A stretch of 64,000 nt of DNA from Candidatus Woesearchaeota archaeon (lineage in GTDB: Archaea; Nanobdellota; Nanobdellia; Pacearchaeales; GW2011-AR1), in NCBI GenBank assembly GCA_964344105.1, contig CAYFMD010000001.1, positions 4,671-68,670 on the forward strand, in the 5' to 3' direction. The translations under genes and the position numbers were made by a program. Below are positions 1 through 64,000 of this stretch, piece after piece (positions within the stretch are counted from its first letter, which is position 1; every line of letters begins with the position of its first letter). The notes below the pieces were generated by a model. It was not told the DNA's origin, did not search any database, and saw only the letters and a list, made by a program, of their open reading frames with translations.

Positions 1-543
1 TTTCTTACTCTTACTAGCTTTAACCAATTGATCCAAAGCATCATTAAAAGAAAGACCAATATCAATCAATATCAATGAATGAGCACCTATACTCTTATTC
101 TCCTTAACAAAATCCAAAAAGCTATCTGGCTCAAAATTCTTCTGCCATGCAGGCATCGAAGAAACTTTACCAAACTTATACAATTGCAATCCACTTTCAG
201 CAACAGCATCAAAAACAGAAGCTGCATAAATTATCTTATACTTAGTCTTATTCTTCTTACAGTCTTCCAACAAACTAACATGTGTCGTAGCAAATAAAGG
301 GCAACCAGAAACCAGAAGGGCTACATCTTCCTTCTTACTCTCCTCCACCAACCTCATACTCTCAACTTCTCCTCTTCCCAAACTAACAACCTTCTTCCCA
401 ACAACCTTATCCAACTTTTTAGTATCATAAGGAAACTCTACAGTATAATTCTCCAAATAAACTTTCTTACATTTCTTAACAGCCTCCCTACCTTCTACAG
501 AAATGCCTTTCTCATTCAATCCCAAACCTATCAAGTATAACAT
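1..543 (-). CDS. dph5: Diphthine synthase (Dph5), N-terminal ~180 aa; the gene runs off the window start
   Basis: The minus-strand translation from ATG at 541-543 reads MLYLIGLGL...VSGCPLFATTH...YKFGK...HSLILIDIG, the hallmark diphthine synthase motifs. It is absent from the ORF track because no stop falls inside the window. Confidence 0.8.
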   Translation of the reverse strand, partial: MLYLIGLGLNEKGISVEGREAVKKCKKVYLENYTVEFPYDTKKLDKVVGKKVVSLGRGEVESMRLVEESKKEDVALLVSGCPLFATTHVSLLEDCKKNKTKYKIIYAASVFDAVAESGLQLYKFGKVSSMPAWQKNFEPDSFLDFVKENKSIGAHSLILIDIGLSFNDALDQLVKASKSKK

Positions 544-573
544 ATATATCCAACAAATTATTTGTTAATAAAA

Positions 574-954
574 CTATCTCCTACTAGCCTTTATCCTATG
601 CTTTTTCTTATCTCTCCTTAATCCTAAAAGATCTTCAGCACCATCTTCTTCTAAAAAGCTCCGCAACCTATCGTAGATTCCATCTCGCTTAAGAATTACA
701 TAATTGTGATGACCATCTTTCTCCATACTGACTATTCCATGATCTCTCAAAATATCTAAGTGGTGGTATGTATCCTGACTTGCAATTCCTAAGAATCTAG
801 TAACTTCACCAATATAAGGCCTTTCATTATGCGCAAGATAGTAAATGATATTTAATCTATGATCATTACCTAAAATAAAACCTAGCGTCATAATATCTAT
901 CTCTCCTTTAGTAGGATGATAATTTTTTGGATAGGTAATTCTAGCATTATCCAT
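574..954 (-). CDS. ArsR/SmtB-like winged-helix transcriptional regulator
   Basis: The HRLNIIYYL...IGEVTRFLGIASQDTYHHLDILRDHGIV segment is the ArsR HTH pattern. Confidence 0.55.
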   Translation of the reverse strand: MDNARITYPKNYHPTKGEIDIMTLGFILGNDHRLNIIYYLAHNERPYIGEVTRFLGIASQDTYHHLDILRDHGIVSMEKDGHHNYVILKRDGIYDRLRSFLEEDGAEDLLGLRRDKKKHRIKASRR

Positions 955-1009
955 AAAATTTCCTCCTCAGTTACCTTTATTAACATTTCCCCCTTAGCCT
1001 TAAAAAGAG

Positions 1010-1717
1010 ATGATAACAAATTCTAAGAAAAGCAACTCGCATTTGAACTTTGCTACTGGCAGTAACTTCACAAAGTCCAAACGCTCGCAAGCACACGTAG
1101 AGATGATTTTAGCAACAACTCTATTCATAGGATTCCTAATCTTCGTATTTATTTTCCTAAGATCTTCGTTAAAGACAACCCAAGAGATTCCTACCGATGA
1201 AATCCAAAGAGAGATACTTGAAAGAACTCAACAAGAAGTGGGAAAGCTATCTGTTATTGTAGGAACATTAGCTGACGGTTCACGAGCCTGCTTCAATTTA
1301 GACGCTGTAGAGGATGAATATGGGACTGACTTTAGATCTGTAAGCGACCCTTCCAATCCTGGAAGATATACAATATATTATGGACATTTCTTTAACAAAA
1401 ACCCAATTACTTGTGCAAAAGCAAATGAAAACTTCACCCTCGGAGGATACATCGAAGAAAAGCTCGTAATTGACACTAACATAACTTTACTAGTGAATGA
1501 ATATGAGACTGACTATTCAGCATTAAAACAAGACCTTGGAGTAGATAACTTTGCATTCGAATTTAGAGATGAAAACAACGAAATAATTGAAGCTCTAAGT
1601 GTAAGGGGAAAAATCCCTGAGAACGTCGATATAATTTCAAAAGATTTCCCAGTAAGAGTTATAGATGCAAATGCACAAATGACTAACAGAATATTAAACA
1701 TAAAGGCATGGAGATGA
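1010..1717 (+). CDS. Membrane-anchored hypothetical protein with an N-terminal TM helix
   Basis: It has a hydrophobic segment ILATTLFIGFLIFVFIFL followed by a soluble domain. The true start may be the internal Met before the TM helix. It overlaps the next ORF by 10 nt. Confidence 0.45.
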   Translation: MITNSKKSNSHLNFATGSNFTKSKRSQAHVEMILATTLFIGFLIFVFIFLRSSLKTTQEIPTDEIQREILERTQQEVGKLSVIVGTLADGSRACFNLDAVEDEYGTDFRSVSDPSNPGRYTIYYGHFFNKNPITCAKANENFTLGGYIEEKLVIDTNITLLVNEYETDYSALKQDLGVDNFAFEFRDENNEIIEALSVRGKIPENVDIISKDFPVRVIDANAQMTNRILNIKAWR

Positions 1718-2109
1718 GAAACAAAAAAGGATTCATAAGGATAATTGAAGCAATATTTGCTATTTTAATTATAATGGGAGCAGTCTTAATAGTAATCTCA
1801 AATAACGTAAAAACATCAGATATTTCTGAAGCTGCTCATGAAAAACAAAGATATATTTTAGATGTAATATCAAACAATGAAGAGATAAGACAACAAATTC
1901 TAAACAATGAAACAACTCTTGCAAACGATTTCATAAGAAAAAATCTCCCAAATTCCTGGAACTTCGAAACCTGCATAACTGAAATAGATCGGATATGTAA
2001 CCCTGTAACTGTAGAAGATAGAGATGTTTACGTAAGTGAATCTATAATTTCATCCTCGCTAACCACAAGAACTAAATCAAAAAAATTCAGATTTTTTATA
2101 TGGAGGTAA
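1708..2109 (+). CDS. Archaeal type IV pilin-like protein with a class III signal peptide
   Basis: The N-terminus MEMRNKKG|FIRIIEAIFAILIIMGAVLIV has a KG cleavage motif followed by a hydrophobic stretch with E at +5/6. Confidence 0.55.
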   Translation: MEMRNKKGFIRIIEAIFAILIIMGAVLIVISNNVKTSDISEAAHEKQRYILDVISNNEEIRQQILNNETTLANDFIRKNLPNSWNFETCITEIDRICNPVTVEDRDVYVSESIISSSLTTRTKSKKFRFFIWR

Positions 2110-2144
2110 GGATTTAAATACTTAAAATCACATTTAAAGGTAAG

Positions 2145-5100
2145 GTGGCATCAAAAAGAGGGCTAGTAATTTGTACGTTAATTTCAATCATACTACTCAG
2201 CCCTATGCTTCTGGCTCAATGTGTCCCTACAGTGCCCCCAACAGAATTCTGTGATGGAATAGATAACGATTGCGATGGCATAGTTGATGAGGCCGCAGGA
2301 AGTACTTATGATTTGAATTTAATTGCAGAATCTCCTGATACAAAAATAAGCAATCCTGGTAGCACTGTCGCAGATCAAACTCCTGAATTCTACATAACGG
2401 GAGATTCAAGATTGCCAGCTATAGGAGCATCCACAAAGTGGCTTAGGCATCCAACACAAGATAGAAGTACCCCTTACTGGGTACAAAGAGATTTTAACAT
2501 ACCTTCTATTTACCTTCTAGGGACTCCTACAATCTCTGCAACAATAAGGGCTGCCGGAAATGATCAAGTAAGGGCTTACATCAATGGAGACACAGACTTA
2601 ATTTTAGAGGATTTAAATCAACCTTTCGAGGGAGGATTTGTAACAGAGAATTTCAATACAGGATTTATATCAGGAGAGAACAAACTAAGGTTTTATCTAA
2701 CTAACACTGACAGAGAAAGTTCATTGAATTACGCATTTGATCTATCAATAGATGCTTGCATCCCTATACAATGCTTTGATGATATAGACAATGACAACGA
2801 TCTTAATTCAGGCGGAGGAATAGACGCATTACAAGAATTCATACCAGAAAATAATTGTGCAGATATAACTTACAGCAACGGAGAAGACAATTGTGATAGG
2901 TATGGGCATTCATATTACTTTGGAAGAACTGATAGTCATGAGATCAACGATTATATAGATTCCTTTCACGAATATGATGATATAGGGACCGATGGCGCAT
3001 ATTTTTGTAATGAATTAGATGCAGATAAACTTTGCGAATTAAAAGGATACTCTGATTACGAAATAATTAATTTAAGGTCTGTAGGCGAAGTAACAAGAAC
3101 TGAATGTTCTAGAAACAAGTGTAACTCAGATAGTAGCTGTGTGGGATTCCACAGCAATTCTGACAATCACTTCGCGTTATGGGATCCTGATGCAGCAAAT
3201 CCAAATGGAGGGTACTCTGGAAACTTAGTAAGAATAAGTGCAGAGCAAGGAAAAAGGGGGCTAAAGAAAGTACTATGTACAAATCCAATACCTAGCGCTT
3301 GTTGGGATGGAATAGATAATGAAGATAACGATGGAAAAAAAGACTTTTGTGTCACTCCAAATGCCCCCTCAACATTCACTTTTGAAGACCACTATTCAAC
3401 AACAATGGTTCCTTTTCTAAACACATTTGGATATAGGACCATTAATGGTGGATTAAATGATGATGATGCAACCTTGCAGAAAATTTGTAACCTTAAGGGA
3501 TATAATACTGTAAGTTCACATAATTCCAGAACCTGGTCTAGTTGTGGCGATAATGATAATTGGTACTGGTCTTCTAGCGAGAATAACTTTGTAAATGGTG
3601 GAGGCTGCTATAATGGCGGAACTCATGTAACCACCTTAACTTGTAGCGATCCAATAGATTGTGACCCTGATTGTGAATCAAGATATGATACATCAGAATA
3701 CCCTCACGATCCTCAATGTACTGATATCAAAGACGACGATGAAGGTGGCCCTACTGTAACACCAGATCCTCCAGCCGATCCACTTTGCGACCTAAATCAA
3801 ACAATTCTAATTATCGATCACGATGGCTCAATCTTACCAGTTCATGAAGATTCTGAAGGAACAAGAATTTGCTACGATTATATTTTTAACACTAATAATA
3901 CGGATCCTAACGCAACAATGTGTACTGGAGACAATGTGGTATTAAAGGTAAACCCTGTAACAGGATTCGCCTCTATCCCTGAAACTGCAAATAATGATGC
4001 TTGCGCTTGGGCTGATAGGGATAATAGCGGTGTTGTGGATTCTCCTGGAGCTGATCAAGATGCATATGCTGCTTGTTTTGGAAAATCAACAACAACAAAT
4101 CCAGAATGCAGTTGGGCAGACAGAGATAATAGTGGTTCAGTAGGTCATGGAGATACACCTGAATTTGCAAATTGCGTGGGAGCAGTAACAAACTACACAG
4201 ACATCTGCTACGATAATCTAGAATGTAGATCGATCTCAGCAGGATCTTGTGCAGTAGATGAATTCACAACAGTAAGGCTTTCAGCAGCAACTGAAGCAAC
4301 AATAGGAAACGCTTCATCTTCATTACCAGTACAAATCTGCTGTAAGATAGTTAACCCAGAAATAACGGGTGCTTACTGGTCAGAGCCTTTCAGAGACATG
4401 AGAATAAATTCTACAGACCTAAATTCTTTAGTAAGATTAAGAATGGGTGGAATTAAATTAGAAGATAAAACTGTAGACTACACAATAAAAAGAAGGACTG
4501 GAGGATTCTTAGACTTCCTAATTCCTGACAGAACTATAATGGCTGGATCTGAAGAAGGATTCCCAACATGGAGGGCGGGAAAAGATGAGAATGGAGACTT
4601 ACAGGGTGGAGAATACTATTTCATTGTAAAAATAGATTCCTTAGGATTAGAATTTGACACTTCAAATAATCCTGATGAAAACTACAGATATTTAGAAGTA
4701 TCAAACACACAAGTTAACAATCCTCCGACTGCACTAATAACTTTCCCAGAGGATAAGCAAATATATTTCATAGATTCACCAATTTACTTCGAGCAAGCTA
4801 GCTTCGATATAGATGATGGATTCTCATATAGATGGGAACTAGGAGACGGTACTGTAAAAGAAGGGAATACTTCAAATTATGAGAACTATAATTTCACTCA
4901 CACTTACACTGGAGAAGAAAACCTTGGCCAACAAAACATAAAGCTATATGTTACAGATGATCGAGGATTAGGCTCTCAAGATTCAGTTTCAATCTTAGTA
5001 ATAAACTCAACATTCATCCTAACTTACATAGACCAACCGGCAGATGGTGGTTCATTCGGCAGACAAGTAGATTTTGATGCATCTAGCACTTATGCAGTTA

Positions 5101-6269
5101 GCTCATCAACTAATATTGCAGCAGATGGGACTTGTACAAAAGAAATCATCTGTCTAGCTGGAAATTGCCCATCAGAAACAAGAGGTTGCCCAACTTCAGC
5201 TTCACTAGGATGTAACTTTGATACAAATACTTGTCCAATAACCGTGCAAAATGCTCCAAGAGACCATGTACCAATAACTTTCAACTGGACATTTAGAAAT
5301 ACTCACGGTCTTGAACTAAAAAGATCTGGAAATGGAGCTGGAAATGTAGCATTCACACAATCATTCCCAATAGCAGATTTCTACACTGCCTCACTAACAG
5401 CCTCTATCAATCCTAGCTCATCAGCGGAAGTAGACTTCAATGTAGACTTCGAAAGTCCAACTTGTTATCCACAAATATCTGCACAACAAGCAAATGACTT
5501 CTCTGACTTAATTATTGGAGCAAGCTACTGGAGAGAAGATGAAACTTTCAAGAATTCTGTCCAGGATTGTAGGCGACTAGATGGTGTCGATCCAAACGGT
5601 CAACCTAGAACTACTTGCTGTCCTGATGGTTACTCATGTAACTCAGATAATGAATGTGCACTTTTAGTAGAGATTACAGGGTGCCAGCAATATGAAACAC
5701 CTGAAGAATGTGGTGCAGACTCAGGACATCCAGGAGAAGCATCAGAAATCTTAGAATCACTAGGAGACTTCATGGATGACTTCCCTCAAGGATGTTTCAA
5801 CAACGAATTATTCGGAAACGATAATCAATGTAGAAACTTTGTAGATTGTAGATGTGTATGGGACCCTGATGAAGGAGATGATGGATTATGCTTAGCAAGA
5901 TATAATGAGACAGTTGAACACATCCCTTCAGGAGATATGTGGAGTGTTGAAGATCAAACTTCAGAAATCAACGCAGCTTGTAGCGAACCTGGAAGAGAAA
6001 GAACTGGTGCCTGTACGTTCAATTTTGAATACACTGGAAGTTGCATAGATGGGGCTGAATTTGTAACAAGATCTTGGACTGCACAATACGATAACACGGA
6101 TGCATCATTTAGTGACCCTTTAGGATACTGCGCTCCTGGTTCAGAAATAATACCTTGTGAAAGAGTAATCAGATTGCCTTTCTTCAGTTTCCAGAACATA
6201 ATCGTAGCGATAATCCTCTTAGTACTAATCTATTGGTTTATCTTGAGAGACAAAGATCATAAGAAATGA
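2145..6269 (+). CDS. Giant cell-surface protein (1374 aa) with signal peptide, Cys-rich modules, a PKD-like domain and a C-terminal TM anchor
   Basis: It has a GTG start, the signal peptide MASKRGLVICTLISIILLSPMLLAQC, a WELGDGT...YTG...YVTDDRG PKD signature, and a C-terminal helix IIVAIILLVLIYWFIL followed by the basic tail RDKDHKK. Confidence 0.75.
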   Translation: MASKRGLVICTLISIILLSPMLLAQCVPTVPPTEFCDGIDNDCDGIVDEAAGSTYDLNLIAESPDTKISNPGSTVADQTPEFYITGDSRLPAIGASTKWLRHPTQDRSTPYWVQRDFNIPSIYLLGTPTISATIRAAGNDQVRAYINGDTDLILEDLNQPFEGGFVTENFNTGFISGENKLRFYLTNTDRESSLNYAFDLSIDACIPIQCFDDIDNDNDLNSGGGIDALQEFIPENNCADITYSNGEDNCDRYGHSYYFGRTDSHEINDYIDSFHEYDDIGTDGAYFCNELDADKLCELKGYSDYEIINLRSVGEVTRTECSRNKCNSDSSCVGFHSNSDNHFALWDPDAANPNGGYSGNLVRISAEQGKRGLKKVLCTNPIPSACWDGIDNEDNDGKKDFCVTPNAPSTFTFEDHYSTTMVPFLNTFGYRTINGGLNDDDATLQKICNLKGYNTVSSHNSRTWSSCGDNDNWYWSSSENNFVNGGGCYNGGTHVTTLTCSDPIDCDPDCESRYDTSEYPHDPQCTDIKDDDEGGPTVTPDPPADPLCDLNQTILIIDHDGSILPVHEDSEGTRICYDYIFNTNNTDPNATMCTGDNVVLKVNPVTGFASIPETANNDACAWADRDNSGVVDSPGADQDAYAACFGKSTTTNPECSWADRDNSGSVGHGDTPEFANCVGAVTNYTDICYDNLECRSISAGSCAVDEFTTVRLSAATEATIGNASSSLPVQICCKIVNPEITGAYWSEPFRDMRINSTDLNSLVRLRMGGIKLEDKTVDYTIKRRTGGFLDFLIPDRTIMAGSEEGFPTWRAGKDENGDLQGGEYYFIVKIDSLGLEFDTSNNPDENYRYLEVSNTQVNNPPTALITFPEDKQIYFIDSPIYFEQASFDIDDGFSYRWELGDGTVKEGNTSNYENYNFTHTYTGEENLGQQNIKLYVTDDRGLGSQDSVSILVINSTFILTYIDQPADGGSFGRQVDFDASSTYAVSSSTNIAADGTCTKEIICLAGNCPSETRGCPTSASLGCNFDTNTCPITVQNAPRDHVPITFNWTFRNTHGLELKRSGNGAGNVAFTQSFPIADFYTASLTASINPSSSAEVDFNVDFESPTCYPQISAQQANDFSDLIIGASYWREDETFKNSVQDCRRLDGVDPNGQPRTTCCPDGYSCNSDNECALLVEITGCQQYETPEECGADSGHPGEASEILESLGDFMDDFPQGCFNNELFGNDNQCRNFVDCRCVWDPDEGDDGLCLARYNETVEHIPSGDMWSVEDQTSEINAACSEPGRERTGACTFNFEYTGSCIDGAEFVTRSWTAQYDNTDASFSDPLGYCAPGSEIIPCERVIRLPFFSFQNIIVAIILLVLIYWFILRDKDHKK

Positions 6270-8965
6270 AAAAAAATCTATTCCTATTGATAGTAGCCCT
6301 AATGGCAATAAACGTAGTATCTGCTACAATTGAAATTGGAAATCTATCTCATAACATTGAGGAAAGTTACGTTCCTGGAGCCGCATTAAAGGGATGGATA
6401 AACTTCAGCATGGAAGATGAGCCTGCAGATACTTTAATCACAGCCTTCGACAACTCTGTAACTATTCGAGACCTTCTTGAAGCTAATGATGTTTCCTGCA
6501 CTTTCCCAAATCCTTACGAATGTACCTGCCTTCCTTCTGACTGCCAACCTGGCTACAACACATTAAACTCTGGTGAATCATCAAAAACATATTCTCTAGG
6601 ATTACTACAATCAGAAACCTTCGGAATAAGGATAGATGAAAACGTTACAAAGGTATCAGATTTCAGATTTAATATCTCTTCTAATGCAGCTTCTTCATGT
6701 ACAAACCCATTACTAGTTGACTTATTAGACGATGGTTCTATAGATCTTAGAATAACAAATGTAACAGATGAAACTTGCTTCATTGAAAGCCCTTGGGGAT
6801 GCTTTAATCCAGAAGAAGTTTCAGGAAACACTACAATTGGAACAACTCCTTTATGTGAAAAAATAACTGTTCCTTCTGCTAAGGGATTTAAAATAGGAGC
6901 AGTGATTGATGGAACTGGAACAGCAAGCTTCATAATGAGTATCAATGCTAACGAATGCCAAATAAATAACATTGATGGATCTGGAGAAATCTCATGTAAC
7001 GTAATGTTAGAATCAGAAACAGAGCCAAATAGGGAACTAGAAGTTTGTATCTCAGCACAAGAAGGAATTAGCGAAGATAAATATAAAATAAACTTTGAAG
7101 ATAATAACACTTGCGGGTTTATAGATGATCTTGATAAAACTCCTCATGATTTTGAAATATTTGCAAAGCCTCTAAAATATGCAGCCCCTGGAGATCTATC
7201 TTTCTATGATGAGCTTTTTGATGACGATACAAACTTATCTGCACAAGTTTTCACTTATTTAGAAAACAGATACGATTCAACTTGTGATAACGAATGTATA
7301 ATCCCAATAAGAATCAGTTCAGGATTAAACCAAGTAATTACTGTTAAAGACATCTTCATGGATTACGATGTGAATGGATTAAACCCAACTGGCTCAGAAG
7401 CTACTCAAATATACGACATAGAATCTACGGAAGTATTATACGCAACACCATTCATCGAATACAATCTAGACGATCTTGAACTATTCACTCCACTATCTAC
7501 AGATGATGAAACCTTTCAACTAACAATAGGTGATGAAACTTTAGAAAACAACATTTCTCTAATAAACATAACAGGGGTATCTAGTATAATTCCTACGAGT
7601 GTTGCAGCATTAGTAAAAACAAGATTTTATGCAATAACTACTGGGGATGAAAATCTAACTTACACCTGGAACTTTGGAGACGGCTCGCAAATACAATCTA
7701 CATCAAAGAACTCAATAGAACACACTTATGCGACAACAGGATCATTTCAACTTTCAGTAAATATAACAAATGAACAAGGTACAACTTCAAAAATTGTAAC
7801 TGTAAATGTTCTAGCACCTTTTAACGCAATTAGAACAACAATAAATGGCTATAGATCTAAATTAAAGGCAATTGATGATAAGATATTCTTACTTTCAGAT
7901 AAAATTAAAGAAAGAGTAGCTAAGGTCATAGACACAGCAGATCTAACTAGTGCAATAAACAGAATAGATGAGCAATACAAAGAGCTATTTGAAACAGAAA
8001 GTGAAGAGCTAATCAAATTAATGAAGCAACTAAATGAGCTAAACATTCCTGAATCATTTGACACTTCACAAGAAATAAAATCTTCTCCTTTCTTCCAGAG
8101 CTCATCTAGATTAGACTTAGATCTAATAGGCGAATTCGGGGCAGGAAGCGTGGATTTAGATCGATCTGACGCATATCCAAATGCAATAAGATTGTGGCTA
8201 GAAGAAAATTTAGATATCAAGATGGAGTCAAAGACATATTCATTCTATCTAGTTGATGGAACTGAACAAGTGGCTGTAACTCATGTGAAGATGGAATTAA
8301 CTCCTAAGAGAGCAACAGATGAATTCTATATGGTAATTGAAGGCGACACTAATAGCATAAAGTTCATTGGAGATTATTCAGAAAGAGAAATAGATCCAAA
8401 CCATTTCGGTATAACTATAAGAAATCTAGAGCCCGAAGTAACTCAAACAATTGAATTCCTTCATCCAGAAAAAATTGAACCAACTAACCTTCCAATATTT
8501 GTATCTCCGGAATACAGATTTTTAGAGCTAGGATTCAGTGCAGGAGTTTGTAATAATGATGGTATCTGTAGTGGTGGTGAAAACTCTGACAACTGTAGGG
8601 CAGATTGTAAACCTGTAACTAGAACAATAATCTTCTTAGTAATCTTACTTATTGTGGCTTTCATAATCTATATAGTGCTACAAGAATGGTATAAGAGAAA
8701 CTATCAGAAGAGCTTATTCAAATCTCCAAATGAACTTTACAATCTAGTAACTTTCATGGGTAACGGAGTAAACCAGAAGCTTTCAAAGTCACAAATCTTT
8801 AACCAGCTTAAAGATAGAAAGTGGAGTAAAGAACAACTAAACTATGCTTGGAAAAAACTTCACAATAAAAGAACCGGAATGTTTGAAATCCCAATCCTAA
8901 GACCTTTCGAAAAACGAAAGATGAAAAAGGAAATGGCTAAAAGAAAAGCTCTAGGGCTAGCTTAA
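6266..8965 (+). CDS. Large cell-surface protein (899 aa) with signal peptide, PKD-like domain and C-terminal TM anchor
   Basis: The signal peptide is MKKNLFLLIVALMAINVVSA, the PKD signature is WNFGDGS...HTY...G, and the C-terminal TM helix is IIFLVILLIVAFIIYIVL. It overlaps the upstream gene by 4 nt (ATGA). Confidence 0.75.
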   Translation: MKKNLFLLIVALMAINVVSATIEIGNLSHNIEESYVPGAALKGWINFSMEDEPADTLITAFDNSVTIRDLLEANDVSCTFPNPYECTCLPSDCQPGYNTLNSGESSKTYSLGLLQSETFGIRIDENVTKVSDFRFNISSNAASSCTNPLLVDLLDDGSIDLRITNVTDETCFIESPWGCFNPEEVSGNTTIGTTPLCEKITVPSAKGFKIGAVIDGTGTASFIMSINANECQINNIDGSGEISCNVMLESETEPNRELEVCISAQEGISEDKYKINFEDNNTCGFIDDLDKTPHDFEIFAKPLKYAAPGDLSFYDELFDDDTNLSAQVFTYLENRYDSTCDNECIIPIRISSGLNQVITVKDIFMDYDVNGLNPTGSEATQIYDIESTEVLYATPFIEYNLDDLELFTPLSTDDETFQLTIGDETLENNISLINITGVSSIIPTSVAALVKTRFYAITTGDENLTYTWNFGDGSQIQSTSKNSIEHTYATTGSFQLSVNITNEQGTTSKIVTVNVLAPFNAIRTTINGYRSKLKAIDDKIFLLSDKIKERVAKVIDTADLTSAINRIDEQYKELFETESEELIKLMKQLNELNIPESFDTSQEIKSSPFFQSSSRLDLDLIGEFGAGSVDLDRSDAYPNAIRLWLEENLDIKMESKTYSFYLVDGTEQVAVTHVKMELTPKRATDEFYMVIEGDTNSIKFIGDYSEREIDPNHFGITIRNLEPEVTQTIEFLHPEKIEPTNLPIFVSPEYRFLELGFSAGVCNNDGICSGGENSDNCRADCKPVTRTIIFLVILLIVAFIIYIVLQEWYKRNYQKSLFKSPNELYNLVTFMGNGVNQKLSKSQIFNQLKDRKWSKEQLNYAWKKLHNKRTGMFEIPILRPFEKRKMKKEMAKRKALGLA

Positions 8966-9333
8966 AAATCCCATCCCTTAAACATAATTCTTAATCTATC
9001 TGTAAAATCTGGATTGGGCCTCATTCTATAATCATGACTTCCACCATAAGGTAATTGAAAAAGATTCCAATCAGTATATCTCGCACCAGTTCCACATCCA
9101 ACAACTTCATATCTATCTCCTTTTGGTAATGGCATAGTTTTCTTAACAGGATCTGTATCATAATCAACTCCTCTATCACCCAAAAACCTTGCAAGTATTT
9201 TACGATGAAATGCTTCTGTACCTCTTGTAGGCCCACAAACCATAATGGGCTCACCATCCAACATCAGCTGTACTAATTTAAACTCATCTTGTACTGGCAT
9301 ATCAACTAACACAATATCTCGATCCAAAGGCAT
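8962..9333 (-). CDS. Hypothetical protein (123 aa)
   Basis: It is a clean ORF lying divergent to the GTPase gene. I recognise no family. Confidence 0.45.
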   Translation of the reverse strand: MPLDRDIVLVDMPVQDEFKLVQLMLDGEPIMVCGPTRGTEAFHRKILARFLGDRGVDYDTDPVKKTMPLPKGDRYEVVGCGTGARYTDWNLFQLPYGGSHDYRMRPNPDFTDRLRIMFKGWDF

Positions 9334-9350
9334 CGACCTACCAATATGAA

Positions 9351-10061
9351 TTGATATTTAAACATTATTCAAATACAGCATTCAATCACAGAAACCTTAA
9401 TAAACAATTTCTCCTAATTCTTACCATGAAGATATTGAAAGACTTCACAAAGAGGATGTTTAATCTATTTTTTAGAAGAAATAGAGAGATCAGCCTTGGT
9501 TTCTATGGTCCACCTAATGCAGGTAAGACAAGTCTAGCAAATAGAATTTGTAAGGACTGGACTGGAGAGGATATTGGAAAGGTCAGTAAGATGGCCCATG
9601 AAACTCGTAATGTTCAATTCAAAGAAGAGGTAGAAATTAAGTATAAAGAAAAATCTCTAAAATTCAAACTTGTAGACACTCCTGGAATCGCTACGAAGGT
9701 AGATTACGAAGACTTCATGAAGGCCAAGATGAAGAAAAAACAGGCTCAGAAACGCGCTAAGGAGGCCACACAAGGCATTGTAGAGGCGATTAGATGGTTG
9801 GACGACATGGATGCAGTAATCGTTGTCTTAGACTCTACAGAAAACCCTTATTCACAAGTAAATCTAACAATAGTAGGTAATCTAGTAGCAAGAGACATCC
9901 CAGTATTAGTTGTAGCAAACAAAATAGATCTAAAAAAATCGGACACTAAAAAAATTGAAGCAGCATTCCCAGACTATGAGGTAGTAGGAATATCTGCAAA
10001 GCAAGGAAAGAACATGGACGAGTTCTACGAATCCGTTTTCAAACTTGCAAAGAGAGCATAA
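9351..10061 (+). CDS. Small P-loop GTPase of the Ras/Era-like TRAFAC class
   Basis: It carries G1 GPPNAGKTS, G3 DTPG and G4 NKID. The true start is probably the internal Met (MKILKDF...) near 9426. Confidence 0.7.
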   Translation: MIFKHYSNTAFNHRNLNKQFLLILTMKILKDFTKRMFNLFFRRNREISLGFYGPPNAGKTSLANRICKDWTGEDIGKVSKMAHETRNVQFKEEVEIKYKEKSLKFKLVDTPGIATKVDYEDFMKAKMKKKQAQKRAKEATQGIVEAIRWLDDMDAVIVVLDSTENPYSQVNLTIVGNLVARDIPVLVVANKIDLKKSDTKKIEAAFPDYEVVGISAKQGKNMDEFYESVFKLAKRA

Positions 10062-10328
10062 CGCTTAAAAGTATATAATGGCTTATACAGATAACAAAAA
10101 GGAGGATAGGTAAGCGATAACTAAAACAAATAACTCTTAGTATTATCAGATACCAATACACACAAAATCGCAAAAAAGAAAAACAACGGACTAACATTAC
10201 AGTTCATACCTTATTCTGAAATAGCAACTCTATCCAGTGTAGAAAGGATAAAAAAACTCCTTAAGATAGTTTTAGACAACAAAGTAATTGTTCTCCAAGG
10301 AAGATTAAAATCAGATGAAGAATCTAGA

Positions 10329-10553
10329 TTGATTGAAGATACTATGATAATGATTGGAAACATCAAAGGATTCAAGGGAGTTGAACTAGCAGTAGTTGAA
10401 GACACCGAAGAAAAAACTTTCATGCAAAAAATGAGACATGGTTTAGCAAAAGCAATCGCTGGACAACAAAACGCAATAACAATCATTGGACCCGCTTCTG
10501 TAGTAAAGGAAATGAAGAAAGATCCTAAAAAACTAGAAGTAATGATGAGATAG
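10329..10553 (+). CDS. Conserved small protein adjacent to the GTPase. Its frame stays open upstream to 10134 with no canonical start.
   Basis: The track ORF starts with TTG. The upstream in-frame translation GLTLQFIPYSEIATLSSVERIKKLLKIVLDNKVIVLQGRL looks protein-like. Confidence 0.45.
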   Translation: MIEDTMIMIGNIKGFKGVELAVVEDTEEKTFMQKMRHGLAKAIAGQQNAITIIGPASVVKEMKKDPKKLEVMMR

Positions 10554-10979
10554 TTATTCTATCTGATCTTCAAATATATCTATACCTTCATTTATGGCGT
10601 GAATTAGATGCGAATCCTTAATCTCCAATCCAGCAGCAAATTCTTTTTGTTTATTATACCAAATCATTCTCCAAGCTTTAGTTGCTCTCCTTCTTGGTAA
10701 TCCATCAATCAGTTCTTCAGTTGTATATTTAGTTGTTAATAAATAATGCTCTCCATCAAGATTTACTCCTCCTGTGATATCTGCACAATCATCTGTATGC
10801 GAGTTTATATCCTGATATCCAAAACTAAATCCCCAATTTGGGTTATATCTCTTTGCAAATAAAAGACGGCCTTTATACTCTGTAATTATAATTTTCTTCC
10901 TAAGTCTCATAAAAATATCAGAAATAATCAATATATAAGCATTCCATAAATAATAACAATCCTTATTAACAACCCTCAA
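10554..10979 (-). CDS. Hypothetical protein
   Basis: It is an ORF with a probable internal start (MRLRKK...). I recognise no family. Confidence 0.4.
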   Translation of the reverse strand: MRVVNKDCYYLWNAYILIISDIFMRLRKKIIITEYKGRLLFAKRYNPNWGFSFGYQDINSHTDDCADITGGVNLDGEHYLLTTKYTTEELIDGLPRRRATKAWRMIWYNKQKEFAAGLEIKDSHLIHAINEGIDIFEDQIE

Positions 10980-10990
10980 CTTATTAGATC

Positions 10991-11467
10991 ATGCCTCACC
11001 AATGTACCAAATGTGGTAAAGTTTATCCCGATGCATCAGAAGAGCTTCTAAAAGGATGCGTATGCAGCAGCCGCTTTTTCTATTATATTAGACAAGAAAA
11101 GTTTGAACAATTACAGGAAGAAAAAGATCAAGTAATGGAAGAACTTGATAGAGCCGATAAAAAACAAATAGAAAAAGATATCAGAGAACTAACTGGACTA
11201 GATAAAAAACCAGATGAACCTGTGATCTTAGATTTAGAATCTGTCAGAGTATTAAAACCAGGAAAATTCGAGATAGATATAGTAAACCTTTTCTCAAAAC
11301 ACCGGCCTCTAATCTATAAATTAGAAGAAGGTAAGTATGTAATTGACTTAGCATCTACCTTAGCAGCCAATACTGAACAGCAATTAGAATCAAGAAGGGT
11401 TCTAGAGATTGAAACCAAGGAAGAGGATGAAGAGGAAGATGAAACTATTGAAAACAATAGTGAATAA
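10991..11467 (+). CDS. Zn-ribbon protein with a C-terminal acidic tail
   Basis: The N-terminus has CTKCG...GCVCSS, followed by a coiled-coil and an acidic tail. Confidence 0.5.
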   Translation: MPHQCTKCGKVYPDASEELLKGCVCSSRFFYYIRQEKFEQLQEEKDQVMEELDRADKKQIEKDIRELTGLDKKPDEPVILDLESVRVLKPGKFEIDIVNLFSKHRPLIYKLEEGKYVIDLASTLAANTEQQLESRRVLEIETKEEDEEEDETIENNSE

Positions 11468-11574
11468 CCTCTTATTAACACTCAAATTAACGATTTAACC
11501 AAATAAATACTCTCTAGTTCTATAGACTACCAGTACCAGAAAAACCTTAAATAACCTCACTACTTCTCTCATAC

Positions 11575-12831
11575 ATGGAAAAGGGTGTTAAAGAAATATT
11601 AGATGCACAACTAAAAGAAATATCTCCTCCAGCTAGTGATCTAGAAAAAATCAATAAAATTAGCAAAGAATTCCAGGAAACTTTAACTAACAACCTAAAA
11701 AAACTAAAAATAAAAGCACAAGTATTTCTTGGAGGCTCTCTAGCTAAAAACACCTTAGTAAAAAAAGACCCATATGACATAGACATTTTCGTGAGATTCG
11801 ATCCCTCTTACAAAGACAAAGATATCTCAAACCTTCTAGGAAAGGCCTTACCAGATGCTAAAAGAGTTCATGGATCTCGAGATTACTATCAACAAAAAGT
11901 AAACAAGATTATTGTTGAAATCATACCTACAATAAAAATTTCAAAACCAGATCAGGCAACAAATGTAACTGATCTAAGCTACTTCCACGTTAACTACATG
12001 TTAACTCAAATAAAAAAACACAAAAATCTAACTCAAGAAATTCAACTCGCAAAAACTTTTGCTCACGCCCAAAATGTTTACGGCGCTGAATCATATATCC
12101 ATGGTTTCTCGGGCTATGCATTAGAGCTTCTAGTCAGCCATTACAAATCATTCACTAAATTTTTAGAAGAAATTTCTAAATGGGATCCAAAAAAAGGAAA
12201 GCTAGTAATTGATCAAGAAAAATTCTATAAAAATGATAATGAAGTTCTAACTAATCTAAATAAATCTAAACAAATATCTCCAATAATTCTTATTGATCCT
12301 ACAAACAAAGAAAGAAACGCTTCATCAAGCCTTTCTAATGATACCTTCTACAAATTCCAAAACCACTGCAGATCATTTCTAAAAAAGCCATCAAAACAAG
12401 CTTTTAAACAGAAACATGTTAAAGATGAATTCAAAAACAAAAACCCAACTATTCTAACTGTAAAAACGAATAAACAAGCAGGAGACATATCTGGAACCAA
12501 AAGCAAAAAGTTCTTTGACTTCTTAATATCTAGATTAAAGAAAGAATTCACAATAAAGAAAGAAGGTTTTGAATATGAAGAAAAAGAAAACATATCAAGA
12601 TTCTATTTCATACTAGCAAAAAAGCCAGATGAAACCGTAAAAGGTCCCCCAGTTACAGCAATCCATAATCTAACTAACTTCAAAAAAGCCCATCCGAAAG
12701 CAATAATCAAAAACCATTTTGCCTACGCAACTCTAAAACATAATCTAACTTTCAAGGAATGGTTCACTAAATTCAAAAAAGATGATAAGAAGATCATTAA
12801 GGATATGGGAATAACTAGTCTAACTAACTAA
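11575..12831 (+). CDS. cca: Archaeal class I CCA-adding tRNA nucleotidyltransferase
   Basis: The GGSLAKNTLVKKDPYDIDIFVRF segment is the GS...DxD nucleotidyltransferase motif arranged as in archaeal CCA enzymes, and the length is about 418 aa. Confidence 0.65.
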   Translation: MEKGVKEILDAQLKEISPPASDLEKINKISKEFQETLTNNLKKLKIKAQVFLGGSLAKNTLVKKDPYDIDIFVRFDPSYKDKDISNLLGKALPDAKRVHGSRDYYQQKVNKIIVEIIPTIKISKPDQATNVTDLSYFHVNYMLTQIKKHKNLTQEIQLAKTFAHAQNVYGAESYIHGFSGYALELLVSHYKSFTKFLEEISKWDPKKGKLVIDQEKFYKNDNEVLTNLNKSKQISPIILIDPTNKERNASSSLSNDTFYKFQNHCRSFLKKPSKQAFKQKHVKDEFKNKNPTILTVKTNKQAGDISGTKSKKFFDFLISRLKKEFTIKKEGFEYEEKENISRFYFILAKKPDETVKGPPVTAIHNLTNFKKAHPKAIIKNHFAYATLKHNLTFKEWFTKFKKDDKKIIKDMGITSLTN

Positions 12832-12833
12832 AA

Positions 12834-13259
12834 TCACTCAGCACCATAGGCATCATTATATGCTCTAGTAAATTCTACTAATTGCACGATTTCAAGAGCC
12901 CTACTGTGATACCAATCAATCCTATCCTCTCTTCCTTCAGCAGATTCTGCAAACTCATCTCCTGGAACTAAAACTGAATATGTTCTATTTGTATCTCTAG
13001 GGGAATCAAATGAAACTGCACGCAAAGAATTTGCACTATCTCTTCTAGACAATCTTTCTGCTAAAGAATCCAAACTATTCGCCCTAAGAACTCCTCCATA
13101 ACCTTTGGCTATATATGAACCGTGAATAGCACCAGGGCTAACTCCTGTATCTTGAAAAACATGATATCTAATTGACTGGGTCTTTTTCTCTTTCCTATCT
13201 CCTCCAAGAATACTTTTTCCGTTAGCACTCATTTTATTCCTTCCCAACAGCCTGCTCAA
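12834..13259 (-). CDS. Hypothetical protein with R/S/D/A-rich, GC-shifted composition
   Basis: It is an ORF with a probable internal start (MSANGK...). Its composition is atypical for the window. Confidence 0.35.
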   Translation of the reverse strand: MSRLLGRNKMSANGKSILGGDRKEKKTQSIRYHVFQDTGVSPGAIHGSYIAKGYGGVLRANSLDSLAERLSRRDSANSLRAVSFDSPRDTNRTYSVLVPGDEFAESAEGREDRIDWYHSRALEIVQLVEFTRAYNDAYGAE

Positions 13260-14016
13260 ACATATAAGTCAAAGAACTTGCAAAGAATGGAGTATTCAAC
13301 CAAACAGCAATTTCTTCTTCAGGCATTCCAGTTTTAGAAATCATGAACAATACTTGTTCTGAATCTGAAATAAAGAATCTAGTATCAACATCTATCTTCT
13401 TAGCCTTGATCTTAAACTTAGTATTTATCTTCTTAATATCTTTCTCTTCACCGTTCAAAGCGATCTTGATCTTAATATTAGCCTTATTCAATCTATCAAA
13501 AACCAAACTAAAGAATCTTGATTTACTCTGAATCTCTTGAACTGAAGTACAAATTATAACTTCCTTAGCAGCATTCTCTAACAACTCCTTAATATGATTA
13601 TATATTGTTAGCTTACCTTTAATTGAACCACTAATATCCTCTTGCTTTATAGGCTGAATACCAACATTGTACAACTGCTCAAGCTCCTTATACTCATTAG
13701 TATCTCTCAACTTACTTATATTATCAATTCTCTCATTGGCTTCCTTCTGAGTGTTAGACTTAAGCTTCTCAATAATTATATTAGGCTTAACAGCTATGTA
13801 TTTAACTGGCTTACCTAGCTTCATAATAGCGAATCCTCTCTTCTCCAAACTCTCAAGTACATCATAAGTTCGACTTCTCGGAACACCACTAACTTCTGCA
13901 ATCTCTCCAGCACTAGCCAAACCCTTTCCTAAAAGAGCCAACCAAACCTTAGTTTCATAGATGTTTAAGGCAAAATGATCCTTAATTTGATTAACTAATT
14001 CTTGTTTAATTATCAT
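13234..14016 (-). CDS. TrmB-family transcriptional regulator
   Basis: The N-terminal wHTH is IYETKVWLALLGKGLASAGEIAEVSGVPRSRTYDVLESLEKRGF, and there is a C-terminal effector-domain-like region. Confidence 0.75.
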   Translation of the reverse strand: MIIKQELVNQIKDHFALNIYETKVWLALLGKGLASAGEIAEVSGVPRSRTYDVLESLEKRGFAIMKLGKPVKYIAVKPNIIIEKLKSNTQKEANERIDNISKLRDTNEYKELEQLYNVGIQPIKQEDISGSIKGKLTIYNHIKELLENAAKEVIICTSVQEIQSKSRFFSLVFDRLNKANIKIKIALNGEEKDIKKINTKFKIKAKKIDVDTRFFISDSEQVLFMISKTGMPEEEIAVWLNTPFFASSLTYMFEQAVGKE

Positions 14017-14017
14017 T

Positions 14018-14335
14018 TTATTTAACTACTCCTACATGTGCCGGAACATATACCTTCATCCCTTTAACACTTGTTTTAGTCAATCTACTAAAAATATATA
14101 GATTTGAATTTTCTGTTCCAATTCTCAAGGCAGTACCTGCTTCAACTTCACCATCTGGAGTTCCTGAGGGATAAAATCTATTGAATATTCTAAATCCAGC
14201 ATCTTCTACTACTCCTATCCTATAATCTCCTGCATTCTCGCCAAGACTAGCCTTATAGCCAGTAGCCTCAGTATCTAATGCAACGCTAACAAAATCTCCT
14301 ACACTCAACTCATCAAGTTTTAATCTTTTTGCCAT
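14018..14335 (-). CDS. Hypothetical protein (105 aa)
   Basis: It is an ORF lying divergent from the GHKL ATPase gene. Confidence 0.4.
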   Translation of the reverse strand: MAKRLKLDELSVGDFVSVALDTEATGYKASLGENAGDYRIGVVEDAGFRIFNRFYPSGTPDGEVEAGTALRIGTENSNLYIFSRLTKTSVKGMKVYVPAHVGVVK

Positions 14336-14373
14336 TTTATCTTCTAACTATTATAAAAAAGCGAACAAAAAAC

Positions 14374-14385
14374 CCTTTATAAAGG
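14374..14385. promoter_or_regulatory. Palindromic TATA-like element CCTTTATAAAGG in the divergent intergenic region upstream of the GHKL ATPase
   Basis: I saw this in the sequence. Confidence 0.35.
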
Positions 14386-14510
14386 TATCGATTGTTGTCA
14401 CTCAAGAATCAGAACAAATATCCCTTAACAAGCATTATCTTCATCCACCTTCGGTGATAAATAAAAAATCTATATGTTTTTAAGTAAAATTACCCTGATA
14501 TATCACAGTA

Positions 14511-16514
14511 ATGGCAAGAAAAAAAGCGACAAGAAAGGTGGCCACAAAAAGAGAAAAAACTAGCGAACCAAGGCCAGTTCAATTTTCCAGAGAACATGCA
14601 GATAATCTTGATGAATTAGTTGCTGAATTCATTGATAGAGGGCCAATACATTCTGTGGAGGAACTAATTGCAAATTCATCAGATGCAGATGCAAATAATG
14701 TTTGGATAACCTATGATAAACCTGGAGATTTATTAATTATTGAAGATGATGGGAGGGGGATGATTGGCAAGGAGATAGATGGTTTTTTTAGAATGGGGGG
14801 TAGTAAGAAAAGAGATTTAGACCGTACTGAAGGAGGACGTAAATTTATGGGTAATTATGGGGTTGGAGCAATTTTAGTAGGCAGATTATCAAGTGAATAC
14901 GAACTAGTAACAACTAAAGAGGGTATAGAAACAACGGTGCCAGAAAGATTTGGAGATGGCATTCCAAAGCTGGCTGATGGTACTGAAATAGATGTTGATC
15001 CAGAATTACATGGTACAAAGATAACTATGAGGGGGTTAAAATTTGGAAATAGAAATGATTTTGAAATAGAAGATGTAATAAGGACTTATCAATGGGAACT
15101 AGAATTAACTCCTGATTTTAGAGTACATATTAATGGAGAGGAAATTCAACCGAGAGCTATCGAAACTGGAAAGGAATTTTCAGTAGATGCTACGGGGGAT
15201 AATGTTGGAGAAGTAACCGGGACGATCTACTATACAGGTAAAACTTCAGGTAGTTCTGGAATACATATTAGAGTAAACAACAGAAGGGTAGGAGATCCAA
15301 AAGCTCTTTTAAAAAAATATGCTAATAGGACTTCTATGCTAGGAAGGACTGTTGCTTTCATAAATGCTGATGGATTAGCAGATTCAATAGATTTTGGAAG
15401 AACAGCCTTTAGAGAGAACACTACAGCATATGCAGAATTTGAATCAATTTTAGAAAAATCTCTAAGGGAGGTTGCAAGATTCTCAAAAGAAGATAGTGCG
15501 GGTAAGAGTATTGCTGCAGTATCCAGAAAAGCAGATACATTAGCAGAAAACGTTCAATTCAGATTGACTAAGGCAAGAGTTGGGCCCGTAGATGCTGAAA
15601 CGGTAGTTTTGTTAGATACAGGAGATTCAGAAAATGTAGGAGCTTTCGATCTTTCAAGAAATACGTTAACAATAAATAGGAATCACCCTCAAGTCATAGT
15701 ATCTGGAAGTATGAATGCAGCCCAATATGAACAGGCCTTATTAGATGCAGCAATTGGAGTATTAGCACAACATGGCGCAGATAGTCGTGGGGGAACTCTT
15801 TATGCATACCTAGATGAACAAAGAAAATTATGGAAGCAACTAAAGGGAATTGGAGAGGGAGGTGTAGTCTCTAGCGGTCCAGAAATCTCTCCTAATTTAT
15901 TCTATGAGCCAAAAGAATTGGGAAGATTAGGTATCTTTGGGGGTAATACTCTAAAAGATATGATTGCAGTAGGCATAATAAGAAACAAGGATATAAGTAG
16001 CGGAAAAATAAGGGGGTCTGCATATGAAGGGGTGGTAGGGGGGCTAGATGGATTTATATCATTAGTAGATTTATGTAATAGAGAATCTTCTGAAGGAACG
16101 CAAGATAGAATAAGAAAAACTAAATTGGTACTTGATCATGCTGCAGATAATTCAAGACCTTTTGTATACTGTTTTACGGATGAAACTGCGGATAATGAAT
16201 TATATCTTTTAGATCAAACTGTTGCATCAAGAGTGCATACTTATGCAACAACCCTTTCTATGGCCAGGGGAGATGATGGTCCTGAGAAAAATAGACAAAA
16301 TATAAGACAGTGGTTTCATCAGTTAGGAGATTCTTACGCAAATTTATCTGAATTAGAAACTCATTTAGAGAGAGTAGATGGAGGATTCATAAGGAGTTCA
16401 ATAGAACAAGGAAATGTTAGAAAAAGACAACACTCTTATAGAATTGGAGATGTAATAACTGCAATACAAACTGCGAGAGGAAATGATAAAATTCTGGCTA
16501 GAATAAGGGCCTAA
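14511..16514 (+). CDS. GHKL-superfamily ATPase (MORC / HATPase_c_3-like), 667 aa
   Basis: It has the N-box ELIANSSDADA, the G1 box IEDDGRGM and the G2 box GNYGVGAI in order. Its codon usage is G-ending and about 40% GC, unlike the neighbouring genes. Confidence 0.6.
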   Translation: MARKKATRKVATKREKTSEPRPVQFSREHADNLDELVAEFIDRGPIHSVEELIANSSDADANNVWITYDKPGDLLIIEDDGRGMIGKEIDGFFRMGGSKKRDLDRTEGGRKFMGNYGVGAILVGRLSSEYELVTTKEGIETTVPERFGDGIPKLADGTEIDVDPELHGTKITMRGLKFGNRNDFEIEDVIRTYQWELELTPDFRVHINGEEIQPRAIETGKEFSVDATGDNVGEVTGTIYYTGKTSGSSGIHIRVNNRRVGDPKALLKKYANRTSMLGRTVAFINADGLADSIDFGRTAFRENTTAYAEFESILEKSLREVARFSKEDSAGKSIAAVSRKADTLAENVQFRLTKARVGPVDAETVVLLDTGDSENVGAFDLSRNTLTINRNHPQVIVSGSMNAAQYEQALLDAAIGVLAQHGADSRGGTLYAYLDEQRKLWKQLKGIGEGGVVSSGPEISPNLFYEPKELGRLGIFGGNTLKDMIAVGIIRNKDISSGKIRGSAYEGVVGGLDGFISLVDLCNRESSEGTQDRIRKTKLVLDHAADNSRPFVYCFTDETADNELYLLDQTVASRVHTYATTLSMARGDDGPEKNRQNIRQWFHQLGDSYANLSELETHLERVDGGFIRSSIEQGNVRKRQHSYRIGDVITAIQTARGNDKILARIRA

Positions 16515-16533
16515 TTAACTCTTATCCCAAACT

Positions 16534-16761
16534 CTAAATATTAAACTCCAACTTAAACAAATCGCTATAATCAGATCTTTCTTTTCCCGTCGCTGGTCGC
16601 TCATAAGGCATACCGCAATTAGTACAGTTAACTAATACATCTCTGCCTGGTTGATATTGAACAGCAACAACACTTGGATATGGATGACCCCTATCTGCAC
16701 ATTCTCCCATACGTTCAAATTTAGCCCTAGCTTCACTCAAATCAACCTCTAATGTAGTCAT
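16534..16761 (-). CDS. Small Cys-containing protein (75 aa), possibly a Zn-ribbon
   Basis: It contains GECADRGH and NCTNCG motifs and has GC-shifted composition. It is convergent with the GHKL gene. Confidence 0.35.
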   Translation of the reverse strand: MTTLEVDLSEARAKFERMGECADRGHPYPSVVAVQYQPGRDVLVNCTNCGMPYERPATGKERSDYSDLFKLEFNI

Positions 16762-16794
16762 AAGATAACTAGTGATATCAAATATATAAAACTA

Positions 16795-17733
16795 TCAAAA
16801 CAACCACCAACTCAACCCCATCCCCAAATACAATCCAGCAGTTATGAAAGGCATAGCAGGATAATACCTACCTTTCTTAGCTAGTATAAACAACAAAGCA
16901 AGAGCAACAGTACTAAAACAAGCAATCATCAAAGCTGAGATCAATCCAAAAGCCTGATAGAAAACTCCTGCAGTTATTATTGGAAAGATAATATCTCCTC
17001 CGCCCAAAATAGCCAGATTAACTTTTATCTTTGACTTCTTAAACTCCTTCTCAAGCTTCTCATCATCATTCTTATACTTCTCTTTAATCATTCTAATCTT
17101 CTGTTTATTCTTCTTATCTGCGTAAGGAACAAAAAAGCCAGTAAAGAACTTCAAATTATTCATCTGGAACTCTGCCATCTTCTGCATAAACTGACTCTGC
17201 CAAACGGCCCACATATCATAAAGCGAAATTACAAACAACAAGATTGCAGTAGCAATCAAAACTCTACTACCAAAAACATTATTCAAGAAACTAATAAACA
17301 CCGCAGCAATACCTGGATAAATCAAAAGTTCTGTAATATTATGAACATAAAGATTTCTTCTAAAGACTTTGAAATATGCAAGTGGCAACGCAATAGCCAA
17401 AGCAACAACTTGCATATCAACTCCTAACTTGATTAAAATAACAAAAAGACTTAACCCTAAAGCAAGAACTGTTACAAAGAAATACCACAAACGAATAAAC
17501 GTCTGAGCATTTATTTTCATTAACAAGAAGAACAATAATATTGCCACAACAAAAGCTGAGACTATGCTACTCAATCCTCCTGTCAAGCTAGCCTCTTCAA
17601 TCCCTTCCGGAGGCTCCATACCAAAAGGCAAACTCAATCCATCAGCATAACTCGCAACAACCCACAATCCTATCAATTGTGTAACTAAGAACATGCAAAT
17701 TAAGATAATGGTTACTCTGGTATTGTGTTTCAT
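16795..17733 (-). CDS. Presenilin / signal-peptide-peptidase family (A22) intramembrane aspartyl protease homologue
   Basis: It is multi-TM. It carries the YD motif (ISLYDMWAV), the GxGD motif (LGGGDIIFP) and a PAL-like motif (PAMPFITAG). Confidence 0.6.
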   Translation of the reverse strand: MKHNTRVTIILICMFLVTQLIGLWVVASYADGLSLPFGMEPPEGIEEASLTGGLSSIVSAFVVAILLFFLLMKINAQTFIRLWYFFVTVLALGLSLFVILIKLGVDMQVVALAIALPLAYFKVFRRNLYVHNITELLIYPGIAAVFISFLNNVFGSRVLIATAILLFVISLYDMWAVWQSQFMQKMAEFQMNNLKFFTGFFVPYADKKNKQKIRMIKEKYKNDDEKLEKEFKKSKIKVNLAILGGGDIIFPIITAGVFYQAFGLISALMIACFSTVALALLFILAKKGRYYPAMPFITAGLYLGMGLSWWLF

Positions 17734-17821
17734 AATATGTATCTCTTTTTTAACATGTAGAGAGATAGCTATTTAAATCTTGGTAACTAAATAAATAATG
17801 ACAGTCTCTATTGAAAAAACA

Positions 17822-18559
17822 CTATGAATCAGATTTTTGACATACATAAGTGCCAAAATATATTTCATCCCTCATAGGGCGGAGCATCATCTGAATTCCA
17901 TCATTAGAATTTACCACTAGGGATAACCCTTCCCTACTACCTTCCTCGATATACCCTAATTCCTTAGCATCAAAGTGATATGTACAAAGAGAATTTGTAG
18001 GTGGATTTCTATATGTTCTCACTGGAAATCCTTGGGCACTCAGTTCAGATAGAAGGAAATAACCACTGCCCTCCCATCTTTCTACTCTTTCCCTAGATCT
18101 AACGAGTTCAGATCCTTCAATATCTTCAATAACTTCAATTTCTAATCCATCTCTTTCTTTAAATACTGCACAATTTAATCTAGCATAAGCTCCATTGAAG
18201 ATCCCTCCCTCATTAAACCCTCTAGTAATATCAACGATATTTTTTGCCTCTCTATTTGGAATGATATCCCCATATCCATTTCTTAAATTATATTTGCCGC
18301 ATGCCCATTTATTTAATTCGTTGAGGAATTGTATATAAATTGGTAAGGTAGCTCCCATCAGTCCATCCATAACTAATCTCCTATGAGCCTCTGTATGATC
18401 CCGATCCACACACTTATCTGGAAATTTAGAAATCATAAAATCAGTACCGGGTAATAAAATAAATCTATTAGGATCTCCTACACCTTCTCTAGGATTGTGC
18501 CTCTCTTCTGATCCTAAAACATGTTCAATCAATCGCTTGGCCATGAATAAAGATAACAA
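17822..18559 (-). CDS. Hypothetical protein with GC-shifted composition
   Basis: It is a clean ORF with a probable start at MAKRLIEHV. I recognise no family. Confidence 0.4.
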   Translation of the reverse strand: MLSLFMAKRLIEHVLGSEERHNPREGVGDPNRFILLPGTDFMISKFPDKCVDRDHTEAHRRLVMDGLMGATLPIYIQFLNELNKWACGKYNLRNGYGDIIPNREAKNIVDITRGFNEGGIFNGAYARLNCAVFKERDGLEIEVIEDIEGSELVRSRERVERWEGSGYFLLSELSAQGFPVRTYRNPPTNSLCTYHFDAKELGYIEEGSREGLSLVVNSNDGIQMMLRPMRDEIYFGTYVCQKSDS

Positions 18560-18630
18560 ATTAGTTTATAAACATTATTCCTACAGGTTATATCTCTTAG
18601 TAACAGATCATTCACATTTAAATTAGATAA

Positions 18631-20517
18631 CTATCTCAACCTAATAGTTTCCAAATTCTTTGGAACATTAGTTTCAATATGATGCAACTTGTAAATGCTA
18701 CTTGCCAAATCCAAGCATCTACTCTGCTCTCCGTGATTCATAATTATCTTATTTGCTCTAGGCTGAGTTCTATTAGCAAACTCTAACAATTCATTTCTAC
18801 CAGCATGAGCTCCCAATCCTTCTACAGTAGAAACTTCTAGATTAATATCAATCAACTCTTCCTTACCCTCATTGCTCATCATAACAGTCTTCAAACCCTC
18901 TTGTACTTGCTTTCCTAAGCTTCCAGCGCCCTGATAACAAACAAAACAAACCTTATTCTTCTTACCCTGAGCAAAATGCTTAAAGTACTCAACACTAGCT
19001 CCACCAACCAACATACCGCTAGTAGCAAGAACTACACAAGGGCCTCCTTCAACAACAGCTTTTCTTTCCTGGGGACTTCCAACTCTCTGGAAAATATCAG
19101 ACAGGAACGGATTCTTATTTGCAAAAACATCCTTCTTAACTTGATGATGCAAAAAATCAGGATAAGCAGTATGAATACCATTCATATCCCAGATCATACC
19201 GTCAATGTAAATAGGAACCTTTGGCATCTTACCATTTCTCATAGCTTCTTCCAAAATAATCATAGACTCTTGAGCTCTTCCCAATCCCAATTCCGGAATC
19301 AAAATCTTACCGCCTTTATCAATAGTCTCAGTAATTTCTCTAATCAAATTCTCCTCAGCTTCCCTTCTAGGGGGCAACACATTATTCTTTCCACCATACG
19401 TAGCTTCCATAATCAATGTCTCCATTCTAGGGAACTTATCGTTAGCTCTATTCAACAATCTAGAATTAACATACTTAATATCTCCAGAATAAACCAAATT
19501 ATGTGCACCATTCCCAATATTAATATGAGTAATGGCCGATCCTAAACAGTGTCCTGCGTTATAGAAAGTAATTCTAACATCAGGAGCAATATCAGTAACC
19601 TCGTTATAATCCAAACAAATAGTATGTTTAACCATCTCCTTAACATCTACCGAACTATACAATGGACTAGAAGCTTGCTTGTAAGCAACACCAATAAAAT
19701 CCAAAGCCAATATGGCAGCCAAATCACGAGTTGGTGCAGTCATATAAACTGGACCTCTATAACCCATCTTAAACAAATAAGGAATTATAGCAGAGTGATC
19801 TAGATGAGCATGACTCAAAATTATAGCATCAATTTCATTTATCTTAAACTCTGCAGCATCTAAATATGGAAATCTTTCTCTACCACTAACTGCTGGATTC
19901 ATTCCACAATCCATCAATATTTTAGTATTAGGAGTCTGCAACAAAATACAACTTCTACCAACTTGTCTTCCTCCACCTAAGAAAGTAACTCTAATCCACT
20001 CTTCCATTTTCTCCGGATTCCATTCCTTGTAAATCTTCTTACCAACAGAATTCAAGAATCTCTTTCTAGTATTATTATTTGCATAAAGAACAGCCCTAAT
20101 ACTCTCAGTAATCTTAGATTCAATAGCAGGACTTCTCTGAATCTGAGGTATCCAAAAACTTTGATCCTTAACTTCTTTCAATATAGAACCATCCTTACCA
20201 ATTACTAACCCAGGCCTCTTAGCCTCAATAACAACAATACTTCTCTGAGGATCAAACAAGACATTAGTAACTTCAGCATCCTCTGGCACCGTATCCTTAA
20301 TTATCTGCTCAGTCTCCTCTTCAGATTTTAACAACTTGCTATCTGCTCTCAACTCAATTCTCTTCTTAAACTTCCCAACTAACTCTCTAATCTTTCCATC
20401 ATTATCTCTAAAGAAATCCATATCATCAGTATAAAGAACTATATTAGCTCCCTCAAAGTTCGCACTACTAATTACTTTAGGTAAGTCTTTCTGAACGTCT
20501 TTCAAAATGTCCGCCAT
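18631..20517 (-). CDS. Archaeal CPSF1 (FttA), a KH + metallo-beta-lactamase + beta-CASP ribonuclease
   Basis: It has N-terminal KH-like domains and the HAHLDHSA motif, and its 628 aa length is typical of aCPSF1. Confidence 0.85.
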   Translation of the reverse strand: MADILKDVQKDLPKVISSANFEGANIVLYTDDMDFFRDNDGKIRELVGKFKKRIELRADSKLLKSEEETEQIIKDTVPEDAEVTNVLFDPQRSIVVIEAKRPGLVIGKDGSILKEVKDQSFWIPQIQRSPAIESKITESIRAVLYANNNTRKRFLNSVGKKIYKEWNPEKMEEWIRVTFLGGGRQVGRSCILLQTPNTKILMDCGMNPAVSGRERFPYLDAAEFKINEIDAIILSHAHLDHSAIIPYLFKMGYRGPVYMTAPTRDLAAILALDFIGVAYKQASSPLYSSVDVKEMVKHTICLDYNEVTDIAPDVRITFYNAGHCLGSAITHINIGNGAHNLVYSGDIKYVNSRLLNRANDKFPRMETLIMEATYGGKNNVLPPRREAEENLIREITETIDKGGKILIPELGLGRAQESMIILEEAMRNGKMPKVPIYIDGMIWDMNGIHTAYPDFLHHQVKKDVFANKNPFLSDIFQRVGSPQERKAVVEGGPCVVLATSGMLVGGASVEYFKHFAQGKKNKVCFVCYQGAGSLGKQVQEGLKTVMMSNEGKEELIDINLEVSTVEGLGAHAGRNELLEFANRTQPRANKIIMNHGEQSRCLDLASSIYKLHHIETNVPKNLETIRLR

Positions 20518-20570
20518 ATTAATTTTCTAAAATTAAAATACAACCTCTCGTATTAATTTAGTATGATAGT

Positions 20571-21248
20571 TTATCTCTTCATTCCTTCTTTGTCTTTATA
20601 CTCTGCTGCAATCTCTTGCGCAACCTCATGCTCAATCTTGTTATCTTTAATAGAAAAAACATCAATTCCAAAACCGCTTCCAGTATCTCTCTGAGTACTT
20701 GACTTCAAAGACTCAACAGCCATCTTAACTCCTTCTTCACAAGTAATATCTTTCTTCCATTCCCTCTCCAAGAATCCTAAAACATAAGGCATACCTGAAC
20801 CAAAGTTAGCATCATAATCTTCTACTTTCATAGCTGTTCCAGCAGGTTCAATAGTGTAAAGCTCAGCAGTACCATCTTCATTAAATCCAGCAACCAAAGT
20901 ACCAACAATTGAAGGCACCATTGAGGGCTGTCTAATATTTCTATAAGTCAACATACCAATCAAATTAGCCGCTTCTCTTACCGTAGGCCTTCTCTTACTC
21001 TTTAATTCCTTTAATCTCAACTCAGCTCTAATAACTTTCTTCTGCAACTCAATATCTGCAACCATTCCAGTTGCACTAATCACAATATAATCATTAATCT
21101 TAACAGCTTTCTGAACATTCTTACCAACAACTAAATTCCCAGCAGTACTTTGCCTATCAGCCCCCATAACAACTCCGTCTTTACAAACTATACCAACTAG
21201 CGTCGTACCAGAATGCAGAAAATTTTGCTCTAATTCTTGTTTATTCAT
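20571..21248 (-). CDS. psmB: Proteasome beta subunit
   Basis: It has a propeptide followed by GTTLVGIVCKDGVVMGADRQ, which carries the N-terminal Thr active site. Confidence 0.85.
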   Translation of the reverse strand: MNKQELEQNFLHSGTTLVGIVCKDGVVMGADRQSTAGNLVVGKNVQKAVKINDYIVISATGMVADIELQKKVIRAELRLKELKSKRRPTVREAANLIGMLTYRNIRQPSMVPSIVGTLVAGFNEDGTAELYTIEPAGTAMKVEDYDANFGSGMPYVLGFLEREWKKDITCEEGVKMAVESLKSSTQRDTGSGFGIDVFSIKDNKIEHEVAQEIAAEYKDKEGMKR

Positions 21249-21310
21249 CTTAATAATATTCTAACAATACACCAAAACTTAGAATTTATAATATCTACTA
21301 GCAGTTTGGG

Positions 21311-21319
21311 TTTATAAAG
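21311..21319 (-). promoter_or_regulatory. TATA-like TTTATAAAG upstream of psmB
   Basis: It lies about 60 nt upstream of the psmB ATG on the minus strand. Confidence 0.35.
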
Positions 21320-21326
21320 TTTTTTA

Positions 21327-23375
21327 TTACTCAGTCTTACTAATCCCCTCCTCTTTCTTAATCTTCACAATATTATCTACAAAATCTTCCATCTTCTGCT
21401 CATGGCTAACCATTATCAATTGCTCAGTTTCTAATTGTTCTAAAACCTCTCGCATCTTCTCTAACTGCTGAGCCGAGAAACCATCCGTAGGCTCATCCAA
21501 TATCACTAAATTACTTGTCTTGATATTGCTCATTAAACTATTGATAACTTGATTCAAAGATAACCTATAAGCTAAAGCAATAGCTGTTCTCTCCCCTCCA
21601 GATAAGAACTGATAGTCTATCTCAAATCCATTCTGTTCTATTACTGGACTAAAATCATCCTCCAACCTAGCACTTAAGCTATCTGAAACCAAACTCGCAA
21701 ACCAGCTAGAGAAAAGATGAGAAAACTCATGCTTCAAAGTACTCATAACTTGCTTCTCAGTAAACAAAACAATCTCCAAGAACTTCCCAGAAATCCAATC
21801 CTCTAGCCCTTTAAGCTGATCAGTATCCTCTTTCAACTTCTCCTTCTTACTAATCCTCTCTCCTAACTCCTTAATCTGAGTTTCTAAGAACTCAACTTCC
21901 TTTCCTATCTCAGCCTTCCTAATACTAGCATTCTTCTCCTTTTCTTTAGCTTTCTCAAGATCAGCACTCCTCTCACTAAATACAACATCATACTTATCAT
22001 AACTCTTTATCTCCTCATCCAATCTTCCATTCTGCTGACTAAGCATCAAAACATCTTCATTCAAACCAACAATCTGCTTCTCTATCTCACTAATCCTACT
22101 TTCCTTTTCCTTAAAACTATCAATCTTAACCTTCAACAAATCCATATCATTCTTCTGTTTCTCAAACTTCCCTATCAAATCCTTAACAACATTAATCTTC
22201 TCAATCAAATCTTTCTTCCTCTTATCATAACCATAGATATTATTATCAACATCATCAATAACTTTCTTAGCATTCTCCAACATGCCATCCTTATACTCAT
22301 TACTAACTGCTTGCAAACAAGTAGGACATTTATCCAAACCACTTATCTGTCTAACTAAACTACCAGCCTCTTCCTTCTTACCTTCTAAAGCCTTCATCTT
22401 ACCTATCAACTCAACATACTCTCCATGCAACTCCTCATGCTTATTATTCTGAACAACAATCCTCTGTCCAACAGAATTATACTCATCCTCACTAAACTTT
22501 AACTTCTCAACTTCCTCTAACTGATCTTTCAAAGCCTTCACATCAACCTCATTTCTAGCTATCTGACTCTTCTTCTCATCAATCAACATAATATTCTTAT
22601 CCTTATCACCTTCAAATTTCTTCTTCTCATCAATTTTCTCTTTTACCTCTTCCAGGTTTTTCTCTCTAACCTCTCTATCCCTAAAGGCATTAATATAATC
22701 TTCCTCAGAACTAATCATATTTTCCTTACTTTCAATCAAACTACTCTCCTTCTCCAACAATCCAGACTTCAATTCATCCAAATCACCATACAAAGCCTCA
22801 TTTATCTTAACCTTCTCTCTCAACTTTCCATTTAAGATCTTAGCATTCTCCTGTATCCTCTTATACTTATCAATACCAAAGACATGCCTTAGAGTATTCA
22901 ACCTAACATCCTTACTCTCCATAATAATCTCCTTCATCTCTTCCTGAGGCGTATAAACAGTAAATTTGTACAAAAGGTTAGTCTTCTTTGCAAACTCTCC
23001 AGGATAATTCAACAAATCCAATATCTTAGCCTTAACTTCACTCACACTCTCTTCAAACTTCTCGTTATCAATAGTAATAGAAACATAGTCTTGATTGATA
23101 GAACTCTTTTTACGCTTTAATGTACGCTCAACAACAATCTCTTTGCCTTCAATTTCAAACTCCAGAATAACCTTCCCTTCATCACACCCATTTCGCAATA
23201 AACTATTGCCTTTCTGACTTGGCTGAAGGCCAAACAACGCAAACTCAACCGCCAAAAGAATCGTAGTCTTCCCACTACCAATATCTCCAGACAACAAAAT
23301 ACTCCCCTTAGGAAACTCCACCACCTGATTCTCATAACTACGCAAGTTCTCAATTACTAGCTTTTTCAATAACAT
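21327..23375 (-). CDS. Rad50/SbcC-family SMC-like ATPase (short, 682 aa) with a zinc hook
   Basis: It has the Walker A motif GDIGSGKTT, a long coiled-coil, a CPTC zinc hook, the signature LSGGERTAIALAYRL and Walker B LVILDEPT. Confidence 0.7.
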   Translation of the reverse strand: MLLKKLVIENLRSYENQVVEFPKGSILLSGDIGSGKTTILLAVEFALFGLQPSQKGNSLLRNGCDEGKVILEFEIEGKEIVVERTLKRKKSSINQDYVSITIDNEKFEESVSEVKAKILDLLNYPGEFAKKTNLLYKFTVYTPQEEMKEIIMESKDVRLNTLRHVFGIDKYKRIQENAKILNGKLREKVKINEALYGDLDELKSGLLEKESSLIESKENMISSEEDYINAFRDREVREKNLEEVKEKIDEKKKFEGDKDKNIMLIDEKKSQIARNEVDVKALKDQLEEVEKLKFSEDEYNSVGQRIVVQNNKHEELHGEYVELIGKMKALEGKKEEAGSLVRQISGLDKCPTCLQAVSNEYKDGMLENAKKVIDDVDNNIYGYDKRKKDLIEKINVVKDLIGKFEKQKNDMDLLKVKIDSFKEKESRISEIEKQIVGLNEDVLMLSQQNGRLDEEIKSYDKYDVVFSERSADLEKAKEKEKNASIRKAEIGKEVEFLETQIKELGERISKKEKLKEDTDQLKGLEDWISGKFLEIVLFTEKQVMSTLKHEFSHLFSSWFASLVSDSLSARLEDDFSPVIEQNGFEIDYQFLSGGERTAIALAYRLSLNQVINSLMSNIKTSNLVILDEPTDGFSAQQLEKMREVLEQLETEQLIMVSHEQKMEDFVDNIVKIKKEEGISKTE

Positions 23376-23424
23376 TTCTCACCTGAAAATACAATATCTA
23401 ACTTCTTTTTAAGAATAATTACAC

Positions 23425-23688
23425 TCAATCATCAAAATCAAGAGTCCCTTCTAGATCAACCACCTCTCCATTATCAGGTACTGGTATGGCATCAAAAGAG
23501 TCATATACTCTAAGCATATAATCATGAGGATGTTCGGTAATTCTATAGTTATCCATCAATTTCTCTCGCCTATCCATCCTACCCCCCGTATCTTCTAGAG
23601 TTAGTATATTACCATCATCATTAACAACTATCTCTCCTCCTCTAATTAAACAAAGATATCTTGGACGATCCATATTAAAATCAACCAC
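23425..23688 (-). CDS. Hypothetical protein (87 aa)
   Basis: It is a clean ORF upstream of the Rad50-like gene. It is not Mre11. Confidence 0.4.
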   Translation of the reverse strand: MVDFNMDRPRYLCLIRGGEIVVNDDGNILTLEDTGGRMDRREKLMDNYRITEHPHDYMLRVYDSFDAIPVPDNGEVVDLEGTLDFDD

Positions 23689-23758
23689 CTCTAATATTTA
23701 AAAAAGAAGAAAAAAGGAGAAAGAAAAAAAGAAAAAATTAAGATTCAAACCTTACTAA

Positions 23759-25018
23759 TTAGTAGTAGTTTGTTTCTCCAAATTCTTCAGCTTCTGCAGG
23801 TCTTCTTGATAGCAAAACTATCAAAACGATTAGCAATACTACAAAGATAATTACTAGAACTACAGTCAAAACAACAGTATTATCTGTTCCGTCAACTGCC
23901 TTACCAGTAACACCTACTCTAGAAGGCTCTTCTACGTTAACACTGAAACTAACTTGCTTTGCAGCACCAGTATCAGTATTAGCGTTTAGAGTAACTACAT
24001 ATGTACCTTCATCAGTATTCTTAGTAGCCTTTACATCAACCTTTACAGTTCTACTTGAGTCAGCAGCTACTGCAACAACAGATTCAGATACGTCTACAAG
24101 AACACCAGAAGTATCTTCAGGCATTATATTGTAAACAACCATTCTGTTGCTTGGGTTAACAAGAACCAAGTCAAAACTTGTCTCTTGTCCAGGTGAGATT
24201 GTCTTTGAAGTTGCTGATGGAATTACTCCACCTTGAACATCCTCAATAACAACTCTTCCCAGAGCAGTAATACTAGCATCATAGTTGTATGCTTCAACTT
24301 CTATCTCATAGTTACCTGGAGCGGCATTATTTGGTATAGTCAAGTAAACTCTCTTAACAACAGCATCATTGATGTCATCGTCAAATTCGTCTACAGATGG
24401 AGCTAAATCTCCAGCGTATACCTTTCTTGAAACTCCTAGACCAGGGATAGAGGCTTTAACATAAACGTTGTCAAGTCTGTCGTATCCGTTGTTTTCAACA
24501 ACAACATCAACAGCTACACTGTTACCAGCAACAACAACATCAGATAGATCAATACTCAATAGATTCAAACTGTGAAGTTCTCTCTGAATAGTCAATGGAA
24601 TTTCGTATTCTTGTGAACTCTCACCGTTAGCGCTGAATCTAACAAGCAAAGTAACATCATCTGACAAATCATCAAAGTCTTCAGTTGAAGGCATCTTCAA
24701 TGTGAATCTCTTCACATAAGTGTTACCATCAAGAATCAAAAATCTTGAACTTTCGTCCTCAATATCGTTCTTGAAACCTTCAATGTAAACCTTAACTCTA
24801 ACATCTTCAACTTCTCCAAGAGAGTTAAACTTAACTTCTACTGGAACTGTCTCAGAAGCGTCAACTGCTACTGCGTTAGCAACATTGTCAAGATTCATAG
24901 AAATACCATTGAATTCAACATCAGTGATATCTACAAAACCTTGTGCAACAACTGTACTTAGGGCAAATGTTATAGCAAATAATGCTACAAATGAAACCAA
25001 AAGCGCTTTACTTTTCAT
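23759..25018 (-). CDS. Secreted surface protein (S-layer-like) with signal peptide and C-terminal TM anchor
   Basis: The signal peptide is MKSKALLVSFVALFAITFALS. It has Thr/Val-rich beta-like repeats and a C-terminal TM helix VVLTVVLVIIFVVLLIVLIVLL. Confidence 0.65.
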   Translation of the reverse strand: MKSKALLVSFVALFAITFALSTVVAQGFVDITDVEFNGISMNLDNVANAVAVDASETVPVEVKFNSLGEVEDVRVKVYIEGFKNDIEDESSRFLILDGNTYVKRFTLKMPSTEDFDDLSDDVTLLVRFSANGESSQEYEIPLTIQRELHSLNLLSIDLSDVVVAGNSVAVDVVVENNGYDRLDNVYVKASIPGLGVSRKVYAGDLAPSVDEFDDDINDAVVKRVYLTIPNNAAPGNYEIEVEAYNYDASITALGRVVIEDVQGGVIPSATSKTISPGQETSFDLVLVNPSNRMVVYNIMPEDTSGVLVDVSESVVAVAADSSRTVKVDVKATKNTDEGTYVVTLNANTDTGAAKQVSFSVNVEEPSRVGVTGKAVDGTDNTVVLTVVLVIIFVVLLIVLIVLLSRRPAEAEEFGETNYY

Positions 25019-25061
25019 GTTATAAGTTTCCTTAATTTAATTACTAAAAACATCCTATTTT

Positions 25062-25073
25062 GCTTTATAAAGC
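25062..25073. promoter_or_regulatory. Palindromic TATA element GCTTTATAAAGC between the divergent surface-protein gene (-) and the RHH gene (+)
   Basis: It matches the 12-mer at 63339-63350. Confidence 0.4.
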
Positions 25074-25143
25074 TTTCCATATTGTAGTAACTATATAATA
25101 AGAACAATAATAGAAATGCTTAAATAGTATAAGTTGGTATGAT

Positions 25144-25431
25144 TTGGTATACCAAATCAAGAATAAGATGAAAAAACAACCCACCACGACGATAAAAATA
25201 CAAAAGGAAACAAAGGAAAGATTAGATAGATTAAAGGAAAGCGACAGAGAATCTTACGAAGAAATCTTACGAAAAATCCTATTTATTCTAAACACAAGCA
25301 AGACAAATCCTCAGAGAGCTAGAAGCCTTATGAACAAGATTGATAGATCAAGAAAAGATAAAGATCAGTATAACAAGGTATACCAAAAGGCATCTGAAGA
25401 TGGTGATGAAAAATCAAGTGATGATAACTAA
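25144..25431 (+). CDS. Ribbon-helix-helix (CopG/Arc-like) small DNA-binding protein
   Basis: It has a beta-strand followed by helices (TTTIKIQKETKERLDRLK...SYEEILRKIL) and a charged C-terminal tail. Confidence 0.45.
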   Translation: MVYQIKNKMKKQPTTTIKIQKETKERLDRLKESDRESYEEILRKILFILNTSKTNPQRARSLMNKIDRSRKDKDQYNKVYQKASEDGDEKSSDDN

Positions 25432-26168
25432 TTATCTCCTGCCAAAACCCGTTCCAATCTATCATAATCAATCCTATTTTTTACTCTTTTCTTAAACTGA
25501 TCTTGGGCATCATCTGTTAACCCATAAACTGCAGGAATATTTCCTCTATACGTAACATAAACTAATCCTTCACCTTTAACAATGTTAACATGATCATAAA
25601 ATGTTCTACGAACCATTGAAGCAGGTTTCCAATCTCTGGCCTTTTTCTCTGCAACAACTCTATCAATAATCTTAGGAGTTTCCAATTCACCATCCATTGC
25701 AAGAACATATAATATCAAAGCCTGATTCAAGTTACGTCCTTCCCATCCAATTGATGCAGCCCTCAATCTATTGTTTCTTTCAGAGTAGCTATTGGTCCCC
25801 ATAGTCTCTGCTTGCATAGTTCTCCTATAAGATTCTTTTTGCCTCTCAATAGATAACTCATTATTCCCAATGACTACAAGATTTAATCTGCCCTTATTTC
25901 GGTCTATTGTACATCTATGTAGATCCATAACATCTGCAATTTGTTGAAAATTAAGACCTTGAGAATTTAGGTATTGAATTAATGCATCATCTTCCTCAGA
26001 TAGATACCTATCACTTGCACTTGACCTTCCAATACTTTCTAGATATCTTCTAACAGTAGTTCTGCCTCTATTTATTCTTCCTGCAATAGCAGTATTATCA
26101 TGCCCAGAATCATGTAATCTTCTTATTCTCCTTTTTTCGTTAGAACTAAGAGCTTTTGGATTTCGCAT
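25428..26168 (-). CDS. DNA-binding protein with two HTH motifs
   Basis: The first HTH is LSSNEKRRIRRLHDSGHDNTAIAGRINRGRTTVRRYL and the second is LNFQQIADVMDLHRCTIDR. It overlaps the upstream gene by 23 nt. Confidence 0.5.
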   Translation of the reverse strand: MRNPKALSSNEKRRIRRLHDSGHDNTAIAGRINRGRTTVRRYLESIGRSSASDRYLSEEDDALIQYLNSQGLNFQQIADVMDLHRCTIDRNKGRLNLVVIGNNELSIERQKESYRRTMQAETMGTNSYSERNNRLRAASIGWEGRNLNQALILYVLAMDGELETPKIIDRVVAEKKARDWKPASMVRRTFYDHVNIVKGEGLVYVTYRGNIPAVYGLTDDAQDQFKKRVKNRIDYDRLERVLAGDN

Positions 26169-26931
26169 AAATCTCCAACCCCTCTACCGAATCATCCACC
26201 ATATTCGGACTTTCGTTTATTATTACAATATCCTTATCCTCTGGCAACTCTTTTAACATTCCCTTCCAATCTTCAGTCTCTGTCTTCTTATGATGCTTCT
26301 CACCCTTATCTCCATAAACAATCCCTGTAAAATGGCAATGCCAATTTTTCTTCTTAAACAATTTCCTCAAGGCAGGATAATCAACCTGTTTATCTCTAGC
26401 TAATATGTGGGCAAAATCTATACAGAACTCACAACCAGTATCTTCTGTCAATCTATAAATCTGATCAAAGCTACCAAATACATTAACCTTTCCCATAGTC
26501 TCCGGAGCAATCTTTATCTTCCACCCCTTTTCCTTTATAGTATCCATAATATCTTGAACAGCATCCCTGACATTATTGTAAGCATCCTCTTCACTCATCC
26601 CACTATAATATCCTGGATGAAAAACAACTCTATAACAACCCAGCTTCTCACCAACCTCACAACAAGCCAATATCCTTTTCTTACTATTCTCTATCTTTTC
26701 AGGCTCCTTACTATTAAGATTAACAAAGTATGGAGCATGAATACTTAACTTAATATCTAATCTCTCGGCAGCCTCTCTAATCATCTTAATATCTTCATCC
26801 TTCTTGATATAAACACTATAAGTAAATGCTATCTCGCAAGCTTTAAAGCCCAGTCTAGCATATTCTTCTAAATTCGCAACTGCATCCTTAACCGGCCCAA
26901 GACCAGCAGGCCCAAATCTAACAGATCCCAT
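26146..26931 (-). CDS. AP endonuclease family 2 (endonuclease IV-like, xylose-isomerase-like TIM barrel)
   Basis: The IHAPYFVNLNS segment resembles the Nfo HAPYLINL motif, and metal-ligand His/Glu residues follow at the expected spacing. Confidence 0.5.
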   Translation of the reverse strand: MGSVRFGPAGLGPVKDAVANLEEYARLGFKACEIAFTYSVYIKKDEDIKMIREAAERLDIKLSIHAPYFVNLNSKEPEKIENSKKRILACCEVGEKLGCYRVVFHPGYYSGMSEEDAYNNVRDAVQDIMDTIKEKGWKIKIAPETMGKVNVFGSFDQIYRLTEDTGCEFCIDFAHILARDKQVDYPALRKLFKKKNWHCHFTGIVYGDKGEKHHKKTETEDWKGMLKELPEDKDIVIINESPNMVDDSVEGLEIYAKSKSS

Positions 26932-26990
26932 CTTGATTTTCTCCTAAATTAAAATGCTTAGAATAATATTAAAATCTATTGGTAATTGAA

Positions 26991-27491
26991 TCATCCCAAC
27001 TCAGCTTTTATCTGCCCCAAATTATTCAATATCTGATTATGCAACCTATCTATAATTATCTCTTGCAATTCTTCTCTCAACCTTCCACTACAAGCCAACA
27101 TATCTTTCTCCGGCCTTATGTCCTCAAACTTGTTGACCTTACAAATCATATTCAATCCTTCTAAACTTTCCGCATCATCCCCTCCATCTTTAACCCTCAT
27201 TAATCTAACATCAACATTACAATAACTATTCCCATTCTTACTAAGTATCTCATACCTATAAACATAATTATCATCTTCAATAACCAAAAAACTCTTCTTA
27301 CAACTCATCAAATATTCCTGATAACAAGCAAAATCTCCACATTCAGTAACCGAACCATAAATCATAAAGTAATACAAGAATCCCAATCCTACCAAAATAA
27401 TAACAATAGAAGCAATTATAGAGCCACTCGACACCAACTTTCTAAATTCAGACTTGTGAGTACCACTACGTTTTCTGATTCTCTTTTTCAT
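26991..27491 (-). CDS. N-terminally membrane-anchored hypothetical protein
   Basis: It has a basic N-terminus followed by the TM helix IIASIVIILVGLGFLYYFMIY. Confidence 0.45.
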   Translation of the reverse strand: MKKRIRKRSGTHKSEFRKLVSSGSIIASIVIILVGLGFLYYFMIYGSVTECGDFACYQEYLMSCKKSFLVIEDDNYVYRYEILSKNGNSYCNVDVRLMRVKDGGDDAESLEGLNMICKVNKFEDIRPEKDMLACSGRLREELQEIIIDRLHNQILNNLGQIKAELG

Positions 27492-27541
27492 GACCTGAAA
27501 AACAAAAATAACTATATAAATGTTATTTTAGAAAGACTATT

Positions 27542-28792
27542 TTACAAACTAACCAAATTAATATCTGTATCAGCACTTACGAAATTACTAGCAATTAAAT
27601 TACTACAACCTAGCTTCTCGCAATTCTCAATCAATCTTGGAGTTGCAGCACCATCAATTGCAATAATATAAGCATTTTCATCCAAATCAACACTTCCTAA
27701 TCTACCTGCCGGAACTTTCTTAATCTCTTCCAATTTCTCGTTAAATATCAAAGCACCCTTAGTACCAACCAAATCTCCAATCTTACCCTTAACTTCTTCC
27801 TTCTCCTTAGCAGTCATTTTCTTAACCTTTCTATCAGATCTGTCAACTTTAGGTTTCTCCTCTCTATCTCTATAACTTGATCTCCTATCATCTCTGTCCC
27901 TAGAACCTCTTCTATCGTCTCTATCATAACTTCTCCTTCCTCTATCCTCATAGCTTCTTCCTCTGCCTCTATTATCTGGCTTATAACCCTTGGCAGGAAC
28001 TTTTTTTCTCAAAGCTTGTAGAGCTTCTTTTCCAGTTAACTCTTCAACTTCCTTTCCATCAGGAGCCATTGCAATAAAATCAATCTTAGCATTTTCTGTA
28101 ACATTCTTAATAATCAAGTTTCCGCCTCTGTCTCCGTCAACGAACAAGATTACAGTTTCTTTTTCTTTACTAAGCTCAACAACACTTTCAGGCAACTTTG
28201 TACCATTCATAGCTATAACATTCTTAATACCTTTCTTCAACATATTAACAACATCTGCTCTTCCTTCAACAATTATCAACTCATCTCCACTAATGTCCCC
28301 GCAAGGAATATTCTCAGTACCATAACTCTGCATCTTAGACAATTTAGCTGAATCCTTAATCTCTTCACTCATCTCATCAACTTCCATATCATCACTACCA
28401 AACTTAGCCATTAGTTTCTTAGCTCTATCAAGAATGTAATCTCTCTTACTTCCTCTAACATCTTCAATCTCTTCAATTGTAATCTTAGTATCTGTAGGAC
28501 CAACTCTCTCAATTGTTTCTAAAGCAGCTGCAATTATAGTTGTTTCAGTCTTATCCATTGCTGTAGGAACTTCAATCTCTCCAGTTGTTTTACCTTCTCC
28601 ATAATCAACATTAACTTCAATTCTACCTATCTTTCCGCTCTTCTGAAGCTCTCTCATTTCAAGATCATCTCCCAAAAGACCTTCAGTCTGTCCGAAAACA
28701 GCTCCGATCATATCAGGCTTCTCAATAGCTCCGCTAGCTTCAAACTTTGCATGTATGATATACTTTATCGATACAGGTGATATTTTTGCCAT
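27542..28792 (-). CDS. dnaG: Archaeal DnaG (Toprim primase / exosome-associated) with an RD/RS-rich low-complexity insert
   Basis: It has the archaeal DnaG N-terminal region MAKISPVSIKYIIHAKFEASG...GQTEGLLGDD and the Toprim domain IIVEGRADV...ILFVDGDRGG. The insert is RGRGRSYEDRGRRSYDRDDRRGSRDRDDRRSSYRDRE. Confidence 0.85.
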   Translation of the reverse strand: MAKISPVSIKYIIHAKFEASGAIEKPDMIGAVFGQTEGLLGDDLEMRELQKSGKIGRIEVNVDYGEGKTTGEIEVPTAMDKTETTIIAAALETIERVGPTDTKITIEEIEDVRGSKRDYILDRAKKLMAKFGSDDMEVDEMSEEIKDSAKLSKMQSYGTENIPCGDISGDELIIVEGRADVVNMLKKGIKNVIAMNGTKLPESVVELSKEKETVILFVDGDRGGNLIIKNVTENAKIDFIAMAPDGKEVEELTGKEALQALRKKVPAKGYKPDNRGRGRSYEDRGRRSYDRDDRRGSRDRDDRRSSYRDREEKPKVDRSDRKVKKMTAKEKEEVKGKIGDLVGTKGALIFNEKLEEIKKVPAGRLGSVDLDENAYIIAIDGAATPRLIENCEKLGCSNLIASNFVSADTDINLVSL

Positions 28793-29141
28793 TTTTTATC
28801 TTTTCTCCATATACAAAACATCCAAAGAAAATCAAGAAAAATTAGTCCAGAGAACCTCTAATTCTCTTCCTCCGCCCCTATCATAAACGTTCTATATTGA
28901 ACATGATTGTGATGTGATTAAACTAATATTCTTTGTTAATCTCTTAATATTCTGATACCTATTACACAATTATTTAACTTATAAACCTTTGGGTCAATAA
29001 ACTAGAAAAGTTAGGAACACATTTGGAAACTCTCTATTCTTTATAAATATTGTTCCAATAAATTACAAAGAAAATATAACGAAAAAGTTTATAAAGAATT
29101 TACTCAATATAGAACCAATAAAAAACGAGGGATAAATAAAG

Positions 29142-29207
29142 ATGGTTGAGGTTGATGAATTTGACGACAATCTAGATAGCCTGGATCTAGAAGAACTTGA
29201 TGAGTAA
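29142..29207 (+). CDS. Candidate 21-aa acidic micro-protein (MVEVDEFDDNLDSLDLEELDE)
   Basis: The ATG is preceded by the SD-like sequence GAGGGA 9 nt upstream and by a TATA-like GTTTATAAAG at 29087-29096. Confidence 0.25.
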   Translation: MVEVDEFDDNLDSLDLEELDE

Positions 29208-29304
29208 GTTTCCATTTTTTTAATTAATTCAGTTCTCCAGAAATGATAGGAAGATTGCACCTAACACCGTCGACAAATCCCTAGAATTTTAAATATTTCC
29301 AATT

Positions 29305-29634
29305 CTAAAACCCAAATTCAAATCCTGCTTTTCTTAGCTTTCCTAAATATAAAACATATCTCATGTTGTCAGCTCTCACAATTTCTAAACTATTTTCGGC
29401 ATCTAATCCTCTAGAACTAAAAGTTGGTAATCCATCAACTCTACCTGGGTAATTAGTCTGTCTATCAACTTGATGATAAACATGCAATATTCTATCTCCT
29501 CCAGAAATAATCGGCTCCACAAAACCAATGCCACTTATATTATTATCAGATACCAAGACTCCATCATGATCTCTAGATCCTCCTATAAAAACCCTTTCTC
29601 CAACAAAATCACTAGCATCAGTTAATCTTACCAT
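29305..29634 (-). CDS. Hypothetical protein (109 aa)
   Basis: It is a clean ORF with an AT-rich upstream region. Confidence 0.4.
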   Translation of the reverse strand: MVRLTDASDFVGERVFIGGSRDHDGVLVSDNNISGIGFVEPIISGGDRILHVYHQVDRQTNYPGRVDGLPTFSSRGLDAENSLEIVRADNMRYVLYLGKLRKAGFEFGF

Positions 29635-29661
29635 TCTATAAAATTAAAACAAAATTAATAA

Positions 29662-29856
29662 CTATCTTTTCGCACCCGGAAAATATTCATGAACTGGTCT
29701 TCCATCAACTTCTACAGGAATCTTCTTATCTCCCACTTGATAAAATGTATCCATTTGAGTATTCCCATTATAATCTCCTCTTTGAAGATTAAAACCTGCC
29801 TCGGCCCTCTTACCTTCAGCATAAGCATTCGCAGTAGCAACATAAGAATCCCTCAA
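29662..29856 (-). CDS. Small secreted-type protein. The track ORF starts at TTG, and the frame continues upstream into a signal-peptide-like segment interrupted by an in-frame TAA.
   Basis: Upstream, MSQADKVKAI-TAA-KGRSHRVESLCGLGAVVAFFGFITADEWAPAL is in the same frame. Confidence 0.3.
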   Translation of the reverse strand: MRDSYVATANAYAEGKRAEAGFNLQRGDYNGNTQMDTFYQVGDKKIPVEVDGRPVHEYFPGAKR

Positions 29857-30071
29857 AGCAGGAGCCCACTCATCTGCAGTAATAAAGCCAAAGAAAGCAA
29901 CAACTGCTCCTAACCCACAAAGAGACTCAACTCTATGACTCCTTCCCTTTTAAATCGCTTTAACTTTATCAGCTTGACTCATAGCAAATCTACATCTAAC
30001 AACTATTTAAACATTTCTCTAAAAAAACTTAACAGTAACTGTTAAACTATGATTTTAAAATATCAAAAGAA

Positions 30072-31361
30072 TTATCCAAGCTTCTTCTCAGTCAACTCAG
30101 TACAAACTCCAGCAGCTACAGTAGCACCAGCGTCTCTGATAGCGAATCTAGCCATGTGAGGGTTCTCCTTTGAACTCTCAATAACTAAATTACCCATTGG
30201 CTTGAACTTAACCATTGCAACATCTCCGTTCTTCAAGAAGTCAGCCTTCTCATCTGAAGGTTGTCCACTTGTAGGATCTATTTTATGCAAAATTTCAGTT
30301 AATTGGCAAGGAACCTGAGCTGTGTGTACGTGGAATACTGGTGTGTAACCCTTAGCAACAACAGTTGGGTGGTTAATTATTGCGATTTGTGCTGTAAACT
30401 CTTCAGCTATTGTAGCTGGCTTATCAGCTGCACAGATAACGTCTCCTCTAGCAATATCTTTCTTTCCAACTCCTCTAACGTTGATACCAACATTAAATCC
30501 AGCTGGAGCTTCTTGATGCTGCTCGTGATGCATTTCTATACTCTTAACTTCCCCTTCTACACCTGTACCGCTTCTCCCTGGAAGAACTATTACCTTCTGT
30601 CCCACCTTCATAATTCCAGTCTCGATCTTTCCTACTGGAACAGTACCGATACCTGTAATTTCATAAACATCCTGAATTGGCATTCTCATAGGCAAGTCTG
30701 TAGGTTTCTTAGGCTCTTCGAAAAGATCCAATTGTTCCCATAGAGTTGGTCCCTTGTACCAAGGCATGTTTGGTGATTTTTCCTTAACATTATCTCCCTT
30801 CAAACCTGAAGCTGCAATAAAAGTAACTCCAGCAGGGTCAATTCCAACAACCTTCAAAAGAGCTGAAACATCCTCCTTAGCCTTATTGAAAGCATCTTCC
30901 TTGTAATCTACAGTATCCATCTTGTTAATATTCACACAAATCTCCTTAACTCCCATAGTTCTTAGCAACCATAGGTGTTCCTTAGTCTGTGGCTGTACAC
31001 CTTCCTTAGCAGCAATAGTCAAAAAAGCCGCGTCAGCTTGTGAAGCACCAGTAATCATGTTCTTAACAAAATCCTTGTGACCAGGAGCGTCAATAATTGT
31101 AATCTGTCTCTTTGGTGTTATAACTTTCTTATAAGCCAAATCGATAGTAACTCCTCTTTCTCTCTCTTCCTTAATATGATCCATAATATAAGCAAACTCG
31201 AAACCAGGTTTACCTTGCTTCTCAGCCTCTTCCTTAAGCTTCTTCATCTCCTGCTCTGGGATAACTCCGCTCTGAAACATAAGCTGACCTACACAAGTTG
31301 ACTTTCCATGGTCTACGTGACCTACAAATACAACATTCATTGTTGGTTTTTCTGCTGCCAT
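30072..31361 (-). CDS. tuf: Translation elongation factor 1-alpha (aEF-1A)
   Basis: The sequence reads [22 protein letters not shown]...DAPGH...NKMD, and the length is about 429 aa. The track ORF is over-extended upstream by 36 aa, and the start is at 31361. Confidence 0.9.
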
Positions 31362-31383
31362 AATAGTATGTACTAAAAAAAGA

Positions 31384-31395
31384 GGTTTATAAACC
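31384..31395. promoter_or_regulatory. Palindromic TATA element GGTTTATAAACC shared by divergent tuf (-) and the methyltransferase (+)
   Basis: It lies about 25-30 nt from each start codon, implying short or leaderless transcripts. Confidence 0.55.
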
Positions 31396-31419
31396 TTTCT
31401 ATCTTCCGATAAATATAAA

Positions 31420-32244
31420 ATGGAAAATAAAATCCCAAAAGAATTTATTGAGAAAATAAAAGAAAACAAAAAATATCAGTCAATCAGCGACGATATAGTG
31501 ATAAAAGAAATCCAAAACTATATGCGAAAATATCAGGCTGACACTGATGAAATCTATGATGACAAGTTCGCAATTAAGGTAATCAGAAAAGAACTTCATA
31601 GACTTTACAGCAGCTATCAAACTAAAGGAAAGAAGAAAAGAGATGAAATTCTTAAGAATCTTAAAAAAGATGATCTATCAACTATCAACAAAATTCTAGA
31701 AACAACTTTGGCAACAAAAGAACGAATGCCAAATTATTCAACAATCTACCAAAAGATTTTCAAAATCACTGGTAACCCTAAATCAATCATCGACTTGGGC
31801 TGTGGTCTAAATCCTGTAAGCATCCCTTACATGAACTTATCATCAATAAAATATCACTGCTACGATATAGATGAGAGCGATATAGTTTTCTTGAATAAGC
31901 TTTTCAAGAAGATTAATGTTGATGGAAAAGCAAAAATCCTCGACGCTAGAGATCTAGATGAATTAGCCAAACTATCAAAATCAGATGTTATCTTCATGTT
32001 CAAACTTTACGATCTAATTGTCCCAAAGAACCGTAAACTAAAAAAAATTGGAGAAGAAATAATCAACCTTCTAATGACAAAAACCAACCACCTAGTAGCA
32101 AGCTTCGCAACTAAAACTCTAACTAGAAAATCCATGAAATTACCAAGGAGGATTGGCTTTGAAATGATGCTAGATAGAAATCAATTAGCCTATGAACTAA
32201 TAGAAACTGACAACGAAATCTATTATGTGATTTCTAAGAAATAA
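31420..32244 (+). CDS. Class I SAM-dependent methyltransferase with an N-terminal extension
   Basis: Motif I is [10 protein letters not shown], followed by acidic motif II-like HCYDIDE. It is divergent from tuf and shares the palindromic TATA with it. Confidence 0.6.
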
Positions 32245-32265
32245 CTCCAATACAAAGGTTTAAAA

Positions 32266-32643
32266 TTGGCAATCTCGACCAATTTTTATAAGATGGCAAG
32301 AATATATTTAGCAGCACCTTCATTAGATTTCAATATAGGAATGGACGTCGAGATTCTGAGAAAACTATCGCAAGCACACGGAGAAACTGAAATAGGAACT
32401 TTATTTACAGACTCTATGACAAATTTCGATGCTGTAGAAGAATACTGTCGTAGAAGGGGCATAAGCATAAATGAAGGATTTAATGGGAATAGATCACCGA
32501 CAGACAAATTCTTATTAGTTTTATCACATCTAACAAGGAACAGAGACGAAACTGCATTCCATCTTACACATTGGCAAGAATATGGTACTCTAGCAGGTCT
32601 TTACTCAAAATCTGATTTAGAATTTATTAGCCTTTATGAATAA
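32266..32643 (+). CDS. Hypothetical protein (125 aa)
   Basis: It is a clean ORF, tail-to-tail with the giant secreted protein gene with no spacer. Confidence 0.4.
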   Translation: MAISTNFYKMARIYLAAPSLDFNIGMDVEILRKLSQAHGETEIGTLFTDSMTNFDAVEEYCRRRGISINEGFNGNRSPTDKFLLVLSHLTRNRDETAFHLTHWQEYGTLAGLYSKSDLEFISLYE

Positions 32644-35600
32644 TTATGATCTTTCTAACTGGCTAATAAGATCTTGAACCATATTCAAAGGGCCTCTATT
32701 ATCGCCAGGAGTACTAGAGGTAGTATAAACTTGACTACCATCAGAACTTCTAAATATCTCTATGTGCCCCCCTCCTGTTTTCCTAGCACCTAGTCCAAAC
32801 CTTTCTAGTTCCTTAACTTGCTTCCTAGAAAACGATCCTGACCATCCTCCCTTAAACGCAGCCTTAAGAGATTCCTTATCTCTCCTAGATAAAGTTACTG
32901 CAGTATTAACTGAAGGAACTTCAACCCCTATAGCGTCCATAAATTGGGCCATTATCCTTCTTTGATTGTCATCTGCCAACTCATAAGATCTAAGAAGCCT
33001 TGGACCATATGTTGTCTGAACTATCTCTAATAGATCTGGATCACCAGCAAGTTCTCCAACCTCTTGTCTAAATGAGGCCAAGTTTATATTAGGCGTATTT
33101 CCAAAAAGACCATCTACATTATCAATTCTATAAAATCTTTCAACATCTGGATTTTTCCCACCAGATGTATCAAAAACTGCAACTCCTCTCTGAGCATCTT
33201 CCAGTCCTCTATTCCTAGCAAACCTAACCCCTGGACCAAATTCCGCAATAATGGCTTCATCAGCAGCACTACCTGTTCCAACCAAATCTCCCATTTGCCT
33301 ATGCACAGGATTAATCCCAGCAACATTAGACGCCCTCTGCCTTATTTGTTGACTTTGTTGATCTAATGTACTACTAACAGAATGAGATACAGGAGAATCA
33401 CCACTAACTGGTCTCCAACCTAATCCTCTAGCTCTTTCATTAAATGCCTCTAACACATTTTCATCAAAATTAGGATCACTACCATCAAGGAAGTGACCTG
33501 TTCTAGATCCAATGGCCCTGCCATTTTCATCAACTACATGCAGGTTAAACCTGCCATCTGTTATCTCTACTTCTCCAGCACCTCTAACTCCGTTCCCTCT
33601 AGACAGAAAGCTATGTGGAAAGTCTCTACTAGATCTTCCTACCTCTAAGCCCTCGAGTTTCCTAAAATTAAACTCACCACTTTCATCAATTGTCCACATA
33701 TATCTGCCATTAGCAGGTCTTCCATTCTCTAAGAACAATCCATTTTTATCTAGTCTTGATGAGACCTCTCCAGTTGTCAAAGGATTCCTTCTACTCTCTA
33801 GTTCAAACAACAAACTCTCACTTCTTTCATTCAGAGGCACTGTTCTTCCCGTTGATGGATCAACCCACAATCTATCGTCTGCCAAGATCTCATTATCCGA
33901 TTCAACAAAAATATCTCTTCTTTGATATACCGGCAGATCATTACTGCTAGCATAACGATTAAATCTTCTTAACGCATCTTCTGATAAAACCCTATTGGCA
34001 GGGGCAATATCAACTTCCCTAAGACCTGCAGGAACTTCTACTGCAAACCTCTCCCCATTCTTCCCCAACAAAATTCCATTATCTAATGCCCTAAAATTCC
34101 CAGATTTTCTTAATTCATCAAACAATTGTCGATCAACAATGCCCAATGCTTGTCTATTTCCTAATGCATCCTCAACAACACCTATAGATTTCAATCCAGC
34201 TTTAATACCTCTAGCTGCTGATGGTACGGCTCCCAACATGCTGACTGTATCTATAAATCCTGCTGTATCCTCACTAAGAGCTGCTGAAGCACTTAAAACT
34301 AAAGCAGTATCTGTAATTGCTCCATAAGCAGTTGCTGAAAGTCCTTCTCCTAAGTAAGATGTGAACAAAGTCTCACTTGTCAATCCAGCCCTAACTACTT
34401 CTAATGCCCTTTCAGCCCTGAGCAATTTAGCACCTCCTGCCAATATTCTACCTGCACCTGCAGGAGCAGCAAGGACCGTAGCAAAGTCAGCCCCCTGGAG
34501 AATATAGTCCCCAGCACTTTTCTCAATAGGATTCCCTACCCTGTCTAAACCAAATGCACCAACCAATGGAATATCTCCTGTATACTCAACACCTATATCA
34601 GACCCATGACCTGCAATATTCCAGATAACAGGATCATTAGAGACAGCTCTATCAATCATATCCATACGCAATACAGCACTACTAAAATCTCTAGAGAATC
34701 TACTGCCGATAGCATCCCCTCTATCTTGAGAAATTGCCGCAAATAATCTTCTAGTATCACTATCAATCCTTGAATTTTCAAAAGTTAATCCCAATCTATC
34801 TGAGTAGTCTCTAAATTGTTGAGCAGTGACATAATCATCAAAGCCTCCAATATCTATAATCCTGTGAAGTCTGCCTAAATTATCAGAAGCAAAATAATCT
34901 TTCATATCTACTCCGCTAGCTACTAGATCTCTCATTCCTGAAAGCCCTATCCTTCTTCTATCTATCAAACTAAATCCTTGTTCGTCTTCATCTAAGAAAA
35001 CAGCTTGCTGACCTGCTATCTGATCTAATCTATCAGATGACAAGAAATGCCTTATTTCTGTTATGGGTCTCTGCATTTTGTTATACCATATTTCTTCAGA
35101 CTCATCCCCAATAATACCATAAATATCATCCAACAACCTTCCTCCCTCTGCACCATATTGCCTCAACCTATTATCAATCAAAGATAATTCAAATTGTACC
35201 CTAGAGGCTGTTGCCTGATCTCCTCCACCACTAAGTTCAGCATCTCTTAAACTAACCAGAGTCCTTCTCAAACCATTAGATCTTTCTAAAAAATCATTTG
35301 GATAAATATATCTATTCTCAGCAAGAGCCTTCAATCTGATCCCTTCAGGATCTGTAGGATTATAGCTTTTAAGGAATTTTTCTCTAGAGAAAGCCAAACT
35401 AATAGTTTCTCCTCTGCTATCAACATATTGGTCTCTTTCATCTAGCATATATGCTCTCAATAATCCCATCTCTGATTGCACTCTTAATTCTCTCAAAGAT
35501 CTCAATTCCCTATCTAAGGCATCAGAGGACAAATCTCTTCTAGCAGCATTTTCAAGTTCTCCTATCCGTTCAATATTTCTACTATATGAATTTCTAGAAT

Positions 35601-37212
35601 ACAAATAATTTAATCCAGCCCCTTCAGCATCTAGGCCTTGAGCGTTTTGCAATCTCATCTCAGCAAGAAGGCCTCTAGTAGCAATTTCTATTTTTGGATC
35701 AAGCTTTTCTCCTAAAAGCGCATTGGCTCTGGCAATAGACTGATCAAGATCATTCCCCTCAATTATATCTATCCTATACTGATTAACAAGTTCTAAATGC
35801 TTCAATGCCTGCAGGTCTCTTCCTTCAAATTCTCCTGAATCAATATTACTCCTTATTGATGCCAGATTACTCCTAACTTCGCTTTCAATCTGTTCCGCCC
35901 TTAATTGTTGAGCTATCAAATTATTTGAAGACAATTCCTTATAGGTATTAAGTGGAACGCTAGTAGTAGTGTAGTCACCACTAGATCTCGTAGAGATTAA
36001 GTGATACAATCCATTCTCCTCATCTACATAACCTTCTAAAATACCTGATCTAAATCTAAAACCTGTAGCAGAATCTAAATCCCCATTCTTAATTCTTAAT
36101 TTAGCATTCCCATTAACAATCTGAATAAGATGTTTACGATTATCTATCTCGGCAAATCCTGTCTTAACATCAATATATGGTACGCCATCTTTTTTTGCAC
36201 CATCAAAATAAAACTCTGCATAAGCATCTTTACTTATTCCTCTATAGCTTAAAGATCCCTTCAAATTCCTAGCACTAAGCTCTCCATGGATATTTATTTT
36301 TCTATTACCCTCATCAATAGAAATTGCATTCCCATCAAAATCTGATATATCTCTCCCGTCAAGGAATATTGTGAATTCTCCCTCTGAAGAAAAAATCTGA
36401 TTTCCCCCAAAAAATTCTCCATCAAAAACTCCGTCAGTAATGACAATCTCTACAACATTGCCTTCTGAATTAAGTTTTATTTCAACCTTCTCTCCAGAGA
36501 ATATCTGTCTTGATATCCTTCCTTCTGAGTCAATATGGGAATAATCTATATCCACATCCTCTCCACTAACCACATTATTTGCTGGATCAAATAATACTGT
36601 TCCGCCGCCCTCCCCCACATCAAAAACATAATTTCTACCGCTATAGGTAAAACTATAGCTGCCTCCCTTAGCTGATTTAAACCTAGCATAAACTATCTCA
36701 TCATCCTTATTAACCCTAACAACAGCATCTTCATATTGAATTGGCACTCCTGGAGAGATAAATTCACTAGTCCTAGTTACACCCTTAAGAGTTCTCCCGC
36801 CGACCTTGACGTCCGCCACTCCTTGATTAAGCCTTATCTCTTTTCCATCTTCATTAAAGGTCAAACTTAAACTAACATCTTGATCAGATGAAACATCAAA
36901 CCCAAACAAACTTAAATCCTTGCTAGATTTACCAGAAACTCTTAACTCGTCTTCAGCATAATTTAACCTATATCCAAGTGGGACTCTCCCAATCACATTG
37001 CCCTTATCATCCTCTATTATTTTAGTCCCATCATTTTGTATCTTGTAATTAATACTTATATCCTGTTCTTTAGCAATCTTATCAAGTCCGCTATAGAGCT
37101 CATAGTTTGGATCATTTTTATCTTCCAAAAAACTCTTATCAACTAGGCCTGCCCCATAAACTCCTCCAATGAATAATATTATAAGAACTGCTAAAAAGAA
37201 TCTACTTTTCAT
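32644..37212 (-). CDS. Giant secreted protein (1522 aa) with signal peptide
   Basis: The signal peptide is MKSRFFLAVLIILFIGGVYGAG. The N-terminal 400 aa is beta-rich and G/D/S-rich, and the C-terminal 1100 aa is R/D/L/G-rich with helical regions. I recognise no catalytic motif. Confidence 0.7.
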   Translation of the reverse strand: MKSRFFLAVLIILFIGGVYGAGLVDKSFLEDKNDPNYELYSGLDKIAKEQDISINYKIQNDGTKIIEDDKGNVIGRVPLGYRLNYAEDELRVSGKSSKDLSLFGFDVSSDQDVSLSLTFNEDGKEIRLNQGVADVKVGGRTLKGVTRTSEFISPGVPIQYEDAVVRVNKDDEIVYARFKSAKGGSYSFTYSGRNYVFDVGEGGGTVLFDPANNVVSGEDVDIDYSHIDSEGRISRQIFSGEKVEIKLNSEGNVVEIVITDGVFDGEFFGGNQIFSSEGEFTIFLDGRDISDFDGNAISIDEGNRKINIHGELSARNLKGSLSYRGISKDAYAEFYFDGAKKDGVPYIDVKTGFAEIDNRKHLIQIVNGNAKLRIKNGDLDSATGFRFRSGILEGYVDEENGLYHLISTRSSGDYTTTSVPLNTYKELSSNNLIAQQLRAEQIESEVRSNLASIRSNIDSGEFEGRDLQALKHLELVNQYRIDIIEGNDLDQSIARANALLGEKLDPKIEIATRGLLAEMRLQNAQGLDAEGAGLNYLYSRNSYSRNIERIGELENAARRDLSSDALDRELRSLRELRVQSEMGLLRAYMLDERDQYVDSRGETISLAFSREKFLKSYNPTDPEGIRLKALAENRYIYPNDFLERSNGLRRTLVSLRDAELSGGGDQATASRVQFELSLIDNRLRQYGAEGGRLLDDIYGIIGDESEEIWYNKMQRPITEIRHFLSSDRLDQIAGQQAVFLDEDEQGFSLIDRRRIGLSGMRDLVASGVDMKDYFASDNLGRLHRIIDIGGFDDYVTAQQFRDYSDRLGLTFENSRIDSDTRRLFAAISQDRGDAIGSRFSRDFSSAVLRMDMIDRAVSNDPVIWNIAGHGSDIGVEYTGDIPLVGAFGLDRVGNPIEKSAGDYILQGADFATVLAAPAGAGRILAGGAKLLRAERALEVVRAGLTSETLFTSYLGEGLSATAYGAITDTALVLSASAALSEDTAGFIDTVSMLGAVPSAARGIKAGLKSIGVVEDALGNRQALGIVDRQLFDELRKSGNFRALDNGILLGKNGERFAVEVPAGLREVDIAPANRVLSEDALRRFNRYASSNDLPVYQRRDIFVESDNEILADDRLWVDPSTGRTVPLNERSESLLFELESRRNPLTTGEVSSRLDKNGLFLENGRPANGRYMWTIDESGEFNFRKLEGLEVGRSSRDFPHSFLSRGNGVRGAGEVEITDGRFNLHVVDENGRAIGSRTGHFLDGSDPNFDENVLEAFNERARGLGWRPVSGDSPVSHSVSSTLDQQSQQIRQRASNVAGINPVHRQMGDLVGTGSAADEAIIAEFGPGVRFARNRGLEDAQRGVAVFDTSGGKNPDVERFYRIDNVDGLFGNTPNINLASFRQEVGELAGDPDLLEIVQTTYGPRLLRSYELADDNQRRIMAQFMDAIGVEVPSVNTAVTLSRRDKESLKAAFKGGWSGSFSRKQVKELERFGLGARKTGGGHIEIFRSSDGSQVYTTSSTPGDNRGPLNMVQDLISQLERS

Positions 37213-37937
37213 CCAACGACAAATACAAAACTGTATGGAACCTCCTGCAATTCATTATCATAATCTGTTATTGTATAAATCAATCTACCATCCCCAATAG
37301 GAACAAAGGCAACATCATAATTCAAGCTAGTCAAATAGCTCAAATCAACAAACTCCGGATCAGAAACATGTTTACTCACAATATCTTCTGCAGCATCATG
37401 CATATTTCCTAGATTGATCTTCAACGTAACCTCATAACTATCCTCCATAGTAAAGGTCTCTATTTCTTTACTAGCACTAACAAAAACTAAATTATCTATA
37501 TCTACAAAATCATCCCTCACCTTAATATCAGCCTCTTCAATATCTAGGGTTATATCTAATCCAACAAATTCATCCTCCAAACAAAAAGGCATTGTAATTT
37601 CTAAGTATCTCGCAATTTCATCTTCCAATTCAGGAACACTAATTAATACATCCTCCCCATTCCTAACTCCATAAGCAATCCCATTATCCCCATCCCTATA
37701 GTGGTCTTCAGGCAAATTGACATATCCTCCCTGCAATCCTACCAACCTAGCCGCATCAATTGTCCTTTGATTAAAACATTCTCTTATTGCTCTATCGATA
37801 TCTCCAATCTCCTCAAAATTACCAGATCTAAAACTATCTCCAGACCTAAACAAAACCACTAAAATTACTCCTACTACCAAAACTATAGCTATGATTATTA
37901 TCAAGGCAACTTGTGCCCTTTTACCTCTATTTTGCAT
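37209..37937 (-). CDS. N-terminally TM-anchored acidic protein, co-transcribed with the giant protein
   Basis: The TM helix is VALIIIIAIVLVVGVILVVLF. It overlaps the downstream gene by 4 nt. Confidence 0.5.
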   Translation of the reverse strand: MQNRGKRAQVALIIIIAIVLVVGVILVVLFRSGDSFRSGNFEEIGDIDRAIRECFNQRTIDAARLVGLQGGYVNLPEDHYRDGDNGIAYGVRNGEDVLISVPELEDEIARYLEITMPFCLEDEFVGLDITLDIEEADIKVRDDFVDIDNLVFVSASKEIETFTMEDSYEVTLKINLGNMHDAAEDIVSKHVSDPEFVDLSYLTSLNYDVAFVPIGDGRLIYTITDYDNELQEVPYSFVFVVG

Positions 37938-37977
37938 TAAGAATAAAGGAAAATTTACTATATAAAACTATTACAGC

Positions 37978-38382
37978 CTAAAAAGAACTAATCAACTCAT
38001 CAAACCCTTTAGCATCAAACATCATACTGCCTTTCTTATCTCCATGGCCGTGATGACCTTTCAGATGAAACTTATGTTCAATTTCCTCTTCCATCTTCTT
38101 AAATGACTTCTCTACAGCTTTCTTAAAATCCCAATCATGAGCATCAGCTTCAATAACTTTGCTAGGCAATGCTATTCTAGTATGCAAACTAAACTTCTCC
38201 CTCTTACCATCTTTCTTATACTCTCTAAGATGGAAAATCATCTCCGAAATATTCTTCACCTTATTCTGAATCCTCCCAAAATGCTCATTGAACAATTTGT
38301 CAAAACTCTCCCTATCATTATCACCAAGAACACTGAAACCGGCAGTCTTAACCTTTACCATTTCAATATAACTAAGTAACAC
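37978..38382 (-). CDS. Ribosome hibernation factor-like protein (RaiA/HPF family)
   Basis: The C-terminal segment ADAHDWDFKKAVEKSFKKMEEEIEHKFHLK aligns with E. coli HPF [29 protein letters not shown]. The probable start is at MVKVK. Confidence 0.45.
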   Translation of the reverse strand: MLLSYIEMVKVKTAGFSVLGDNDRESFDKLFNEHFGRIQNKVKNISEMIFHLREYKKDGKREKFSLHTRIALPSKVIEADAHDWDFKKAVEKSFKKMEEEIEHKFHLKGHHGHGDKKGSMMFDAKGFDELISSF

Positions 38383-38403
38383 ATCTATATATATTTTATT
38401 GAA

Positions 38404-38667
38404 CTAGATTTCAGTAGGTCTTCCCATAGAAACATATGCATCAATAGAAATATATTTTCCCCTACATTTATCTTCAGAATAAAAGTAGACTCCATCTATA
38501 AATTCAGTATTGTGAGTATTCTTGAGCCCAGATCCAACAGCAATATGATCTGGTACCAATCCGCAATTATGTGCAGAGCTTGCTAAGGACTTGTACCAAT
38601 TACCTGCAACAAATCTCTCACCAAATACAGAGACTGCTCCAAGGTACAACTTATCATTACCTGCCAT
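38404..38667 (-). CDS. Hypothetical small protein
   Basis: It is an ORF only. Confidence 0.3.
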   Translation of the reverse strand: MAGNDKLYLGAVSVFGERFVAGNWYKSLASSAHNCGLVPDHIAVGSGLKNTHNTEFIDGVYFYSEDKCRGKYISIDAYVSMGRPTEI

Positions 38668-38685
38668 AAAAACCTCTAAAATAAT

Positions 38686-39384
38686 TTAATAAAAATCACC
38701 AGAAACACAAACAAACCCATCAACACAACTCTTCTCGCCTTTCAGCTTCCAGCTCTGAACATTATGATCATGATCACTTACATGATGATACGGATTCCCA
38801 TCATGCCAAATATTATCATTGCTTCCTCCCAATGTAATAACCTCTCCGCCACAACTGTGCGAATGCTCTCTGTAATGATTATTTGTAACAACACCACATG
38901 GAGTCTTAACACTCTGCTTATGTCCACTATCATAACCAGCTCCAATCAACTTTATTGTAAACTTCTTATCATCAGAATGATACCTTGGCTCATAGCGCCT
39001 CTCATCTCTAATGTATCTAACCTTTCTAACTTCAGGCTCATGATCTCTAACATAAACTACCTTAGTTTTTGTCTTGTGTTTGTAAGGAACGTATTTCAAC
39101 CTAGCATCCTTGTAAGCCCTTTGATATCCAGGACCTGAATAAATATAATAATCATTTATTGGATTGTATTTCTTAACTCCTCCAAGTGTAATCACGTGCT
39201 TGCCATACTGATGTCCATGGTACCCCTTACCATAACTATTATGTCCATATGTGTAACCACAATCATGATAATATCCATCAAAGCCTCTACAAAGCGCAGC
39301 ATCAACAGCACTAACAGCTCCAACAACTAACACTATTCCAAAAAGAAACATCAATAATTTTTTGTTCATCATTTTTCTCATCAT
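38686..39384 (-). CDS. Secreted Tyr/His/Gly-rich protein
   Basis: The signal peptide is MMRKMMNKKLLMFLFGIVLVVGAVSA. It has repeated GYHG/YGH/YxY motifs and paired Cys residues. Confidence 0.5.
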   Translation of the reverse strand: MMRKMMNKKLLMFLFGIVLVVGAVSAVDAALCRGFDGYYHDCGYTYGHNSYGKGYHGHQYGKHVITLGGVKKYNPINDYYIYSGPGYQRAYKDARLKYVPYKHKTKTKVVYVRDHEPEVRKVRYIRDERRYEPRYHSDDKKFTIKLIGAGYDSGHKQSVKTPCGVVTNNHYREHSHSCGGEVITLGGSNDNIWHDGNPYHHVSDHDHNVQSWKLKGEKSCVDGFVCVSGDFY

Positions 39385-39409
39385 TTTAATTATTTAAAGA
39401 TTATTATAC

Positions 39410-39901
39410 TCACCTGTAAGACCATAGCACCAAATAATGCTCAGGCCTGCTCAATAGCCTAACACTATTCTCACTATGTTTATTATAGCTATAAGGACTG
39501 CTACTTTCGTAATGATTATTCTCTCTAACATAACTGTAATAAGGATAATATCTGTCAATCACATACTCTCTATCTTGGTATTTCTGACCACTATAACCTG
39601 GATAATAACTACTATACGATCTGTAACTGCTATCTCTGCTCCTATAAACCCAGCCATCGTCATATCTATCCTTGGAACTTACAGAAATCAAATTAGGTTG
39701 CCACCTATAATTAGGACGGCTATTACCATAACTATGCCTATAATCATAGCTATCATAATATTCATAACCGTAATTACCTCGGTAATGGCTACTATAATAA
39801 CTAGCACTAACAAATCCACTTCCAAGCAACAAAACCATCAAAAACATTCCAACAAATAATCCTAATCTTTTCATTTCCATCTTAACAATAACTAACTCCA
39901 C
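39410..39901 (-). CDS. Secreted Tyr/Ser-rich low-complexity protein
   Basis: The signal peptide is MKRLGLFVGMFLMVLLLGSGFVSA, and the mature part is about 30% Tyr with YYSS/YRSY repeats. Confidence 0.5.
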   Translation of the reverse strand: MELVIVKMEMKRLGLFVGMFLMVLLLGSGFVSASYYSSHYRGNYGYEYYDSYDYRHSYGNSRPNYRWQPNLISVSSKDRYDDGWVYRSRDSSYRSYSSYYPGYSGQKYQDREYVIDRYYPYYSYVRENNHYESSSPYSYNKHSENSVRLLSRPEHYLVLWSYR

Positions 39902-40418
39902 ATCCTCCTAAATATGTATAACCTGGAACAAAAGCATTTCCATAATTATTGTAACTGTAATAAGGCTGATATCTACTTATTCCTAATCCTCCACCATAAA
40001 AACCACCATAGCCTCCCCAACCTCCAAAGCCTCTATTCCAACCACCATAAGTCAAACCAGCAGTACCTACTCCGCTACTAAAATAAGGTCTATTAAAACT
40101 TTCAGGATAATCTACAAAAAAGAAGCTAGGTCTAACATCTCCAGCATCATACATTTGATATCTATAATTTCCATAACTTCCTTTAAAGATTGGAGTATTA
40201 GCATGTTGCTTGATTGGATATCTATAATTTCCCCTATAATCGTAATATCCACTACCATCATTAGAACTTTTGTAATAATAATTAGAACTACTAGAACCGT
40301 GTGGTCCTTGATATCTGTGATTGAACTCAGCAGTAGAATAGCCAGCACTAACAACACTAACACTAGCAAGCAAAAGAATCATTGCAACCACCATCACCCC
40401 AACCATTCTACTATTCAT
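39882..40418 (-). CDS. Secreted Tyr/Gly-rich low-complexity protein
   Basis: The signal peptide is MNSRMVGVMVVAMILLLASVSVVSA. It has a GGWGGYGGFYGGGLG tract and ends in a C-terminal CGVSYC. Confidence 0.5.
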   Translation of the reverse strand: MNSRMVGVMVVAMILLLASVSVVSAGYSTAEFNHRYQGPHGSSSSNYYYKSSNDGSGYYDYRGNYRYPIKQHANTPIFKGSYGNYRYQMYDAGDVRPSFFFVDYPESFNRPYFSSGVGTAGLTYGGWNRGFGGWGGYGGFYGGGLGISRYQPYYSYNNYGNAFVPGYTYLGGCGVSYC

Positions 40419-40572
40419 AAAAAAAGAAGCTAGATACTATTTATAAAAATATGTACAAAATAGAGCTAGTATCAAACCCGTAAATATAAGGCAGTAATCT
40501 AATAACTCAAAATCAACTACCTGTAATATAAGGGAACCATAAAATTATAAAGAAGAATATTAGATTAAGAAA

Positions 40573-41001
40573 ATGGCAATTATGAAAAGGTTAACTGATC
40601 GTATAGAGAGAGGGGGCTATCCTATGGAATATGTTAATAAGGAAGCTGCTGTAGAAACAGTGGCAAGTATAGCAAGCTGGATATCACTTGGTACAGATGT
40701 AACTGCAGGAGCCCATGGATTATGGGGTGGTTACAACCATAAATGGAGAGAAACTGCTCAAACAACTTCACAAGATGAAAGGCAAACGAGAGCTTTCAGA
40801 AGATCTATAGCTTACATCGCAGCTCTAACCACTGCAAAATACGTATTTTCAGATATCTCAGAGTCCTTAGAACCAGCCATAGAAGCAGGAAAAACTGCAG
40901 CATGGGGACTTGGAGGATTATTGTTACCTTATGCTGGAAGAGTAATCGGAAAAGTCGGATATGCAATTTGGAACGCACTACCTTCGCCAGATAAGAATTA
41001 A
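40573..41001 (+). CDS. Hypothetical A/G/T-rich protein with GC-shifted composition
   Basis: It is an ORF and a possible paralogue of the next gene, with shared A/G/T-rich hydrophobic segments. Confidence 0.4.
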   Translation: MAIMKRLTDRIERGGYPMEYVNKEAAVETVASIASWISLGTDVTAGAHGLWGGYNHKWRETAQTTSQDERQTRAFRRSIAYIAALTTAKYVFSDISESLEPAIEAGKTAAWGLGGLLLPYAGRVIGKVGYAIWNALPSPDKN

Positions 41002-41028
41002 ATTTATTAACTACAAACAAATATATTC

Positions 41029-41514
41029 TTGATGAGGTTGAGGTCTATCATAAGAGATGTTTCTGTAACTGCAGCTTACACAACTGCAGGAGCCTTAGGA
41101 TTTCATTATTTAGCTGACTATATTCCATTAGGCCAATGGGATACCATTGGTAATAACGTTGCAGCATCAGCGGGAATAGTTGCCGGATACCATCTATCTA
41201 AAAGAGGTATCAATAGGGGCATGGCAGGATTAGCATTATCTTCTGCAGCAGCAATTGGAGCAGTAGCCTATGACTTATTCACAGATTCTTATACAGGAAG
41301 CCCTGGAAGAAGTTTAATGAGTTACGTCGAAATGACTGGAGTAAGTTGGCTGTTATTAAGTAGATTCATTACACCGGAAACTGGCGAGGGTGGAGGTGGT
41401 GGAGACGATGATCGTGGAGGAGACCGTCCATTCATAGTTGGACCAAGAGGTGGAAGCGGAAAGAAACCAAGATCTGAATCAAGACCTAGAACCGGTTTCC
41501 CAACTGCAGTCTAA
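41029..41514 (+). CDS. Hypothetical membrane-associated protein with a Gly/Arg-rich tail
   Basis: It has hydrophobic A/G-rich segments, and the tail reads GEGGGGGDDDRGGDRPFIVGPRGGSGKKPRSESRPRTG. Confidence 0.4.
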   Translation: MMRLRSIIRDVSVTAAYTTAGALGFHYLADYIPLGQWDTIGNNVAASAGIVAGYHLSKRGINRGMAGLALSSAAAIGAVAYDLFTDSYTGSPGRSLMSYVEMTGVSWLLLSRFITPETGEGGGGGDDDRGGDRPFIVGPRGGSGKKPRSESRPRTGFPTAV

Positions 41515-41551
41515 CAAAATATTTATAAACTCCAACTAATTGTAAACCCTC

Positions 41552-42013
41552 ATGGGCGATTATGAAAGACAAGTAGCAGAACTTCTTTTTGGAAATCCAA
41601 GGAGAACTGACCTATATGCAGATTTTAGAAGAGGAAGAGATGCACCTCACGACACAGCCCAAAGAGTTCTAGAAGCACTAGCACATCCAGAATTAGTCAG
41701 AGCAAACCTATCTCTAAAAAGGCAAATGGATATATCTAGTCCTAACGCAGTATATGCGGGAGACGAAGCATCATATGCAAGAGCAAATGGATCTGATTTC
41801 TCATTACTATTGTTTAGACCTGAATTAAGGGCGGACATTTACGAACCATTTGTAGGACTAACAGCGTCAGCAAATAGTTCCTATAGATTCCAAACAGGAT
41901 CTCAAGATTTCAGAATAGTTTTCAATAATCTGAGTGATGGTGATCAAACAACTGGGGGCAACATCCAGCACAGATCTATGCATGCAGTTAGATCAAATGT
42001 TAGAAGCAGATAA
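41552..42013 (+). CDS. Hypothetical protein with GC-shifted composition
   Basis: It is an ORF whose 3' end overlaps the convergent agmatinase gene by about 20 nt. Confidence 0.4.
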   Translation: MGDYERQVAELLFGNPRRTDLYADFRRGRDAPHDTAQRVLEALAHPELVRANLSLKRQMDISSPNAVYAGDEASYARANGSDFSLLLFRPELRADIYEPFVGLTASANSSYRFQTGSQDFRIVFNNLSDGDQTTGGNIQHRSMHAVRSNVRSR

Positions 42014-42748
42014 AATCTTCAGCAATTCTCCACCTGCCTTAACTGTCTCACCATCTTTATCTTTACTAGGATTAACCTCAACCAGATCCGATCTAACAAC
42101 TTTCCCACTTCTAAGAACATCCTTAACAAATTCCTTCAACTGATCCAAACTAAACCCTTCCTTCTCAGGATAACCTGTTCCAACATACTTCTCACCATCA
42201 AGCGCATCTATATCAACAGAAAGATAAACTTTCTCACAACCTTCTAAAAAATCTCTAATAACAGCTAGAATTCCTGTTCCATTATCTTCAGATAATGGAC
42301 TTGCCATCTCTTCTCCCCAATAATGATGCTTAATCCCCTTCTCCTTCAAATATTCTTTCTCAATAGGATCAACATTTCTCAACCCAACAATAAAAACATT
42401 CGAAGGATCAACATGACCTTCCTCAATCAACACTCTAACAAAATCCTCATGGGTTGGCGGACTAAAATTATTAACACAATCCGCATGTGCATCAAATATA
42501 ATCAAACTATCGCAACCACTACTTTTGAAAGTTCCATATGTAACTGAATGATCGCCCCCAACAAAAACATCTCCATCTAAACCTGCAATCATCTCAGTTG
42601 TCTCACCAAAGTCCGAATCAGAAACCTCAGCTACCTCAAACTCAACTCCAGCTTCCTCACAAACAGCCTTCCCGCCATCTTCACATCCAACATTCTTACC
42701 CAAACATCCTTGCGAAGAAGGAATTACAATAACTTTCTTATTTGCCAT
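41993..42748 (-). CDS. speB: Arginase/agmatinase-family ureohydrolase (probably agmatinase)
   Basis: It has the Mn-binding motifs GGDHSVTYG, DAHADC and SVDIDALD. Confidence 0.75.
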   Translation of the reverse strand: MANKKVIVIPSSQGCLGKNVGCEDGGKAVCEEAGVEFEVAEVSDSDFGETTEMIAGLDGDVFVGGDHSVTYGTFKSSGCDSLIIFDAHADCVNNFSPPTHEDFVRVLIEEGHVDPSNVFIVGLRNVDPIEKEYLKEKGIKHHYWGEEMASPLSEDNGTGILAVIRDFLEGCEKVYLSVDIDALDGEKYVGTGYPEKEGFSLDQLKEFVKDVLRSGKVVRSDLVEVNPSKDKDGETVKAGGELLKILSASNI

Positions 42749-42778
42749 ACTAAAAACAAAAATTAACCCTATTTAAAA

Positions 42779-43501
42779 CTAAGCAATAGGTTCTAATCTC
42801 CTTAGGCATCTTCCAGAAGGCTTATCACAATATTCATCTATCCCTCCAGGACTGCAATCATTATCAATTTTACAATATTCGCAATTTCCAGTTTCACCAC
42901 CTAGGGGGATATTACATATTAGTCCATCATAACAGTCTGCTCTAAATCTGCATCCTCTAATGCACGTGTAAATATTCTCATCACAAAAAACTCCTGAAAA
43001 ACAAAGGTGCTGATTATCGGGATCACAATTAAATAATTCCGTACAATCAATTCTCCCAGTACATTCCTTAGTCACGCATTTACCTTCATAACAAAATAAT
43101 TCAATATCTGAATTCAGACTATTACAATCATCATCTTCATTACAAATACAATCTGCCGGACACTCAAATATTCCCCCGATCTCCTCTCCAGGCCCGCATT
43201 TATTATCTCCACAGAAAGTATCACAATCTGCAGGGCAGGTGCTAATATCTTCATGAGGCTCGCAAATATCATTATAATTGCATTCAGATAAAGCTTCATT
43301 CTCAGTAGGATCTGCTAGTTCCGGTACAGCCGGTTCAGGTTCTGCAAGCGTAGGCATAACACCTTCCTGATTTAATCTACCCAATAAGCCCTCTAAATCA
43401 CTAGATTGGCTAGCTACAATTCCTAAAACAATGACTGCAACAAAAATGCCAATTACCCAATAATTAAGATTCTCTTTCTTTCTAGAATGTTTCTTCACCA
43501 C
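42779..43501 (-). CDS. Cys-rich N-terminally membrane-anchored secreted protein (paralogue family member 1)
   Basis: It has the TM helix YWVIGIFVAVIVLGIVA, then ...DLEGLLG..., then about 40 Cys in CxxC/CPADC modules. Confidence 0.55.
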   Translation of the reverse strand: MVKKHSRKKENLNYWVIGIFVAVIVLGIVASQSSDLEGLLGRLNQEGVMPTLAEPEPAVPELADPTENEALSECNYNDICEPHEDISTCPADCDTFCGDNKCGPGEEIGGIFECPADCICNEDDDCNSLNSDIELFCYEGKCVTKECTGRIDCTELFNCDPDNQHLCFSGVFCDENIYTCIRGCRFRADCYDGLICNIPLGGETGNCEYCKIDNDCSPGGIDEYCDKPSGRCLRRLEPIA

Positions 43502-43679
43502 TTTGCCTTAGAAGGGATTTCTTATATTTAAAACTAAGCAATAGCTCTATTTAGTATCGCAAGGCCTGGTAATCCCATAGATTGATAAACTCTCTTATCT
43601 GGAAGAAAAAAATGCCCTCCAGTTTTATCCTCGCCAATATTATCTCCATAATCTCCTTTTAGGTAAATCCACCCATCGC

Positions 43680-44711
43680 TCATGCCCCTTCCCAAATTAT
43701 CTCCAACTTCTCCAAACTACAAAAGTCAGTTGTATAATTATAAGCACCAGCATTTAAAAAAACAATCTCATCTCCCACCTTAACATCCCTCAATCTAACC
43801 TTATACCTAAATATATCATCTCTTGTAGGGGTATCCCCTTTAATTTTATAATCAGTACCTTCCTCAGAATCAGAAAGCTCTCCATCAACCAACAATCTAA
43901 TATCAGTTATATGCGCATCCAAAACCCCATTATAAACAGAAGTATTAACAATCAAAGTACCTTCTTGAATCTGAATAACATTACAAACTAACTTAACAGC
44001 AGGACCTGCAATAAACCTTCCTGGCTCACAATAAACCTCTCCATCAAACCACTCCTTAACTTCCTTAATCTTATCAAATATATAAGGCATTATCTCCGAA
44101 GTATAAGTTCTATATCTGATAGGCAATCCTCCACCAATATTAATTATATCCAATCTATCCAAACTCTCTTCACTCAAACTATCAACAAGCTCATCCTTAA
44201 TCTCCCATTCACTAGCATTCTGACTTTTTCTATGAATATGCACGCCTAGCCTACCCACACTTTCATTATCTTTAATATCTAATATTATCTCGTTTACCTT
44301 GTTTGCTGGAAGACCATAAATGAAATATTTCCCAGCAGTAATCCTATGCTCTTGAAATTTCATTCGCAGCAAGAGATCAATAACTACCCCCTTAGTTTTA
44401 GCAGCTACCAAAACCTTCTCTAAATCAATCTCATTATCAATAACAAACTTCCTAACACCTTTATCAATCAACTCACAGATCTCATCATCAGAATTTGCCT
44501 GCATAAAAAACCAGATCTTACCTTTATCATTAATCGAATCAACCTCTGCACCTGCATGTATCGAGAACTCACTATCAGTCATCTCCTCAAGAACATGCCC
44601 AACCTCATTATTTGTCTTATAACTATAGCTAACATTTATCCCCAGATCCTTTAACTGATTATATTGCTCAACAACTTTGCTCTTACTCAAGATAAACTTA
44701 GCCTTATTCAT
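43680..44711 (-). CDS. PLP-dependent fold-III decarboxylase (Orn/Arg/DAP decarboxylase family)
   Basis: It has the GGGLP and EPGRFIAGPA motifs characteristic of alanine-racemase-fold decarboxylases. Its neighbours are deoxyhypusine synthase and agmatinase. Confidence 0.65.
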   Translation of the reverse strand: MNKAKFILSKSKVVEQYNQLKDLGINVSYSYKTNNEVGHVLEEMTDSEFSIHAGAEVDSINDKGKIWFFMQANSDDEICELIDKGVRKFVIDNEIDLEKVLVAAKTKGVVIDLLLRMKFQEHRITAGKYFIYGLPANKVNEIILDIKDNESVGRLGVHIHRKSQNASEWEIKDELVDSLSEESLDRLDIINIGGGLPIRYRTYTSEIMPYIFDKIKEVKEWFDGEVYCEPGRFIAGPAVKLVCNVIQIQEGTLIVNTSVYNGVLDAHITDIRLLVDGELSDSEEGTDYKIKGDTPTRDDIFRYKVRLRDVKVGDEIVFLNAGAYNYTTDFCSLEKLEIIWEGA

Positions 44712-45648
44712 CTTTCAAAACTCCCATCTCCCTCAACTTTTCAATAGCCCTTATCATAACCAATGGATAAGTAATAGTAACATCTCCATTAACAGTAACT
44801 CCTGCAGCAGTATCTTTCAACTTTCCCCAACTCATAGCCTCCTTGGTTGTAGCACCACTCATACTTCCTGAACTTGAATGGCTAGTAGTAAGGTAAACTG
44901 CATAATCAAATCCTCCATTCAATAACCCACTAAAAACCGCATAGTGCTTTGAAATCGAACCACCTAAACTAATCAATCCCTTCTTCTCATCATGATTACT
45001 AGCAAATATAACATTCTTCACATCTCTAATAACATCAACAAAGAAATCCTTATTCTTTTCTTGGAACATATACAAATGAAATCCAATAGCCGAATCTGCA
45101 ATTCCCGGACAAAAAATAGGAACATTATTCTTAGCAGCCTGATACAAAATAGAATTCTCATCTTTTATCAAAAGTCCTAATTCATACAACAATGTACTAA
45201 CATCAATCCTCTTATGCCTCGAATAAATATCTTCCAAATATTCCTTCATCTTATCTTCAAATTTCATATAACTCTCATTTCTAATTAACAAATTACCAAT
45301 TCTATTTTCACCTTTCTCTCTCATAGCCAAATCATCAGCACCAAAATTACTAACCTCAATCCCATCTCCCATGGCCTTTATAATATCCTCCTCAATACTT
45401 GCACTAGTAGTCACAAGAACGTCAGCCATCTTCAACTTAACCATCTGAGCAAAGAACCCTCTCAAACCACTAGTAACCATATTCGATGTAAAAGTCAAAT
45501 AGATCTTAGCACCCTCTTGCTTCATCTTCATAACAACATCTGAAGCCTTATTCAACTCAATACTCTGATAACCTAAACTACCAAAATCATCGACCAATTC
45601 CCTAACGGTCATACCAGGTTTCCATAAAAAATCTTTAACAGTTTTCAT
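44704..45648 (-). CDS. dys: Deoxyhypusine synthase
   Basis: It has TSNMVTSGLRG, PIFCPGIADSAIG and LGGSISKH motifs, and the length is 314 aa. Confidence 0.8.
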   Translation of the reverse strand: MKTVKDFLWKPGMTVRELVDDFGSLGYQSIELNKASDVVMKMKQEGAKIYLTFTSNMVTSGLRGFFAQMVKLKMADVLVTTSASIEEDIIKAMGDGIEVSNFGADDLAMREKGENRIGNLLIRNESYMKFEDKMKEYLEDIYSRHKRIDVSTLLYELGLLIKDENSILYQAAKNNVPIFCPGIADSAIGFHLYMFQEKNKDFFVDVIRDVKNVIFASNHDEKKGLISLGGSISKHYAVFSGLLNGGFDYAVYLTTSHSSSGSMSGATTKEAMSWGKLKDTAAGVTVNGDVTITYPLVMIRAIEKLREMGVLKDE

Positions 45649-45806
45649 CTTACAAAGAATTTAGAAAAATAACACAATTACAATTAAGCCAAAGGTATTG
45701 CCTTGCTCTTTAACAATTGTAATGTTTTCATAATAAAAAAGATAATTTTTGGTTTAAAAACCTACCGATTAACAATATTTATATACGTAATTTAATTAAC
45801 ATCAAT

Positions 45807-46430
45807 ATGAAAAAGAGGAAAAAGAAAAACCAGAACAACTCTAACAGAAATTTATACATTGGAATAGCAGTAATAATCCTACTATTCATCTTCGCATTTT
45901 ACTATGGAGATTACAATCAAGTGAATGAAGAGGGACTAGCCAATTCTGGATTTGCATATGGTTTTTTGGAACTATTCGGACCAGAAGAAAATGAAGATCC
46001 TTTTGCAGGTCCAAGAACGCCTGGAACCTGTGACTTATCAAATAATAGAGATGATCCAATTTTAGGCGATGGAACTAACTCAGATTGTGATGGCCTATTT
46101 ATGGGGAAATATTGCGATCCCGAAACTCTAACTTGTACCGATTATTATGAAACAACTATCTACAGGTTAGATCCAGACTCACCAAATTTAGGAGTATTGT
46201 TCACCTGTACAGATACTGATACTGCAAACGATATTCATCTTAAGGGAGAATTAATAATAGATTACATTAACGATCCAAACGATGGAGATCCTATTTTTGA
46301 TAGATGCGAGAGCGCCAAGGTGATACAATATAAATGTTCCAATTCCCCTCCCTCTCATTATTTCATACTTGAACACACTTGTAAAACCGGGTGCAGAGAT
46401 GGTGCATGCATATCTGGATTTGGCGAATAA
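45807..46430 (+). CDS. Cys-rich N-terminally membrane-anchored secreted protein (paralogue family member 2)
   Basis: It has SNRNLYIGIAVIILLFIFAF, then EEGLANSGFAYGFLELFGP, then a Cys-rich domain. Confidence 0.55.
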   Translation: MKKRKKKNQNNSNRNLYIGIAVIILLFIFAFYYGDYNQVNEEGLANSGFAYGFLELFGPEENEDPFAGPRTPGTCDLSNNRDDPILGDGTNSDCDGLFMGKYCDPETLTCTDYYETTIYRLDPDSPNLGVLFTCTDTDTANDIHLKGELIIDYINDPNDGDPIFDRCESAKVIQYKCSNSPPSHYFILEHTCKTGCRDGACISGFGE

Positions 46431-46433
46431 GAA

Positions 46434-46709
46434 CTACTCATACTTCCTTCTCAACTTAGCAAAATCCCTTGCAACACTAATATAATCCTCTCTCTGGCCC
46501 ATATCTCCTTTAACTTCTGCAATAGCTGCTAAATTAGTATAGGCATCAGCCAAATATCCCCAAGCTCTTGATGATTCTTCTCCGCTTCTAGCGAATTCTA
46601 ATCTAGCCCTAGTCCTTAAAACAGCCACACCACCTTGCAAGGCTAAACCATCATCGGCGCACTCCATAGCCAATCTGCTAACTCTTCCATCAAAGCTAAA
46701 ATCTATCAT
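46434..46709 (-). CDS. Hypothetical small helical protein with GC-shifted composition
   Basis: It is an ORF that is A/R/L-rich. Confidence 0.4.
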   Translation of the reverse strand: MIDFSFDGRVSRLAMECADDGLALQGGVAVLRTRARLEFARSGEESSRAWGYLADAYTNLAAIAEVKGDMGQREDYISVARDFAKLRRKYE

Positions 46710-46782
46710 CTTATTGTAATATCAAGAACTCTCTTTCCCAAGGATAATTTTTCTTAAGAAAAATACTATAAAAATCTATCTA

Positions 46783-47247
46783 TCAACCTAAACCAACATT
46801 CTCTAGGGGTATCACTGGAGGATCTTTATATCTAGCAACAGTTTCGCAATAAAACTGAACTCCAACACCTGCATCAACAAGCCTTCTTGAGATCCTTTCA
46901 ACTGTGGGAGTAATTCTAGAAGCAGCGCCATAAAGAGTAACTTGATCTCCAGAACTACATTTCTTGTTATAATGAGTACCTACCCAGAATCCCTTACTAC
47001 GTTTCAAACCTCTAAATGGCCTCATAAATCTAGGTTTAGAAAATCTCTCACTAAAAAATGGAACCTCATAACTAACATGCCCAGAAACTTCTACACCATG
47101 AGTCTCCTTTCCAAAACCATATATGTAAGCTAGAAGTAAAAAATCAACACTACCTGGATTATCTGCCAAAACTCCATCAACAATCTCTGATTCACTAGGG
47201 GGTTTAGCAAAAAATAAAGAATCTAAATTCATCTTAAAATTATTCAT
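46783..47247 (-). CDS. Hypothetical protein co-transcribed with fusA
   Basis: Its start overlaps the fusA stop by 8 nt. Confidence 0.45.
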   Translation of the reverse strand: MNNFKMNLDSLFFAKPPSESEIVDGVLADNPGSVDFLLLAYIYGFGKETHGVEVSGHVSYEVPFFSERFSKPRFMRPFRGLKRSKGFWVGTHYNKKCSSGDQVTLYGAASRITPTVERISRRLVDAGVGVQFYCETVARYKDPPVIPLENVGLG

Positions 47248-49432
47248 TGTCAGCTAGACCCTTTCTCTGTCTAACTTTCTTAACAATCTCTTGCTGCAAC
47301 TGAGCAGGAACCTTCTCAAAGCTCTGATCAACCATACTAAATCCACCCTTACCTTCAGTAGCCGATCTAATATCTGAACTCAATCCAATCATCTCCGCAA
47401 CTGGCATCTTCGCCTTAACAGAAACTTGTCCTGAAGTTTGATCAATATCAATAACTTGTCCTCTCTTAGCACTAACTAGCTTAGTCAGCTCTCCCATATA
47501 ATCCAATGGAGCTTCTAACAACAAAGTCTGCAACGGCTCTAACAACGTTGGACCGGCAGTATCAATACTTCCTCTTACCGAATCTCTAATAGCTGGATAA
47601 ACCTGAGCAGGACCTCTGTGAATCGCGTCTTCGTGCAACTTCAAATCAACAAGACTAATCTTCAACTTAGCACATGGCTCTCTAGCCAAAGTACCAGCAT
47701 CAATAACTTGCTCAACACCATCCATTACCATTTCAATAACTTCACCGATGTGAACCTCTCCCTTAGTCTTATCTAAGAATACACAATCGTTGTAAATATC
47801 TCTATACTGTCTAGCTTCCTCATTGCTAACTCCACATTCATTCAACTTAGCCCAAAGCTCTTCATTCTTCTTCTTAGTTCTACCTTCTGGAATCTCCCCA
47901 GCCTTAATAGCATCATATACAGAATCCTCCAAAGGCTCAACTTCAATCCAGAACAAGTTGTGCTTGTTTGGCGACTTTCCTTCTCCAGTATTACCCTTCT
48001 TACTTACAGTCTCTCTGTAAACAACAATAGGATCTCCAGTCTTAACATCAACTCCCTTCTCTGTCTTAATTCTGTTCTCAATAATTTCCAAGTGCAACTC
48101 TCCCATACCTGAAATCAAGTTCTCACCAGTCTCCTCATTAATCTCAATATGCAATGAAGGATCTTCCTTAGCAACCTTCTTCAAAACCTCAATCAACTTA
48201 GGTAGATCTTGTGGCTTTGGAACACTAATAGATTTTGTAATAACTGGATCAAAGATGTGCTTAATATTTTCAAAAGCTTCTTGAGGAGAACTTGTAACTG
48301 TCTCTCCAGGCTGTGAAGTTAATCCTGTAATAGCTAAAACATTTCCAGCAGGAACTACCTCCAACTGTTCAGGCTTAACTCCGTTGTAAACTAAAACTTG
48401 CTGAATTCTCTGCTTCTTCTTATCTCCATTCAAATAAACCTCCATACCTGGCTTCAAAGTTCCTGAGAACAATCTACCAGCACTAACTTCCTTACCTGAT
48501 CTTGGATCAATAACAGTATTGGTAATAACGAAAGCAGGCTCTCCATTTGGATCACAACTCAATAACTGCTTACCGAAGTCGCTCTCTAAATCTCCTTGCC
48601 ATATCTTTGGAATTCTATATTTCTGAGCTTCAACAGGTGAAGGCAAGTGAGTAATTACCGAATCCAAAAGAACCTCAAACAATGGGGCATTCTCCCAGAA
48701 CCAATCCTTCTTAGCTTCCTTATCCTCTTTATTCTGATTCTCAATAACATCCTTAAATCCAACTCCCTTCTTCTGCATGAACTTAGCACTCAATGCCCAA
48801 TTCTCTCTAGCACTACCAAAAATAACTGACCCATCAGCAACACTAACCTTCCACTTCTGAGCATACTCTGGCTCAGCAATCTGCTCGATCAAAATATTAA
48901 AGTGATCAATAATCTTCATGAATCTTTCCTGCATAGCCTCTGGTGTAAGTTTCAACTCAGTAATCATTCTATCAACCTTATTAATAAACAAAATAGGCTT
49001 AACTCTTTCTCTCAAAGCTTGCTTCATAACAGTCTCAGTCTGTGGCATTATTCCCTCAATAGCACAAGCCAAAACAATTGTACCGTCAATAGCTCTCATA
49101 GCTCTAGTAACATTTCCACCAAAATCAACGTGACCTGGTGTATCAATTAAATTAACTAAGTATTCCTTACCCTCAAGCTCGTGAGCCATACTAACATTAG
49201 CCGCATCAACAGTCAATAATCTCTCCTGCTCGTCTGCGTGACCCCAAGTTGCCATTCCACCATCTAGATCTCCAGCCAACTTCTCATTCATCATACCAGC
49301 TGCAGCCAATAGATTATCAGTCAAAGCAGTCTTACCGTGGTGAATGTGCGCGCTTGTCGCTATGTTTCTTATTGTATCCTGACTTTTTACTAGTCTTACA
49401 ATCTTCTCAAAGGGCGTCTCTTTTGTTGCCAT
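47240..49432 (-). CDS. fusA: Translation elongation factor 2 (aEF-2)
   Basis: It has AHIHHGKT, DTPGH and NKVD motifs, and at 730 aa it aligns along its length to archaeal EF-2. Confidence 0.9.
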   Translation of the reverse strand: MATKETPFEKIVRLVKSQDTIRNIATSAHIHHGKTALTDNLLAAAGMMNEKLAGDLDGGMATWGHADEQERLLTVDAANVSMAHELEGKEYLVNLIDTPGHVDFGGNVTRAMRAIDGTIVLACAIEGIMPQTETVMKQALRERVKPILFINKVDRMITELKLTPEAMQERFMKIIDHFNILIEQIAEPEYAQKWKVSVADGSVIFGSARENWALSAKFMQKKGVGFKDVIENQNKEDKEAKKDWFWENAPLFEVLLDSVITHLPSPVEAQKYRIPKIWQGDLESDFGKQLLSCDPNGEPAFVITNTVIDPRSGKEVSAGRLFSGTLKPGMEVYLNGDKKKQRIQQVLVYNGVKPEQLEVVPAGNVLAITGLTSQPGETVTSSPQEAFENIKHIFDPVITKSISVPKPQDLPKLIEVLKKVAKEDPSLHIEINEETGENLISGMGELHLEIIENRIKTEKGVDVKTGDPIVVYRETVSKKGNTGEGKSPNKHNLFWIEVEPLEDSVYDAIKAGEIPEGRTKKKNEELWAKLNECGVSNEEARQYRDIYNDCVFLDKTKGEVHIGEVIEMVMDGVEQVIDAGTLAREPCAKLKISLVDLKLHEDAIHRGPAQVYPAIRDSVRGSIDTAGPTLLEPLQTLLLEAPLDYMGELTKLVSAKRGQVIDIDQTSGQVSVKAKMPVAEMIGLSSDIRSATEGKGGFSMVDQSFEKVPAQLQQEIVKKVRQRKGLADNE

Positions 49433-49446
49433 GTTGTATATCTCTG

Positions 49447-49478
49447 ATATATAACAGTCTGAAATCTTTGATTTCAGA
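49447..49478 (-). promoter_or_regulatory. fusA promoter: a TATA-like TTATATAT about 20 nt upstream of the ATG, plus a perfect 9-bp inverted repeat TCTGAAATC-TTT-GATTTCAGA just upstream of it
   Basis: I saw this in the sequence. The IR position, just upstream of BRE/TATA, is typical for archaeal regulator binding sites. Confidence 0.45.
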
Positions 49479-49655
49479 ATCTCAAAAACCTACCAATCAA
49501 ACCCGAAGGGTTTCGCTGGTTTTTGAGGTCTGTTATTATAGTTTATTCATGCAAAATTCGCTTTTTAAATCTTCCTAATGATAAAAGCAAACATTTAAAT
49601 ACTACTATTTGTCACTATTATTAAATAATAACACTACAAGGAGGTTATAAAAAGA

Positions 49656-49946
49656 ATGAAAAGAAAGGAAAGAATAAGTAGAGAGCATGCAGCTATCCTA
49701 GATAGTGCTGAAGGTTCAGCTTTAGTTAGAGCTATTGCAGATAGAGATTCAACAGAATTTACTATAAATGTAACAGAATATGCTCCAAGAATGGCTGAGA
49801 ATAGAGCTGTTGGACAGTTTGCTACAGCTTTCAACGCTGCTTACACTGGTCAAGCATATATAGACGCTCCAACAACTAGCGCACTATTATCTGCAGGTCA
49901 CAGTTCACCATCTTACAGAAGAGTTAGAAAAGCTTCTGTAGCTTAA
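49656..49946 (+). CDS. Hypothetical small protein preceded by a strong SD (AGGAGGT)
   Basis: GGAGGT lies 7-8 nt upstream of the ATG. The composition is GC-shifted and A/T/S-rich. Confidence 0.45.
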   Translation: MKRKERISREHAAILDSAEGSALVRAIADRDSTEFTINVTEYAPRMAENRAVGQFATAFNAAYTGQAYIDAPTTSALLSAGHSSPSYRRVRKASVA

Positions 49947-50019
49947 ATTTTTATTTTTTTATTTTCTTTAACTTCTTTGAAGTTTAAGAGGCAGAAATTT
50001 TTAATTTCTGTAATATTTT

Positions 50020-50196
50020 TAATTGAATATTTTTTCAACCCAAGTGAGAACTCTCCCAATCATGCTATCTTCACTTATATTGCCTAAAAGGATATTACTA
50101 CCTTCTCCACCAAATCCAAAAACCAACCCATAAATTATAGACAAAACCACTAAAACTATCAATACAATTAAAGTCCAATACAACCACTTTTTCATA
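50020..50196 (-). CDS. Candidate small membrane protein (~58 aa, MKKWLYWTLIVLIVLVVLSIIYGLVFGFGGEG...)
   Basis: I translated this from the minus strand by hand. It falls below the track's length cut-off, and the coordinates are approximate to within 2 nt. Confidence 0.3.
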
Positions 50197-50252
50197 ATTC
50201 TAACAATAAAAAAATCTATATAAAATTATCCACCAATTTTTATATAGTTCTC

Positions 50253-50666
50253 TTGCTTCAAACAATTATGCTAGTAGACAAAAAAGATGTACATAGGGGC
50301 CTAACAGAATTAATAACAAGTTTATTACAGTGGACTGATCCTGATGGCCATCACATATTTGAGATAAATGGATTCGATCCAACAGTAAAAAGGTATGGGA
50401 TATTCAAAGCTGATCCTAGTAAGCCAGAAACAATGGGATGCAGAACATACACCGTAACTTACCTATATCATACAGAAGATGGAGCAAATAGATATGTTGG
50501 AGATAGGGACACTTTCAATACACATTGTGTAATAGCAGATCTTTACAGAGGAATGACTGAACAGAATTGTGCTATCAATTGGAGGTTAGCTTTGAAAGGC
50601 AGACCTGGAGCTGAAGCAGGATATGACTTATTAGAAACCGCACTAACTGTAAAAGCAAAACCCTAA
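50253..50666 (+). CDS. Hypothetical protein
   Basis: It is an ORF with a probable start at MLVDKKD. Confidence 0.4.
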   Translation: MLQTIMLVDKKDVHRGLTELITSLLQWTDPDGHHIFEINGFDPTVKRYGIFKADPSKPETMGCRTYTVTYLYHTEDGANRYVGDRDTFNTHCVIADLYRGMTEQNCAINWRLALKGRPGAEAGYDLLETALTVKAKP

Positions 50667-50706
50667 CACTAAATTTATATATCTAAAATATCTAGTAAAA
50701 TAAAAG

Positions 50707-51384
50707 ATGGTGAAAGATTTATTTTCAAACAGAAACCTATTAATAATTTTCATAATAGTTGTAGCAGCAATAATAATCTTCACAGCTGGAACTTCAACTG
50801 ATGAAGAAGGCCTAGCACAATCAGGAGTTGACTTTGCAGCACTATTGGGTTTTGTTGGAGATCCTGGAACTCCTAGTCTAGAAGATTTAGCCGGAATTTG
50901 TCAAACTGATGATGATTGTAAGAGTCCAAACAAACCTACTTGCAGCGCTTCAGGATTATGTGAGAAAGGTTGCCAAGATGATGCCCAATGTAATAAATTC
51001 TTTGATATTGGTAAGAGCATTTGTGACCCAGATGGATCATGTCAAGTATGTAAGAACGATGATGGTAACGATGTAAGTATTACTCCAGACACTGGATGCC
51101 CTGCAACGGCCCCAGTTTGTAGCTCAGAACATCAATCATTCAGACAAAAGAGAAGTACAGGTAAGGAGAGCTTATGTGTAGAATGCAATTCAGAAGGATT
51201 CATTGCTTCAGACACTCTAGACAAATCTCCTACAAATAGCCATTGCATAAATAACCCTCTATCTGATGGAGATATATGCCACTTCTACAGATGTGTAGAG
51301 TGTGTATTAAACGGAGACTGCGGAGATGGCTTCCAATACATTTGCAATCAAAATAGATGTGAAAGAAATCCTGCAGTTGTTTAA
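50707..51384 (+). CDS. Cys-rich N-terminally membrane-anchored secreted protein (paralogue family member 3)
   Basis: It has SNRNLLIIFIIVVAAIIIFTAG, then DEEGLAQSGVDFAALLGFVGDPG, then a Cys-rich domain. Confidence 0.55.
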   Translation: MVKDLFSNRNLLIIFIIVVAAIIIFTAGTSTDEEGLAQSGVDFAALLGFVGDPGTPSLEDLAGICQTDDDCKSPNKPTCSASGLCEKGCQDDAQCNKFFDIGKSICDPDGSCQVCKNDDGNDVSITPDTGCPATAPVCSSEHQSFRQKRSTGKESLCVECNSEGFIASDTLDKSPTNSHCINNPLSDGDICHFYRCVECVLNGDCGDGFQYICNQNRCERNPAVV

Positions 51385-51396
51385 AGATTATTAAAA

Positions 51397-52107
51397 TTAT
51401 CTAGCTGAATCAGCTTGCTTCTCACTATCTCTCTTCTTAGACATAGCAGAACTATCCATATCCTTATTGTAAGCCTTCATTATCTCAGCAGACAATGCTT
51501 GCTCAATACTAGTCTTTTTATTAAAACTCTTATCATAAGAACCTTGAACCATATGTCTCAAAGTCATTGTAACTCTTCTCAATGGACTGATATCAACAGC
51601 TTGAGGATATCTCGCACCACCATACTCAATTACTGTAACTCCATCCATCGGAGCTGAATTCTCCAAAGCAGTTACCAAAACTTGAACAGGATTCATCTTC
51701 ATCTTATCCTCAATAATCTTCAAAGTCTCAACAACTATCTTCATATTCTGACTATACTTACCTGTCTTCCATCCAGTTTGAATCTTGTGCTTCTTTCCTC
51801 TATGTCCAGGAACTGCAACTAGGTTAGCAAAAATCTCCAAAAGATTAATCTTAGACTTTCCAAACTTCTCTCTAACTCTACCATGACTCTTAACCATCAA
51901 CTTAGGCTCTAGATTAAAATATCTCTTCATACCAGGGTCAACAATCTTAATATCACTAACATCCCAAAGACCAAACAATTTAAAATTATTTTTATCTTTT
52001 TCAATTTCTGCCATATGGTCAATTACTTCGTCTTCCATGTGACCTGCATCATCTTCAGATGATGTACCTGCTGTCCCTTCTTCCATTTGTACTTCTTGTT
52101 CTGCCAT
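51397..52107 (-). CDS. rps7: Ribosomal protein uS7 with an acidic N-terminal extension
   Basis: It has FGLWD...VDPG(M)KRY and NPVQVLVTALENSAPMDGVTVIEYGGARYPQAVDISPLRRV segments, and ends in SAR. Confidence 0.85.
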   Translation of the reverse strand: MAEQEVQMEEGTAGTSSEDDAGHMEDEVIDHMAEIEKDKNNFKLFGLWDVSDIKIVDPGMKRYFNLEPKLMVKSHGRVREKFGKSKINLLEIFANLVAVPGHRGKKHKIQTGWKTGKYSQNMKIVVETLKIIEDKMKMNPVQVLVTALENSAPMDGVTVIEYGGARYPQAVDISPLRRVTMTLRHMVQGSYDKSFNKKTSIEQALSAEIMKAYNKDMDSSAMSKKRDSEKQADSAR

Positions 52108-52108
52108 C

Positions 52109-52462
52109 TTAAAATCCTAAAATACTATCTAGATGATCCTGACTAAGATCTATGCTCTCAGCACCTGCAGCTATCTTAAAAGTTTCATTTAATTGATTTA
52201 GATCACGAATAACATTTTCCCTAACATTAGGGTCTAGATTTGGATCTCTTACTGCACTACCAATTTGAGATAGTTTTCCCAGAATATTTGCAGTATTTCT
52301 AGCAGATTCTTCAGCAACATAACTAGCCATATCTCCACCAATATAATCAGAACTTTCCGCATCAGCCAAATTAAATGCATGAGGTCTCAAAACCATTTTA
52401 TTTCCATCAGAATCTCTAATTAAATCATAATTATTCATTTTATTCAATAGCCTCCCTAACAA
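52109..52462 (-). CDS. Hypothetical protein F, one of the genes inserted between rps12 and rps7
   Basis: It is an ORF with GC-shifted composition. It overlaps gene E by 23 nt. Confidence 0.4.
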   Translation of the reverse strand: MLGRLLNKMNNYDLIRDSDGNKMVLRPHAFNLADAESSDYIGGDMASYVAEESARNTANILGKLSQIGSAVRDPNLDPNVRENVIRDLNQLNETFKIAAGAESIDLSQDHLDSILGF

Positions 52463-52820
52463 TTTCTTCTAAGATATTACGAGCATCAGCAATCCTATTG
52501 CCTTCTTCACCATTAACTTCATATCCTATCTTTGCTTTTTCTGATCCATATGTAATACTAACACCAACTCCTTCAACTAAAAATGCTCCAACATACCCTT
52601 GGGCGCCATTAGTTTCCATGATTACCTTAATAGAATCATTACTATGATTAATGGCAGCACATCTAATAGGGTTTAAAATATGTCTTGCAAATGCTCCTCT
52701 AACATCTGAAAATTCATCCGCAGTACTATTTCCAGATTTATAAGCAGAAACAACACCTCCATAGTCAAAATCCGAAAAGGATAAATTTCCATATATTTCA
52801 TTACTTTGTTCTGTTTCCAT
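52440..52820 (-). CDS. Hypothetical protein E, inserted between rps12 and rps7. It has weak Roadblock/LC7-like features.
   Basis: The GAFLVEGVGVSITYG pattern supports the call, but the similarity is weak. Confidence 0.35.
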   Translation of the reverse strand: METEQSNEIYGNLSFSDFDYGGVVSAYKSGNSTADEFSDVRGAFARHILNPIRCAAINHSNDSIKVIMETNGAQGYVGAFLVEGVGVSITYGSEKAKIGYEVNGEEGNRIADARNILEEIVREAIE

Positions 52821-52821
52821 T

Positions 52822-53265
52822 TTAATTATCCCTCTCTGAATGATACTCGGTTAAATATCTTCCAATTTTATCTATAGCCTCAAATCTTTTTAATTCATCT
52901 CTATTAGTAATATCAATAGAACATGTATTCATCGGTCTATGATCCAAAAGAACATGGCAATCATCCAATTGGTATCCTACATATCTTCTCTCAGGATTTA
53001 CTAAATCTGGAAGATGTAATGTTCGAATAAGCCCGAAAAATTCTGCATATAGTTTAGAGCTACCTCTAAAAAGAGGTTCCATTATTAAATTATGGAAAGC
53101 ATTACTTGATGTTTCATCTATTAAACAACTGGTATTTCCAGAAGAACTATGGTTACTGGTGTATGAACGTAACAAACCCTCGCCAAGAGCATCAATAAAA
53201 GCAAATCTAGCGTCAATGCTACCAACATGGGGGTCTCTTGTCAAAATTACACTTCCACTAGACAT
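52822..53265 (-). CDS. Hypothetical protein D, inserted between rps12 and rps7
   Basis: The track ORF (to 53322) overlaps rps12, so I set the start at the internal Met MSSGSVIL at 53265, 2 nt from the rps12 stop. Confidence 0.4.
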   Translation of the reverse strand: MSSGSVILTRDPHVGSIDARFAFIDALGEGLLRSYTSNHSSSGNTSCLIDETSSNAFHNLIMEPLFRGSSKLYAEFFGLIRTLHLPDLVNPERRYVGYQLDDCHVLLDHRPMNTCSIDITNRDELKRFEAIDKIGRYLTEYHSERDN

Positions 53266-53266
53266 C

Positions 53267-53689
53267 CTATCTCCTTCCCTTCTCGATCTTACCAGTCCAC
53301 AATCTAGACAACGGCTGATCATTTACTTTTGTAACTTTCCATCTAACACCAGGAATATCTCCCTTAGATCTTCCCTGCTTACCACCAATTCTCTCAATCA
53401 TAACTTCATCGTGCTCATCAATAAACTTCTGAGCCAAATTTCCAGGAATAAACGCTGTAACAACCTTAGAATTCTTAATCAACTGAACCTTGCAACACTT
53501 TCTCATAGCAGAGTTTGGCTGCTTCGCTTCCTTTTGAACCTTCTCCGTAACAATTCCCTTAGCCTGGTTCTTACCACCTAAAGGATCCGATTTCTTAAAC
53601 AAATCAAGAGTCTTCACTTTATACTTACGATCTCTCCATCGAAATTTCCTTCGATTCTTCAATAGTTTTGTTGCATTTCTTAGTCCCAT
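53267..53689 (-). CDS. rps12: Ribosomal protein uS12
   Basis: It has [22 protein letters not shown] and ...[10 protein letters not shown] segments, and the length is 140 aa. Confidence 0.85.
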
Positions 53690-53794
53690 TTGTACTAATT
53701 AATTTACGAGAAACAAGTCTGTACAAGACCACCTTAACTCGTAAATATTATCTAAAGCCACTCAAATATGTTTTGAGTAACAATAACCTATCAT

Positions 53795-53828
53795 CAAAAA
53801 AACAATGGTCTCAAAGACCTTGTTTTTA
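53795..53828 (-). terminator. A short hairpin (GGTCT-CAA-AGACC) flanked by a T7 run on the minus strand and a T5 run on the plus strand. It is a putative terminator between the inserted gene block and rps12.
   Basis: I saw this in the sequence about 100 nt downstream of the 53915 stop. Confidence 0.4.
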
Positions 53829-53914
53829 GGATCATCAGTAATTCCCACACACATAGTGTGTGGTGTGTTAAATTACTGAGATAAAAAGGGTTTAAAAAGG
53901 TTCGCATGGTAAAA

Positions 53915-54121
53915 TTATTTAGCCAGCTTTTCATCAATACTCTTAGAAATAGCTCTAACAATGGATGAACTCATCCCAGTAAATATTGAGATCTCATGAA
54001 CAGAATAAACATATCCATCTAATCCTTCAAGCATACCATAAACTGTTCTCTCATTACGATGTAATCTAGATAATACATCATGCTCCTCACCTGGTAGGTC
54101 CCTCTCATACATAGAAAGCAA
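53915..54121 (-). CDS. Small HTH-like protein C, inserted between nusA and rps12
   Basis: It has an HTH-like segment VHEISIFTGMSSSIVRAISKSIDE. Confidence 0.4.
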   Translation of the reverse strand: MLSMYERDLPGEEHDVLSRLHRNERTVYGMLEGLDGYVYSVHEISIFTGMSSSIVRAISKSIDEKLAK

Positions 54122-54151
54122 TAAACGAAAGAATATAAAAATTTTAGTATA

Positions 54152-54382
54152 TTACAACTCACCCAACTTTCTCATTGCACTATTTCGTGCAGCAATAACT
54201 TCTATTTCAGGTTCTTTAAGTATCCTACGTGCCACAATTCCAGTATCATAGGCATTACCATCTCCCGCACCAGTTGTCAGCATATAAACGTTAAGTTCAA
54301 ATTGTGTTAATCCAGCTCCTATAAATCTATCCCTATCCCTGTCTCTTCCATAATTATTATTTTGACTTCCCATAACAAACAA
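54152..54382 (-). CDS. Hypothetical small protein B, inserted between nusA and rps12
   Basis: It is an ORF with an RDRDRDR tract and GC-shifted composition. Confidence 0.35.
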   Translation of the reverse strand: MFVMGSQNNNYGRDRDRDRFIGAGLTQFELNVYMLTTGAGDGNAYDTGIVARRILKEPEIEVIAARNSAMRKLGEL

Positions 54383-54415
54383 GTTCTCAAGAAGAATATA
54401 AAAATCTTTACAAAA

Positions 54416-55009
54416 CTAGTTTCCACGAGGCTCCAATTCGATAGGGTAGAGACTTAATGCACTTAACCGTTCAAGCACCTGGGCTCTATCCTTATGCGCT
54501 TTAGCCATAATAACTCTACAAGATCTATCATAATCTGGCAGGCTGTTCTTAATGATAAGATCCATATTTGTGTCTCTTAAGCGAGTCTTATTACGCCTAG
54601 AAATCAGATATCTATCCTGTTCATTTCTATTTCCTATATCTACAACAAAAGCCGTAAATCCAGGATCAAAAATACTAGAAAATTCATCATAACCATGTGG
54701 TGCCATTTTGCTATTTGTGTTTGATGGCCACATCCCATAAAAAACGTATTCTTGTGGAGCATAACCCTCAAAATCATCCACAACTTGAGAAACATCAGTA
54801 CTAACAAAATAAGACATGGCGTTACTAGCACCAGGTTTAATTCTATGATCAAATCTTACCAATACTTCAGATCCAATTAAATCACTAGCACCATTTACTA
54901 AAACTTCTCCTCCATTTAATCTAGCCGCTGAACATCTGTCATTTATGTACCTCTCAACAAAGATTTTCTCCAACCTTCCACTTAACGCCTCTTGTGTAAC
55001 ATCTCTCAT
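54416..55009 (-). CDS. Hypothetical protein A (197 aa), inserted between nusA and rps12
   Basis: It is an ORF with GC-shifted composition. Confidence 0.4.
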   Translation of the reverse strand: MRDVTQEALSGRLEKIFVERYINDRCSAARLNGGEVLVNGASDLIGSEVLVRFDHRIKPGASNAMSYFVSTDVSQVVDDFEGYAPQEYVFYGMWPSNTNSKMAPHGYDEFSSIFDPGFTAFVVDIGNRNEQDRYLISRRNKTRLRDTNMDLIIKNSLPDYDRSCRVIMAKAHKDRAQVLERLSALSLYPIELEPRGN

Positions 55010-55043
55010 CGGAACTACAGAAATAACTAATATAAAAATCTTA

Positions 55044-55460
55044 TTACTTTATCCTAACTCTCTTCACACCAAAATACTGCCCAAGAATATTCTCCATCTC
55101 GTTCAATCTAACTTTCCCTCTTCCAATCAAAGCAGCTTTACTTTGCATTCCTGCAGTTATAATAGCCTCATCACCTTTCAACTCAATTCCACTAAACTTA
55201 ATTGGCTTCGTAACCATGCTAACAAATCCTTCAATATCTTCCTTACCATTTGGAATAGCAACAATCTTAATCCTCTTGCCAATAACCTTGCTCAACTTTT
55301 CCAAATTCTGATTATCCTTCCCAATAGCTTTCATAATGAAATGTCTAGGGATAGCAAAAACTATCGCATTATTATACTCAAAACAATGAGTACATCTAAT
55401 CTTTGTAACCTTGTTAAAAAGATTAGCATACCTTATGAACTTCATATCTAAAACTTTCAT
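55044..55460 (-). CDS. nusA: Archaeal NusA homologue (two KH domains)
   Basis: It is 138 aa with a KH-like GKDNQNLEKLSKVIGKRIKIV segment and sits in the conserved position. Confidence 0.8.
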   Translation of the reverse strand: MKVLDMKFIRYANLFNKVTKIRCTHCFEYNNAIVFAIPRHFIMKAIGKDNQNLEKLSKVIGKRIKIVAIPNGKEDIEGFVSMVTKPIKFSGIELKGDEAIITAGMQSKAALIGRGKVRLNEMENILGQYFGVKRVRIK

Positions 55461-55548
55461 TGTATTATTAGAATGTTTATGAAAAACAATCGTATAGTTA
55501 GTTTAAAAACCTTTTTATCACAAAAATACGAAATCACCGACGATAAAA

Positions 55549-56130
55549 TTATGAACCAGAATTTAAATTACAATTCTCAGTATAAAAGTCGCACTTAAAT
55601 TGTTCTAGCTCATTAAGACTTCCACCAGCAGAATCTAAAGTACATTGAATACTATTTTCACAATACCTGCCATTCAAATCATTGGCACTACCAAAAACCC
55701 TATTATCATTATAATTATCAAAATCTGCTTCAAATCCTATCACTCCCTCAAAAACTGGAACCACTGCAATCTTAGAAAGATCCACAGTATTAACATCATC
55801 GTGAGTGAAACCAAACATGCCGACATCTAAATCTCCTAAACCGTCTGGATCTCTATCAACTATATGTGTCTCCCCTTCCTCATTATAAAAAACAAACTTC
55901 AACACATCTATATGTCTAGCTCCTTTCTCAACTCTAAGCAAAACAAAACTCGCATCTGCATCAAGATCAGCCTGAAAAATATTTATCCCAGTGCTATATC
56001 TGTCAACACTAACCTCATCTACAGCACCTCTAATAAACAAATTCACAACATTATACAAAATAATTATGGTTGCCAATATTATCAATATAATTAATACAAC
56101 AACAATAATTCTCGCTTGCCCCTTTTTCAT
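55549..56130 (-). CDS. Type IV pilin-like protein (class III signal peptide), occupying the usual L30e slot
   Basis: The N-terminus is MKKG|QARIIVVVLIILIILATIIILYNVV. Confidence 0.5.
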   Translation of the reverse strand: MKKGQARIIVVVLIILIILATIIILYNVVNLFIRGAVDEVSVDRYSTGINIFQADLDADASFVLLRVEKGARHIDVLKFVFYNEEGETHIVDRDPDGLGDLDVGMFGFTHDDVNTVDLSKIAVVPVFEGVIGFEADFDNYNDNRVFGSANDLNGRYCENSIQCTLDSAGGSLNELEQFKCDFYTENCNLNSGS

Positions 56131-56216
56131 ATCAAGAAAAAGAATATCTCATATTTAAGCTTATTCTAAGAGACTTTCGTTCAGTCCAATAACACTTACC
56201 AATATATCTAGAACGA

Positions 56217-59200
56217 TTATTCAGCACTAGGCTCTTCACTAGCCTTTTCAGAAGTATCTTTTGTATCCTTAGTCAACTTAGCAACACTCTTATCAGCCTT
56301 AGGCTTACTATCTGTCAAAGGACCAGCAACTTCTACCATCAATCCAGGTAATCCAGTACCTACTGGAACAGGCTGATTCAAGATAATATTCTCAATAACC
56401 GAGTTCAACTCATCCTTATTATCCTTCAAAGTAGCATTAACAAACTGCTTAATTGGTGTCTCGAAACTAGCTCTAGCCAAAATAGATGACTTCTGAGAGA
56501 TAATACCCATTCTAGTAATACCCTTAACAACACCTTCATTAGTCATAGCATCACTTATCAACTTAGAGTGTCTACCATCAATATCAAGTCCCTGAGAATT
56601 CAATACCTTACCAATTTCTCTAATAATAACTGCTCTTGCAACCTCAATACCGAAGATATCTGCAACTTCATGGATATCATTACTTACAGTATTAGATGGA
56701 TCAACTTCCTTGAACTTAATTATCTCTTCCAAGTTTGTTCCAGCAGTCAAAATAACATAACCAGTATCTCTCCTAACAACCAAAATTTGGCTAATCCCCT
56801 TAATACCTGAAATCTGAGTATCCTTAACCTTCTCCTTCAACTTATAGATCTCCTTAAAGTCAAGATCCTTTCCATCAAAGACAATCATACTACCACTAAC
56901 CTTAGCAGTTCCCAACTTTCCAGTATCATTCAATCTCTTAACAATAGTATCCAAAGTTGAATGAACCCTCTTAACAGCCTCATTATCTACCGTAGCCTCA
57001 ATCTTCTTATCTGAGAAATTAATCTTAATCTCCTTAATTATATCTTTCAACTTAACTTCTTTAATCTTCTCAGCCAAAACCTTTGCATTCTTCTCATCAT
57101 CATACTGCTTATTCAAATGAATCTCCATTTCTGGTGTTGAAGGGGTTCTTCTAGCGTCAAAAATCTCTATCAATCTTGGAAGACCACTCGTAACCTGCAT
57201 TTCAGCAACTCCTGCGAAGTGGAATACATTCAATGCCATCTGAGTTGATGGCTCTCCAAATGATTGAGCAGTAACAATTCCAATAGCCTCACCAGCACTA
57301 ATATCTTTATCCTCATGCAATCTAGCTACATCCTTTCCATCTTCTCCATACAAGAACTGAATAATTCTTCCACTACCATCTCTAACTGTCTTATCATACT
57401 CAACTCTAATGTCTTGTAGAGCATTAGCCAATCTTCTATATAGATAACCTGACCTAGGTGTTCTCAAAGCGGTATCCATTAACGCGTCTCTTCCAGTTAT
57501 AGCTCCGAAGAAGAACTCATATGGTTTCAATCCACCTAAGAAACTACTATAGATAAATCCTTTAGCCTTTGGTGTAAGATCGTGCTCCTTAAAGAAACTC
57601 AATGTTCTATTATTAAATCCAATTCCAATTCTCTTAGCCCACAAAGCCTGCTGTCCAACGCAACATGCCATCTGTGTAACATTCAATACACTTCCACCAG
57701 ATCCTGATGTCATCATAACACTAACTGGATTTGATTTGTAAATTTCTCTACCAACAATCTTTCCAATCTTTGTTCTAATACCATTCAAAGTCTGCAAAAT
57801 CTTAATCTCTCTAGTCTCTTCATCAGTCTTACCTGGAATAATCTCCAAATTACCCTCGTGGAAATCCTGAATAATCTTCTCAGTTTCCTTCTCAGCATCC
57901 ATAACAACTTGATCAGTTTCTTTCTTAACCTTCTCACTAACATTCAAGTCATCAACTGAAATTGTAAAACCATGATTAGTCAAATAATTTGTACCTAGTG
58001 CAGAAGAAGTCTCTAGAACTTTAATAGCTTCATCTCTACCGAAATCCTTGTCTACAAACTTCAACATGTCTCCAGCTTCTACACCGAAAACCTTCTCATC
58101 AACAATACCCTCACTAATCTTTCCACCCTTAACATTAAATGCACTTCCATCCTTTGCCTTAGCACTATAATCTACCTTTGGAATCAATGTACTAATAACT
58201 TCATTACCCTTAGGATCCTTACCAAACTCCCCTTCAATTCCTGACTGGAACAACAACTGATTAGCTTCAGCCTTATTCAATCCGCCTTGACTCAACAAAT
58301 AATTTCCAGTAACTGCATCAACAATATTTCCTAACAAGTTACTATTATCCTTACAGCTCATCAAATTCTTATTAACATCCATCAAGATCTTAGCTTCTGC
58401 TCTAGCTTCCTCAGTCTGAGGAACGTGGATATTCATCTCGTCACCATCGAAGTCCGCATTATATGGATTTACAGTAGCAGGATGAACTCTAAATGTCTTG
58501 TAAGGAAGAACCTTAACAAAGTGAGCCATTAAACTAGCCTTATGCAAAGATGGGTGTCTATTAAACAATACAACATCTCCTTCAATCAACTGTCTCTCAA
58601 CAACATAACCAATCTCCAACTCTTCCAAAATCTCTTCCTTCAAATCCTGAGTAATTCTCTTCCTTCTACCATCAGGTCTAATTACATAATTAGCAGTTGG
58701 ATAATGTTCATTCAAAATAATCTTCTTCAACTTATCAATATTCATACTGTTAACTTTCTCATTAACTGTCAATAACTCAGCAATCTCATATGGAACACCA
58801 ACTTCATTCAAATGCAAGCTTGGATCTGGAGAAACAACAGTTCTCGACGAGAAATTAACTCTCTTTCCAGCAAGATTGTGTCTAATTCTTCCTTCCTTAC
58901 CCTTTATTCTTTCAGTAATAGTCTTCAATGGCTGTCCTGATCTGTGTCTTGCAGGAGGAATCTTTGTAATTGAATTATCAAAGAATGTAGTAATATGATA
59001 CTGCATCAAATCCCAAAGATCTTCAATAATAACTTCAGGAGCTCCAGCATTCAAGTTCTCCCATAATCTCTGATTAGATCTTATAATATCTGAAAGTTTG
59101 TGGGTCAAATCATCTTCTGATCTCTCACCACTTTCTAGAGTAATACTTGGTCTAACTGTTACAGGTGGAACCAACAATAAAGTAAGAACTGACCATTCAG

Positions 59201-59759
59201 GTCTAAAAATCTCGGGATTCATTCCAGCCAATCTAACTTCTTCATCTGGAATTCTAGCTAATCTATCCCTAATCTCTCCAGGGAACAATCTTTTCTTTCC
59301 AACCTTGAATGTAGTAGGTTTATGCAACTTAACTTTCTCTTGCTCAGCACTACAATGAGGACATTTCTTAGAGTCCTTAGCTCTCTTCAATCTATCCTTG
59401 ATAGTTTTATACTTAGCCATATCCTTCTCTTTAACCATTAACTTGCTACATTCACTACAATAACATCTCAAGAACAACTCAGCTACTGGGATATACTTAA
59501 TATGGAAAACAGGTCTAGCCAACTCAATACTTCCTGGGTGACCTAAACATTCCTTCAATCTACCACCACAAGTTCTACATCTTACACCAGGATCAATAGC
59601 TCCCAACCTTAAATCCATCAAACCACCATCAACTGGATAACCATCTACGTCATATAGTTCTGGAGTAATAATCTTCGCCTTACTCATCTTCTTAATCTCA
59701 TCAGGACTAATCAAAGTAAACTGCAAACTCTCAACTTTTTTCTTTACTGGTCTTTTCAT
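56217..59759 (-). CDS. rpoA: RNA polymerase largest subunit RpoA as a single continuous ORF (A' + A'' fused), 1180 aa
   Basis: It has N-terminal zinc-binding Cys clusters, the NADFDGDEMN active site, a bridge helix and the trigger-loop GEAIGIVTAQSFGEPSTQMALNVFHFAG, all in one frame. Confidence 0.9.
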   Translation of the reverse strand: MKRPVKKKVESLQFTLISPDEIKKMSKAKIITPELYDVDGYPVDGGLMDLRLGAIDPGVRCRTCGGRLKECLGHPGSIELARPVFHIKYIPVAELFLRCYCSECSKLMVKEKDMAKYKTIKDRLKRAKDSKKCPHCSAEQEKVKLHKPTTFKVGKKRLFPGEIRDRLARIPDEEVRLAGMNPEIFRPEWSVLTLLLVPPVTVRPSITLESGERSEDDLTHKLSDIIRSNQRLWENLNAGAPEVIIEDLWDLMQYHITTFFDNSITKIPPARHRSGQPLKTITERIKGKEGRIRHNLAGKRVNFSSRTVVSPDPSLHLNEVGVPYEIAELLTVNEKVNSMNIDKLKKIILNEHYPTANYVIRPDGRRKRITQDLKEEILEELEIGYVVERQLIEGDVVLFNRHPSLHKASLMAHFVKVLPYKTFRVHPATVNPYNADFDGDEMNIHVPQTEEARAEAKILMDVNKNLMSCKDNSNLLGNIVDAVTGNYLLSQGGLNKAEANQLLFQSGIEGEFGKDPKGNEVISTLIPKVDYSAKAKDGSAFNVKGGKISEGIVDEKVFGVEAGDMLKFVDKDFGRDEAIKVLETSSALGTNYLTNHGFTISVDDLNVSEKVKKETDQVVMDAEKETEKIIQDFHEGNLEIIPGKTDEETREIKILQTLNGIRTKIGKIVGREIYKSNPVSVMMTSGSGGSVLNVTQMACCVGQQALWAKRIGIGFNNRTLSFFKEHDLTPKAKGFIYSSFLGGLKPYEFFFGAITGRDALMDTALRTPRSGYLYRRLANALQDIRVEYDKTVRDGSGRIIQFLYGEDGKDVARLHEDKDISAGEAIGIVTAQSFGEPSTQMALNVFHFAGVAEMQVTSGLPRLIEIFDARRTPSTPEMEIHLNKQYDDEKNAKVLAEKIKEVKLKDIIKEIKINFSDKKIEATVDNEAVKRVHSTLDTIVKRLNDTGKLGTAKVSGSMIVFDGKDLDFKEIYKLKEKVKDTQISGIKGISQILVVRRDTGYVILTAGTNLEEIIKFKEVDPSNTVSNDIHEVADIFGIEVARAVIIREIGKVLNSQGLDIDGRHSKLISDAMTNEGVVKGITRMGIISQKSSILARASFETPIKQFVNATLKDNKDELNSVIENIILNQPVPVGTGLPGLMVEVAGPLTDSKPKADKSVAKLTKDTKDTSEKASEEPSAE

Positions 59760-59760
59760 T

Positions 59761-62700
59761 TTATTCGTACTTATTCTTCAAATTAAATTTAGTTTTAATA
59801 TGCAATGACTGGATCTCATCTACCAACAACTTGAAAGCATAACTTATCTCAACAGGCTCGATATCTTGGCTATTACAAACAGGACAAGTTACCTTTCCTC
59901 TAATTGTATCTTCAATAGCAACTGCTCCACACTTACTACAAATAGGCAATACAACCTTATCCGAATCATATCTTTCCTTCAACAATAATGAAGCTCCGTG
60001 AGCAACCAAAGCTTGCTGCTCCATTTCTCCTAATCTCAATGCTCCACCCTTAGCTCTACCTTCAATTGGCTGTCTAGTCAACAATGTAACCTTTCCAGAA
60101 GCTCTAGCGTGCATCTTATTACTTACCATATACTTCAACTTCAAATAGTACATATTTCCAACATAGATCTTAACATTCATCATCTTTCCAGTGATACCGT
60201 TATACAAAGTCTCCTTACCATCAGCTCTGAATCCAAGCTCTTCCATTTGCTTCTCTAGATCTCTAATATTCTGACCACTAAATCCTGTACCATCCAAAAC
60301 CTTTCCACCCAAACAAGCTAGCTTTCCAGCCATCAATTCAATCAAATAACCGACTGTCATTCTCGATGGGATAGAGTGTGGATTAAAAATCATGTCAGGT
60401 CTTACTCCTTTAGAAGTGAAAGGTACATCATTCTCTGGAATAACTGCTCCAATAACTCCCTTCTGACCGTGGCTAGTAGCGAACTTATCCCCAAGCTCTG
60501 GAACTCTCAAGTCTCTTGTTCTAACTCTTACAACCTTATTACCTTGACCATCTTCAGTAACGAAAACAGCGTCAATCAAAGCCTTCTCTTCTTGTCTAAC
60601 TACTGAGCTAGCTTCCTTCTTTGTCTTAATAGAAATTTCTCTAACTTCTGACAAGAACTTAGGAGGACTTGTCTTACCAATCATTACTTCACCAGATTCC
60701 AACTTAGCTTCTGGGTAAACAATACCGTCATCTTCCAAGAATCTGTAACTCTCTTCAGTTCGATAACCGCTTACATCCTTCTCTGGAATAGTAATCTCAT
60801 CCTTCAATCCACCAGCATAATTCAATTCAACTGAAGTGTAGGGTCTGTAATAAGTAGATCTTCCCAATCCTCTGTCCAAACTACCCTTATTCAAAATCAA
60901 AGCGTCCTCCATGTTATAACCTTCATGAGTCATAACAGCAACGATAACATTCTGTCCAGCAGGGTGAACATTCAAAGTATCATAAACAAAGCTCTTAACA
61001 ATAGGCTCTTGTGGATAGTGCAAAATATTTACATCAGTATCAATTCTATTCAAGAAGTTAGCAGCATACAATCCCAAAGCCTGCTTCTGAGTCTTACTTC
61101 CTCTGTTCAGTCTTGAACTCTGGTCATAGTTAGAATATGGAACCAATGAAGTTACAACACCCAACAAATCAATCTTATCAATCTCCAAGTGACTATGTTC
61201 TTCAGTCAAACCATCTTTCTCTAAAGAAACCAATGCATTTTCTTCCTCAGCAGCATCCAAATATTCAATAACTCCATTCTTAACCAAATCATCCCACTTC
61301 AAACTTCCTTCTCTCAACAGCTTCTCATGCTCTTCAGTCAAACTTGACTTTCCACCATCAGCAACAATAACTGGCCTCATAACTCTTCCAATTTCTGTGC
61401 TCAACAAAACATTACCTAATTCCTTATTATCTTTAATACTCAACTCAATAGGCAAATCTCCCTTCCTTCTAGTCTCTCTCAAATCAGCAACAAACTTCTG
61501 AACATCATCTACATGTCCAACGAATCTACCATTCAAGAAAACATCACTTCCCTCACCTTCAATATCCTTATGCATATTATAATCATCTAGAACCTTAATC
61601 AACTTCTCATCATCTAATGAAGGTCTTGTTGAAATCTTAGACAAAATAGCCAGATTCTTTCTCAATCCAATCTCAGTTCCTTCTGGAGTCTCAATAGGAC
61701 AGAATCTTCCGTAGTGTGTTGGATGCAATGTTCTAGCCAAGAAATTCTCCTGCTCACCAGGAAGCATCGAACTAACTCTCTGCAATTGACTGATTATAGC
61801 TAGATAGTTTGTCTTATCCATATTCTGAGTAACTCCTGATCTTTCACCAATCCAGTTACCAGTTGCAATAGCTGACTCAATTCTATGAGTAAACAAAGTT
61901 GACTTAGCAATTGTCTTTATTGAATAAAACTTCTTTCTCTTCTGAATCTTCTGCAAAGAATGCTGAACATCTCTCAACAAAATATTCATATTAATTCTGA
62001 ACAAATCTCCAAGAAGATCTCCACTCATTCTAACTCTCTTGTTAGCATAGTGATCCTTATCTGTCAAGTTATCTGGGTTCTCCTTAGCAACAAAGAACTG
62101 CTTCAAGAACTTACACAATGAAATAGCCTTCTCAATTCTATGCTCTTTCTTCAAACCAATGTGTGGCAAGAAATAACTATCAAGTCTCTGCTTTATTCTA
62201 TCTAAAATTTCCTTCTTAGTACCTTGAAGTGAAGTCTGCTCAGCAATAGCCATCATAGCCTCTTCCTCGTTAGTAATATTAGCATACTCATACAAGTTAA
62301 CGATCAAACTATCATTCTCCTTACCAACATACTTAGCAATGTCACTTTCCTTAGTCAAACCTAGTGCCTTTAGAATAACAATAATTGGAATGTTCTTGAA
62401 TCTTGAAAAACTTACCTCAACAATACCCTCTTTGGTGTCTGTAATAGAAATCGGAATTCTGTAACTTCCTCTTTTTGAAAACAACCTCAACATAATCTCA
62501 CCCTTTGGACTCTCAATAAAAGGCTGGTTCTCAGCCAAGTCCTCAGCCATGACAATTACTCTCTCATTACCGTTGATAATAAAGTATCCGCCTGGATCCT
62601 TTGGATCAATATATTCTTCAACCAATTGATCCTTATCCAAGTTGTTAAGATTACAAACATCACTCTTAACAATTATAGGCATTCTACCAATCTCGACCTC

Positions 62701-63039
62701 ATGACTATCCAATTGACCTGCCTGCTTAATTGTTATCTCAACATGAACTGGAGCAGAATAAGTCAACCCTCTAATTCTCGCCTCACTTGGCATAATCAAA
62801 TGGCTACTTCCATCCGCCTCAAAAATCTCAGGCTTACCAACCTTAATCTTACCTAACTTGATCTCGATGTCCTCATCATCACTAGTCATAGTCTCATTCA
62901 ACTCATCAACAATCTCTTGCATTCTGTGATTGATGAAATTATTAAAACTAACAATATTTGACTCTATCAAACTATGATCTTCCAAATACTTCTTAACCAA
63001 CAAGTGTTCTTCCTTCTGCTGACTTTGCTCTAGTTTCAT
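59761..63039 (-). CDS. rpoB: RNA polymerase subunit B (unsplit), 1092 aa
   Basis: It has the conserved Rpb2 blocks and the C-terminal Zn ribbon CSKCG...CPVCN. Confidence 0.9.
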   Translation of the reverse strand: MKLEQSQQKEEHLLVKKYLEDHSLIESNIVSFNNFINHRMQEIVDELNETMTSDDEDIEIKLGKIKVGKPEIFEADGSSHLIMPSEARIRGLTYSAPVHVEITIKQAGQLDSHEVEIGRMPIIVKSDVCNLNNLDKDQLVEEYIDPKDPGGYFIINGNERVIVMAEDLAENQPFIESPKGEIMLRLFSKRGSYRIPISITDTKEGIVEVSFSRFKNIPIIVILKALGLTKESDIAKYVGKENDSLIVNLYEYANITNEEEAMMAIAEQTSLQGTKKEILDRIKQRLDSYFLPHIGLKKEHRIEKAISLCKFLKQFFVAKENPDNLTDKDHYANKRVRMSGDLLGDLFRINMNILLRDVQHSLQKIQKRKKFYSIKTIAKSTLFTHRIESAIATGNWIGERSGVTQNMDKTNYLAIISQLQRVSSMLPGEQENFLARTLHPTHYGRFCPIETPEGTEIGLRKNLAILSKISTRPSLDDEKLIKVLDDYNMHKDIEGEGSDVFLNGRFVGHVDDVQKFVADLRETRRKGDLPIELSIKDNKELGNVLLSTEIGRVMRPVIVADGGKSSLTEEHEKLLREGSLKWDDLVKNGVIEYLDAAEEENALVSLEKDGLTEEHSHLEIDKIDLLGVVTSLVPYSNYDQSSRLNRGSKTQKQALGLYAANFLNRIDTDVNILHYPQEPIVKSFVYDTLNVHPAGQNVIVAVMTHEGYNMEDALILNKGSLDRGLGRSTYYRPYTSVELNYAGGLKDEITIPEKDVSGYRTEESYRFLEDDGIVYPEAKLESGEVMIGKTSPPKFLSEVREISIKTKKEASSVVRQEEKALIDAVFVTEDGQGNKVVRVRTRDLRVPELGDKFATSHGQKGVIGAVIPENDVPFTSKGVRPDMIFNPHSIPSRMTVGYLIELMAGKLACLGGKVLDGTGFSGQNIRDLEKQMEELGFRADGKETLYNGITGKMMNVKIYVGNMYYLKLKYMVSNKMHARASGKVTLLTRQPIEGRAKGGALRLGEMEQQALVAHGASLLLKERYDSDKVVLPICSKCGAVAIEDTIRGKVTCPVCNSQDIEPVEISYAFKLLVDEIQSLHIKTKFNLKNKYE

Positions 63040-63254
63040 TATACACTTACAACCCTATAATAGATAATAGTCTTGCCAGATTCAGGATCTTTTCTCTCAA
63101 TCTTAACAACGTCTCCAACTTTGAAGCTGTCATCTAATGCAGGGTCAATAACTTTAATTTTAGGTAATTGTGACGTAGAAATATTCAACTCCTTCACGAG
63201 CTTCTCAGCCTCTTCTTCTTTAAGTTTCGTGTGTTGCGGTTGTAGAGCATGCAT
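63039..63254 (-). CDS. rpoH: RNA polymerase subunit H (Rpb5-like)
   Basis: It is 71 aa with LPKIKVIDPA...GDVVKIER...YYRVV. Its stop overlaps the rpoB start. Confidence 0.8.
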   Translation of the reverse strand: MHALQPQHTKLKEEEAEKLVKELNISTSQLPKIKVIDPALDDSFKVGDVVKIERKDPESGKTIIYYRVVSV

Positions 63255-63338
63255 TTTATGAGGTTTTGGATAGTTATTTCAAGTAAATAATCATTTGAAC
63301 ATATACTTCATAACTTCTTATTAAAACATCTAAAAAAT

Positions 63339-63350
63339 GCTTTATAAAGC
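63339..63350 (-). promoter_or_regulatory. Palindromic TATA element GCTTTATAAAGC about 90 nt upstream of rpoH
   Basis: The identical 12-mer occurs at 25062-25073. Confidence 0.45.
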
Positions 63351-63447
63351 TTTCTGTTCTCAAGCATATAATTCCCAAAAATCTCATAAAAGTTTATATA
63401 TAACTTGTAACTTCGAATGACTATATTCGATTTTTTACGCTTAGGAT

Positions 63448-63843
63448 TTAGGGAACCCTATATTCGCCATCAGACTTCCCACCCAATATAACCATATCAG
63501 TACCGTCAACCTCTCTATCCTGATCAGCCCTCATCTCAGTCGCAAACCTTTGATATCTCTCTTCTTGTTCTCTATAGGCCTGACATATAGCAACATGCAC
63601 ATCACTCTGATGCAAACCTCTCTGTCGAGCATCAAGCAAAATCAAATCATTAACATTATTCAATTTTTGAGCCAATCCATCTCCTCTAGGAGTTTCAGCC
63701 AATTCTCTAACTATGCCTCTCTGTAAAAGATATTCCTGCCTACCAGGATCATCAGAAGTAAATGCAATATAATTATCCTCAGGACTATCAGGTAAGTATC
63801 CCACTTCAATATCTTCGTCAGCATATAATATATTCTCTGCCAT
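63448..63843 (-). CDS. Hypothetical protein with GC-shifted composition
   Basis: It is an ORF upstream of the rpoH operon promoter. Confidence 0.4.
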   Translation of the reverse strand: MAENILYADEDIEVGYLPDSPEDNYIAFTSDDPGRQEYLLQRGIVRELAETPRGDGLAQKLNNVNDLILLDARQRGLHQSDVHVAICQAYREQEERYQRFATEMRADQDREVDGTDMVILGGKSDGEYRVP

Positions 63844-64000
63844 AAAATATCAACATATATCTTCTTTATATAATTAATTAGTTTGGCCTATATCTAAACT
63901 GATATAGCTTTTCCCCATTACCATCCGACTTATCACCTTCCATCTGAAATTCATGGCCTCTTAAAAAATAATGTGAAACCTCATTTCTTTCATGTGTCCA

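What the first reader, a model, noticed from the sequence alone, without database searches (positions are those of the whole stretch)
32266..37937. 1522-aa secreted giant protein with a co-transcribed membrane partner and a tail-to-tail small gene
The protein has a signal peptide but no C-terminal anchor, unlike the PKD surface proteins at 2-9 kb. Its N-terminal 400 aa is beta-rich and G/D-rich, and its C-terminal 1100 aa is R/D/L/G-rich, helical, and encoded by GC-shifted codons. I recognise no known catalytic motif. The upstream gene 37209-37937 overlaps it by 4 nt and is TM-anchored. A 125-aa gene abuts the 3' end on the opposite strand with zero spacing. This may be a host-interaction or effector-like protein of an episymbiont.
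Basis: partly seen in the sequence, partly recalled or inferred. Interest (0 to 1): 0.65.

Follow-up and report, generated by a model that had tools for sequence, protein, structure and literature searches.

The report
Modular secreted effector with pilin-like partner
A tiny symbiotic archaeon (Pacearchaeota/Nanoarchaeota) encodes a rare giant secreted protein that keeps a constant body but swaps its tail for different toxin-like modules between relatives and is always paired with a small pilin-like gene, so it looks like a new archaeal version of the "polymorphic toxins" bacteria use against other cells.

Summary
The three ORFs are real: giant 32644-37212(-), 1522 aa; partner 37209-37937(-), 242 aa, ATGA overlap; small gene 32266-32643(+). 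The host is a DPANN archaeon. The giant has a Sec signal, a confident beta-domain (aa 55-428), a helical trunk (429-870), a Gly/Ala-rich hydrophobic segment (~900-1010) and two C-terminal modules, A (~1151-1275) and B (~1335-1522). About 20 relatives among 1.84 billion representatives share the trunk but carry different tails: AvrB-like, PRTase-CE, Hint, unknown. Modules A and B recur behind Pretoxin-HINT domains and behind a short two-TM leader. This is polymorphic-toxin architecture on an undescribed trunk. The partner is adjacent in 12 of 12 loci and has an EppA-type prepilin site (RAQ|V). No S-layer, viral or plasmid match exists. Neither module has a known fold, and HicA-likeness of module B is unproven. 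No immunity gene is evident: the small convergent gene is a syntenic neighbour. The GC shift is compositional (GC3 flat). Some relatives suggest a naturally split HINT. Verdict: new variant of a known kind; activity and target unknown.

The parts
37959..37966 (-). TTTATATA, a TATA-box-like element 22-29 nt upstream of the partner's ATG, inside the 40-nt spacer. It is a candidate promoter for a partner+giant bicistronic (leaderless or short-leader) transcript.
   Evidence: Read directly from the sequence. Its function is inferred from general archaeal promoter architecture and was not tested.
37209..37937 (-). Partner gene, 242 aa. A pilin-like protein whose globular domain carries two invariant Cys (C54, C119) and a GLQGGY motif.
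   Evidence: ORF. 57% identity to the P0002 partner. A homologue lies immediately upstream on the same strand in 12 of 12 loci, overlapping the giant's start in 10. The family has 41 members, all DPANN where named. Alignment A5.
37845..37937 (-). Partner aa 1-31: class III (prepilin-type) signal MQNRGKRA|QVALIIIIAIVLVVGVILVVLF, with a predicted cut before the invariant Gln9, followed by the hydrophobic H-domain.
   Evidence: Gln9 is invariant in 8 of 8 sequences, and the sites read RAQV, KGQI, KAQV, RSQI, RGQV, KAQV, KGQI. Characterised EppA-dependent pilin sites are RAQI, KGQV, KGQL and KGQI, with a conserved +1 Gln (PMC4371748). KD 3.77.
32644..37212 (-). Giant gene, 1522 aa plus stop.
   Evidence: The identical protein occurs on 7 public contigs.
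37150..37212 (-). Giant aa 1-21: Sec-type signal peptide MKSRFFLAVLIILFIGGVYGA|G.
   Evidence: KD 2.51 at aa 6-24. The n-h-c layout and the ...GGVY(G)A end are conserved in P0002. All trunk relatives have an N-terminal hydrophobic segment.
35929..37050 (-). Giant aa 55-428: all-beta domain of about 40 strands. It is the most widely conserved part of the family and the proposed docking site for the partner.
   Evidence: AF2 pLDDT 88-96. Shared with about 15 relatives. It is the only shared part in L015, L017 and L018, which still have the partner. Only weak OspA-like single-layer-sheet matches.
34603..35928 (-). Giant aa 429-870: long helical (alpha-solenoid/TPR-like) trunk.
   Evidence: AF2 helices, pLDDT mostly 75-93. 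Weak TPR, 14-3-3 and BamD matches only.
34183..34518 (-). Giant aa 899-1010: conserved Gly/Ala-rich, moderately hydrophobic segment (glycine-zipper-like). A candidate membrane-insertion or translocation element.
   Evidence: KD 1.0-1.2 here and 1.5-1.8 in P0003, P0004 and P0009. High identity to P0002. pLDDT below 50. Its role is inferred.
34009..34182 (-). Giant aa 1011-1068: small alpha/beta end-piece of the constant region. Homology to P0002 stops right after GL(R/V)E(V/I)D at aa 1068.
33388..34008 (-). Giant aa 1069-1275: module A (core aa 1151-1275). Conserved residues W1173, H1200, G1211-A-G-E1214, G1239-H1240 and F1257. Fold unknown.
   Evidence: Absent from P0002. Present in 7 of 18 trunk-family tails. 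Sits at the C-terminus of the PT-HINT protein P0019 and of the two-TM-leader protein P0074. Alignment. No Pfam or PDB match. AF2 pLDDT 50-77.
33304..33387 (-). Giant aa 1276-1303: linker SHSVSSTLDQQSQQIRQRASNVAGINPV, shared with P0002 aa 1082-1108.
   Evidence: second HSP: 50% identity over 28 aa, E 0.12. A weak match, but in the same relative position.
32647..33210 (-). Giant aa 1335-1522: module B. A helical subdomain followed by a terminal alpha-beta-beta-beta-alpha unit with near-invariant His1483.
   Evidence: AF2 pLDDT above 90. About 55 stand-alone ~250-aa homologues, plus the PT-HINT protein P0070. No Pfam, PDB-sequence or Foldseek match. The hhalign comparison to HicA is in the right register but not significant.
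32266..32643 (+). Convergent small gene: 125 aa from TTG 32266, more likely 116 aa from ATG 32293. Cytoplasmic and of unknown function. Judged a syntenic neighbour and not part of the system.
   Evidence: 44% identity (E 5e-26) to L005:6956-7357, which lies three genes from a giant with a different tail. No family match.

Best explanation
The partner and giant genes form a two-gene unit encoding a secreted, modular effector of the polymorphic-toxin type in a DPANN (Pacearchaeota-like) archaeon.

Shown:
- The giant has a Sec signal and no anchor.
- Its body (beta-domain, helical trunk, Gly/Ala-rich segment) is conserved in a small family, while the C-terminal ~450 aa is exchanged between relatives.
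- The two modules on this protein also occur as C-terminal cassettes on unrelated secreted carriers, including Pretoxin-HINT proteins.
- A gene with an EppA-type prepilin signal always sits immediately upstream and usually overlaps the giant's start.

Inferred:
- The pair is transcribed from its own TATA box and is translationally coupled.
- The partner is cut by a prepilin peptidase and stays in the membrane or enters a pilus-like fibre by its hydrophobic N-terminal helix.
- Its disulfide-bonded globular domain binds the giant's beta-domain, so the otherwise unanchored giant is displayed on the cell surface.
- The helical trunk projects the tail. On contact with another cell (the host, or a competitor), the Gly/Ala-rich segment helps pass modules A and B across the target membrane.
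- Both modules then act enzymatically inside the target. Each has conserved His or His/Glu residues. Module B ends in a HicA-like alpha-beta-beta-beta-alpha unit, so RNA cleavage is the leading guess.
- No self-immunity gene is needed or present next to it, which would fit a target that is not kin.
For: Architecture:
- P0001 and P0002 are 46% identical over aa 1-1068 and unrelated afterwards.
- The exhaustive search finds about 20 trunk relatives. Their tails form a mosaic: module A in 7 of 18, PRTase-CE in 2, Hint in 3, the rest unique.

Known conflict-system domains on relatives:
- AvrB_AvrC on P0002 (25.8 bits, above GA 23.2).
- PRTase-CE on P0004 (29.6 bits, above GA 27).
- Hint and PT-HINT.

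Cassette behaviour:
- Module A lies at the C-terminus of P0019 (PT-HINT E 6e-17) and module B at the C-terminus of P0070 (PT-HINT E 5e-10).
- Both modules also occur behind a TM1-ITGxV-TM2 leader.

Partner:
- Adjacent in 12 of 12 loci and overlapping in 10.
- More conserved than the giant (57% against 46%).
- Its site matches EppA-type pilins.
- In L015, L017 and L018 only the beta-domain is shared, yet the partner remains.

Secretion: a single N-terminal hydrophobic segment.

Native, non-mobile locus:
- Housekeeping neighbours.
- Flat GC3.
- No phage or plasmid match.
Against: - No toxin activity or known toxin fold could be assigned to module A or B of this protein.
- There is no downstream same-strand immunity gene, and the adjacent 125-aa gene is not tail-specific.
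- This protein has no pre-toxin domain such as PT-HINT.
- Stand-alone module B homologues have a two-TM hairpin that would place the domain in the cytoplasm of the producer. That is odd for an exported toxin.
- Partner-giant binding, prepilin processing and membrane translocation are all inferred.
- No prepilin peptidase or pilus genes were seen among the window ORFs examined (not all ORFs were scanned).
- No family-wide junction motif could be shown.
Confidence: 0.6

Rival explanations
1. It is a host-attachment adhesin and not a toxin. The giant would be a surface fibre displayed by the pilin-like partner, and its variable C-terminal modules would bind, or enzymatically modify, host surface structures. 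They would vary because hosts vary, and nothing would be delivered into another cell.
For: - Beta-rich N-terminal domain plus long helical stalk, with no known toxin fold in this protein.
- No immunity gene.
- The same window holds a second unit of pilin-like genes followed by PKD surface proteins.
- Distant partner paralogues pair with other secreted proteins that carry no toxin hallmarks.
Against: - The tails found on relatives (AvrB/Fido-like, PRTase-CE, PT-HINT-linked cassettes) act on intracellular targets in known systems (established knowledge of those families; domain hits).
- Modules A and B lack Cys, and their stand-alone forms look cytoplasmic.
- Cassette shuffling between unrelated carriers is typical of toxins.
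Confidence: 0.2
2. It is a multifunctional surface enzyme or sensor for the producer's own physiology. The C-terminal modules would be ordinary DPANN domains, also present as membrane-tethered cytoplasmic proteins, fused to a surface scaffold with no role in conflict.
For: - About 55 stand-alone module B proteins exist with a TM hairpin, and no neighbouring antitoxin was identified.
- The locus sits among housekeeping genes with conserved synteny: FmrO, Metallophos and the 125-aa gene.
Against: - It does not explain wholesale tail replacement between 46%-identical proteins.
- It does not explain the association of both modules with Pretoxin-HINT.
- It does not explain the effector-type domains on sister proteins.
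Confidence: 0.12
3. It is an S-layer, cell-wall or other structural envelope protein.
For: It is a large secreted protein with a beta-rich domain in an archaeon. Nothing else supports this reading.
Against: - No Pfam, NCBIfam or Foldseek match to any S-layer or envelope family.
- Extreme rarity: 2 proteins in 5.8 billion by word search and about 20 distant relatives in 1.84 billion representatives.
- Variable enzymatic-looking tails.
- No anchor.
Confidence: 0.03

Closest known systems
Bacterial polymorphic toxin systems (Rhs/YD, CdiA, MafB, LXG and PT-HINT-containing toxins; Zhang, Aravind and colleagues 2012; extended to archaea by Makarova and colleagues 2019, both cited from memory; the archaeal dark-matter review PMC6393860 mentions archaeal polymorphic toxin loci)
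   Same: - An N-terminal secretion signal, a long conserved body, and an abrupt switch to unrelated C-terminal modules between homologues.
- The same modules are reused on other carriers, some of them behind Pretoxin-HINT.
- Relatives carry known conflict-system domains (AvrB/Fido-like, PRTase-CE).
- An orphan-like cassette lies next to one relative (L007).
   Different: - The trunk matches no described trafficking or repeat domain: no RHS/YD, FHA, LXG, DUF4157 or PT-TG.
- Neither module of this protein belongs to a described toxin family.
- No cognate immunity gene follows.
- The obligate partner is a prepilin-like protein, which is not a described component of these systems.
- The host is a DPANN archaeon.
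Streptomyces umbrella toxin particles (UmbC with UmbA and UmbB; PMC11062931)
   Same: A large secreted polymorphic toxin with an extended helical stalk and a variable C-terminal toxin domain. It works only as a complex with small proteins encoded alongside it.
   Different: - No sequence or fold relation was detected, and no ALF repeats, lectin or trypsin-like partner.
- The partner here is a single prepilin-like protein.
- Particle formation is unknown.
- The organism is an archaeon.
SPEARE giant proteins of Nanohaloarchaeota (PMC6642349)
   Same: Very large, mostly extracellular DPANN proteins proposed to mediate contact with, and attack on, the host cell.
   Different: - SPEARE proteins are 3,000-8,500 aa and are anchored by a TM near the C-terminus.
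- They contain laminin-G, serine protease and type III restriction domains, and their conserved part is cytoplasmic.
- None of these features is present here.
EppA-dependent type IV pilins of Methanococcus maripaludis (EpdA-E; PMC4371748)
   Same: The partner's N-terminus has the same processing-site type, [KR][GA]Q[VIL] with +1 Gln, followed by a hydrophobic H-domain of about 20 residues.
   Different: - The +5 Glu is absent.
- The globular domain (GLQGGY motif, two Cys) has no pilin family match.
- No pilus assembly genes lie nearby.
- The gene is coupled to a giant secreted protein and not to pilus genes.
HicA mRNA-interferase toxins (PDB 6HPB, 1WHZ, 4C26, 4P78, 9SVK)
   Same: The last ~60 aa of module B are predicted as alpha-beta-beta-beta-alpha. 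A near-invariant G-x-H on the first strand aligns with the HicA G-(G/S)-H in hhalign.
   Different: - Not significant: hhalign P 0.04 and probability 1.3%.
- Pfam HicA_toxin hits 1 of 30 members, at E 0.096.
- It does not appear among the listed Foldseek hits.
- Module B has an extra ~120-aa N-terminal subdomain, and no HicB-like partner was found.

Membership tests
Polymorphic toxin system (Zhang/Aravind sense) | N-terminal secretion or trafficking signal | tested here: met
   Sec-type signal at aa 1-21 (KD 2.5), conserved in relatives.
Polymorphic toxin system (Zhang/Aravind sense) | Conserved N-terminal/central region with an abrupt switch to unrelated C-terminal domains among homologues | tested here: met
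   46% identity up to aa 1068, then none. The tails of 18 relatives form a mosaic.
Polymorphic toxin system (Zhang/Aravind sense) | The C-terminal domain belongs to a recognised toxin family or is demonstrably toxic | tested here: inconclusive
   Modules A and B of this protein match nothing in Pfam, NCBIfam, PDB sequences or Foldseek. Relatives carry AvrB-like and PRTase-CE domains. Toxicity cannot be tested here.
Polymorphic toxin system (Zhang/Aravind sense) | Toxin cassettes shared between different delivery architectures; pre-toxin domains such as PT-HINT | tested here: met
   Module A occurs on P0019 and module B on P0070, both after PT-HINT. Both modules also occur behind a two-TM ITGxV leader. 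The window protein itself has no PT-HINT.
Polymorphic toxin system (Zhang/Aravind sense) | Cognate immunity gene immediately downstream, co-varying with the toxin tail | tested here: not met
   No same-strand downstream gene exists. The abutting convergent gene has a 44%-identical homologue beside a giant with a different tail. In other loci the first downstream gene is unique to each locus, which could fit convergent immunity genes. That does not apply in the window.
Archaeal class III signal / type IV pilin-like proteins (partner) | [KR]-[GA]-cleavage-hydrophobic H-domain near the N-terminus; +1 Gln for EppA substrates | tested here: met
   GKRA|QVALIIIIAIVLVVGVILVV. Gln is invariant in 8 of 8. 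Reference sites are RAQI, KGQV, KGQL and KGQI (PMC4371748).
Archaeal class III signal / type IV pilin-like proteins (partner) | +5 Glu, common in EppA-type and bacterial pilins | tested here: not met
   Position +5 is Ile, Phe or Leu in all partners.
Archaeal class III signal / type IV pilin-like proteins (partner) | Match to curated pilin or class III signal models; processing by a prepilin peptidase; assembly genes | tested here: inconclusive
   No Pfam or NCBIfam pilin model hit at E up to 0.1. No peptidase or pilus ATPase among the ten large window ORFs scanned. Cleavage cannot be tested here.
HicA toxin (module B terminal unit) | dsRBD-like alpha-beta-beta-beta-alpha fold with a catalytic His on strand 1 | tested here: inconclusive
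S-layer / cell-wall structural proteins | Match to a known envelope protein family or fold over most of the length | tested here: not met
   No family hit. The best Foldseek matches are generic beta+alpha-solenoid proteins with TM about 0.08.
   Pfam scans of the isolated fragments up to E 10, of the members of alignments A4 and A8, and profile searches against the PDB all found nothing.
SPEARE proteins | Laminin-G/adhesion domains, serine protease, C-terminal TM, cytoplasmic type III restriction domain | tested here: not met
   No such Pfam hits and no C-terminal TM. Definition from PMC6642349.

The most novel reading that the evidence does not exclude
DPANN archaea of the Pacearchaeota/Nanoarchaeota group possess a previously undescribed effector-delivery apparatus. 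An EppA-type pilin-like protein docks the beta-domain of a giant secreted trunk onto the cell surface or onto a type IV pilus-like fibre. The trunk's glycine-zipper segment then carries interchangeable enzymatic tails into the host cell. Two of those tails are new toxin folds, module A (His/Glu/His) and module B (His, HicA-like). In sister lineages the same trunk is armed in trans. The trunk ends in the N-terminal third of a HINT domain. Separately secreted toxins begin with the complementary HINT part, so a split-intein-like reaction couples, or exchanges, toxins on one trunk outside the cell.
Probability: 0.15. Interest if true: 0.88.

Novelty: new variant of a known kind. Interest (0 to 1): 0.66.

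Why it matters
How DPANN episymbionts, which make up a large share of archaeal diversity, attach to and manipulate their hosts is largely unknown. Very few molecular candidates exist.

This locus offers several concrete things to work with:
- A gene pair conserved in 12 of 12 loci, with a clear division of labour: a pilin-like anchor, a constant trunk and exchangeable tails.
- Two new candidate effector domain families, each with a short list of residues to mutate.
- Evidence that polymorphic-toxin logic, including Pretoxin-HINT, operates in these archaea on a scaffold absent from current domain libraries.

If the split-HINT arrangement in relatives is functional, it would be the first natural case of toxins being loaded onto a carrier by a split intein-like domain. 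That would be of interest both for toxin biology and for protein-ligation tools.

Tried and rejected
1. **Known families for the giant, the partner and the small gene.** Pfam and NCBIfam gave nothing. Scans of the isolated C-terminal fragments up to E 10 also gave nothing.
2. **Word-indexed homology search with the C-terminal 454 aa.** No hits, not even to the protein itself, so that tool is blind here.
3. **Genome-collection scan with the giant alignment.** Nothing found.
5. **HicA hypothesis for module B.**
   - Tested by Pfam on 30 members, by a profile against PDB sequences and by hhalign against five genuine HicA sequences.
   - The register is right but the statistics are insignificant, so I kept it only as a lead.
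6. **Barnase/RNase T1-like idea for module A.** This came from the PH...GE...GH(Y/F) motif. I dropped it because the spacing and the missing Arg do not fit, and no Pfam or PDB support appeared.
7. **uL16/L10e resemblance of module A** (E 0.046 over 30 aa). Treated as chance.
8. **The 125-aa gene as an immunity protein.** Rejected, because its homologue accompanies a giant with a different tail.
9. **Foreign origin of the GC-richer 3' half.** Rejected, because GC3 and Arg codon use are uniform.
10. **Viral or plasmid origin.** No tblastn hit.
11. **A family-wide junction motif at the trunk/tail boundary.** Only P0002 aligns there.
12. **Other partner-like genes, Hint fragments or module copies in the window.** None found by motif scan or tblastn. 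The two prepilin-like genes before the PKD proteins were seen later, by eye.
13. **The Makarova 2019 mBio paper on archaeal polymorphic toxins.** It could not be retrieved, so statements about it are from memory.

Full report
**1. Observation**

The ORFs are exactly as described. The giant is 32644..37212(-), 1522 aa. The upstream gene is 37209..37937(-), 242 aa. The small convergent ORF is 32266..32643(+). The partner's stop and the giant's start overlap as GGATGAAAAG, an ATGA overlap. The two convergent genes' stop codons are directly adjacent.

A TTTATATA element lies 22-29 nt upstream of the partner's ATG, within the 40-nt spacer to the preceding gene. The pair therefore plausibly has its own promoter.

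The window is archaeal chromosome. It holds aEF-1alpha, aEF-2, RNA polymerase subunits, FttA, Rad50 and deoxyhypusine synthase. Overall GC is about 36%.

The giant has one strong hydrophobic segment (aa 6-24) and no C-terminal anchor. The PKD proteins at 2-9 kb do have TM segments near their C-termini.

First, the GC rise in the 3' half is confined to codon positions 1 and 2. GC3 stays at 0.23-0.27 and Arg is AGR throughout, so the rise reflects Gly/Ala/Arg content, not foreign codons. Second, the small gene more likely starts at ATG 32293, giving 116 aa as in the public gene call.

**2. Anatomy of the giant**

Pfam and NCBIfam find nothing. An AlphaFold2 model of aa 1-1068, built with 24 family sequences, gives:
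- a very confident all-beta domain (aa 55-428, pLDDT about 90-96, roughly 40 strands);
- a helical trunk (aa 429-870, pLDDT mostly 75-93);
- a low-confidence Gly/Ala-rich segment (aa 899-1010);
- a small alpha/beta end-piece.

The Gly/Ala-rich segment is only moderately hydrophobic here (KD 1.0-1.2). It reaches 1.5-1.8 in relatives.

Foldseek against the PDB gives only generic "beta domain plus alpha-solenoid" matches, with TM about 0.08 and rmsd 30-47 Å. OspA-type single-layer sheets and TPR-like proteins match sub-regions weakly.

A second model covers aa 1069-1522. Module A has five strands and a helix at pLDDT 50-77. Module B (aa ~1338-1522) has pLDDT above 90: a helical subdomain followed by a terminal alpha-beta-beta-beta-alpha unit.

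**3. Relatives and the variable tail**

The word-indexed search of 5.8 billion clusters finds only the protein itself and P0002. P0002 is 46% identical over aa 1-1068. After that it is unrelated, apart from a 28-aa linker (giant 1276-1303, P0002 1082-1108).

P0002's own tail matches the AvrB_AvrC effector family above the gathering score.

The exhaustive HMMER search of 1.84 billion representatives, using aa 323-1522, gives 88 hits in three classes:
- about 20 large trunk relatives;
- a handful of proteins matching module A;
- about 55 stand-alone ~250-aa proteins matching module B.

BLAST mapping shows that the large relatives share the beta-domain and the helical/hydrophobic region. Their tails compared all-against-all form a mosaic. 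Module A occurs in 7 of 18, PRTase-CE in P0003 and P0004 (above the gathering score only in P0004), Hint in P0006, P0009 and P0020, AvrB-like in P0002, and the others are unique. Module B occurs only in the window protein.

A metagenome scan added L005, at 29% identity, with yet another tail.

**4. The modules are cassettes**

Module A lies at the extreme C-terminus of P0019, a secreted protein with Pretoxin-HINT (E 6e-17). Module B lies at the C-terminus of P0070, which also has PT-HINT (E 5e-10).

Both modules also occur behind a short TM1-ITGxV-TM2 leader: P0074 for module A, and about 55 proteins for module B. The same two domains are thus attached to three unrelated N-terminal architectures. 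That is the behaviour of polymorphic-toxin cassettes (established knowledge of those systems).

Module A's conserved residues are W1173, H1200, G-A-G-E1214, G-H1240 and F1257. Module B's include the near-invariant H1483 on the first strand of the terminal unit.

Neither module matches Pfam, PDB sequences or PDB folds.

I tested my impression that the end of module B is HicA-like. I used five genuine HicA sequences recovered from the PDB. hhalign aligns them in the expected register, with the His residues superposed, but at P 0.04 and probability 1.3%. This remains a lead and is not a finding.

**5. The partner**

The upstream gene is more conserved than the giant (57% against 46% identity).

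A homologue lies immediately upstream on the same strand in all 12 independent loci examined: the window, L001, L005, L006, L007, L008, L009, L015, L016, L017, L018 and L021. It overlaps the giant's start in 10 of them. In L015, L017 and L018 the downstream protein shares only the beta-domain with the giant. The conserved unit is therefore the partner plus the beta-domain, and I infer that these two interact.

All partners begin with [KR]-x-[G/A/S]-Q-[V/I/T] followed by about 20 hydrophobic residues, with the Gln invariant. Two Cys and a GLQGGY motif are also invariant or nearly so.

The sites read RAQV, KGQI, KAQV, RSQI, RGQV, KAQV and KGQI. The experimentally characterised EppA-dependent pilins of M. 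maripaludis have RAQI, KGQV, KGQL and KGQI, with a conserved +1 Gln (PMC4371748). The +5 Glu is absent, however, and no curated pilin model matches.

The partner family has 41 members. Those with names are Nanoarchaeota, Woesearchaeota or "archaeon". Reference genomes that carry it are Pacearchaeota or Nanoarchaeota MAGs.

More distant paralogues precede a different family of Sec-signal proteins of 520-730 aa. In the window itself, two prepilin-like genes precede the PKD surface proteins. A pilin-like gene followed by a large secreted protein therefore appears to be a general design in these organisms.

**6. Immunity and context**

No gene follows the giant on the same strand. The abutting 125-aa gene has a 44%-identical homologue in L005, three genes away from a giant with a different tail. 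It belongs to the conserved neighbourhood.

That neighbourhood also includes FmrO (window and L006) and a metallophosphoesterase (L005 and L009).

In the other loci the first downstream, convergent gene is unique to each locus. Such genes could be convergent immunity genes, but the window has no counterpart.

The giant has no tblastn match in phage or plasmid collections.

**7. Interpretation**

The best-supported reading is a polymorphic-toxin-type effector on an undescribed trunk, displayed or handled by a prepilin-like partner, in a DPANN archaeon.

Four things are shown: secretion signal and lack of anchor, constant body with exchangeable tail, cassette sharing with PT-HINT proteins, and strict partner linkage with an EppA-type site. 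Everything else is inferred: partner-giant binding, surface or pilus display, membrane passage via the Gly/Ala-rich segment, enzymatic (possibly RNase) activity of the modules, and a non-kin target.

The main weaknesses are three. Neither module of this protein has a recognised toxin fold. There is no immunity gene. And the stand-alone module B homologues appear to be membrane-tethered cytoplasmic proteins.

The chief rival is a non-toxic host-attachment adhesin with variable binding or enzymatic tips. A structural envelope role is very unlikely.

**8. Comparison with known systems**

It works like bacterial polymorphic toxins and, in overall design, like Streptomyces umbrella particles, which are a large stalked polymorphic toxin with co-encoded partners (PMC11062931). 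It shares no detectable trunk or partner domains with either.

It is unlike the SPEARE proteins of Nanohaloarchaeota in size, anchoring and domains (PMC6642349).

I file it as a new variant of a known kind. The membership tests are met for secretion, for constant/variable architecture and for cassette sharing. The test for an adjacent immunity gene is not met. The test for toxin identity is inconclusive.

**9. Side observation of possible importance**

Three trunk-family giants end at the same position inside a Hint domain, about 65 aa after the Cys block: ...GCFLA...(I/Y)II(E/D)YEI(L/I/K)(G)*. They are L018, P0009 in L007 and P0020 in L021.

Four separate proteins begin with a Sec signal followed by the complementary part of PT-HINT (...VT.EHPF...VVHNS) and then different tails. 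These are L007:11639-12544 (adjacent to P0009), L021:3-848 (5 kb from P0020), P0070 (module B) and P0019 (module A).

This looks like a naturally split HINT that could couple secreted toxins to the trunk. No paper in the searchable library links split inteins with polymorphic toxins. The window's giant has no Hint, so this bears on the family and not on this gene directly.

Noticed in passing
L007:11402-12544; L018:11800-12140; L021:9400-9660 and L021:3-848(-); proteins P0009, P0020, P0019, P0070: Apparent naturally split HINT. Three trunk-family giants stop at the same point about 65 aa into a Hint domain (...YRIIEYEI(L/I)G*). Four separate Sec-signal proteins start with the complementary PT-HINT part (..VT.EHPF..VVHNS) followed by different toxin tails. 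In two of the three cases such a gene lies adjacent or within 5 kb on the same contig. This could be trans-association or trans-splicing of toxins onto the trunk. No paper in the library links split inteins and polymorphic toxins.
   Followed up: partly
window 1010-1717(+) and 1708-2109(+), upstream of 2145-6269 and 6266-8965: Two small genes with prepilin-like N-termini (...SKRSQ|AHVEMILATTLFIGFLIF, which has +1 Gln and +5 Glu, and MEMRNKKG|FIRIIEAIFAILII) directly precede the two PKD surface proteins. This is a second unit of pilin-like genes plus a large surface protein in the same window.
   Followed up: partly
L005:2864-2866: The L005 homologue of the giant is one reading frame (1085-5569) interrupted by a single in-frame TAA. 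It could be a sequencing error, a pseudogene or read-through; this is not resolved.
   Followed up: partly
window 38404-40418(-): A tight same-strand run of small genes lies upstream of the partner. Three of them have signal peptides and extreme Tyr/Gly/Ser/His/Asn-rich composition (232, 163 and 178 aa). There is also an 87-aa ORF and a 134-aa ORF (37978-38382) with weak HPF/YfiA and Tox-MPTase2 hits (E about 0.002). The run is not conserved next to the partner in other loci.
   Followed up: partly
proteins P0017, P0022-P0088, P0074: A family of about 55 archaeal ~250-aa proteins with an N-terminal TM1-(S/N/G)ITGx(V/I)-TM2 leader. Most are fused to module B and one is fused to module A. The leader looks like a third, short carrier for the same cassettes; its topology and role are unknown.
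   Followed up: partly
L005:9520-12881; L011:2369-9388; L012:7001-9830 and 11013-13858; L019:8004-16606: Distant partner paralogues (KKGQ or KRGQ N-termini) precede another family of Sec-signal proteins of 520-730 aa that are related to each other. In a complete Pacearchaeota genome (CP061211), a 622-aa partner-like protein precedes a protein of more than 2246 aa with a Peptidase_M23 domain (E 2e-17).
   Followed up: partly
giant aa 1196-1222 (window ~33547-33627): Module A's core (l-P-H-x-v-l-a-x-g-k-x-v-x-G-A-G-E) resembles a loop of archaeal ribosomal protein uL16/L10e ([24 protein letters not shown]). A profile search against the PDB gives E 0.046 over 30 residues. Probably chance.
   Followed up: no
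L008:10192-13568; L018:12221-13364; L006:816-1691: Conflict-type genes sit near some relatives. RtcB, an ADP-ribosylglycohydrolase and GDSL lipases lie downstream of the P0006 giant. An HTH+nucleotidyltransferase gene and a possible HEPN-like gene (both judged by eye, not scanned) follow the L018 giant. A Fic-domain gene lies upstream of the P0003 partner.
   Followed up: no
window 31420-32244(+) and L006:8562-9407: An FmrO-type rRNA methyltransferase (51% identical between the two loci) is a conserved neighbour of the giant's 3' end in the window and in L006. This indicates a stable chromosomal position for the locus despite tail exchange.
   Followed up: yes

What the first reader, a model, noticed from the sequence alone, without database searches (positions are those of the whole stretch)
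38686..40418. Tandem array of three secreted Tyr/Gly/Ser/His-rich low-complexity proteins
Three consecutive, slightly overlapping minus-strand genes (232, 163 and 178 aa) each begin with a clear signal peptide. Each encodes a mature protein that is 25-30% Tyr with G/S/H/R partners (YYSSHYRGNYGYEYY, GGWGGYGGFYGGGLG, GYHGHQYG). Such compositions are typical of self-assembling, adhesive or cross-linked extracellular matrices. They are unusual for archaea and may represent a surface, cement or attachment material.
Basis: seen in the sequence. Interest (0 to 1): 0.6.

Follow-up and report, generated by a model that had tools for sequence, protein, structure and literature searches.

The report
Conserved secreted tyrosine-rich protein operon
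Three adjacent genes of an ultra-small (DPANN) archaeon encode exported, unusually tyrosine-rich proteins that are kept together in related archaea, resemble no known protein, and probably build a surface or attachment material, though that function is untested.

Summary
The three minus-strand genes are real: C 39882-40418, B 39410-39880, A 38686-39384. They are the three most Tyr-rich of 58 ORFs in the window. Mature Tyr content is 11, 23 and 18%, not 25-30%. Only 12-27% of mature residues are simple sequence. The overlaps come from taking the longest ORF.

The genes are three distinct families, not duplicates. All are under purifying selection (dN/dS about 0.1-0.5). The order C-B-A holds in every related contig long enough to show it. 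All named hits are Pace-, Woese- or Nanoarchaeota MAGs, and the cluster sits among housekeeping genes between EF-2 and EF-1alpha.

Each protein has a Sec-type signal peptide with an invariant Ala at -1. All three families almost completely lack N-x-S/T glycosylation sequons (1, against 116 mirror motifs), which independently argues that they are exported.

Pfam, NCBIfam, PHROGs, PDB and IMG/VR gave no relative. AlphaFold was confident only for the signal-peptide helices. No modifying enzyme is linked to the cluster.

Best reading (about 0.45): co-expressed, exported, unglycosylated aromatic-rich proteins that assemble together into an envelope or attachment material. This is a lineage-specific, uncharacterised system, analogous but not homologous to Tyr-rich spore-coat and cell-wall proteins.

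The parts
40440..40447 (-). TATA-like box TTTATAAA, 21 nt upstream of the ATG of gene C. Probable promoter of a leaderless C-B-A transcript.
   Evidence: Read directly from the sequence. The spacing fits an archaeal TATA box about 26 nt before the transcription start. This is an inference; no transcript data exist.
39882..40418 (-). Gene C (178 aa): signal peptide plus a Gly/Tyr/Ser-rich mature protein of about 153 aa
   Evidence: ORF. 29 homologue clusters, alignment A2, dN/dS 0.15-0.49.
40344..40418 (-). Signal peptide of C (residues 1-25, MNSRMVGVMVVAMILLLASVSVVSA); predicted cleavage after the invariant A25
   Evidence: A25 is invariant and S24 at least 90% conserved across 29 sequences. 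AlphaFold gives a confident helix at residues 3-26. Hydrophobic 12-mer mean 3.16.
40101..40193 (-). Conserved core of family C (residues 76-106, PIFKGSYGNYRYQMYDAGDVRPSFFFVDYPE)
   Evidence: Invariant P76, F78, K79, G80, G83, Y85, Y90, G93, D94, P97 and Y104. This pattern retrieved every related locus.
39975..40049 (-). Gly/aromatic low-complexity linker of C (YGGWNRGFGGWGGYGGFYGGGLGIS); length varies among homologues
   Evidence: Entropy scan. Indel-rich columns in alignment A2.
39885..39902 (-). C-terminal Cys pair of C (C173 to C178, GGCGVSYC)
   Evidence: Present in every C protein of the C-B-A type. Distant C proteins carry an aromatic tail instead.
39410..39880 (-). Gene B (156 aa from the ATG at 39880): signal peptide plus a Cys-free mature protein with 23% Tyr and 20% Ser. 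It is the most conserved of the three.
   Evidence: ORF, start deduced. 15 homologue clusters. Mean column identity 65%. dN/dS 0.08-0.24.
39803..39880 (-). Signal peptide of B (residues 1-26, MEMKRLGLFVGMFLMVLLLGSGFVSA)
   Evidence: A26 and S27 are invariant; V24 and S25 are at least 90% conserved.
39413..39454 (-). C-terminal motif of B (LSRPEHYLVLWSYR), the family signature
   Evidence: Invariant L143, R145, P146, E147, Y149, W153 and Y155. A similar PEYYVYTWSHR occurs in the second cluster gene of L011 and L044, alongside A-type Cys loops.
38686..39384 (-). Gene A (232 aa; possibly 227-228 aa from the ATG at 39372 or 39369): signal peptide plus a His/Lys/Tyr-rich protein with Cys loops near both ends
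   Evidence: ORF. 11 homologue clusters, alignment A1, dN/dS 0.14-0.47. Gene callers elsewhere give 227-228 aa.
39298..39384 (-). Signal peptide of A (residues 1-29, ending in the invariant V-D-A)
   Evidence: V27, D28, A29, A30, L31 and C32 are invariant. AlphaFold predicts a helix over residues 5-34; its confidence is highest over residues 1-20 (mean pLDDT 61-79) and falls below 50 from residue 26.
39259..39291 (-). N-terminal Cys-loop module of A (C32 to C42, LCRGFDGYYHDC), the hallmark shared across the wider gene cluster
   Evidence: Invariant in A1. Found on A-like genes, and on C-like genes of distant lineages.
38707..38727 (-). C-terminal Cys loop of A (C220 to C226, CVDGFVC)
   Evidence: C220, G223, F224 and C226 are invariant.
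38404..38667 (-). 87-aa ORF in the same orientation, 18 nt downstream of A, with no signal peptide. Membership of the unit is uncertain.
   Evidence: A homologue follows A in L001-L003 but not in L004-L006. No family hits.

Best explanation
C, B and A form one co-transcribed unit, probably leaderless from a TATA box upstream of C. It encodes three different small pre-proteins. Each is exported by the Sec pathway and trimmed by signal peptidase I at a conserved V-S-A or V-D-A site.

Outside the membrane the mature proteins (about 17, 16 and 23 kDa) stay free of N-glycans. They associate with one another through their many regularly spaced aromatic side chains (15-28% Phe, Trp and Tyr). Short disulfide loops at the ends of A and C add stability. 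The result would be a proteinaceous envelope or attachment material of these ultra-small DPANN archaea.

B is Cys-free and the most conserved, so it is proposed as the core or bridging component.

Shown here: the genes are real, under selection, co-inherited in fixed order, lineage-specific, have Sec/SPI-type N-termini and lack sequons. Inferred: cleavage, co-assembly and a structural or adhesive role. Covalent Tyr cross-linking is possible but has no support here.
For: 1. All three families are under purifying selection. dN/dS is 0.08-0.49, and B matches the adjacent arginase-family gene. Many Tyr positions are individually conserved.
2. The order C-B-A is fixed in the window and in the complete loci L001, L004, L005, L006, L007, L010, L021, L025 and L039. 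Contigs that end early still show C followed by B. C and B are 1 nt apart; B and A are 25 nt apart.
3. In more distant Woese- and Pacearchaeota, a C-type gene is again followed by one or two more genes encoding a signal peptide, a Cys loop and 15-25% Tyr.
4. One lineage (L011, L044) combines B's C-terminal motif with A's Cys loops in a single protein. That fits partners which work together.
5. Signal peptides: the n-h-c architecture is present and the Ala at -1 is invariant in all three alignments. PKD-domain surface proteins in the same window have the same design. The only confident AlphaFold elements are these helices.
6. Sequon avoidance: 1 N-x-S/T against 116 mirror S/T-x-N motifs in 55 proteins, where shuffling predicts about 96. 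In 67 distinct cluster ORFs the counts are 6 against 128. Cytoplasmic proteins and the PKD giants of the window have normal numbers. Such avoidance makes sense only for proteins that meet the oligosaccharyltransferase outside the membrane and must stay bare.
7. The aromatic fraction is conserved (A 13-19%, B 23-27%, C 25-38%) while pI is not.
8. The cluster lies in the core genome between EF-2 and EF-1alpha, next to FmrO-like, arginase-family and deoxyhypusine synthase genes, across distant lineages.
Against: - There is no direct evidence of assembly, localisation or expression.
- AlphaFold gave no fold, so no interface can be inspected (pLDDT 37.5 for A and 44.4 for C).
- No oxidase, peroxidase, transglutaminase, sortase-like enzyme or dedicated chaperone is present in the window or conserved near the cluster.
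- The C-termini show no membrane or wall anchor.
- Codon usage resembles ordinary genes rather than EF-1alpha and EF-2. An abundant structural protein is therefore not indicated.
- No internal repeat or i/i+2 aromatic periodicity typical of beta-ladder fibres was found.
- High positional conservation, especially in B, is atypical for a purely composition-driven disordered adhesive. It could instead reflect a specific fold with a different, for example ligand-binding, role.
Confidence: 0.45

Rival explanations
1. The proteins are subunits of an extracellular filament. This could be a functional amyloid-like or donor-strand fibre, with C or A as nucleator or tip and B as the major subunit, rather than an amorphous layer or cement.
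For: B and C are 55-58% Gln/Asn/Ser/Gly/Tyr, a prion-like composition. AlphaFold cannot fold the monomers. Strict sequon avoidance suggests tight packing. A multi-gene operon of small Sec/SPI-exported proteins parallels curli and the archaeal threads and cannulae (established knowledge).
Against: No imperfect internal repeats and no i/i+2 aromatic periodicity. No hit to Curlin or any fibre family. No secretion or assembly partner is conserved nearby. Donor-strand fibre subunits usually give confident beta-sandwich models; A and C did not. B was not modelled.
Confidence: 0.15
2. They are soluble or surface-displayed binding proteins, for example aromatic-rich glycan or host-envelope adhesins. 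Each would have a specific fold not yet predictable and would act on a partner cell rather than self-assembling.
For: Position-specific conservation is high: 54 of 156 columns in B are at least 90% conserved. The 31-residue core of C has 11 invariant residues. Cys loops sit near the termini. Aromatic side chains are the usual carbohydrate-binding residues (established knowledge). DPANN archaea depend on hosts.
Against: No lectin or CBM-like family hit and no confident fold. Three unrelated small proteins kept in fixed order point more to a complex than to independent binders.
Confidence: 0.2
3. The N-terminal hydrophobic segments are uncleaved signal anchors. The proteins would then be type II membrane proteins with Tyr-rich ectodomains.
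For: Sequence alone cannot prove cleavage. The hydrophobic cores are 15-18 residues long, which is close to spanning a membrane.
Against: The invariant small residue at -1, and Val at -3, lie directly after the hydrophobic core in all three families. This is the signal peptidase I signature and is not needed by an anchor. Conservation rises sharply exactly at that boundary.
Confidence: 0.1
4. They are secreted Gly/Tyr-rich antimicrobial or competition peptides, comparable to bacteriocins.
For: Gly/Tyr-rich secreted antimicrobial peptides exist in animals (own knowledge). C gave a sub-threshold Pfam hit to YxzE-like putative bacteriocin over its N-terminal 50 residues: the signal peptide and the start of the mature protein (E 0.066, 14.7 bits against a cut-off of 40).
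Against: The cluster has a core-genome position, fixed synteny across deep lineages and purifying selection as strong as the neighbouring enzyme. There are no immunity, export or maturation genes and no mobile context. The Pfam hit is far below threshold and is too weak to count as homology.
Confidence: 0.04

Closest known systems
Tyr-rich outer spore-coat proteins of Bacillus subtilis (CotC, CotU, CotG)
   Same: They are small, very Tyr-rich proteins deposited outside the membrane that assemble into high-mass, insoluble forms. Several different Tyr-rich proteins act together, and disulfide and dityrosine links contribute (PMC7944565).
   Different: There is no sequence relationship. The coat proteins are made in the mother cell without signal peptides. 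The dityrosine chemistry and assembly factors implicated for the coat (a peroxidase, SodA, CotE and CotH; PMC7944565, and own knowledge) have no counterpart near this cluster. The organisms here are DPANN archaea, not spore formers.
Curli and other functional-amyloid operons (CsgA, CsgB)
   Same: An operon of small Sec-exported Gln/Asn/Gly/Ser/Tyr-rich proteins that polymerise outside the cell. A minor and a major subunit are encoded side by side (established knowledge).
   Different: There is no Curlin repeat hit, no internal repeats and no dedicated secretion or chaperone genes. The three families here are unrelated to one another.
Plant glycine-rich and Tyr-containing cell-wall proteins; Gly/Tyr-rich insect eggshell and cuticle proteins
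   Same: A signal peptide followed by GYGG-type Gly/Tyr low-complexity tracts, as in the C linker GGWGGYGGFYGGG. They are structural wall components that can be Tyr cross-linked (own knowledge).
   Different: Only about a quarter of C is such a tract. The rest is non-repetitive and conserved by position. There is no homology, and a linked peroxidase was not seen.
Mussel foot and sandcastle-worm cement proteins; FUS-like prion-like domains
   Same: High Tyr plus Gly, Ser, Arg and Lys content. Aromatic residues are evenly spaced, with adjacent aromatic pairs depleted (z -5 to -7 at family level). This design drives coacervation and adhesion through pi and cation-pi contacts (own knowledge).
   Different: Those sequences evolve fast and are repeat-based. 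B evolves as slowly as the neighbouring enzyme. DOPA formation needs a tyrosinase, which was not found here. Net charge is not conserved.
Archaeal Sec/SPI-exported fibre subunits (Sulfolobus threads, Pyrodictium cannulae CanA/B/C, bundling pili)
   Same: They are small archaeal proteins with class I signal peptides that assemble extracellularly without a dedicated ATPase. Cannulae use three subunits (own knowledge).
   Different: Those subunits are homologous to each other and form beta-sandwiches. A, B and C are not clearly homologous, gave no confident fold and, unlike many such fibres, avoid glycosylation sites.

Membership tests
Sec/signal-peptidase-I secretory pre-proteins (class I signal peptides) | Basic n-region, hydrophobic h-region of about 10-18 residues, then small uncharged residues at -3 and -1 of the cleavage site | tested here: met
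   A: MMRKMMNKK, then LLMFLFGIVLVVGAVSA, then V-D-A. B: MEMKR, then an 18-residue core, then V-S-A. C: MNSR, then an 18-residue core, then V-S-A. The Ala at -1 is invariant in A1, A2 and A3.
Sec/signal-peptidase-I secretory pre-proteins (class I signal peptides) | Positive call and cleavage site from a trained predictor (SignalP, DeepTMHMM), or an experimentally determined N-terminus | not testable with these tools
   No such predictor is available. Sequon avoidance serves as indirect support.
Archaeal or bacterial lipoproteins | Lipobox [LVI][ASTVI][GAS]-C, with Cys directly after a small residue at -1 | tested here: not met
   The Cys of the loop is preceded by Leu or Ile in nearly all cases (AALC, ASLC, AGLC, ATIC). 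B has no Cys and C has none near its N-terminus.
Type IV pilin-like proteins (class III signal peptides) | Short charged leader cleaved before the hydrophobic segment, which remains in the mature protein | tested here: not met
   The conserved processing motif lies after the hydrophobic segment, not before it.
Curli-type functional amyloid (CsgA, CsgB) | Curlin repeat units (Pfam Curlin_rpt), with several imperfect internal repeats | tested here: not met
   No Pfam or NCBIfam hit at E up to 0.1. No periodic aromatic spacing.
Curli-type functional amyloid (CsgA, CsgB) | Forms cross-beta fibrils | not testable with these tools
   This needs recombinant protein with thioflavin-T binding, fibre diffraction and EM.
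Bacillus Tyr-rich spore-coat proteins (CotC, CotU, CotG) | Sequence membership in the Cot families | tested here: not met
   No Pfam, NCBIfam or PDB relative.
Bacillus Tyr-rich spore-coat proteins (CotC, CotU, CotG) | Dityrosine or disulfide cross-linked multimers | not testable with these tools
   This needs cross-link mass spectrometry, as in PMC7944565.
Archaeal donor-strand fibres (threads, cannulae, bundling pili) | Beta-sandwich subunit fold with a free donor strand | tested here: inconclusive
   The AlphaFold models of A and C have pLDDT 37.5 and 44.4 with no confident domain. The alignments are shallow (11 and 29 sequences).
PGF-CTERM / archaeosortase or C-terminal TM-anchored surface proteins | C-terminal sorting motif followed by a hydrophobic helix and a basic tail | tested here: not met
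   The C-termini are ...LVLWSYR...GGCGVSYC and ...CVSGDFY, with no hydrophobic helix.
Phage or virus structural proteins | Hit to a PHROG family or presence on viral contigs | tested here: not met
   No PHROG hits. No relative in IMG/VR.

The most novel reading that the evidence does not exclude
The C-B-A cluster, and its two- and three-gene relatives marked by the LCxGxDGYYHDC loop, would be the genetic basis of a previously unrecognised envelope or attachment structure. This structure would be glycan-free and aromatic-rich, and specific to Woese-, Pace- and Nanoarchaeota. It could be a self-assembling 'tyrosine cement' or amyloid-like layer by which ultra-small archaea coat themselves or adhere to hosts. 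That would be the first archaeal counterpart of Tyr-based biological adhesives and coats, built from three novel protein families.
Probability: 0.3. Interest if true: 0.75.

Novelty: new variant of a known kind. Interest (0 to 1): 0.55.

Why it matters
Woese- and Pacearchaeota are abundant, uncultivated, ultra-small archaea. Their cell envelope and their way of contacting hosts are essentially unknown; a 2018 review notes that S-layers of the newly recognised phyla, including DPANN, had not been analysed (PMC6098224).

This cluster offers a concrete candidate for an envelope or attachment component. It is core-genome, vertically inherited and specific to the lineage. Its three proteins are exported, strongly conserved, extremely aromatic and deliberately sequon-free.

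The cluster also gives a compact sequence marker: the core PIFKGSYGNYRY and the loop LCxGxDGYYHDC.

Finally, comparing sequon counts with their mirror motif worked as a tool-free indicator of exported proteins that must stay unglycosylated. That approach may be useful more widely.

Tried and rejected
- Structure: AlphaFold2 on alignments A1 (A) and A2 (C) gave mean pLDDT 37.5 and 44.4, with only the signal-peptide helices confident. Fold searches would have been meaningless and were not run.
- Family searches: Pfam, NCBIfam and PHROGs gave nothing, apart from a sub-threshold YxzE hit over the signal peptide and the first ~30 mature residues of C. PDB profile searches gave nothing credible. The IMG/VR scan found no relatives.
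- Paralogy of A, B and C: rejected for A against B and A against C, which align only over the signal peptides. B and C share one further weak stretch, which does not establish paralogy.
- Lipoprotein idea for the Cys that follows the signal peptide of A: rejected because position -1 is Leu or Ile.
- Codon usage as an expression proxy: NAY codons end in C at 0.14-0.17, like ordinary genes, against 0.36 for EF-1alpha and EF-2. This gives no support for very high expression.
- Conserved basic charge as an adhesion mechanism: rejected. The pI of C homologues ranges from 4.5 to 9.1.
- Beta-ladder periodicity of aromatics: no i/i+2 excess. Adjacent pairs are depleted only at family level, and this is not significant in the window proteins alone.
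- Linked cross-linking, processing or anchoring enzyme: Pfam scans of most ORFs of at least 100 aa across the window, and neighbour clustering over 33 non-redundant loci, found only housekeeping neighbours. These were EF-1alpha/EF-2, FmrO-like, arginase-family, deoxyhypusine synthase, DnaG-like, Mre11-like and HPF-like genes.
- Literature: searches for Tyr-rich secreted proteins in DPANN, Woese- or Pacearchaeota found nothing relevant.
- Bacterial-type promoter and terminator scan: uninformative for an archaeon.
Full report
**What is there**

The region holds three consecutive minus-strand ORFs:
- C, 39882-40418, 178 aa.
- B, 39410-39901 when read from a GTG, 163 aa.
- A, 38686-39384, 232 aa.

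The window is archaeal with about 35% G+C. It carries RpoB, an apparently fused RpoA, EF-2, EF-1alpha and deoxyhypusine synthase.

Among 58 ORFs the mean Tyr content is 4.2% (sd 2.9). B (19.2%), C (15.2%) and A (9.9%) are the top three and are neighbours. The chance of that arrangement is about 0.002.

**Corrections to the observation**

- Mature Tyr content is 11.3% (A), 23.1% (B) and 17.6% (C), not 25-30%. Some distant C homologues do reach 29-33%.
- Only 12%, 27% and 25% of mature A, B and C lie in low-entropy windows. The proteins are compositionally biased rather than simple-sequence.
- The B/C overlap is an artefact of taking the longest ORF. Homologues begin at the equivalent of the ATG at 39880, one base after C's TAA stop at 39882-39884. 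B and A are separated by 25 nt. Gene callers elsewhere start A four or five codons later.
- A TATA-like TTTATAAA lies 21 nt upstream of C's ATG. This suggests a leaderless transcript, but that is an inference.

**The genes are real**

Each protein has homologues:
- 11 clusters for A, at 35-100% identity.
- 29 clusters for C.
- 15 clusters for B.

The alignments show position-specific conservation:
- A has invariant VDAALCxGFDGYYHDCGY, KKxNxINxYYIYxGxGY and a C-terminal CxxGFxC.
- C has an invariant core P-x-FKG-xx-G-x-Y-x4-Y-xx-GD-xx-P.
- B has 65% mean column identity and an invariant C-terminal LxRPExYxxxWxY.
- 17 of 30 Tyr in B and 13 of 23 in A are at least 90% conserved.

Pairwise dN/dS is 0.15-0.49 for C, 0.08-0.24 for B and 0.14-0.47 for A. 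The adjacent arginase-family gene gives 0.10-0.16. Synonymous sites are near saturation, so these values are rough.

**Three families, not a tandem duplication**

Profile-profile comparison aligns A with B, and A with C, only over the signal peptides. B and C also align weakly just past the signal peptide.

Modules are nevertheless shared across the wider cluster:
- The N-terminal loop LCxGxDGYYHDC sits on A in the window but on C-type proteins in distant lineages.
- C proteins without that loop end in GGCxxxxC. Those with it end in an aromatic tail such as FSFFWY or WFWY.
- One lineage (L011, L044) has a single protein that combines B's C-terminal motif (PEYYVYTWSHR) with A's N- and C-terminal Cys loops.

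**Distribution and context**

- Family C has only 23 representatives at 50% identity among 1.84 billion proteins.
- All nine genome hits come from MAGs labelled Pacearchaeota, Woesearchaeota, Nanoarchaeota or simply 'archaeon'.
- Metagenome hits include contigs whose names indicate marine samples (TARA 0.1-0.22 um, GOS) and groundwater 0.1-um fractions.
- Across 50 fetched loci, every contig that is long enough shows C (no loop), then B, then A (loop) in that order. Where C carries the loop, B is absent and one or two further genes follow that encode a signal peptide, a Cys loop and 15-25% Tyr.
- The cluster sits among housekeeping genes, between EF-2 and EF-1alpha in the window, L011 and L012.
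- Clustering neighbours over 33 non-redundant loci found only housekeeping partners. These were EF-type GTPases, an FmrO-like methyltransferase, arginase-family and deoxyhypusine synthase genes, and DnaG-, Mre11- and HPF-like genes. No oxidase, protease, chaperone or anchor-processing enzyme is conserved nearby.

This picture indicates a vertically inherited core unit, not a mobile or defence element.

**Evidence for export**

SignalP was not available. The N-termini do have the class I design, with a basic n-region, a 15-18-residue hydrophobic core and V-S-A or V-D-A. The Ala at -1 is invariant in all three families, and conservation jumps at that boundary. The PKD-domain giants of the same window carry the same kind of leader.

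Sequon counts give independent support:
- In 55 homologues there is one N-x-S/T against 116 mirror S/T-x-N motifs, among 706 Asn residues. Shuffling predicts about 96.
- In 67 distinct cluster ORFs from all loci the counts are 6 against 128.
- Cytoplasmic proteins and the PKD giants of the window have the expected numbers.

Archaeal N-glycosylation happens at the outer face of the membrane (PMC6098224). Selective loss of sequons therefore implies two things: the proteins are exposed there, and a glycan would harm their function. This is an inference. The homologues are related, so the counts are not independent events. The forward-versus-mirror asymmetry is still extreme.

**What could not be learned**

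- AlphaFold2 gave pLDDT 37.5 (A) and 44.4 (C). Only the signal-peptide helices were confident. No fold search was justified and B could not be modelled.
- There were no Pfam, NCBIfam, PHROG or PDB relatives and no viral-contig relatives.
- Codon usage does not resemble that of EF-1alpha and EF-2.
- pI is not conserved.
- Aromatic residues show no i/i+2 periodicity. They show only a family-level depletion of adjacent pairs.
- Literature searches found no description of these proteins.

**Interpretation**

The best-supported model (confidence about 0.45) is a co-expressed set of three exported, unglycosylated, aromatic-rich proteins that associate outside the cell into an envelope or attachment material. 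The terminal disulfide loops of A and C would add stability. Cys-free B, the most conserved, would be the core component.

The rivals are:
- filament or amyloid subunits (0.15);
- specific binding proteins or adhesins with unpredicted folds (0.2);
- uncleaved membrane anchors (0.1);
- antimicrobial peptides (0.04).

The closest analogues are the Tyr-rich spore-coat proteins CotC and CotU (PMC7944565), curli, plant Gly/Tyr wall proteins and Tyr-based adhesives. All are functional analogies only. Every membership test that could be run for these families failed or was inconclusive.

**Verdict**

The cluster is a real, lineage-specific, uncharacterised system of moderate to good interest.

Noticed in passing
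window 53795-53880; L001 6271-6387 (also L002, L003, and protein P0005): A double-hairpin element of about 90-117 nt lies in an intergenic stretch of the window (folding z about -6). It resembles a 117-nt in-frame insertion (78% identity over 59 nt; folding z -7.0) that splits the invariant NDY|YIY motif of gene A in L001-L003. P0005 has an insertion at the same site. There is no Rfam match. It could be a MITE-like mobile element or an intron-like insert that is tolerated or spliced.
   Followed up: partly
window 32644-37212 (-) and 23759-25018 (-): Two other signal-peptide proteins also have no N-x-S/T sequons. The 1522-aa giant has 0 against 9.8 expected and 12 mirror motifs. The 419-aa protein has 0 against 3.9 expected. 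The PKD-domain giants at 2145-6269 and 6266-8965 have normal numbers. A subset of the secretome therefore seems selected to stay unglycosylated. The 1522-aa protein has no Pfam hit. Together with the 242-aa gene at 37209-37937, it is absent from the corresponding place in L004 and L005.
   Followed up: partly
window 56217-59759 (-): The RNA polymerase subunit A gene appears to be a single 1180-aa ORF covering Rpb1 domains 1-5. It is not split into A' and A'' as in most archaea.
   Followed up: no
window 37978-38382 (-); L004 6233-6550; L010 8056-8364; L039: A small protein with weak similarity to the HPF/YfiA ribosome-hibernation fold (E about 0.002-0.004, below the cut-offs) is repeatedly found just downstream of the Tyr-rich cluster in distant lineages.
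   Followed up: partly
window 38404-38667 (-); L001 6743-7042: An 87-aa ORF with no signal peptide lies 18 nt after gene A, preceded by AGAGG. It is conserved next to A in L001-L003 but not in L004-L006. It has no family hits and may be co-transcribed.
   Followed up: partly
window 40573-41001 (+), 41029-41514 (+), 41552-42013 (+): Three small genes are transcribed divergently from gene C; the first two encode Gly/Ala-rich proteins that look membrane-embedded (seen in the sequences; the second has a sub-threshold DUF4126 hit), the third does not. They are conserved beside the cluster in the closest relatives (L001, L004, L022) but are missing in L008, where the arginase-family gene abuts C. 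They have no significant family hits.
   Followed up: partly
window 42779-43501 (-): A 240-aa protein with an N-terminal hydrophobic segment and a very Cys-rich ectodomain of repeated CxxxC-type spacings. It has no Pfam or NCBIfam hit.
   Followed up: no
L001 5400-5966: In one marine relative, a 188-aa ORF that looks cytoplasmic is inserted between B and A. The unit therefore tolerates interruption.
   Followed up: no
window 18000-64000: The + strand has strongly negative GC skew (-0.2 to -0.55) wherever genes run on the minus strand. This reflects a marked purine excess on coding strands.
   Followed up: no

Follow-up and report, generated by a model that had tools for sequence, protein, structure and literature searches.

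Three genes of a marine pacearchaeon carry what looks like an undescribed N-terminal export and membrane-anchor module

Results

The three genes and their surroundings

The window, that is, the whole 64-kb stretch of DNA that was analysed, contains three genes, here called A, B and C, which the initial annotation had placed at the correct coordinates and strands but had described as dispersed; they lie within 8.6 kb. Gene calls made independently for the public contigs agree with the ORFs of the window. The genes and their parts are as follows:

42779-43501, minus strand: gene A (240 aa, 26 Cys), with a GTG start leading to MVKKHSRKK; a divergent (A-type) family member
43358-43501, minus strand: A-type N-terminal module, residues 1-48 (basic tail, ENLNYW, hydrophobic helix, LEGLLGRLNQEGV)
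43409-43459, minus strand: hydrophobic helix of the A module, residues 15-31
Residues 49-73 of A, minus strand: Pro/Glu-rich linker ahead of the ectodomain
42782-43282, minus strand: A ectodomain, residues 74-240, with all 26 Cys (motif C..C(D/E)..E.....CP.DC twice, then Cys repeats)
43525-43532, minus strand: TATA-like box of A, TTTAAATA, 24-31 nt 5' of the start
45778-45785, plus strand: TATA-like box of B, TTTATATA, 22-29 nt 5' of the start
45807-46430, plus strand: gene B (207 aa, 10 Cys)
45807-45980, plus strand: B module, residues 1-58 (MKKRKKK tail, SNRNL, helix, EEGLANSG, aromatic patch FAYGFLELFG)
45852-45905, plus strand: helix of the B module, residues 16-33
46029-46427, plus strand: B ectodomain, residues 75-207, 10 Cys (CTDTD...KG...C motif type; predicted, at low confidence, to be beta-rich)
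49433-51396, no strand assigned: strain-specific insert between EF-2 and S7, carrying C and two orphan ORFs (49656-49946 and 50253-50666)
50674-50681, plus strand: TATA-like box of C, TTTATATA, 26-33 nt 5' of the start
50707-51384, plus strand: gene C (225 aa, 20 Cys)
50707-50865, plus strand: C module, residues 1-53 (MVKDLF, SNRNL, helix, EEGLAQSG, patch FAALLGFVGDPG)
50737-50787, plus strand: helix of the C module, residues 11-27
50899-51381, plus strand: C ectodomain, residues 65-225, 20 Cys (repeats of the C-x-x-C / D-x-D-C type)

Each gene thus has its own TATA-like box, 22-33 nt 5' of the start, and octamers like TTTAAATA occur only 21 times on both strands of the 64-kb window. A comparison of the DNA showed that the three genes are mutually unlike at that level. 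Gene A is located 3' of the deoxyhypusine synthase gene and, as proposed before, between agmatinase and decarboxylase genes, its neighbours belonging to the arginase family and the PLP-dependent Orn/Arg decarboxylase family; likewise, B and C do flank the fusA region, with one on each side of EF-2. In syntenic relatives the slots of A, B and C carry different surface-protein genes, and therefore the position of A near the hypusine genes does not point to a functional link.

Homology of the module

In B and C, the sequence SNRNL immediately precedes the hydrophobic helix, and EEGLA(N/Q)SG follows 7-11 residues past it. A departs from both motifs, with ENLNYW...LEGLLGRLNQEG in their place. Some other features of the proposed common architecture also needed correction: the supposedly basic tail is hardly basic in C (MVKDLFS), the range of 20-40 Cys holds for A (26) and C (20) but not for B (10), and the second motif, L(E/G)LFG(P/D)PG, turned out to be merely a degenerate aromatic/hydrophobic patch followed by acidic residues.

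The modules of B and C align with a Smith-Waterman score of 63, versus 30.8 +/- 6.4 after shuffling the pre-TM, TM and post-TM segments separately; in none of the 5000 rounds was a score of 63 reached, and for the flanks alone the observed similarity was reached in 5/5000 (pre-TM) and 22/5000 (post-TM) shuffles. In view of these segment-wise shuffles, the similarity of B and C is significant beyond the composition of the TM helix. The same does not apply to A in pairwise comparison (641 and 213 of 5000 shuffles). When an HMM was made from 45 members found outside the window, with A, B and C left out, it gave 67 bits for B, 30 bits for C and 12.4 bits for A, the latter corresponding to E = 1.4e-3 among 233 sequences (232 window ORFs plus the protein P0027), with the next ORF at 8.8 bits. 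As the pairwise similarity of A to B or C is not significant, its family membership depends on two bridging proteins: P0027, which is 47% identical over 38 aa of the module (E = 5e-10) and has an unrelated C-terminus, and P0020, which is 27% identical over 244 aa (E = 4e-7) and covers the full length of the A ectodomain. On these sequence comparisons, homology across all three proteins is demonstrable for the module only. The ectodomains of A and C have a common type of Cys repeat (E = 0.006), and that of B is of a different kind. Neither this HMM nor a search of about 15 kb of extra flank revealed further copies of the module in or next to the window.

A family with unrelated C-termini

An exhaustive profile search of the module against 1.84 billion proteins gave 51 matches at E <= 1e-3. 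In 49 of them the match covers the extreme N-terminus, from residue 1 to about residue 55; the other two are translated tandem repeats. These 49 count as true representatives, and the pairing of a conserved module at the N-terminus with a domain that is Cys-rich and presumably extracellular extends well outside the window. A scan of species-representative genomes, with a search pattern that was too narrow, gave only chance bacterial matches. The module opens with a tail rich in Lys and the motif [F/S]NRN; a hydrophobic helix of about 20 residues, [D/E]EEGL[G/A] and an acidic linker follow. Among 33 non-redundant modules, the R and an N of NRN are each conserved in 31, the I and G of an I-G pair in 27 each, and the G and L of EEGL in 29 and 32, respectively. 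The charge is distributed asymmetrically: the 50 residues past GL contain on average 10.6 D/E versus 3.1 K/R, and the tail is rich in Lys. No match to Pfam, NCBIfam, PHROGs or PDB was obtained for the module or the proteins, nor to Pfam, NCBIfam or PDB for the A ectodomain, and our literature search found no published description of the module.

The module is fused to unrelated C-termini, several of which are Cys-free (P0027, P0028 and P0029) and many Cys-rich. The module itself contains no Cys, and 34 of the 35 members with at least four Cys have an even number of them. The C protein is 31% identical over 140 aa to a Tara Oceans protein (P0033). AlphaFold2 predicts for C a helix at residues 8-28 (pLDDT 80-92), disorder at residues 31-67 and, in the ectodomain, small knots (residues 90-130 and 200-225) that alone reach a pLDDT of about 80. 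The model of B has a mean pLDDT of 46, for which reason no fold is assigned to its ectodomain. Since both structure predictions (pLDDT 57 and 46) are of low confidence, they lend no support to an adhesin-like fold.

Differences between close strains

Between the window and L005, EF-2 is 95.8%, DHS 95.4% and S7 98% identical. The gap between EF-2 and S7 in L005 is only 39 nt, though the two proteins share 96-98% identity with their counterparts in the window. The syntenic counterpart of B in L005 (P0003) is 32-34% identical overall and 81% in the module; the module DNA is about 85% identical and the rest of the gene has diverged. In general, close strains keep the module, and their ectodomains are either 32% identical or entirely replaced. 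The latter is seen in L058 and L077, at a common slot beside FmrO: identity is 85% in the flank, 94.4% over the 179 nt of promoter and module and 94% in FmrO, and no similarity between the two ectodomains was found.

The module DNA of paralogues is 94-100% identical, at synonymous sites as well, with an abrupt end past the GLG codons. In an adjacent pair of L058, the DNA is about 96% identical from the ATG to the GLG codons, where identity ends, and on five contigs with a P0012-type module, 97-100% identical module DNA is followed by unrelated sequence. RNA structure was considered as a cause of this conservation and rejected (z-scores +1.65, +1.52, -0.70 and -0.16). Four members, three of which lack EEGLG, stand in tandem beside a Y1 transposase gene in L081, which belongs to the same sequencing project. 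The immediate surroundings of family genes showed neither silent cassettes nor invertible promoters, nor a site-specific recombinase.

Discussion

The module common to A, B and C looks like an undescribed N-terminal export and membrane-anchor module of marine Pacearchaeota (DPANN). That one module is joined to many unrelated, fast-changing outer domains in related genomes leads us to read these genes as a variable cell-surface family. Probably, if with considerable room for doubt, this family is lineage-specific and combines a conserved targeting and anchoring module with interchangeable, mostly disulfide-rich ectodomains, which would be exchangeable via the conserved DNA. The Lys-rich tail would remain in the cytoplasm, and the helix of about 20 residues, with [F/S]NRN inside and [D/E]EEGL[G/A] outside, would serve as a type II signal-anchor, inserted N-in, C-out, or else as an export leader. 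A linker that is acidic or rich in Pro would space the ectodomain off the membrane, and the Cys, nearly always even in number, may pair as disulfides outside the cell. The ectodomains appear to change or be replaced extremely fast, which would suit a role in contact with hosts, viruses or particles. The constancy of the module may have two reasons: it would be needed in export and anchoring, and its near-identical DNA would allow homologous recombination or gene conversion with new ectodomain cassettes at fixed slots. It should be noted that the near-identical module DNA could reflect very recent duplications instead of ongoing recombination, and that the differences between strains may be due to gene replacement by transfer instead of in-place exchange.

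The proteins had been called membrane-anchored, a property read from the sequence, and their leader may be cleaved. The module is probably an uncleaved anchor because a clear signal-peptidase site is lacking. We regard it as rather doubtful that the module is instead a cleavable Sec signal peptide with a short conserved pro-region, making the proteins soluble, secreted, disulfide-rich factors without an anchor; candidates for such factors would be toxins, antimicrobial or host-manipulating peptides and matrix proteins. Small residues do end the hydrophobic stretch (G in 22/33 modules at column 48, and G/A/T/S in 30/33 at column 47), and the -3/-1 rule is obeyed, by inspection, in A (IVAS|Q) and C (FTAG|T), so that these two proteins might be released. 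The length of the helix is by itself no proof of an anchor, since canonical signal peptides in the window also have hydrophobic regions of up to about 21 residues, and a small Cys-rich protein that is secreted is a common type of effector. However, the position -3 to the conserved G is mostly aromatic (F in 14/33, Y in 4/33), which is unfavourable to type I signal peptidases. Moreover, signal peptides are usually poorly conserved, whereas in these proteins conservation is highest in the helix and the flanks on its two sides, and the acidic or Pro-rich linker right past the helix resembles a stalk.

The signal-anchor reading gives no account of the conservation of NRN and EEGLG, which exceeds what a plain anchor or membrane insertion needs. 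This would be explained if the module, with its strongly conserved tripartite layout (basic tail, helix and an invariant short motif in a predicted-disordered region), were a dedicated sorting signal, an N-terminal mirror of those of sortases and archaeosortases, at which a membrane enzyme cuts or transfers at EEGL|G. A candidate type of enzyme is an intramembrane protease, and the window encodes one:

16795-17733: divergent presenilin-family protease (NF041679, E = 7e-12), with YD, GGGD and PAM motifs

Since presenilin homologues are widespread in archaea, the one in the window is not peculiar to the family. At none of the loci seen do family genes have a candidate enzyme linked to them, and some members, such as the three array genes in L081, do without EEGLG. 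We therefore consider a sorting signal unlikely.

Archaeal class III signal peptides also have a basic tail, a conserved motif and a hydrophobic helix of about 20 residues, in that order, and a conserved N-terminus, variable disulfide-containing C-termini and allelic replacement at a fixed locus are typical of pilins. Cleavage by prepilin peptidase after NRN, ahead of the helix, would turn the proteins into pilin-like subunits whose heads vary, and other proteins of the window do carry pilin-like leaders. These, however, are canonical (KKG|Q, KRA|Q and KKG|F), whereas the -1 residue in the module is Asn in 31/33 cases and neither Gly nor Ala. The FlaFind-type pattern [KRDE][GA][ALIFQMVED][ILMVTAS]x3 is absent, no pilin or archaellin N-terminal model of Pfam or NCBIfam matches at E <= 1, and past the helix comes a disordered acidic linker where a pilin would continue its alpha-1 helix, all of which makes this reading very improbable. 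Finally, although BLASTP relates A, B and C to one another weakly (pairwise E = 0.006 to 3) and A alone is not significantly similar to the others, there is next to no chance that the similarity is an artefact of TM-helix and Lys-rich composition in an AT-rich genome, an explanation that for B and C is ruled out by the shuffles, the independent HMM and the 49 N-terminal matches, and against which it also counts that DNA patterns for which no match was expected in the window hit B or C once.

Several known systems resemble the proposed signal-anchor family in part. Within the DPANN, Nanoarchaeota have 'hypothetical external' proteins with a single N-terminal TM helix, in which the presumed outside domain diversifies faster than the remainder of the genome, with an excess of non-synonymous SNPs (Jarett et al. 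2018, PMC6142677). That study dealt with SNP densities in terrestrial Nanoarchaeota and describes no common module, Cys-rich domains or cassette replacement. Mycoplasma variable lipoproteins, Neisseria pilE/pilS and the C-terminal cassettes of polymorphic toxins have in common with our family a near-identical N-terminal coding segment with unrelated C-termini, tandem paralogues and cassette replacement between close strains. The present module differs in having neither a lipobox nor Cys; silent cassettes, invertible promoters and a site-specific recombinase were not seen beside the genes, and the family gave no matches to toxin or immunity domains.

The Cys spacing in the ectodomain repeats of C and several other members is similar to that of Myxococcus TraA, a polymorphic cell-surface recognition receptor. 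C matches TIGR04201 (Myxo_Cys_RPT) weakly (15.9 bits versus a cut-off of 25, E = 0.011), and 3 of 14 members match NF033759 (TraA) weakly (E = 3.5e-4), all scores being below the curated cut-offs. Unlike TraA, our proteins have no PA14-like domain or MYXO-CTERM, they would be anchored at the N-terminus where TraA has a sorting signal at its C-terminus, and the B ectodomain is of another type. Partial analogues are also YSIRK-G/S (Pfam PF04650), a signal peptide on Gram-positive surface proteins, and, more loosely, the autotransporter ESPR (extended signal peptide region) and KxYKxGKxW signal peptides. All of these are lineage-specific motifs of N-terminal export signals, located where the basic tail meets the hydrophobic core, and are carried by some surface proteins that are not related in other respects. 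The module does not match those models, is archaeal, has a second conserved motif (EEGLG) past the helix and appears to behave as a recombining DNA unit. YSIRKxxxG and FNRNLLIG both have an R and, five positions on, a G, which we regard as a resemblance only.

Genes A, B and C and their surroundings

The three cysteine-rich ORFs of the window, A, B and C, have exactly the coordinates and strands assigned to them by the initial annotation, and public contigs with identical DNA are called alike. Their context was also described correctly: A lies beside genes of the hypusine cluster (arginase-family, decarboxylase and deoxyhypusine synthase (DHS)), and B and C flank the gene for EF-2, the fusA product. 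The cysteine content of 20-40 residues given for all three applies to A and C, and B falls below this range. The genes concerned are as follows:

42779-43501, minus strand: A, 240 aa, GTG start, 26 Cys
45807-46430, plus strand: B, 207 aa, 10 Cys
50707-51384, plus strand: C, 225 aa, 20 Cys
41993-42748: arginase-family gene (PF00491, E = 2e-37)
43680-44711: PLP-dependent Orn/Arg decarboxylase-family gene
44704-45648: deoxyhypusine synthase (PF01916, E = 1e-91)
47240-49432: EF-2

The order is arginase-family gene, A, decarboxylase, DHS, B, two orphan ORFs, EF-2, two orphan ORFs, C and the gene for ribosomal protein S7. A TTTAWATA box, an octamer that occurs 21 times in the window, is located 22-33 nt upstream of the start codon of A, B and C alike. 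Each of them thus probably forms a separate transcription unit whose leader is very short, and this includes A, though it lies inside the decarboxylase-arginase pair. A functional tie between A and the hypusine/polyamine genes is rejected, because A has its own TATA-like box and because its slot in L058, a related metagenomic contig, is filled by an unrelated Cys-rich secreted protein. GC and GC3 values around the three genes are unremarkable in a check for compositional islands, the orphan ORFs of the window show no paralogy among themselves at E <= 1e-3, and no family copy beyond A, B and C is present in the window or in ~15 kb of additional flanking DNA.

The S12-S7-EF-2 gene string is normally compact. 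In the window (49433-53322) it is interrupted by orphan ORFs, three of them between S12 and S7 (52109-53322) and two, together with C, between S7 and EF-2. The spacers of this region contain several short hairpins, and no target-site duplication is evident at the EF-2/S7 insert. Directly 3' of B there is a 91-aa orphan ORF (46434-46709, minus strand) with a sub-threshold HEPN match (PF18726, E = 0.036); the stretch from B to EF-2 lacks conservation in L005, a contig from a close strain. The small ORFs neighbouring A, B and C have no database match, and the neighbouring orphan ORFs have none in PHROGs.

B and C share an N-terminal module of which A carries a divergent version

The initial annotation held that the three proteins share a conserved N-terminal segment. 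This segment, here called the module, consists of a basic tail, [F/S]NRN, a hydrophobic helix and [D/E]EEGL[G/A]. BLASTP aligned B with C at 47% identity over 19 aa (E = 0.022) and gave no match between A and B. As a null model, the pre-helix, helix and post-helix segments were shuffled separately, each keeping its own composition (5000 trials). The B-C score of 63 was reached in none of the 5000 shuffles (mean 30.8, sd 6.4), and for the flanks alone the observed score was reached in 5 and 22 shuffles. The comparisons of A with B and with C were not significant (641 and 213 of 5000 shuffles, respectively). Similarity beyond helix composition is thus established for B and C, for which chance resemblance is refuted, and is not established for A in pairwise comparison.

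Word-based searches of 5.8 billion clustered proteins returned only the query for A and C, and two relatives for B: P0003, which is 32% identical to B overall and has a similar N-terminus, and P0004, which combines a B-like N-terminus with a different Cys-rich domain. We then scored a 65-position profile, built from five N-termini including that of A, against 1.84 billion representative proteins. This gave 51 matches at E <= 1e-3, of which 49 lie at residues 1 to ~55 of the matched protein, and the remaining two are translated tandem repeats. The family as a whole emerged only in this exhaustive profile search, and not in the word-based ones.

An independent HMM, made from 45 members from elsewhere and lacking A, B, C and P0027 (an A-like relative), scored B at 67.1 bits, C at 30.2 bits and P0027 at 26 bits. 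A scored 12.4 bits (E = 1.4e-3 among 233 sequences, namely 232 window ORFs and P0027) and was the top-scoring window ORF after B and C; by itself, this match makes the membership of A appear borderline. Two proteins bridge the gap. The modules of A and P0027 are 47% identical over 38 aa (E = 5e-10), and the C-terminus of P0027 is unrelated and Cys-free. P0020, an undisputed member, aligns with A over its whole length (27% over 244 aa, E = 4e-7); it scored 47.7 bits in the profile search, to whose profile A had contributed, and 66.4 bits with the HMM lacking A and P0027, though P0020 is itself part of that HMM. As for the motifs, B and C both have SNRNL...EEGLA, and A has ENLNY...LEGLL, a variant in common with P0027. 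Because of the HMM scores and these bridges, we consider B and C to be clear family members and A, in view of its motif variant, a divergent subtype.

Anatomy of the module

Column counts from 33 non-redundant modules reveal the following architecture. The module starts with M-V-K-K-K and a tail of 4-20 residues rich in Lys, Ser and Asn, after which [F/S]-N-R-N stands directly before the helix (R and the second N each in 31/33). The helix opens with [LI]-[LIV]-I-G (I and G each in 27/33) and continues with ~16 hydrophobic residues, including a conserved F and [FY]-N, to end in G. After 2-6 polar residues past this G comes [D/E]-E-G-L-[G/A], with G in 29 and L in 32 of the 33 sequences (for membership, the motif was sought 4-10 residues past the helix). 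In many members a short aromatic/hydrophobic patch follows, and then an acidic or Pro-rich stretch. The patch, where aromatic, corresponds loosely to the second motif of the initial annotation, LELFG/LLGFVGDPG. Some members encoded by a tandem array on contig L081 do not have EEGLG, so the module core consists of the helix preceded by the basic tail and [N/R]RN.

The 50 residues past GL contain on average 10.6 D/E against 3.1 K/R. The module itself is Cys-free; no member has a Cys before residue 47, and in A, B and C the first one lies at residues 65-75. In an AlphaFold2 model of C, residues 8-28 form a helix (pLDDT 80-92) and residues 31-67 are disordered.

The ectodomains are mutually unrelated and mostly rich in cysteine

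The C-terminal parts, presumed to form ectodomains, are mutually unrelated across the family. Those of P0027, P0028 and P0029 are Cys-free; the majority are Cys-rich, with a maximum of 56 Cys. Cysteine counts are even in 34 of 35 members that have four or more Cys, a bias with a chance probability of ~1e-9 in a simple binomial calculation that treats the sequences as independent, which they are not fully. These even counts argue for complete pairing of the cysteines in disulfides, which would place them outside the cytoplasm. An N-in, C-out orientation fits the basic tail on one side of the helix and the acidic stretch on the other.

Pfam, NCBIfam, PHROGs and the PDB (sequence search run with A) contain no match to A, B or C. 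The only echoes of the Cys repeats are sub-threshold ones to a Myxococcus Cys-rich repeat and to TraA: C reaches 15.9 bits with TIGR04201 (Myxo_Cys_RPT), below the curated cut-off of 25, and the best value of other family members with NF033759 (TraA) is E = 3.5e-4, also below the curated cut-off. Membership of either family is rejected on these scores. Pfam and NCBIfam detected no toxin domain, the mark of a polymorphic toxin system, in A, B, C or 14 family members, and assignment to such systems is not supported. Structure prediction for the Cys-rich domains, which the initial annotation had proposed, recovered the module helix of C, and the ectodomains were modelled too poorly for fold searches (pLDDT 57 for C with a 14-row alignment, and 46 for B with 3 rows).

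Family genes occupy slots in a conserved backbone

Comparison with related contigs shows that the family genes occupy slots in an otherwise conserved backbone. In L005, EF-2, DHS and S7 are 95.8%, 95.4% and 98% identical to those of the window, and the counterpart of B is 32-34% identical overall with a module identity of 81%. At the DNA level the promoter and module of B are conserved between the two strains, and the alignment breaks down thereafter. The EF-2-S7 gap of L005 is just 39 nt and contains no gene; in the window, C and two orphan ORFs are present there.

L058 and the window share synteny over 17 kb, and the encoded proteins are 33-94% identical (65-94% for annotated housekeeping genes). 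The slot of A, between the decarboxylase and arginase-family genes, contains on the opposite strand the gene for the unrelated Cys-rich secreted protein (1798-2970, minus strand, 390 aa). This protein has an internal duplication of ~80 residues (VKEQVKCVFENSNE...KSSCGGY...). The slot adjacent to FmrO, a backbone gene, holds two neighbouring family genes in L058 and the gene for a 1522-aa secreted protein in the window. The L058 pair has ~96% DNA identity between the ATG and the GLG codons, with none beyond the latter. A further contig, L077, has the same FmrO slot and module as L058, and its ectodomain is unrelated (no match between ectodomains); the two contigs are 85% identical in the flank, 94.4% over 179 nt of promoter and module, and 94% in FmrO. 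In five contigs carrying the P0012-type module, the module DNA is 97-100% identical and the sequence after it is unrelated or diverged. No RNA structure was found in the module mRNA, and RNA structure does not explain the nucleotide conservation.

L081, which shares its sequencing project and its GC content with the window, contains four family genes in tight tandem (4879-10259), encoding proteins of 199, 462, 291 and 448 aa with 26-56 Cys. N-terminal tails are common to non-adjacent genes of this array in a mosaic pattern. The array follows a Y1 (IS200/IS605-type) transposase gene at a downstream distance of ~0.7 kb, and a single 172-aa ORF separates the two.

Distribution of the family

A first DNA pattern (MVK...NRN...[DE][DE]GL) was run against species-representative genomes. 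All 50 stretches listed are bacterial, out of frame and HMM-negative, and the genome of the window is absent from them; as the first gap of this pattern was too narrow, fitting only 6 of 49 known members, the scan says little on distribution. A second pattern gave 14 stretches on 14 contigs of JGI metagenomes, and six of these contigs carry seven true family genes (two of them on L063). This pattern has no match on IMG/VR viral contigs, and a phage or virus protein is rejected for this reason and for want of a PHROGs match.

The EF-2 of the window belongs to the same 90%-identity cluster as EF-2 of 'Candidatus Pacearchaeota archaeon' (NCBI protein). The source of the family members is marine metagenomes, one of them a Tara Oceans sample of the 0.1-0.22 um fraction, which together with the EF-2 cluster identifies the organism as a marine DPANN archaeon. 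Literature searches on cysteine-rich or surface proteins of Pacearchaeota and DPANN archaea turned up no account of the module.

Possible functions of the module

For DPANN archaea, Pacearchaeota included, a life attached to other cells is presumed. To our knowledge, hardly any of the proteins that mediate this contact have been identified, and the bulk of the surface proteins of these archaea are orphans that defy grouping.

Based on the sequence evidence, the best-supported reading is that the module is a lineage-specific export and anchor unit that would display hypervariable, disulfide-stabilised ectodomains at the cell surface, most likely as an uncleaved type II signal-anchor. The conserved module DNA would let homologous recombination or gene conversion attach new ectodomains. 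The variable-ectodomain part of this reading fits the general finding that, in Nanoarchaeota, N-terminally anchored hypothetical surface proteins diversify fastest (PMC6142677). It should be noted that an anchor leaves the strong conservation of NRN and EEGLG unexplained, and this conservation hints at a partner protein.

It is unlikely that the helix is instead a cleaved leader, which would make the proteins soluble and secreted. Small residues do stand at the end of the helix, A and C would satisfy the -3/-1 rule, and the candidate -1 residue is G in 22 of 33 sequences; however, F or Y stands at -3 in most members, and neither B nor the consensus would fit. More speculatively, and on the whole improbably, the module might be a new N-terminal sorting/processing signal. 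It would mirror archaeosortase-type signals in its topology, and a dedicated membrane enzyme would recognise it at the invariant EEGL|G. The near-identical DNA would then be the fixed arm of a cassette exchange by which ultra-small symbiotic archaea swap disulfide-rich receptor heads at set slots, resulting in polymorphic host recognition. We also have strong doubts about a dedicated sorting signal as such. Sortase or archaeosortase substrates of known type (PGF-CTERM, LPXTG) are rejected, because the C-termini (...RRLEPIA in A, ...ISGFGE in B and ...RNPAVV in C) lack a hydrophobic segment and NCBIfam has no sorting-signal match for A, B or C, and a lipoprotein signal is rejected because there is no lipobox and the module is Cys-free.

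The window also encodes a polytopic membrane protein with YD, GGGD and PAM motifs (16795-17733, minus strand). It matches NF041679 (archaeal presenilin-family protease) over nearly the whole profile at E = 7e-12, far under the curated cut-off, and has no Pfam match. It is a divergent PSH that might conceivably process single-pass anchors, and it is unlinked to the family.

A pilin-type class III signal is very improbable, since 31 of the 33 modules have Asn at -1, contrary to the FlaFind-type motif with its Gly/Ala at -1 and charged residue at -2, a disordered acidic linker follows the helix, Pfam and NCBIfam contain no pilin/archaellin N-terminal match at E <= 1, and canonical leaders are found on other proteins of the same genome:

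1708-2109, plus strand: class III pilin-like leader KKG|FIRIIEAI
37209-37937, minus strand: class III pilin-like leader KRA|QVALII
55549-56130, minus strand: class III pilin-like leader KKG|QARII

With these three proteins, the genome employs canonical prepilin-type signals beside the NRN module.

Returning to the export and anchor unit, a conserved N-terminal signal on variable surface proteins is known in kind. What would be new here is that it is archaeal, has motifs on both sides of the helix and no lipobox or pilin-type site, and appears to be a recombining DNA unit. The module points to a lineage-specific export or anchoring route, and its conserved motifs call for a partner. An HMM of ~52 positions provides a sequence handle by which candidate surface or host-interaction proteins may be listed, both from these genomes and from marine metagenomes. 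In addition, the alignable ectodomain replacements between strains with 85-98% identical housekeeping proteins suit tests of recombination and diversifying selection.

Other surface proteins and features of the window

Two large surface proteins with ordinary signal peptides, unrelated to the module family, are encoded at 2145-6269 and, directly after it, 6266-8965 (both plus strand). The former (1374 aa, 59 Cys) combines a PKD domain with a MopE-like CDGIDNDCDG motif located close to the N-terminus, and the latter is an 899-aa PKD-domain protein. The 1522-aa secreted protein adjoining FmrO (32644-37212, minus strand) has no Cys and no Pfam match.

At 10991-11467 lies the gene for the origin-associated protein OapC (PF09845, E = 1e-22), with a weak OapB-like gene just upstream. 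A quick repeat search of 10000-10700 revealed no obvious origin repeats; the two genes together suggest that a replication origin may be located near 10344-11467.

Finally, three small secreted proteins with a high content of Gly, Tyr, Asn and His are encoded in tandem at 38686-40418 (minus strand). Their order is kept in L058 at 33-51% identity, and short Cys pairs such as GGCGVSYC form the end of the protein at 39882-40418 as well as of its L058 counterpart.
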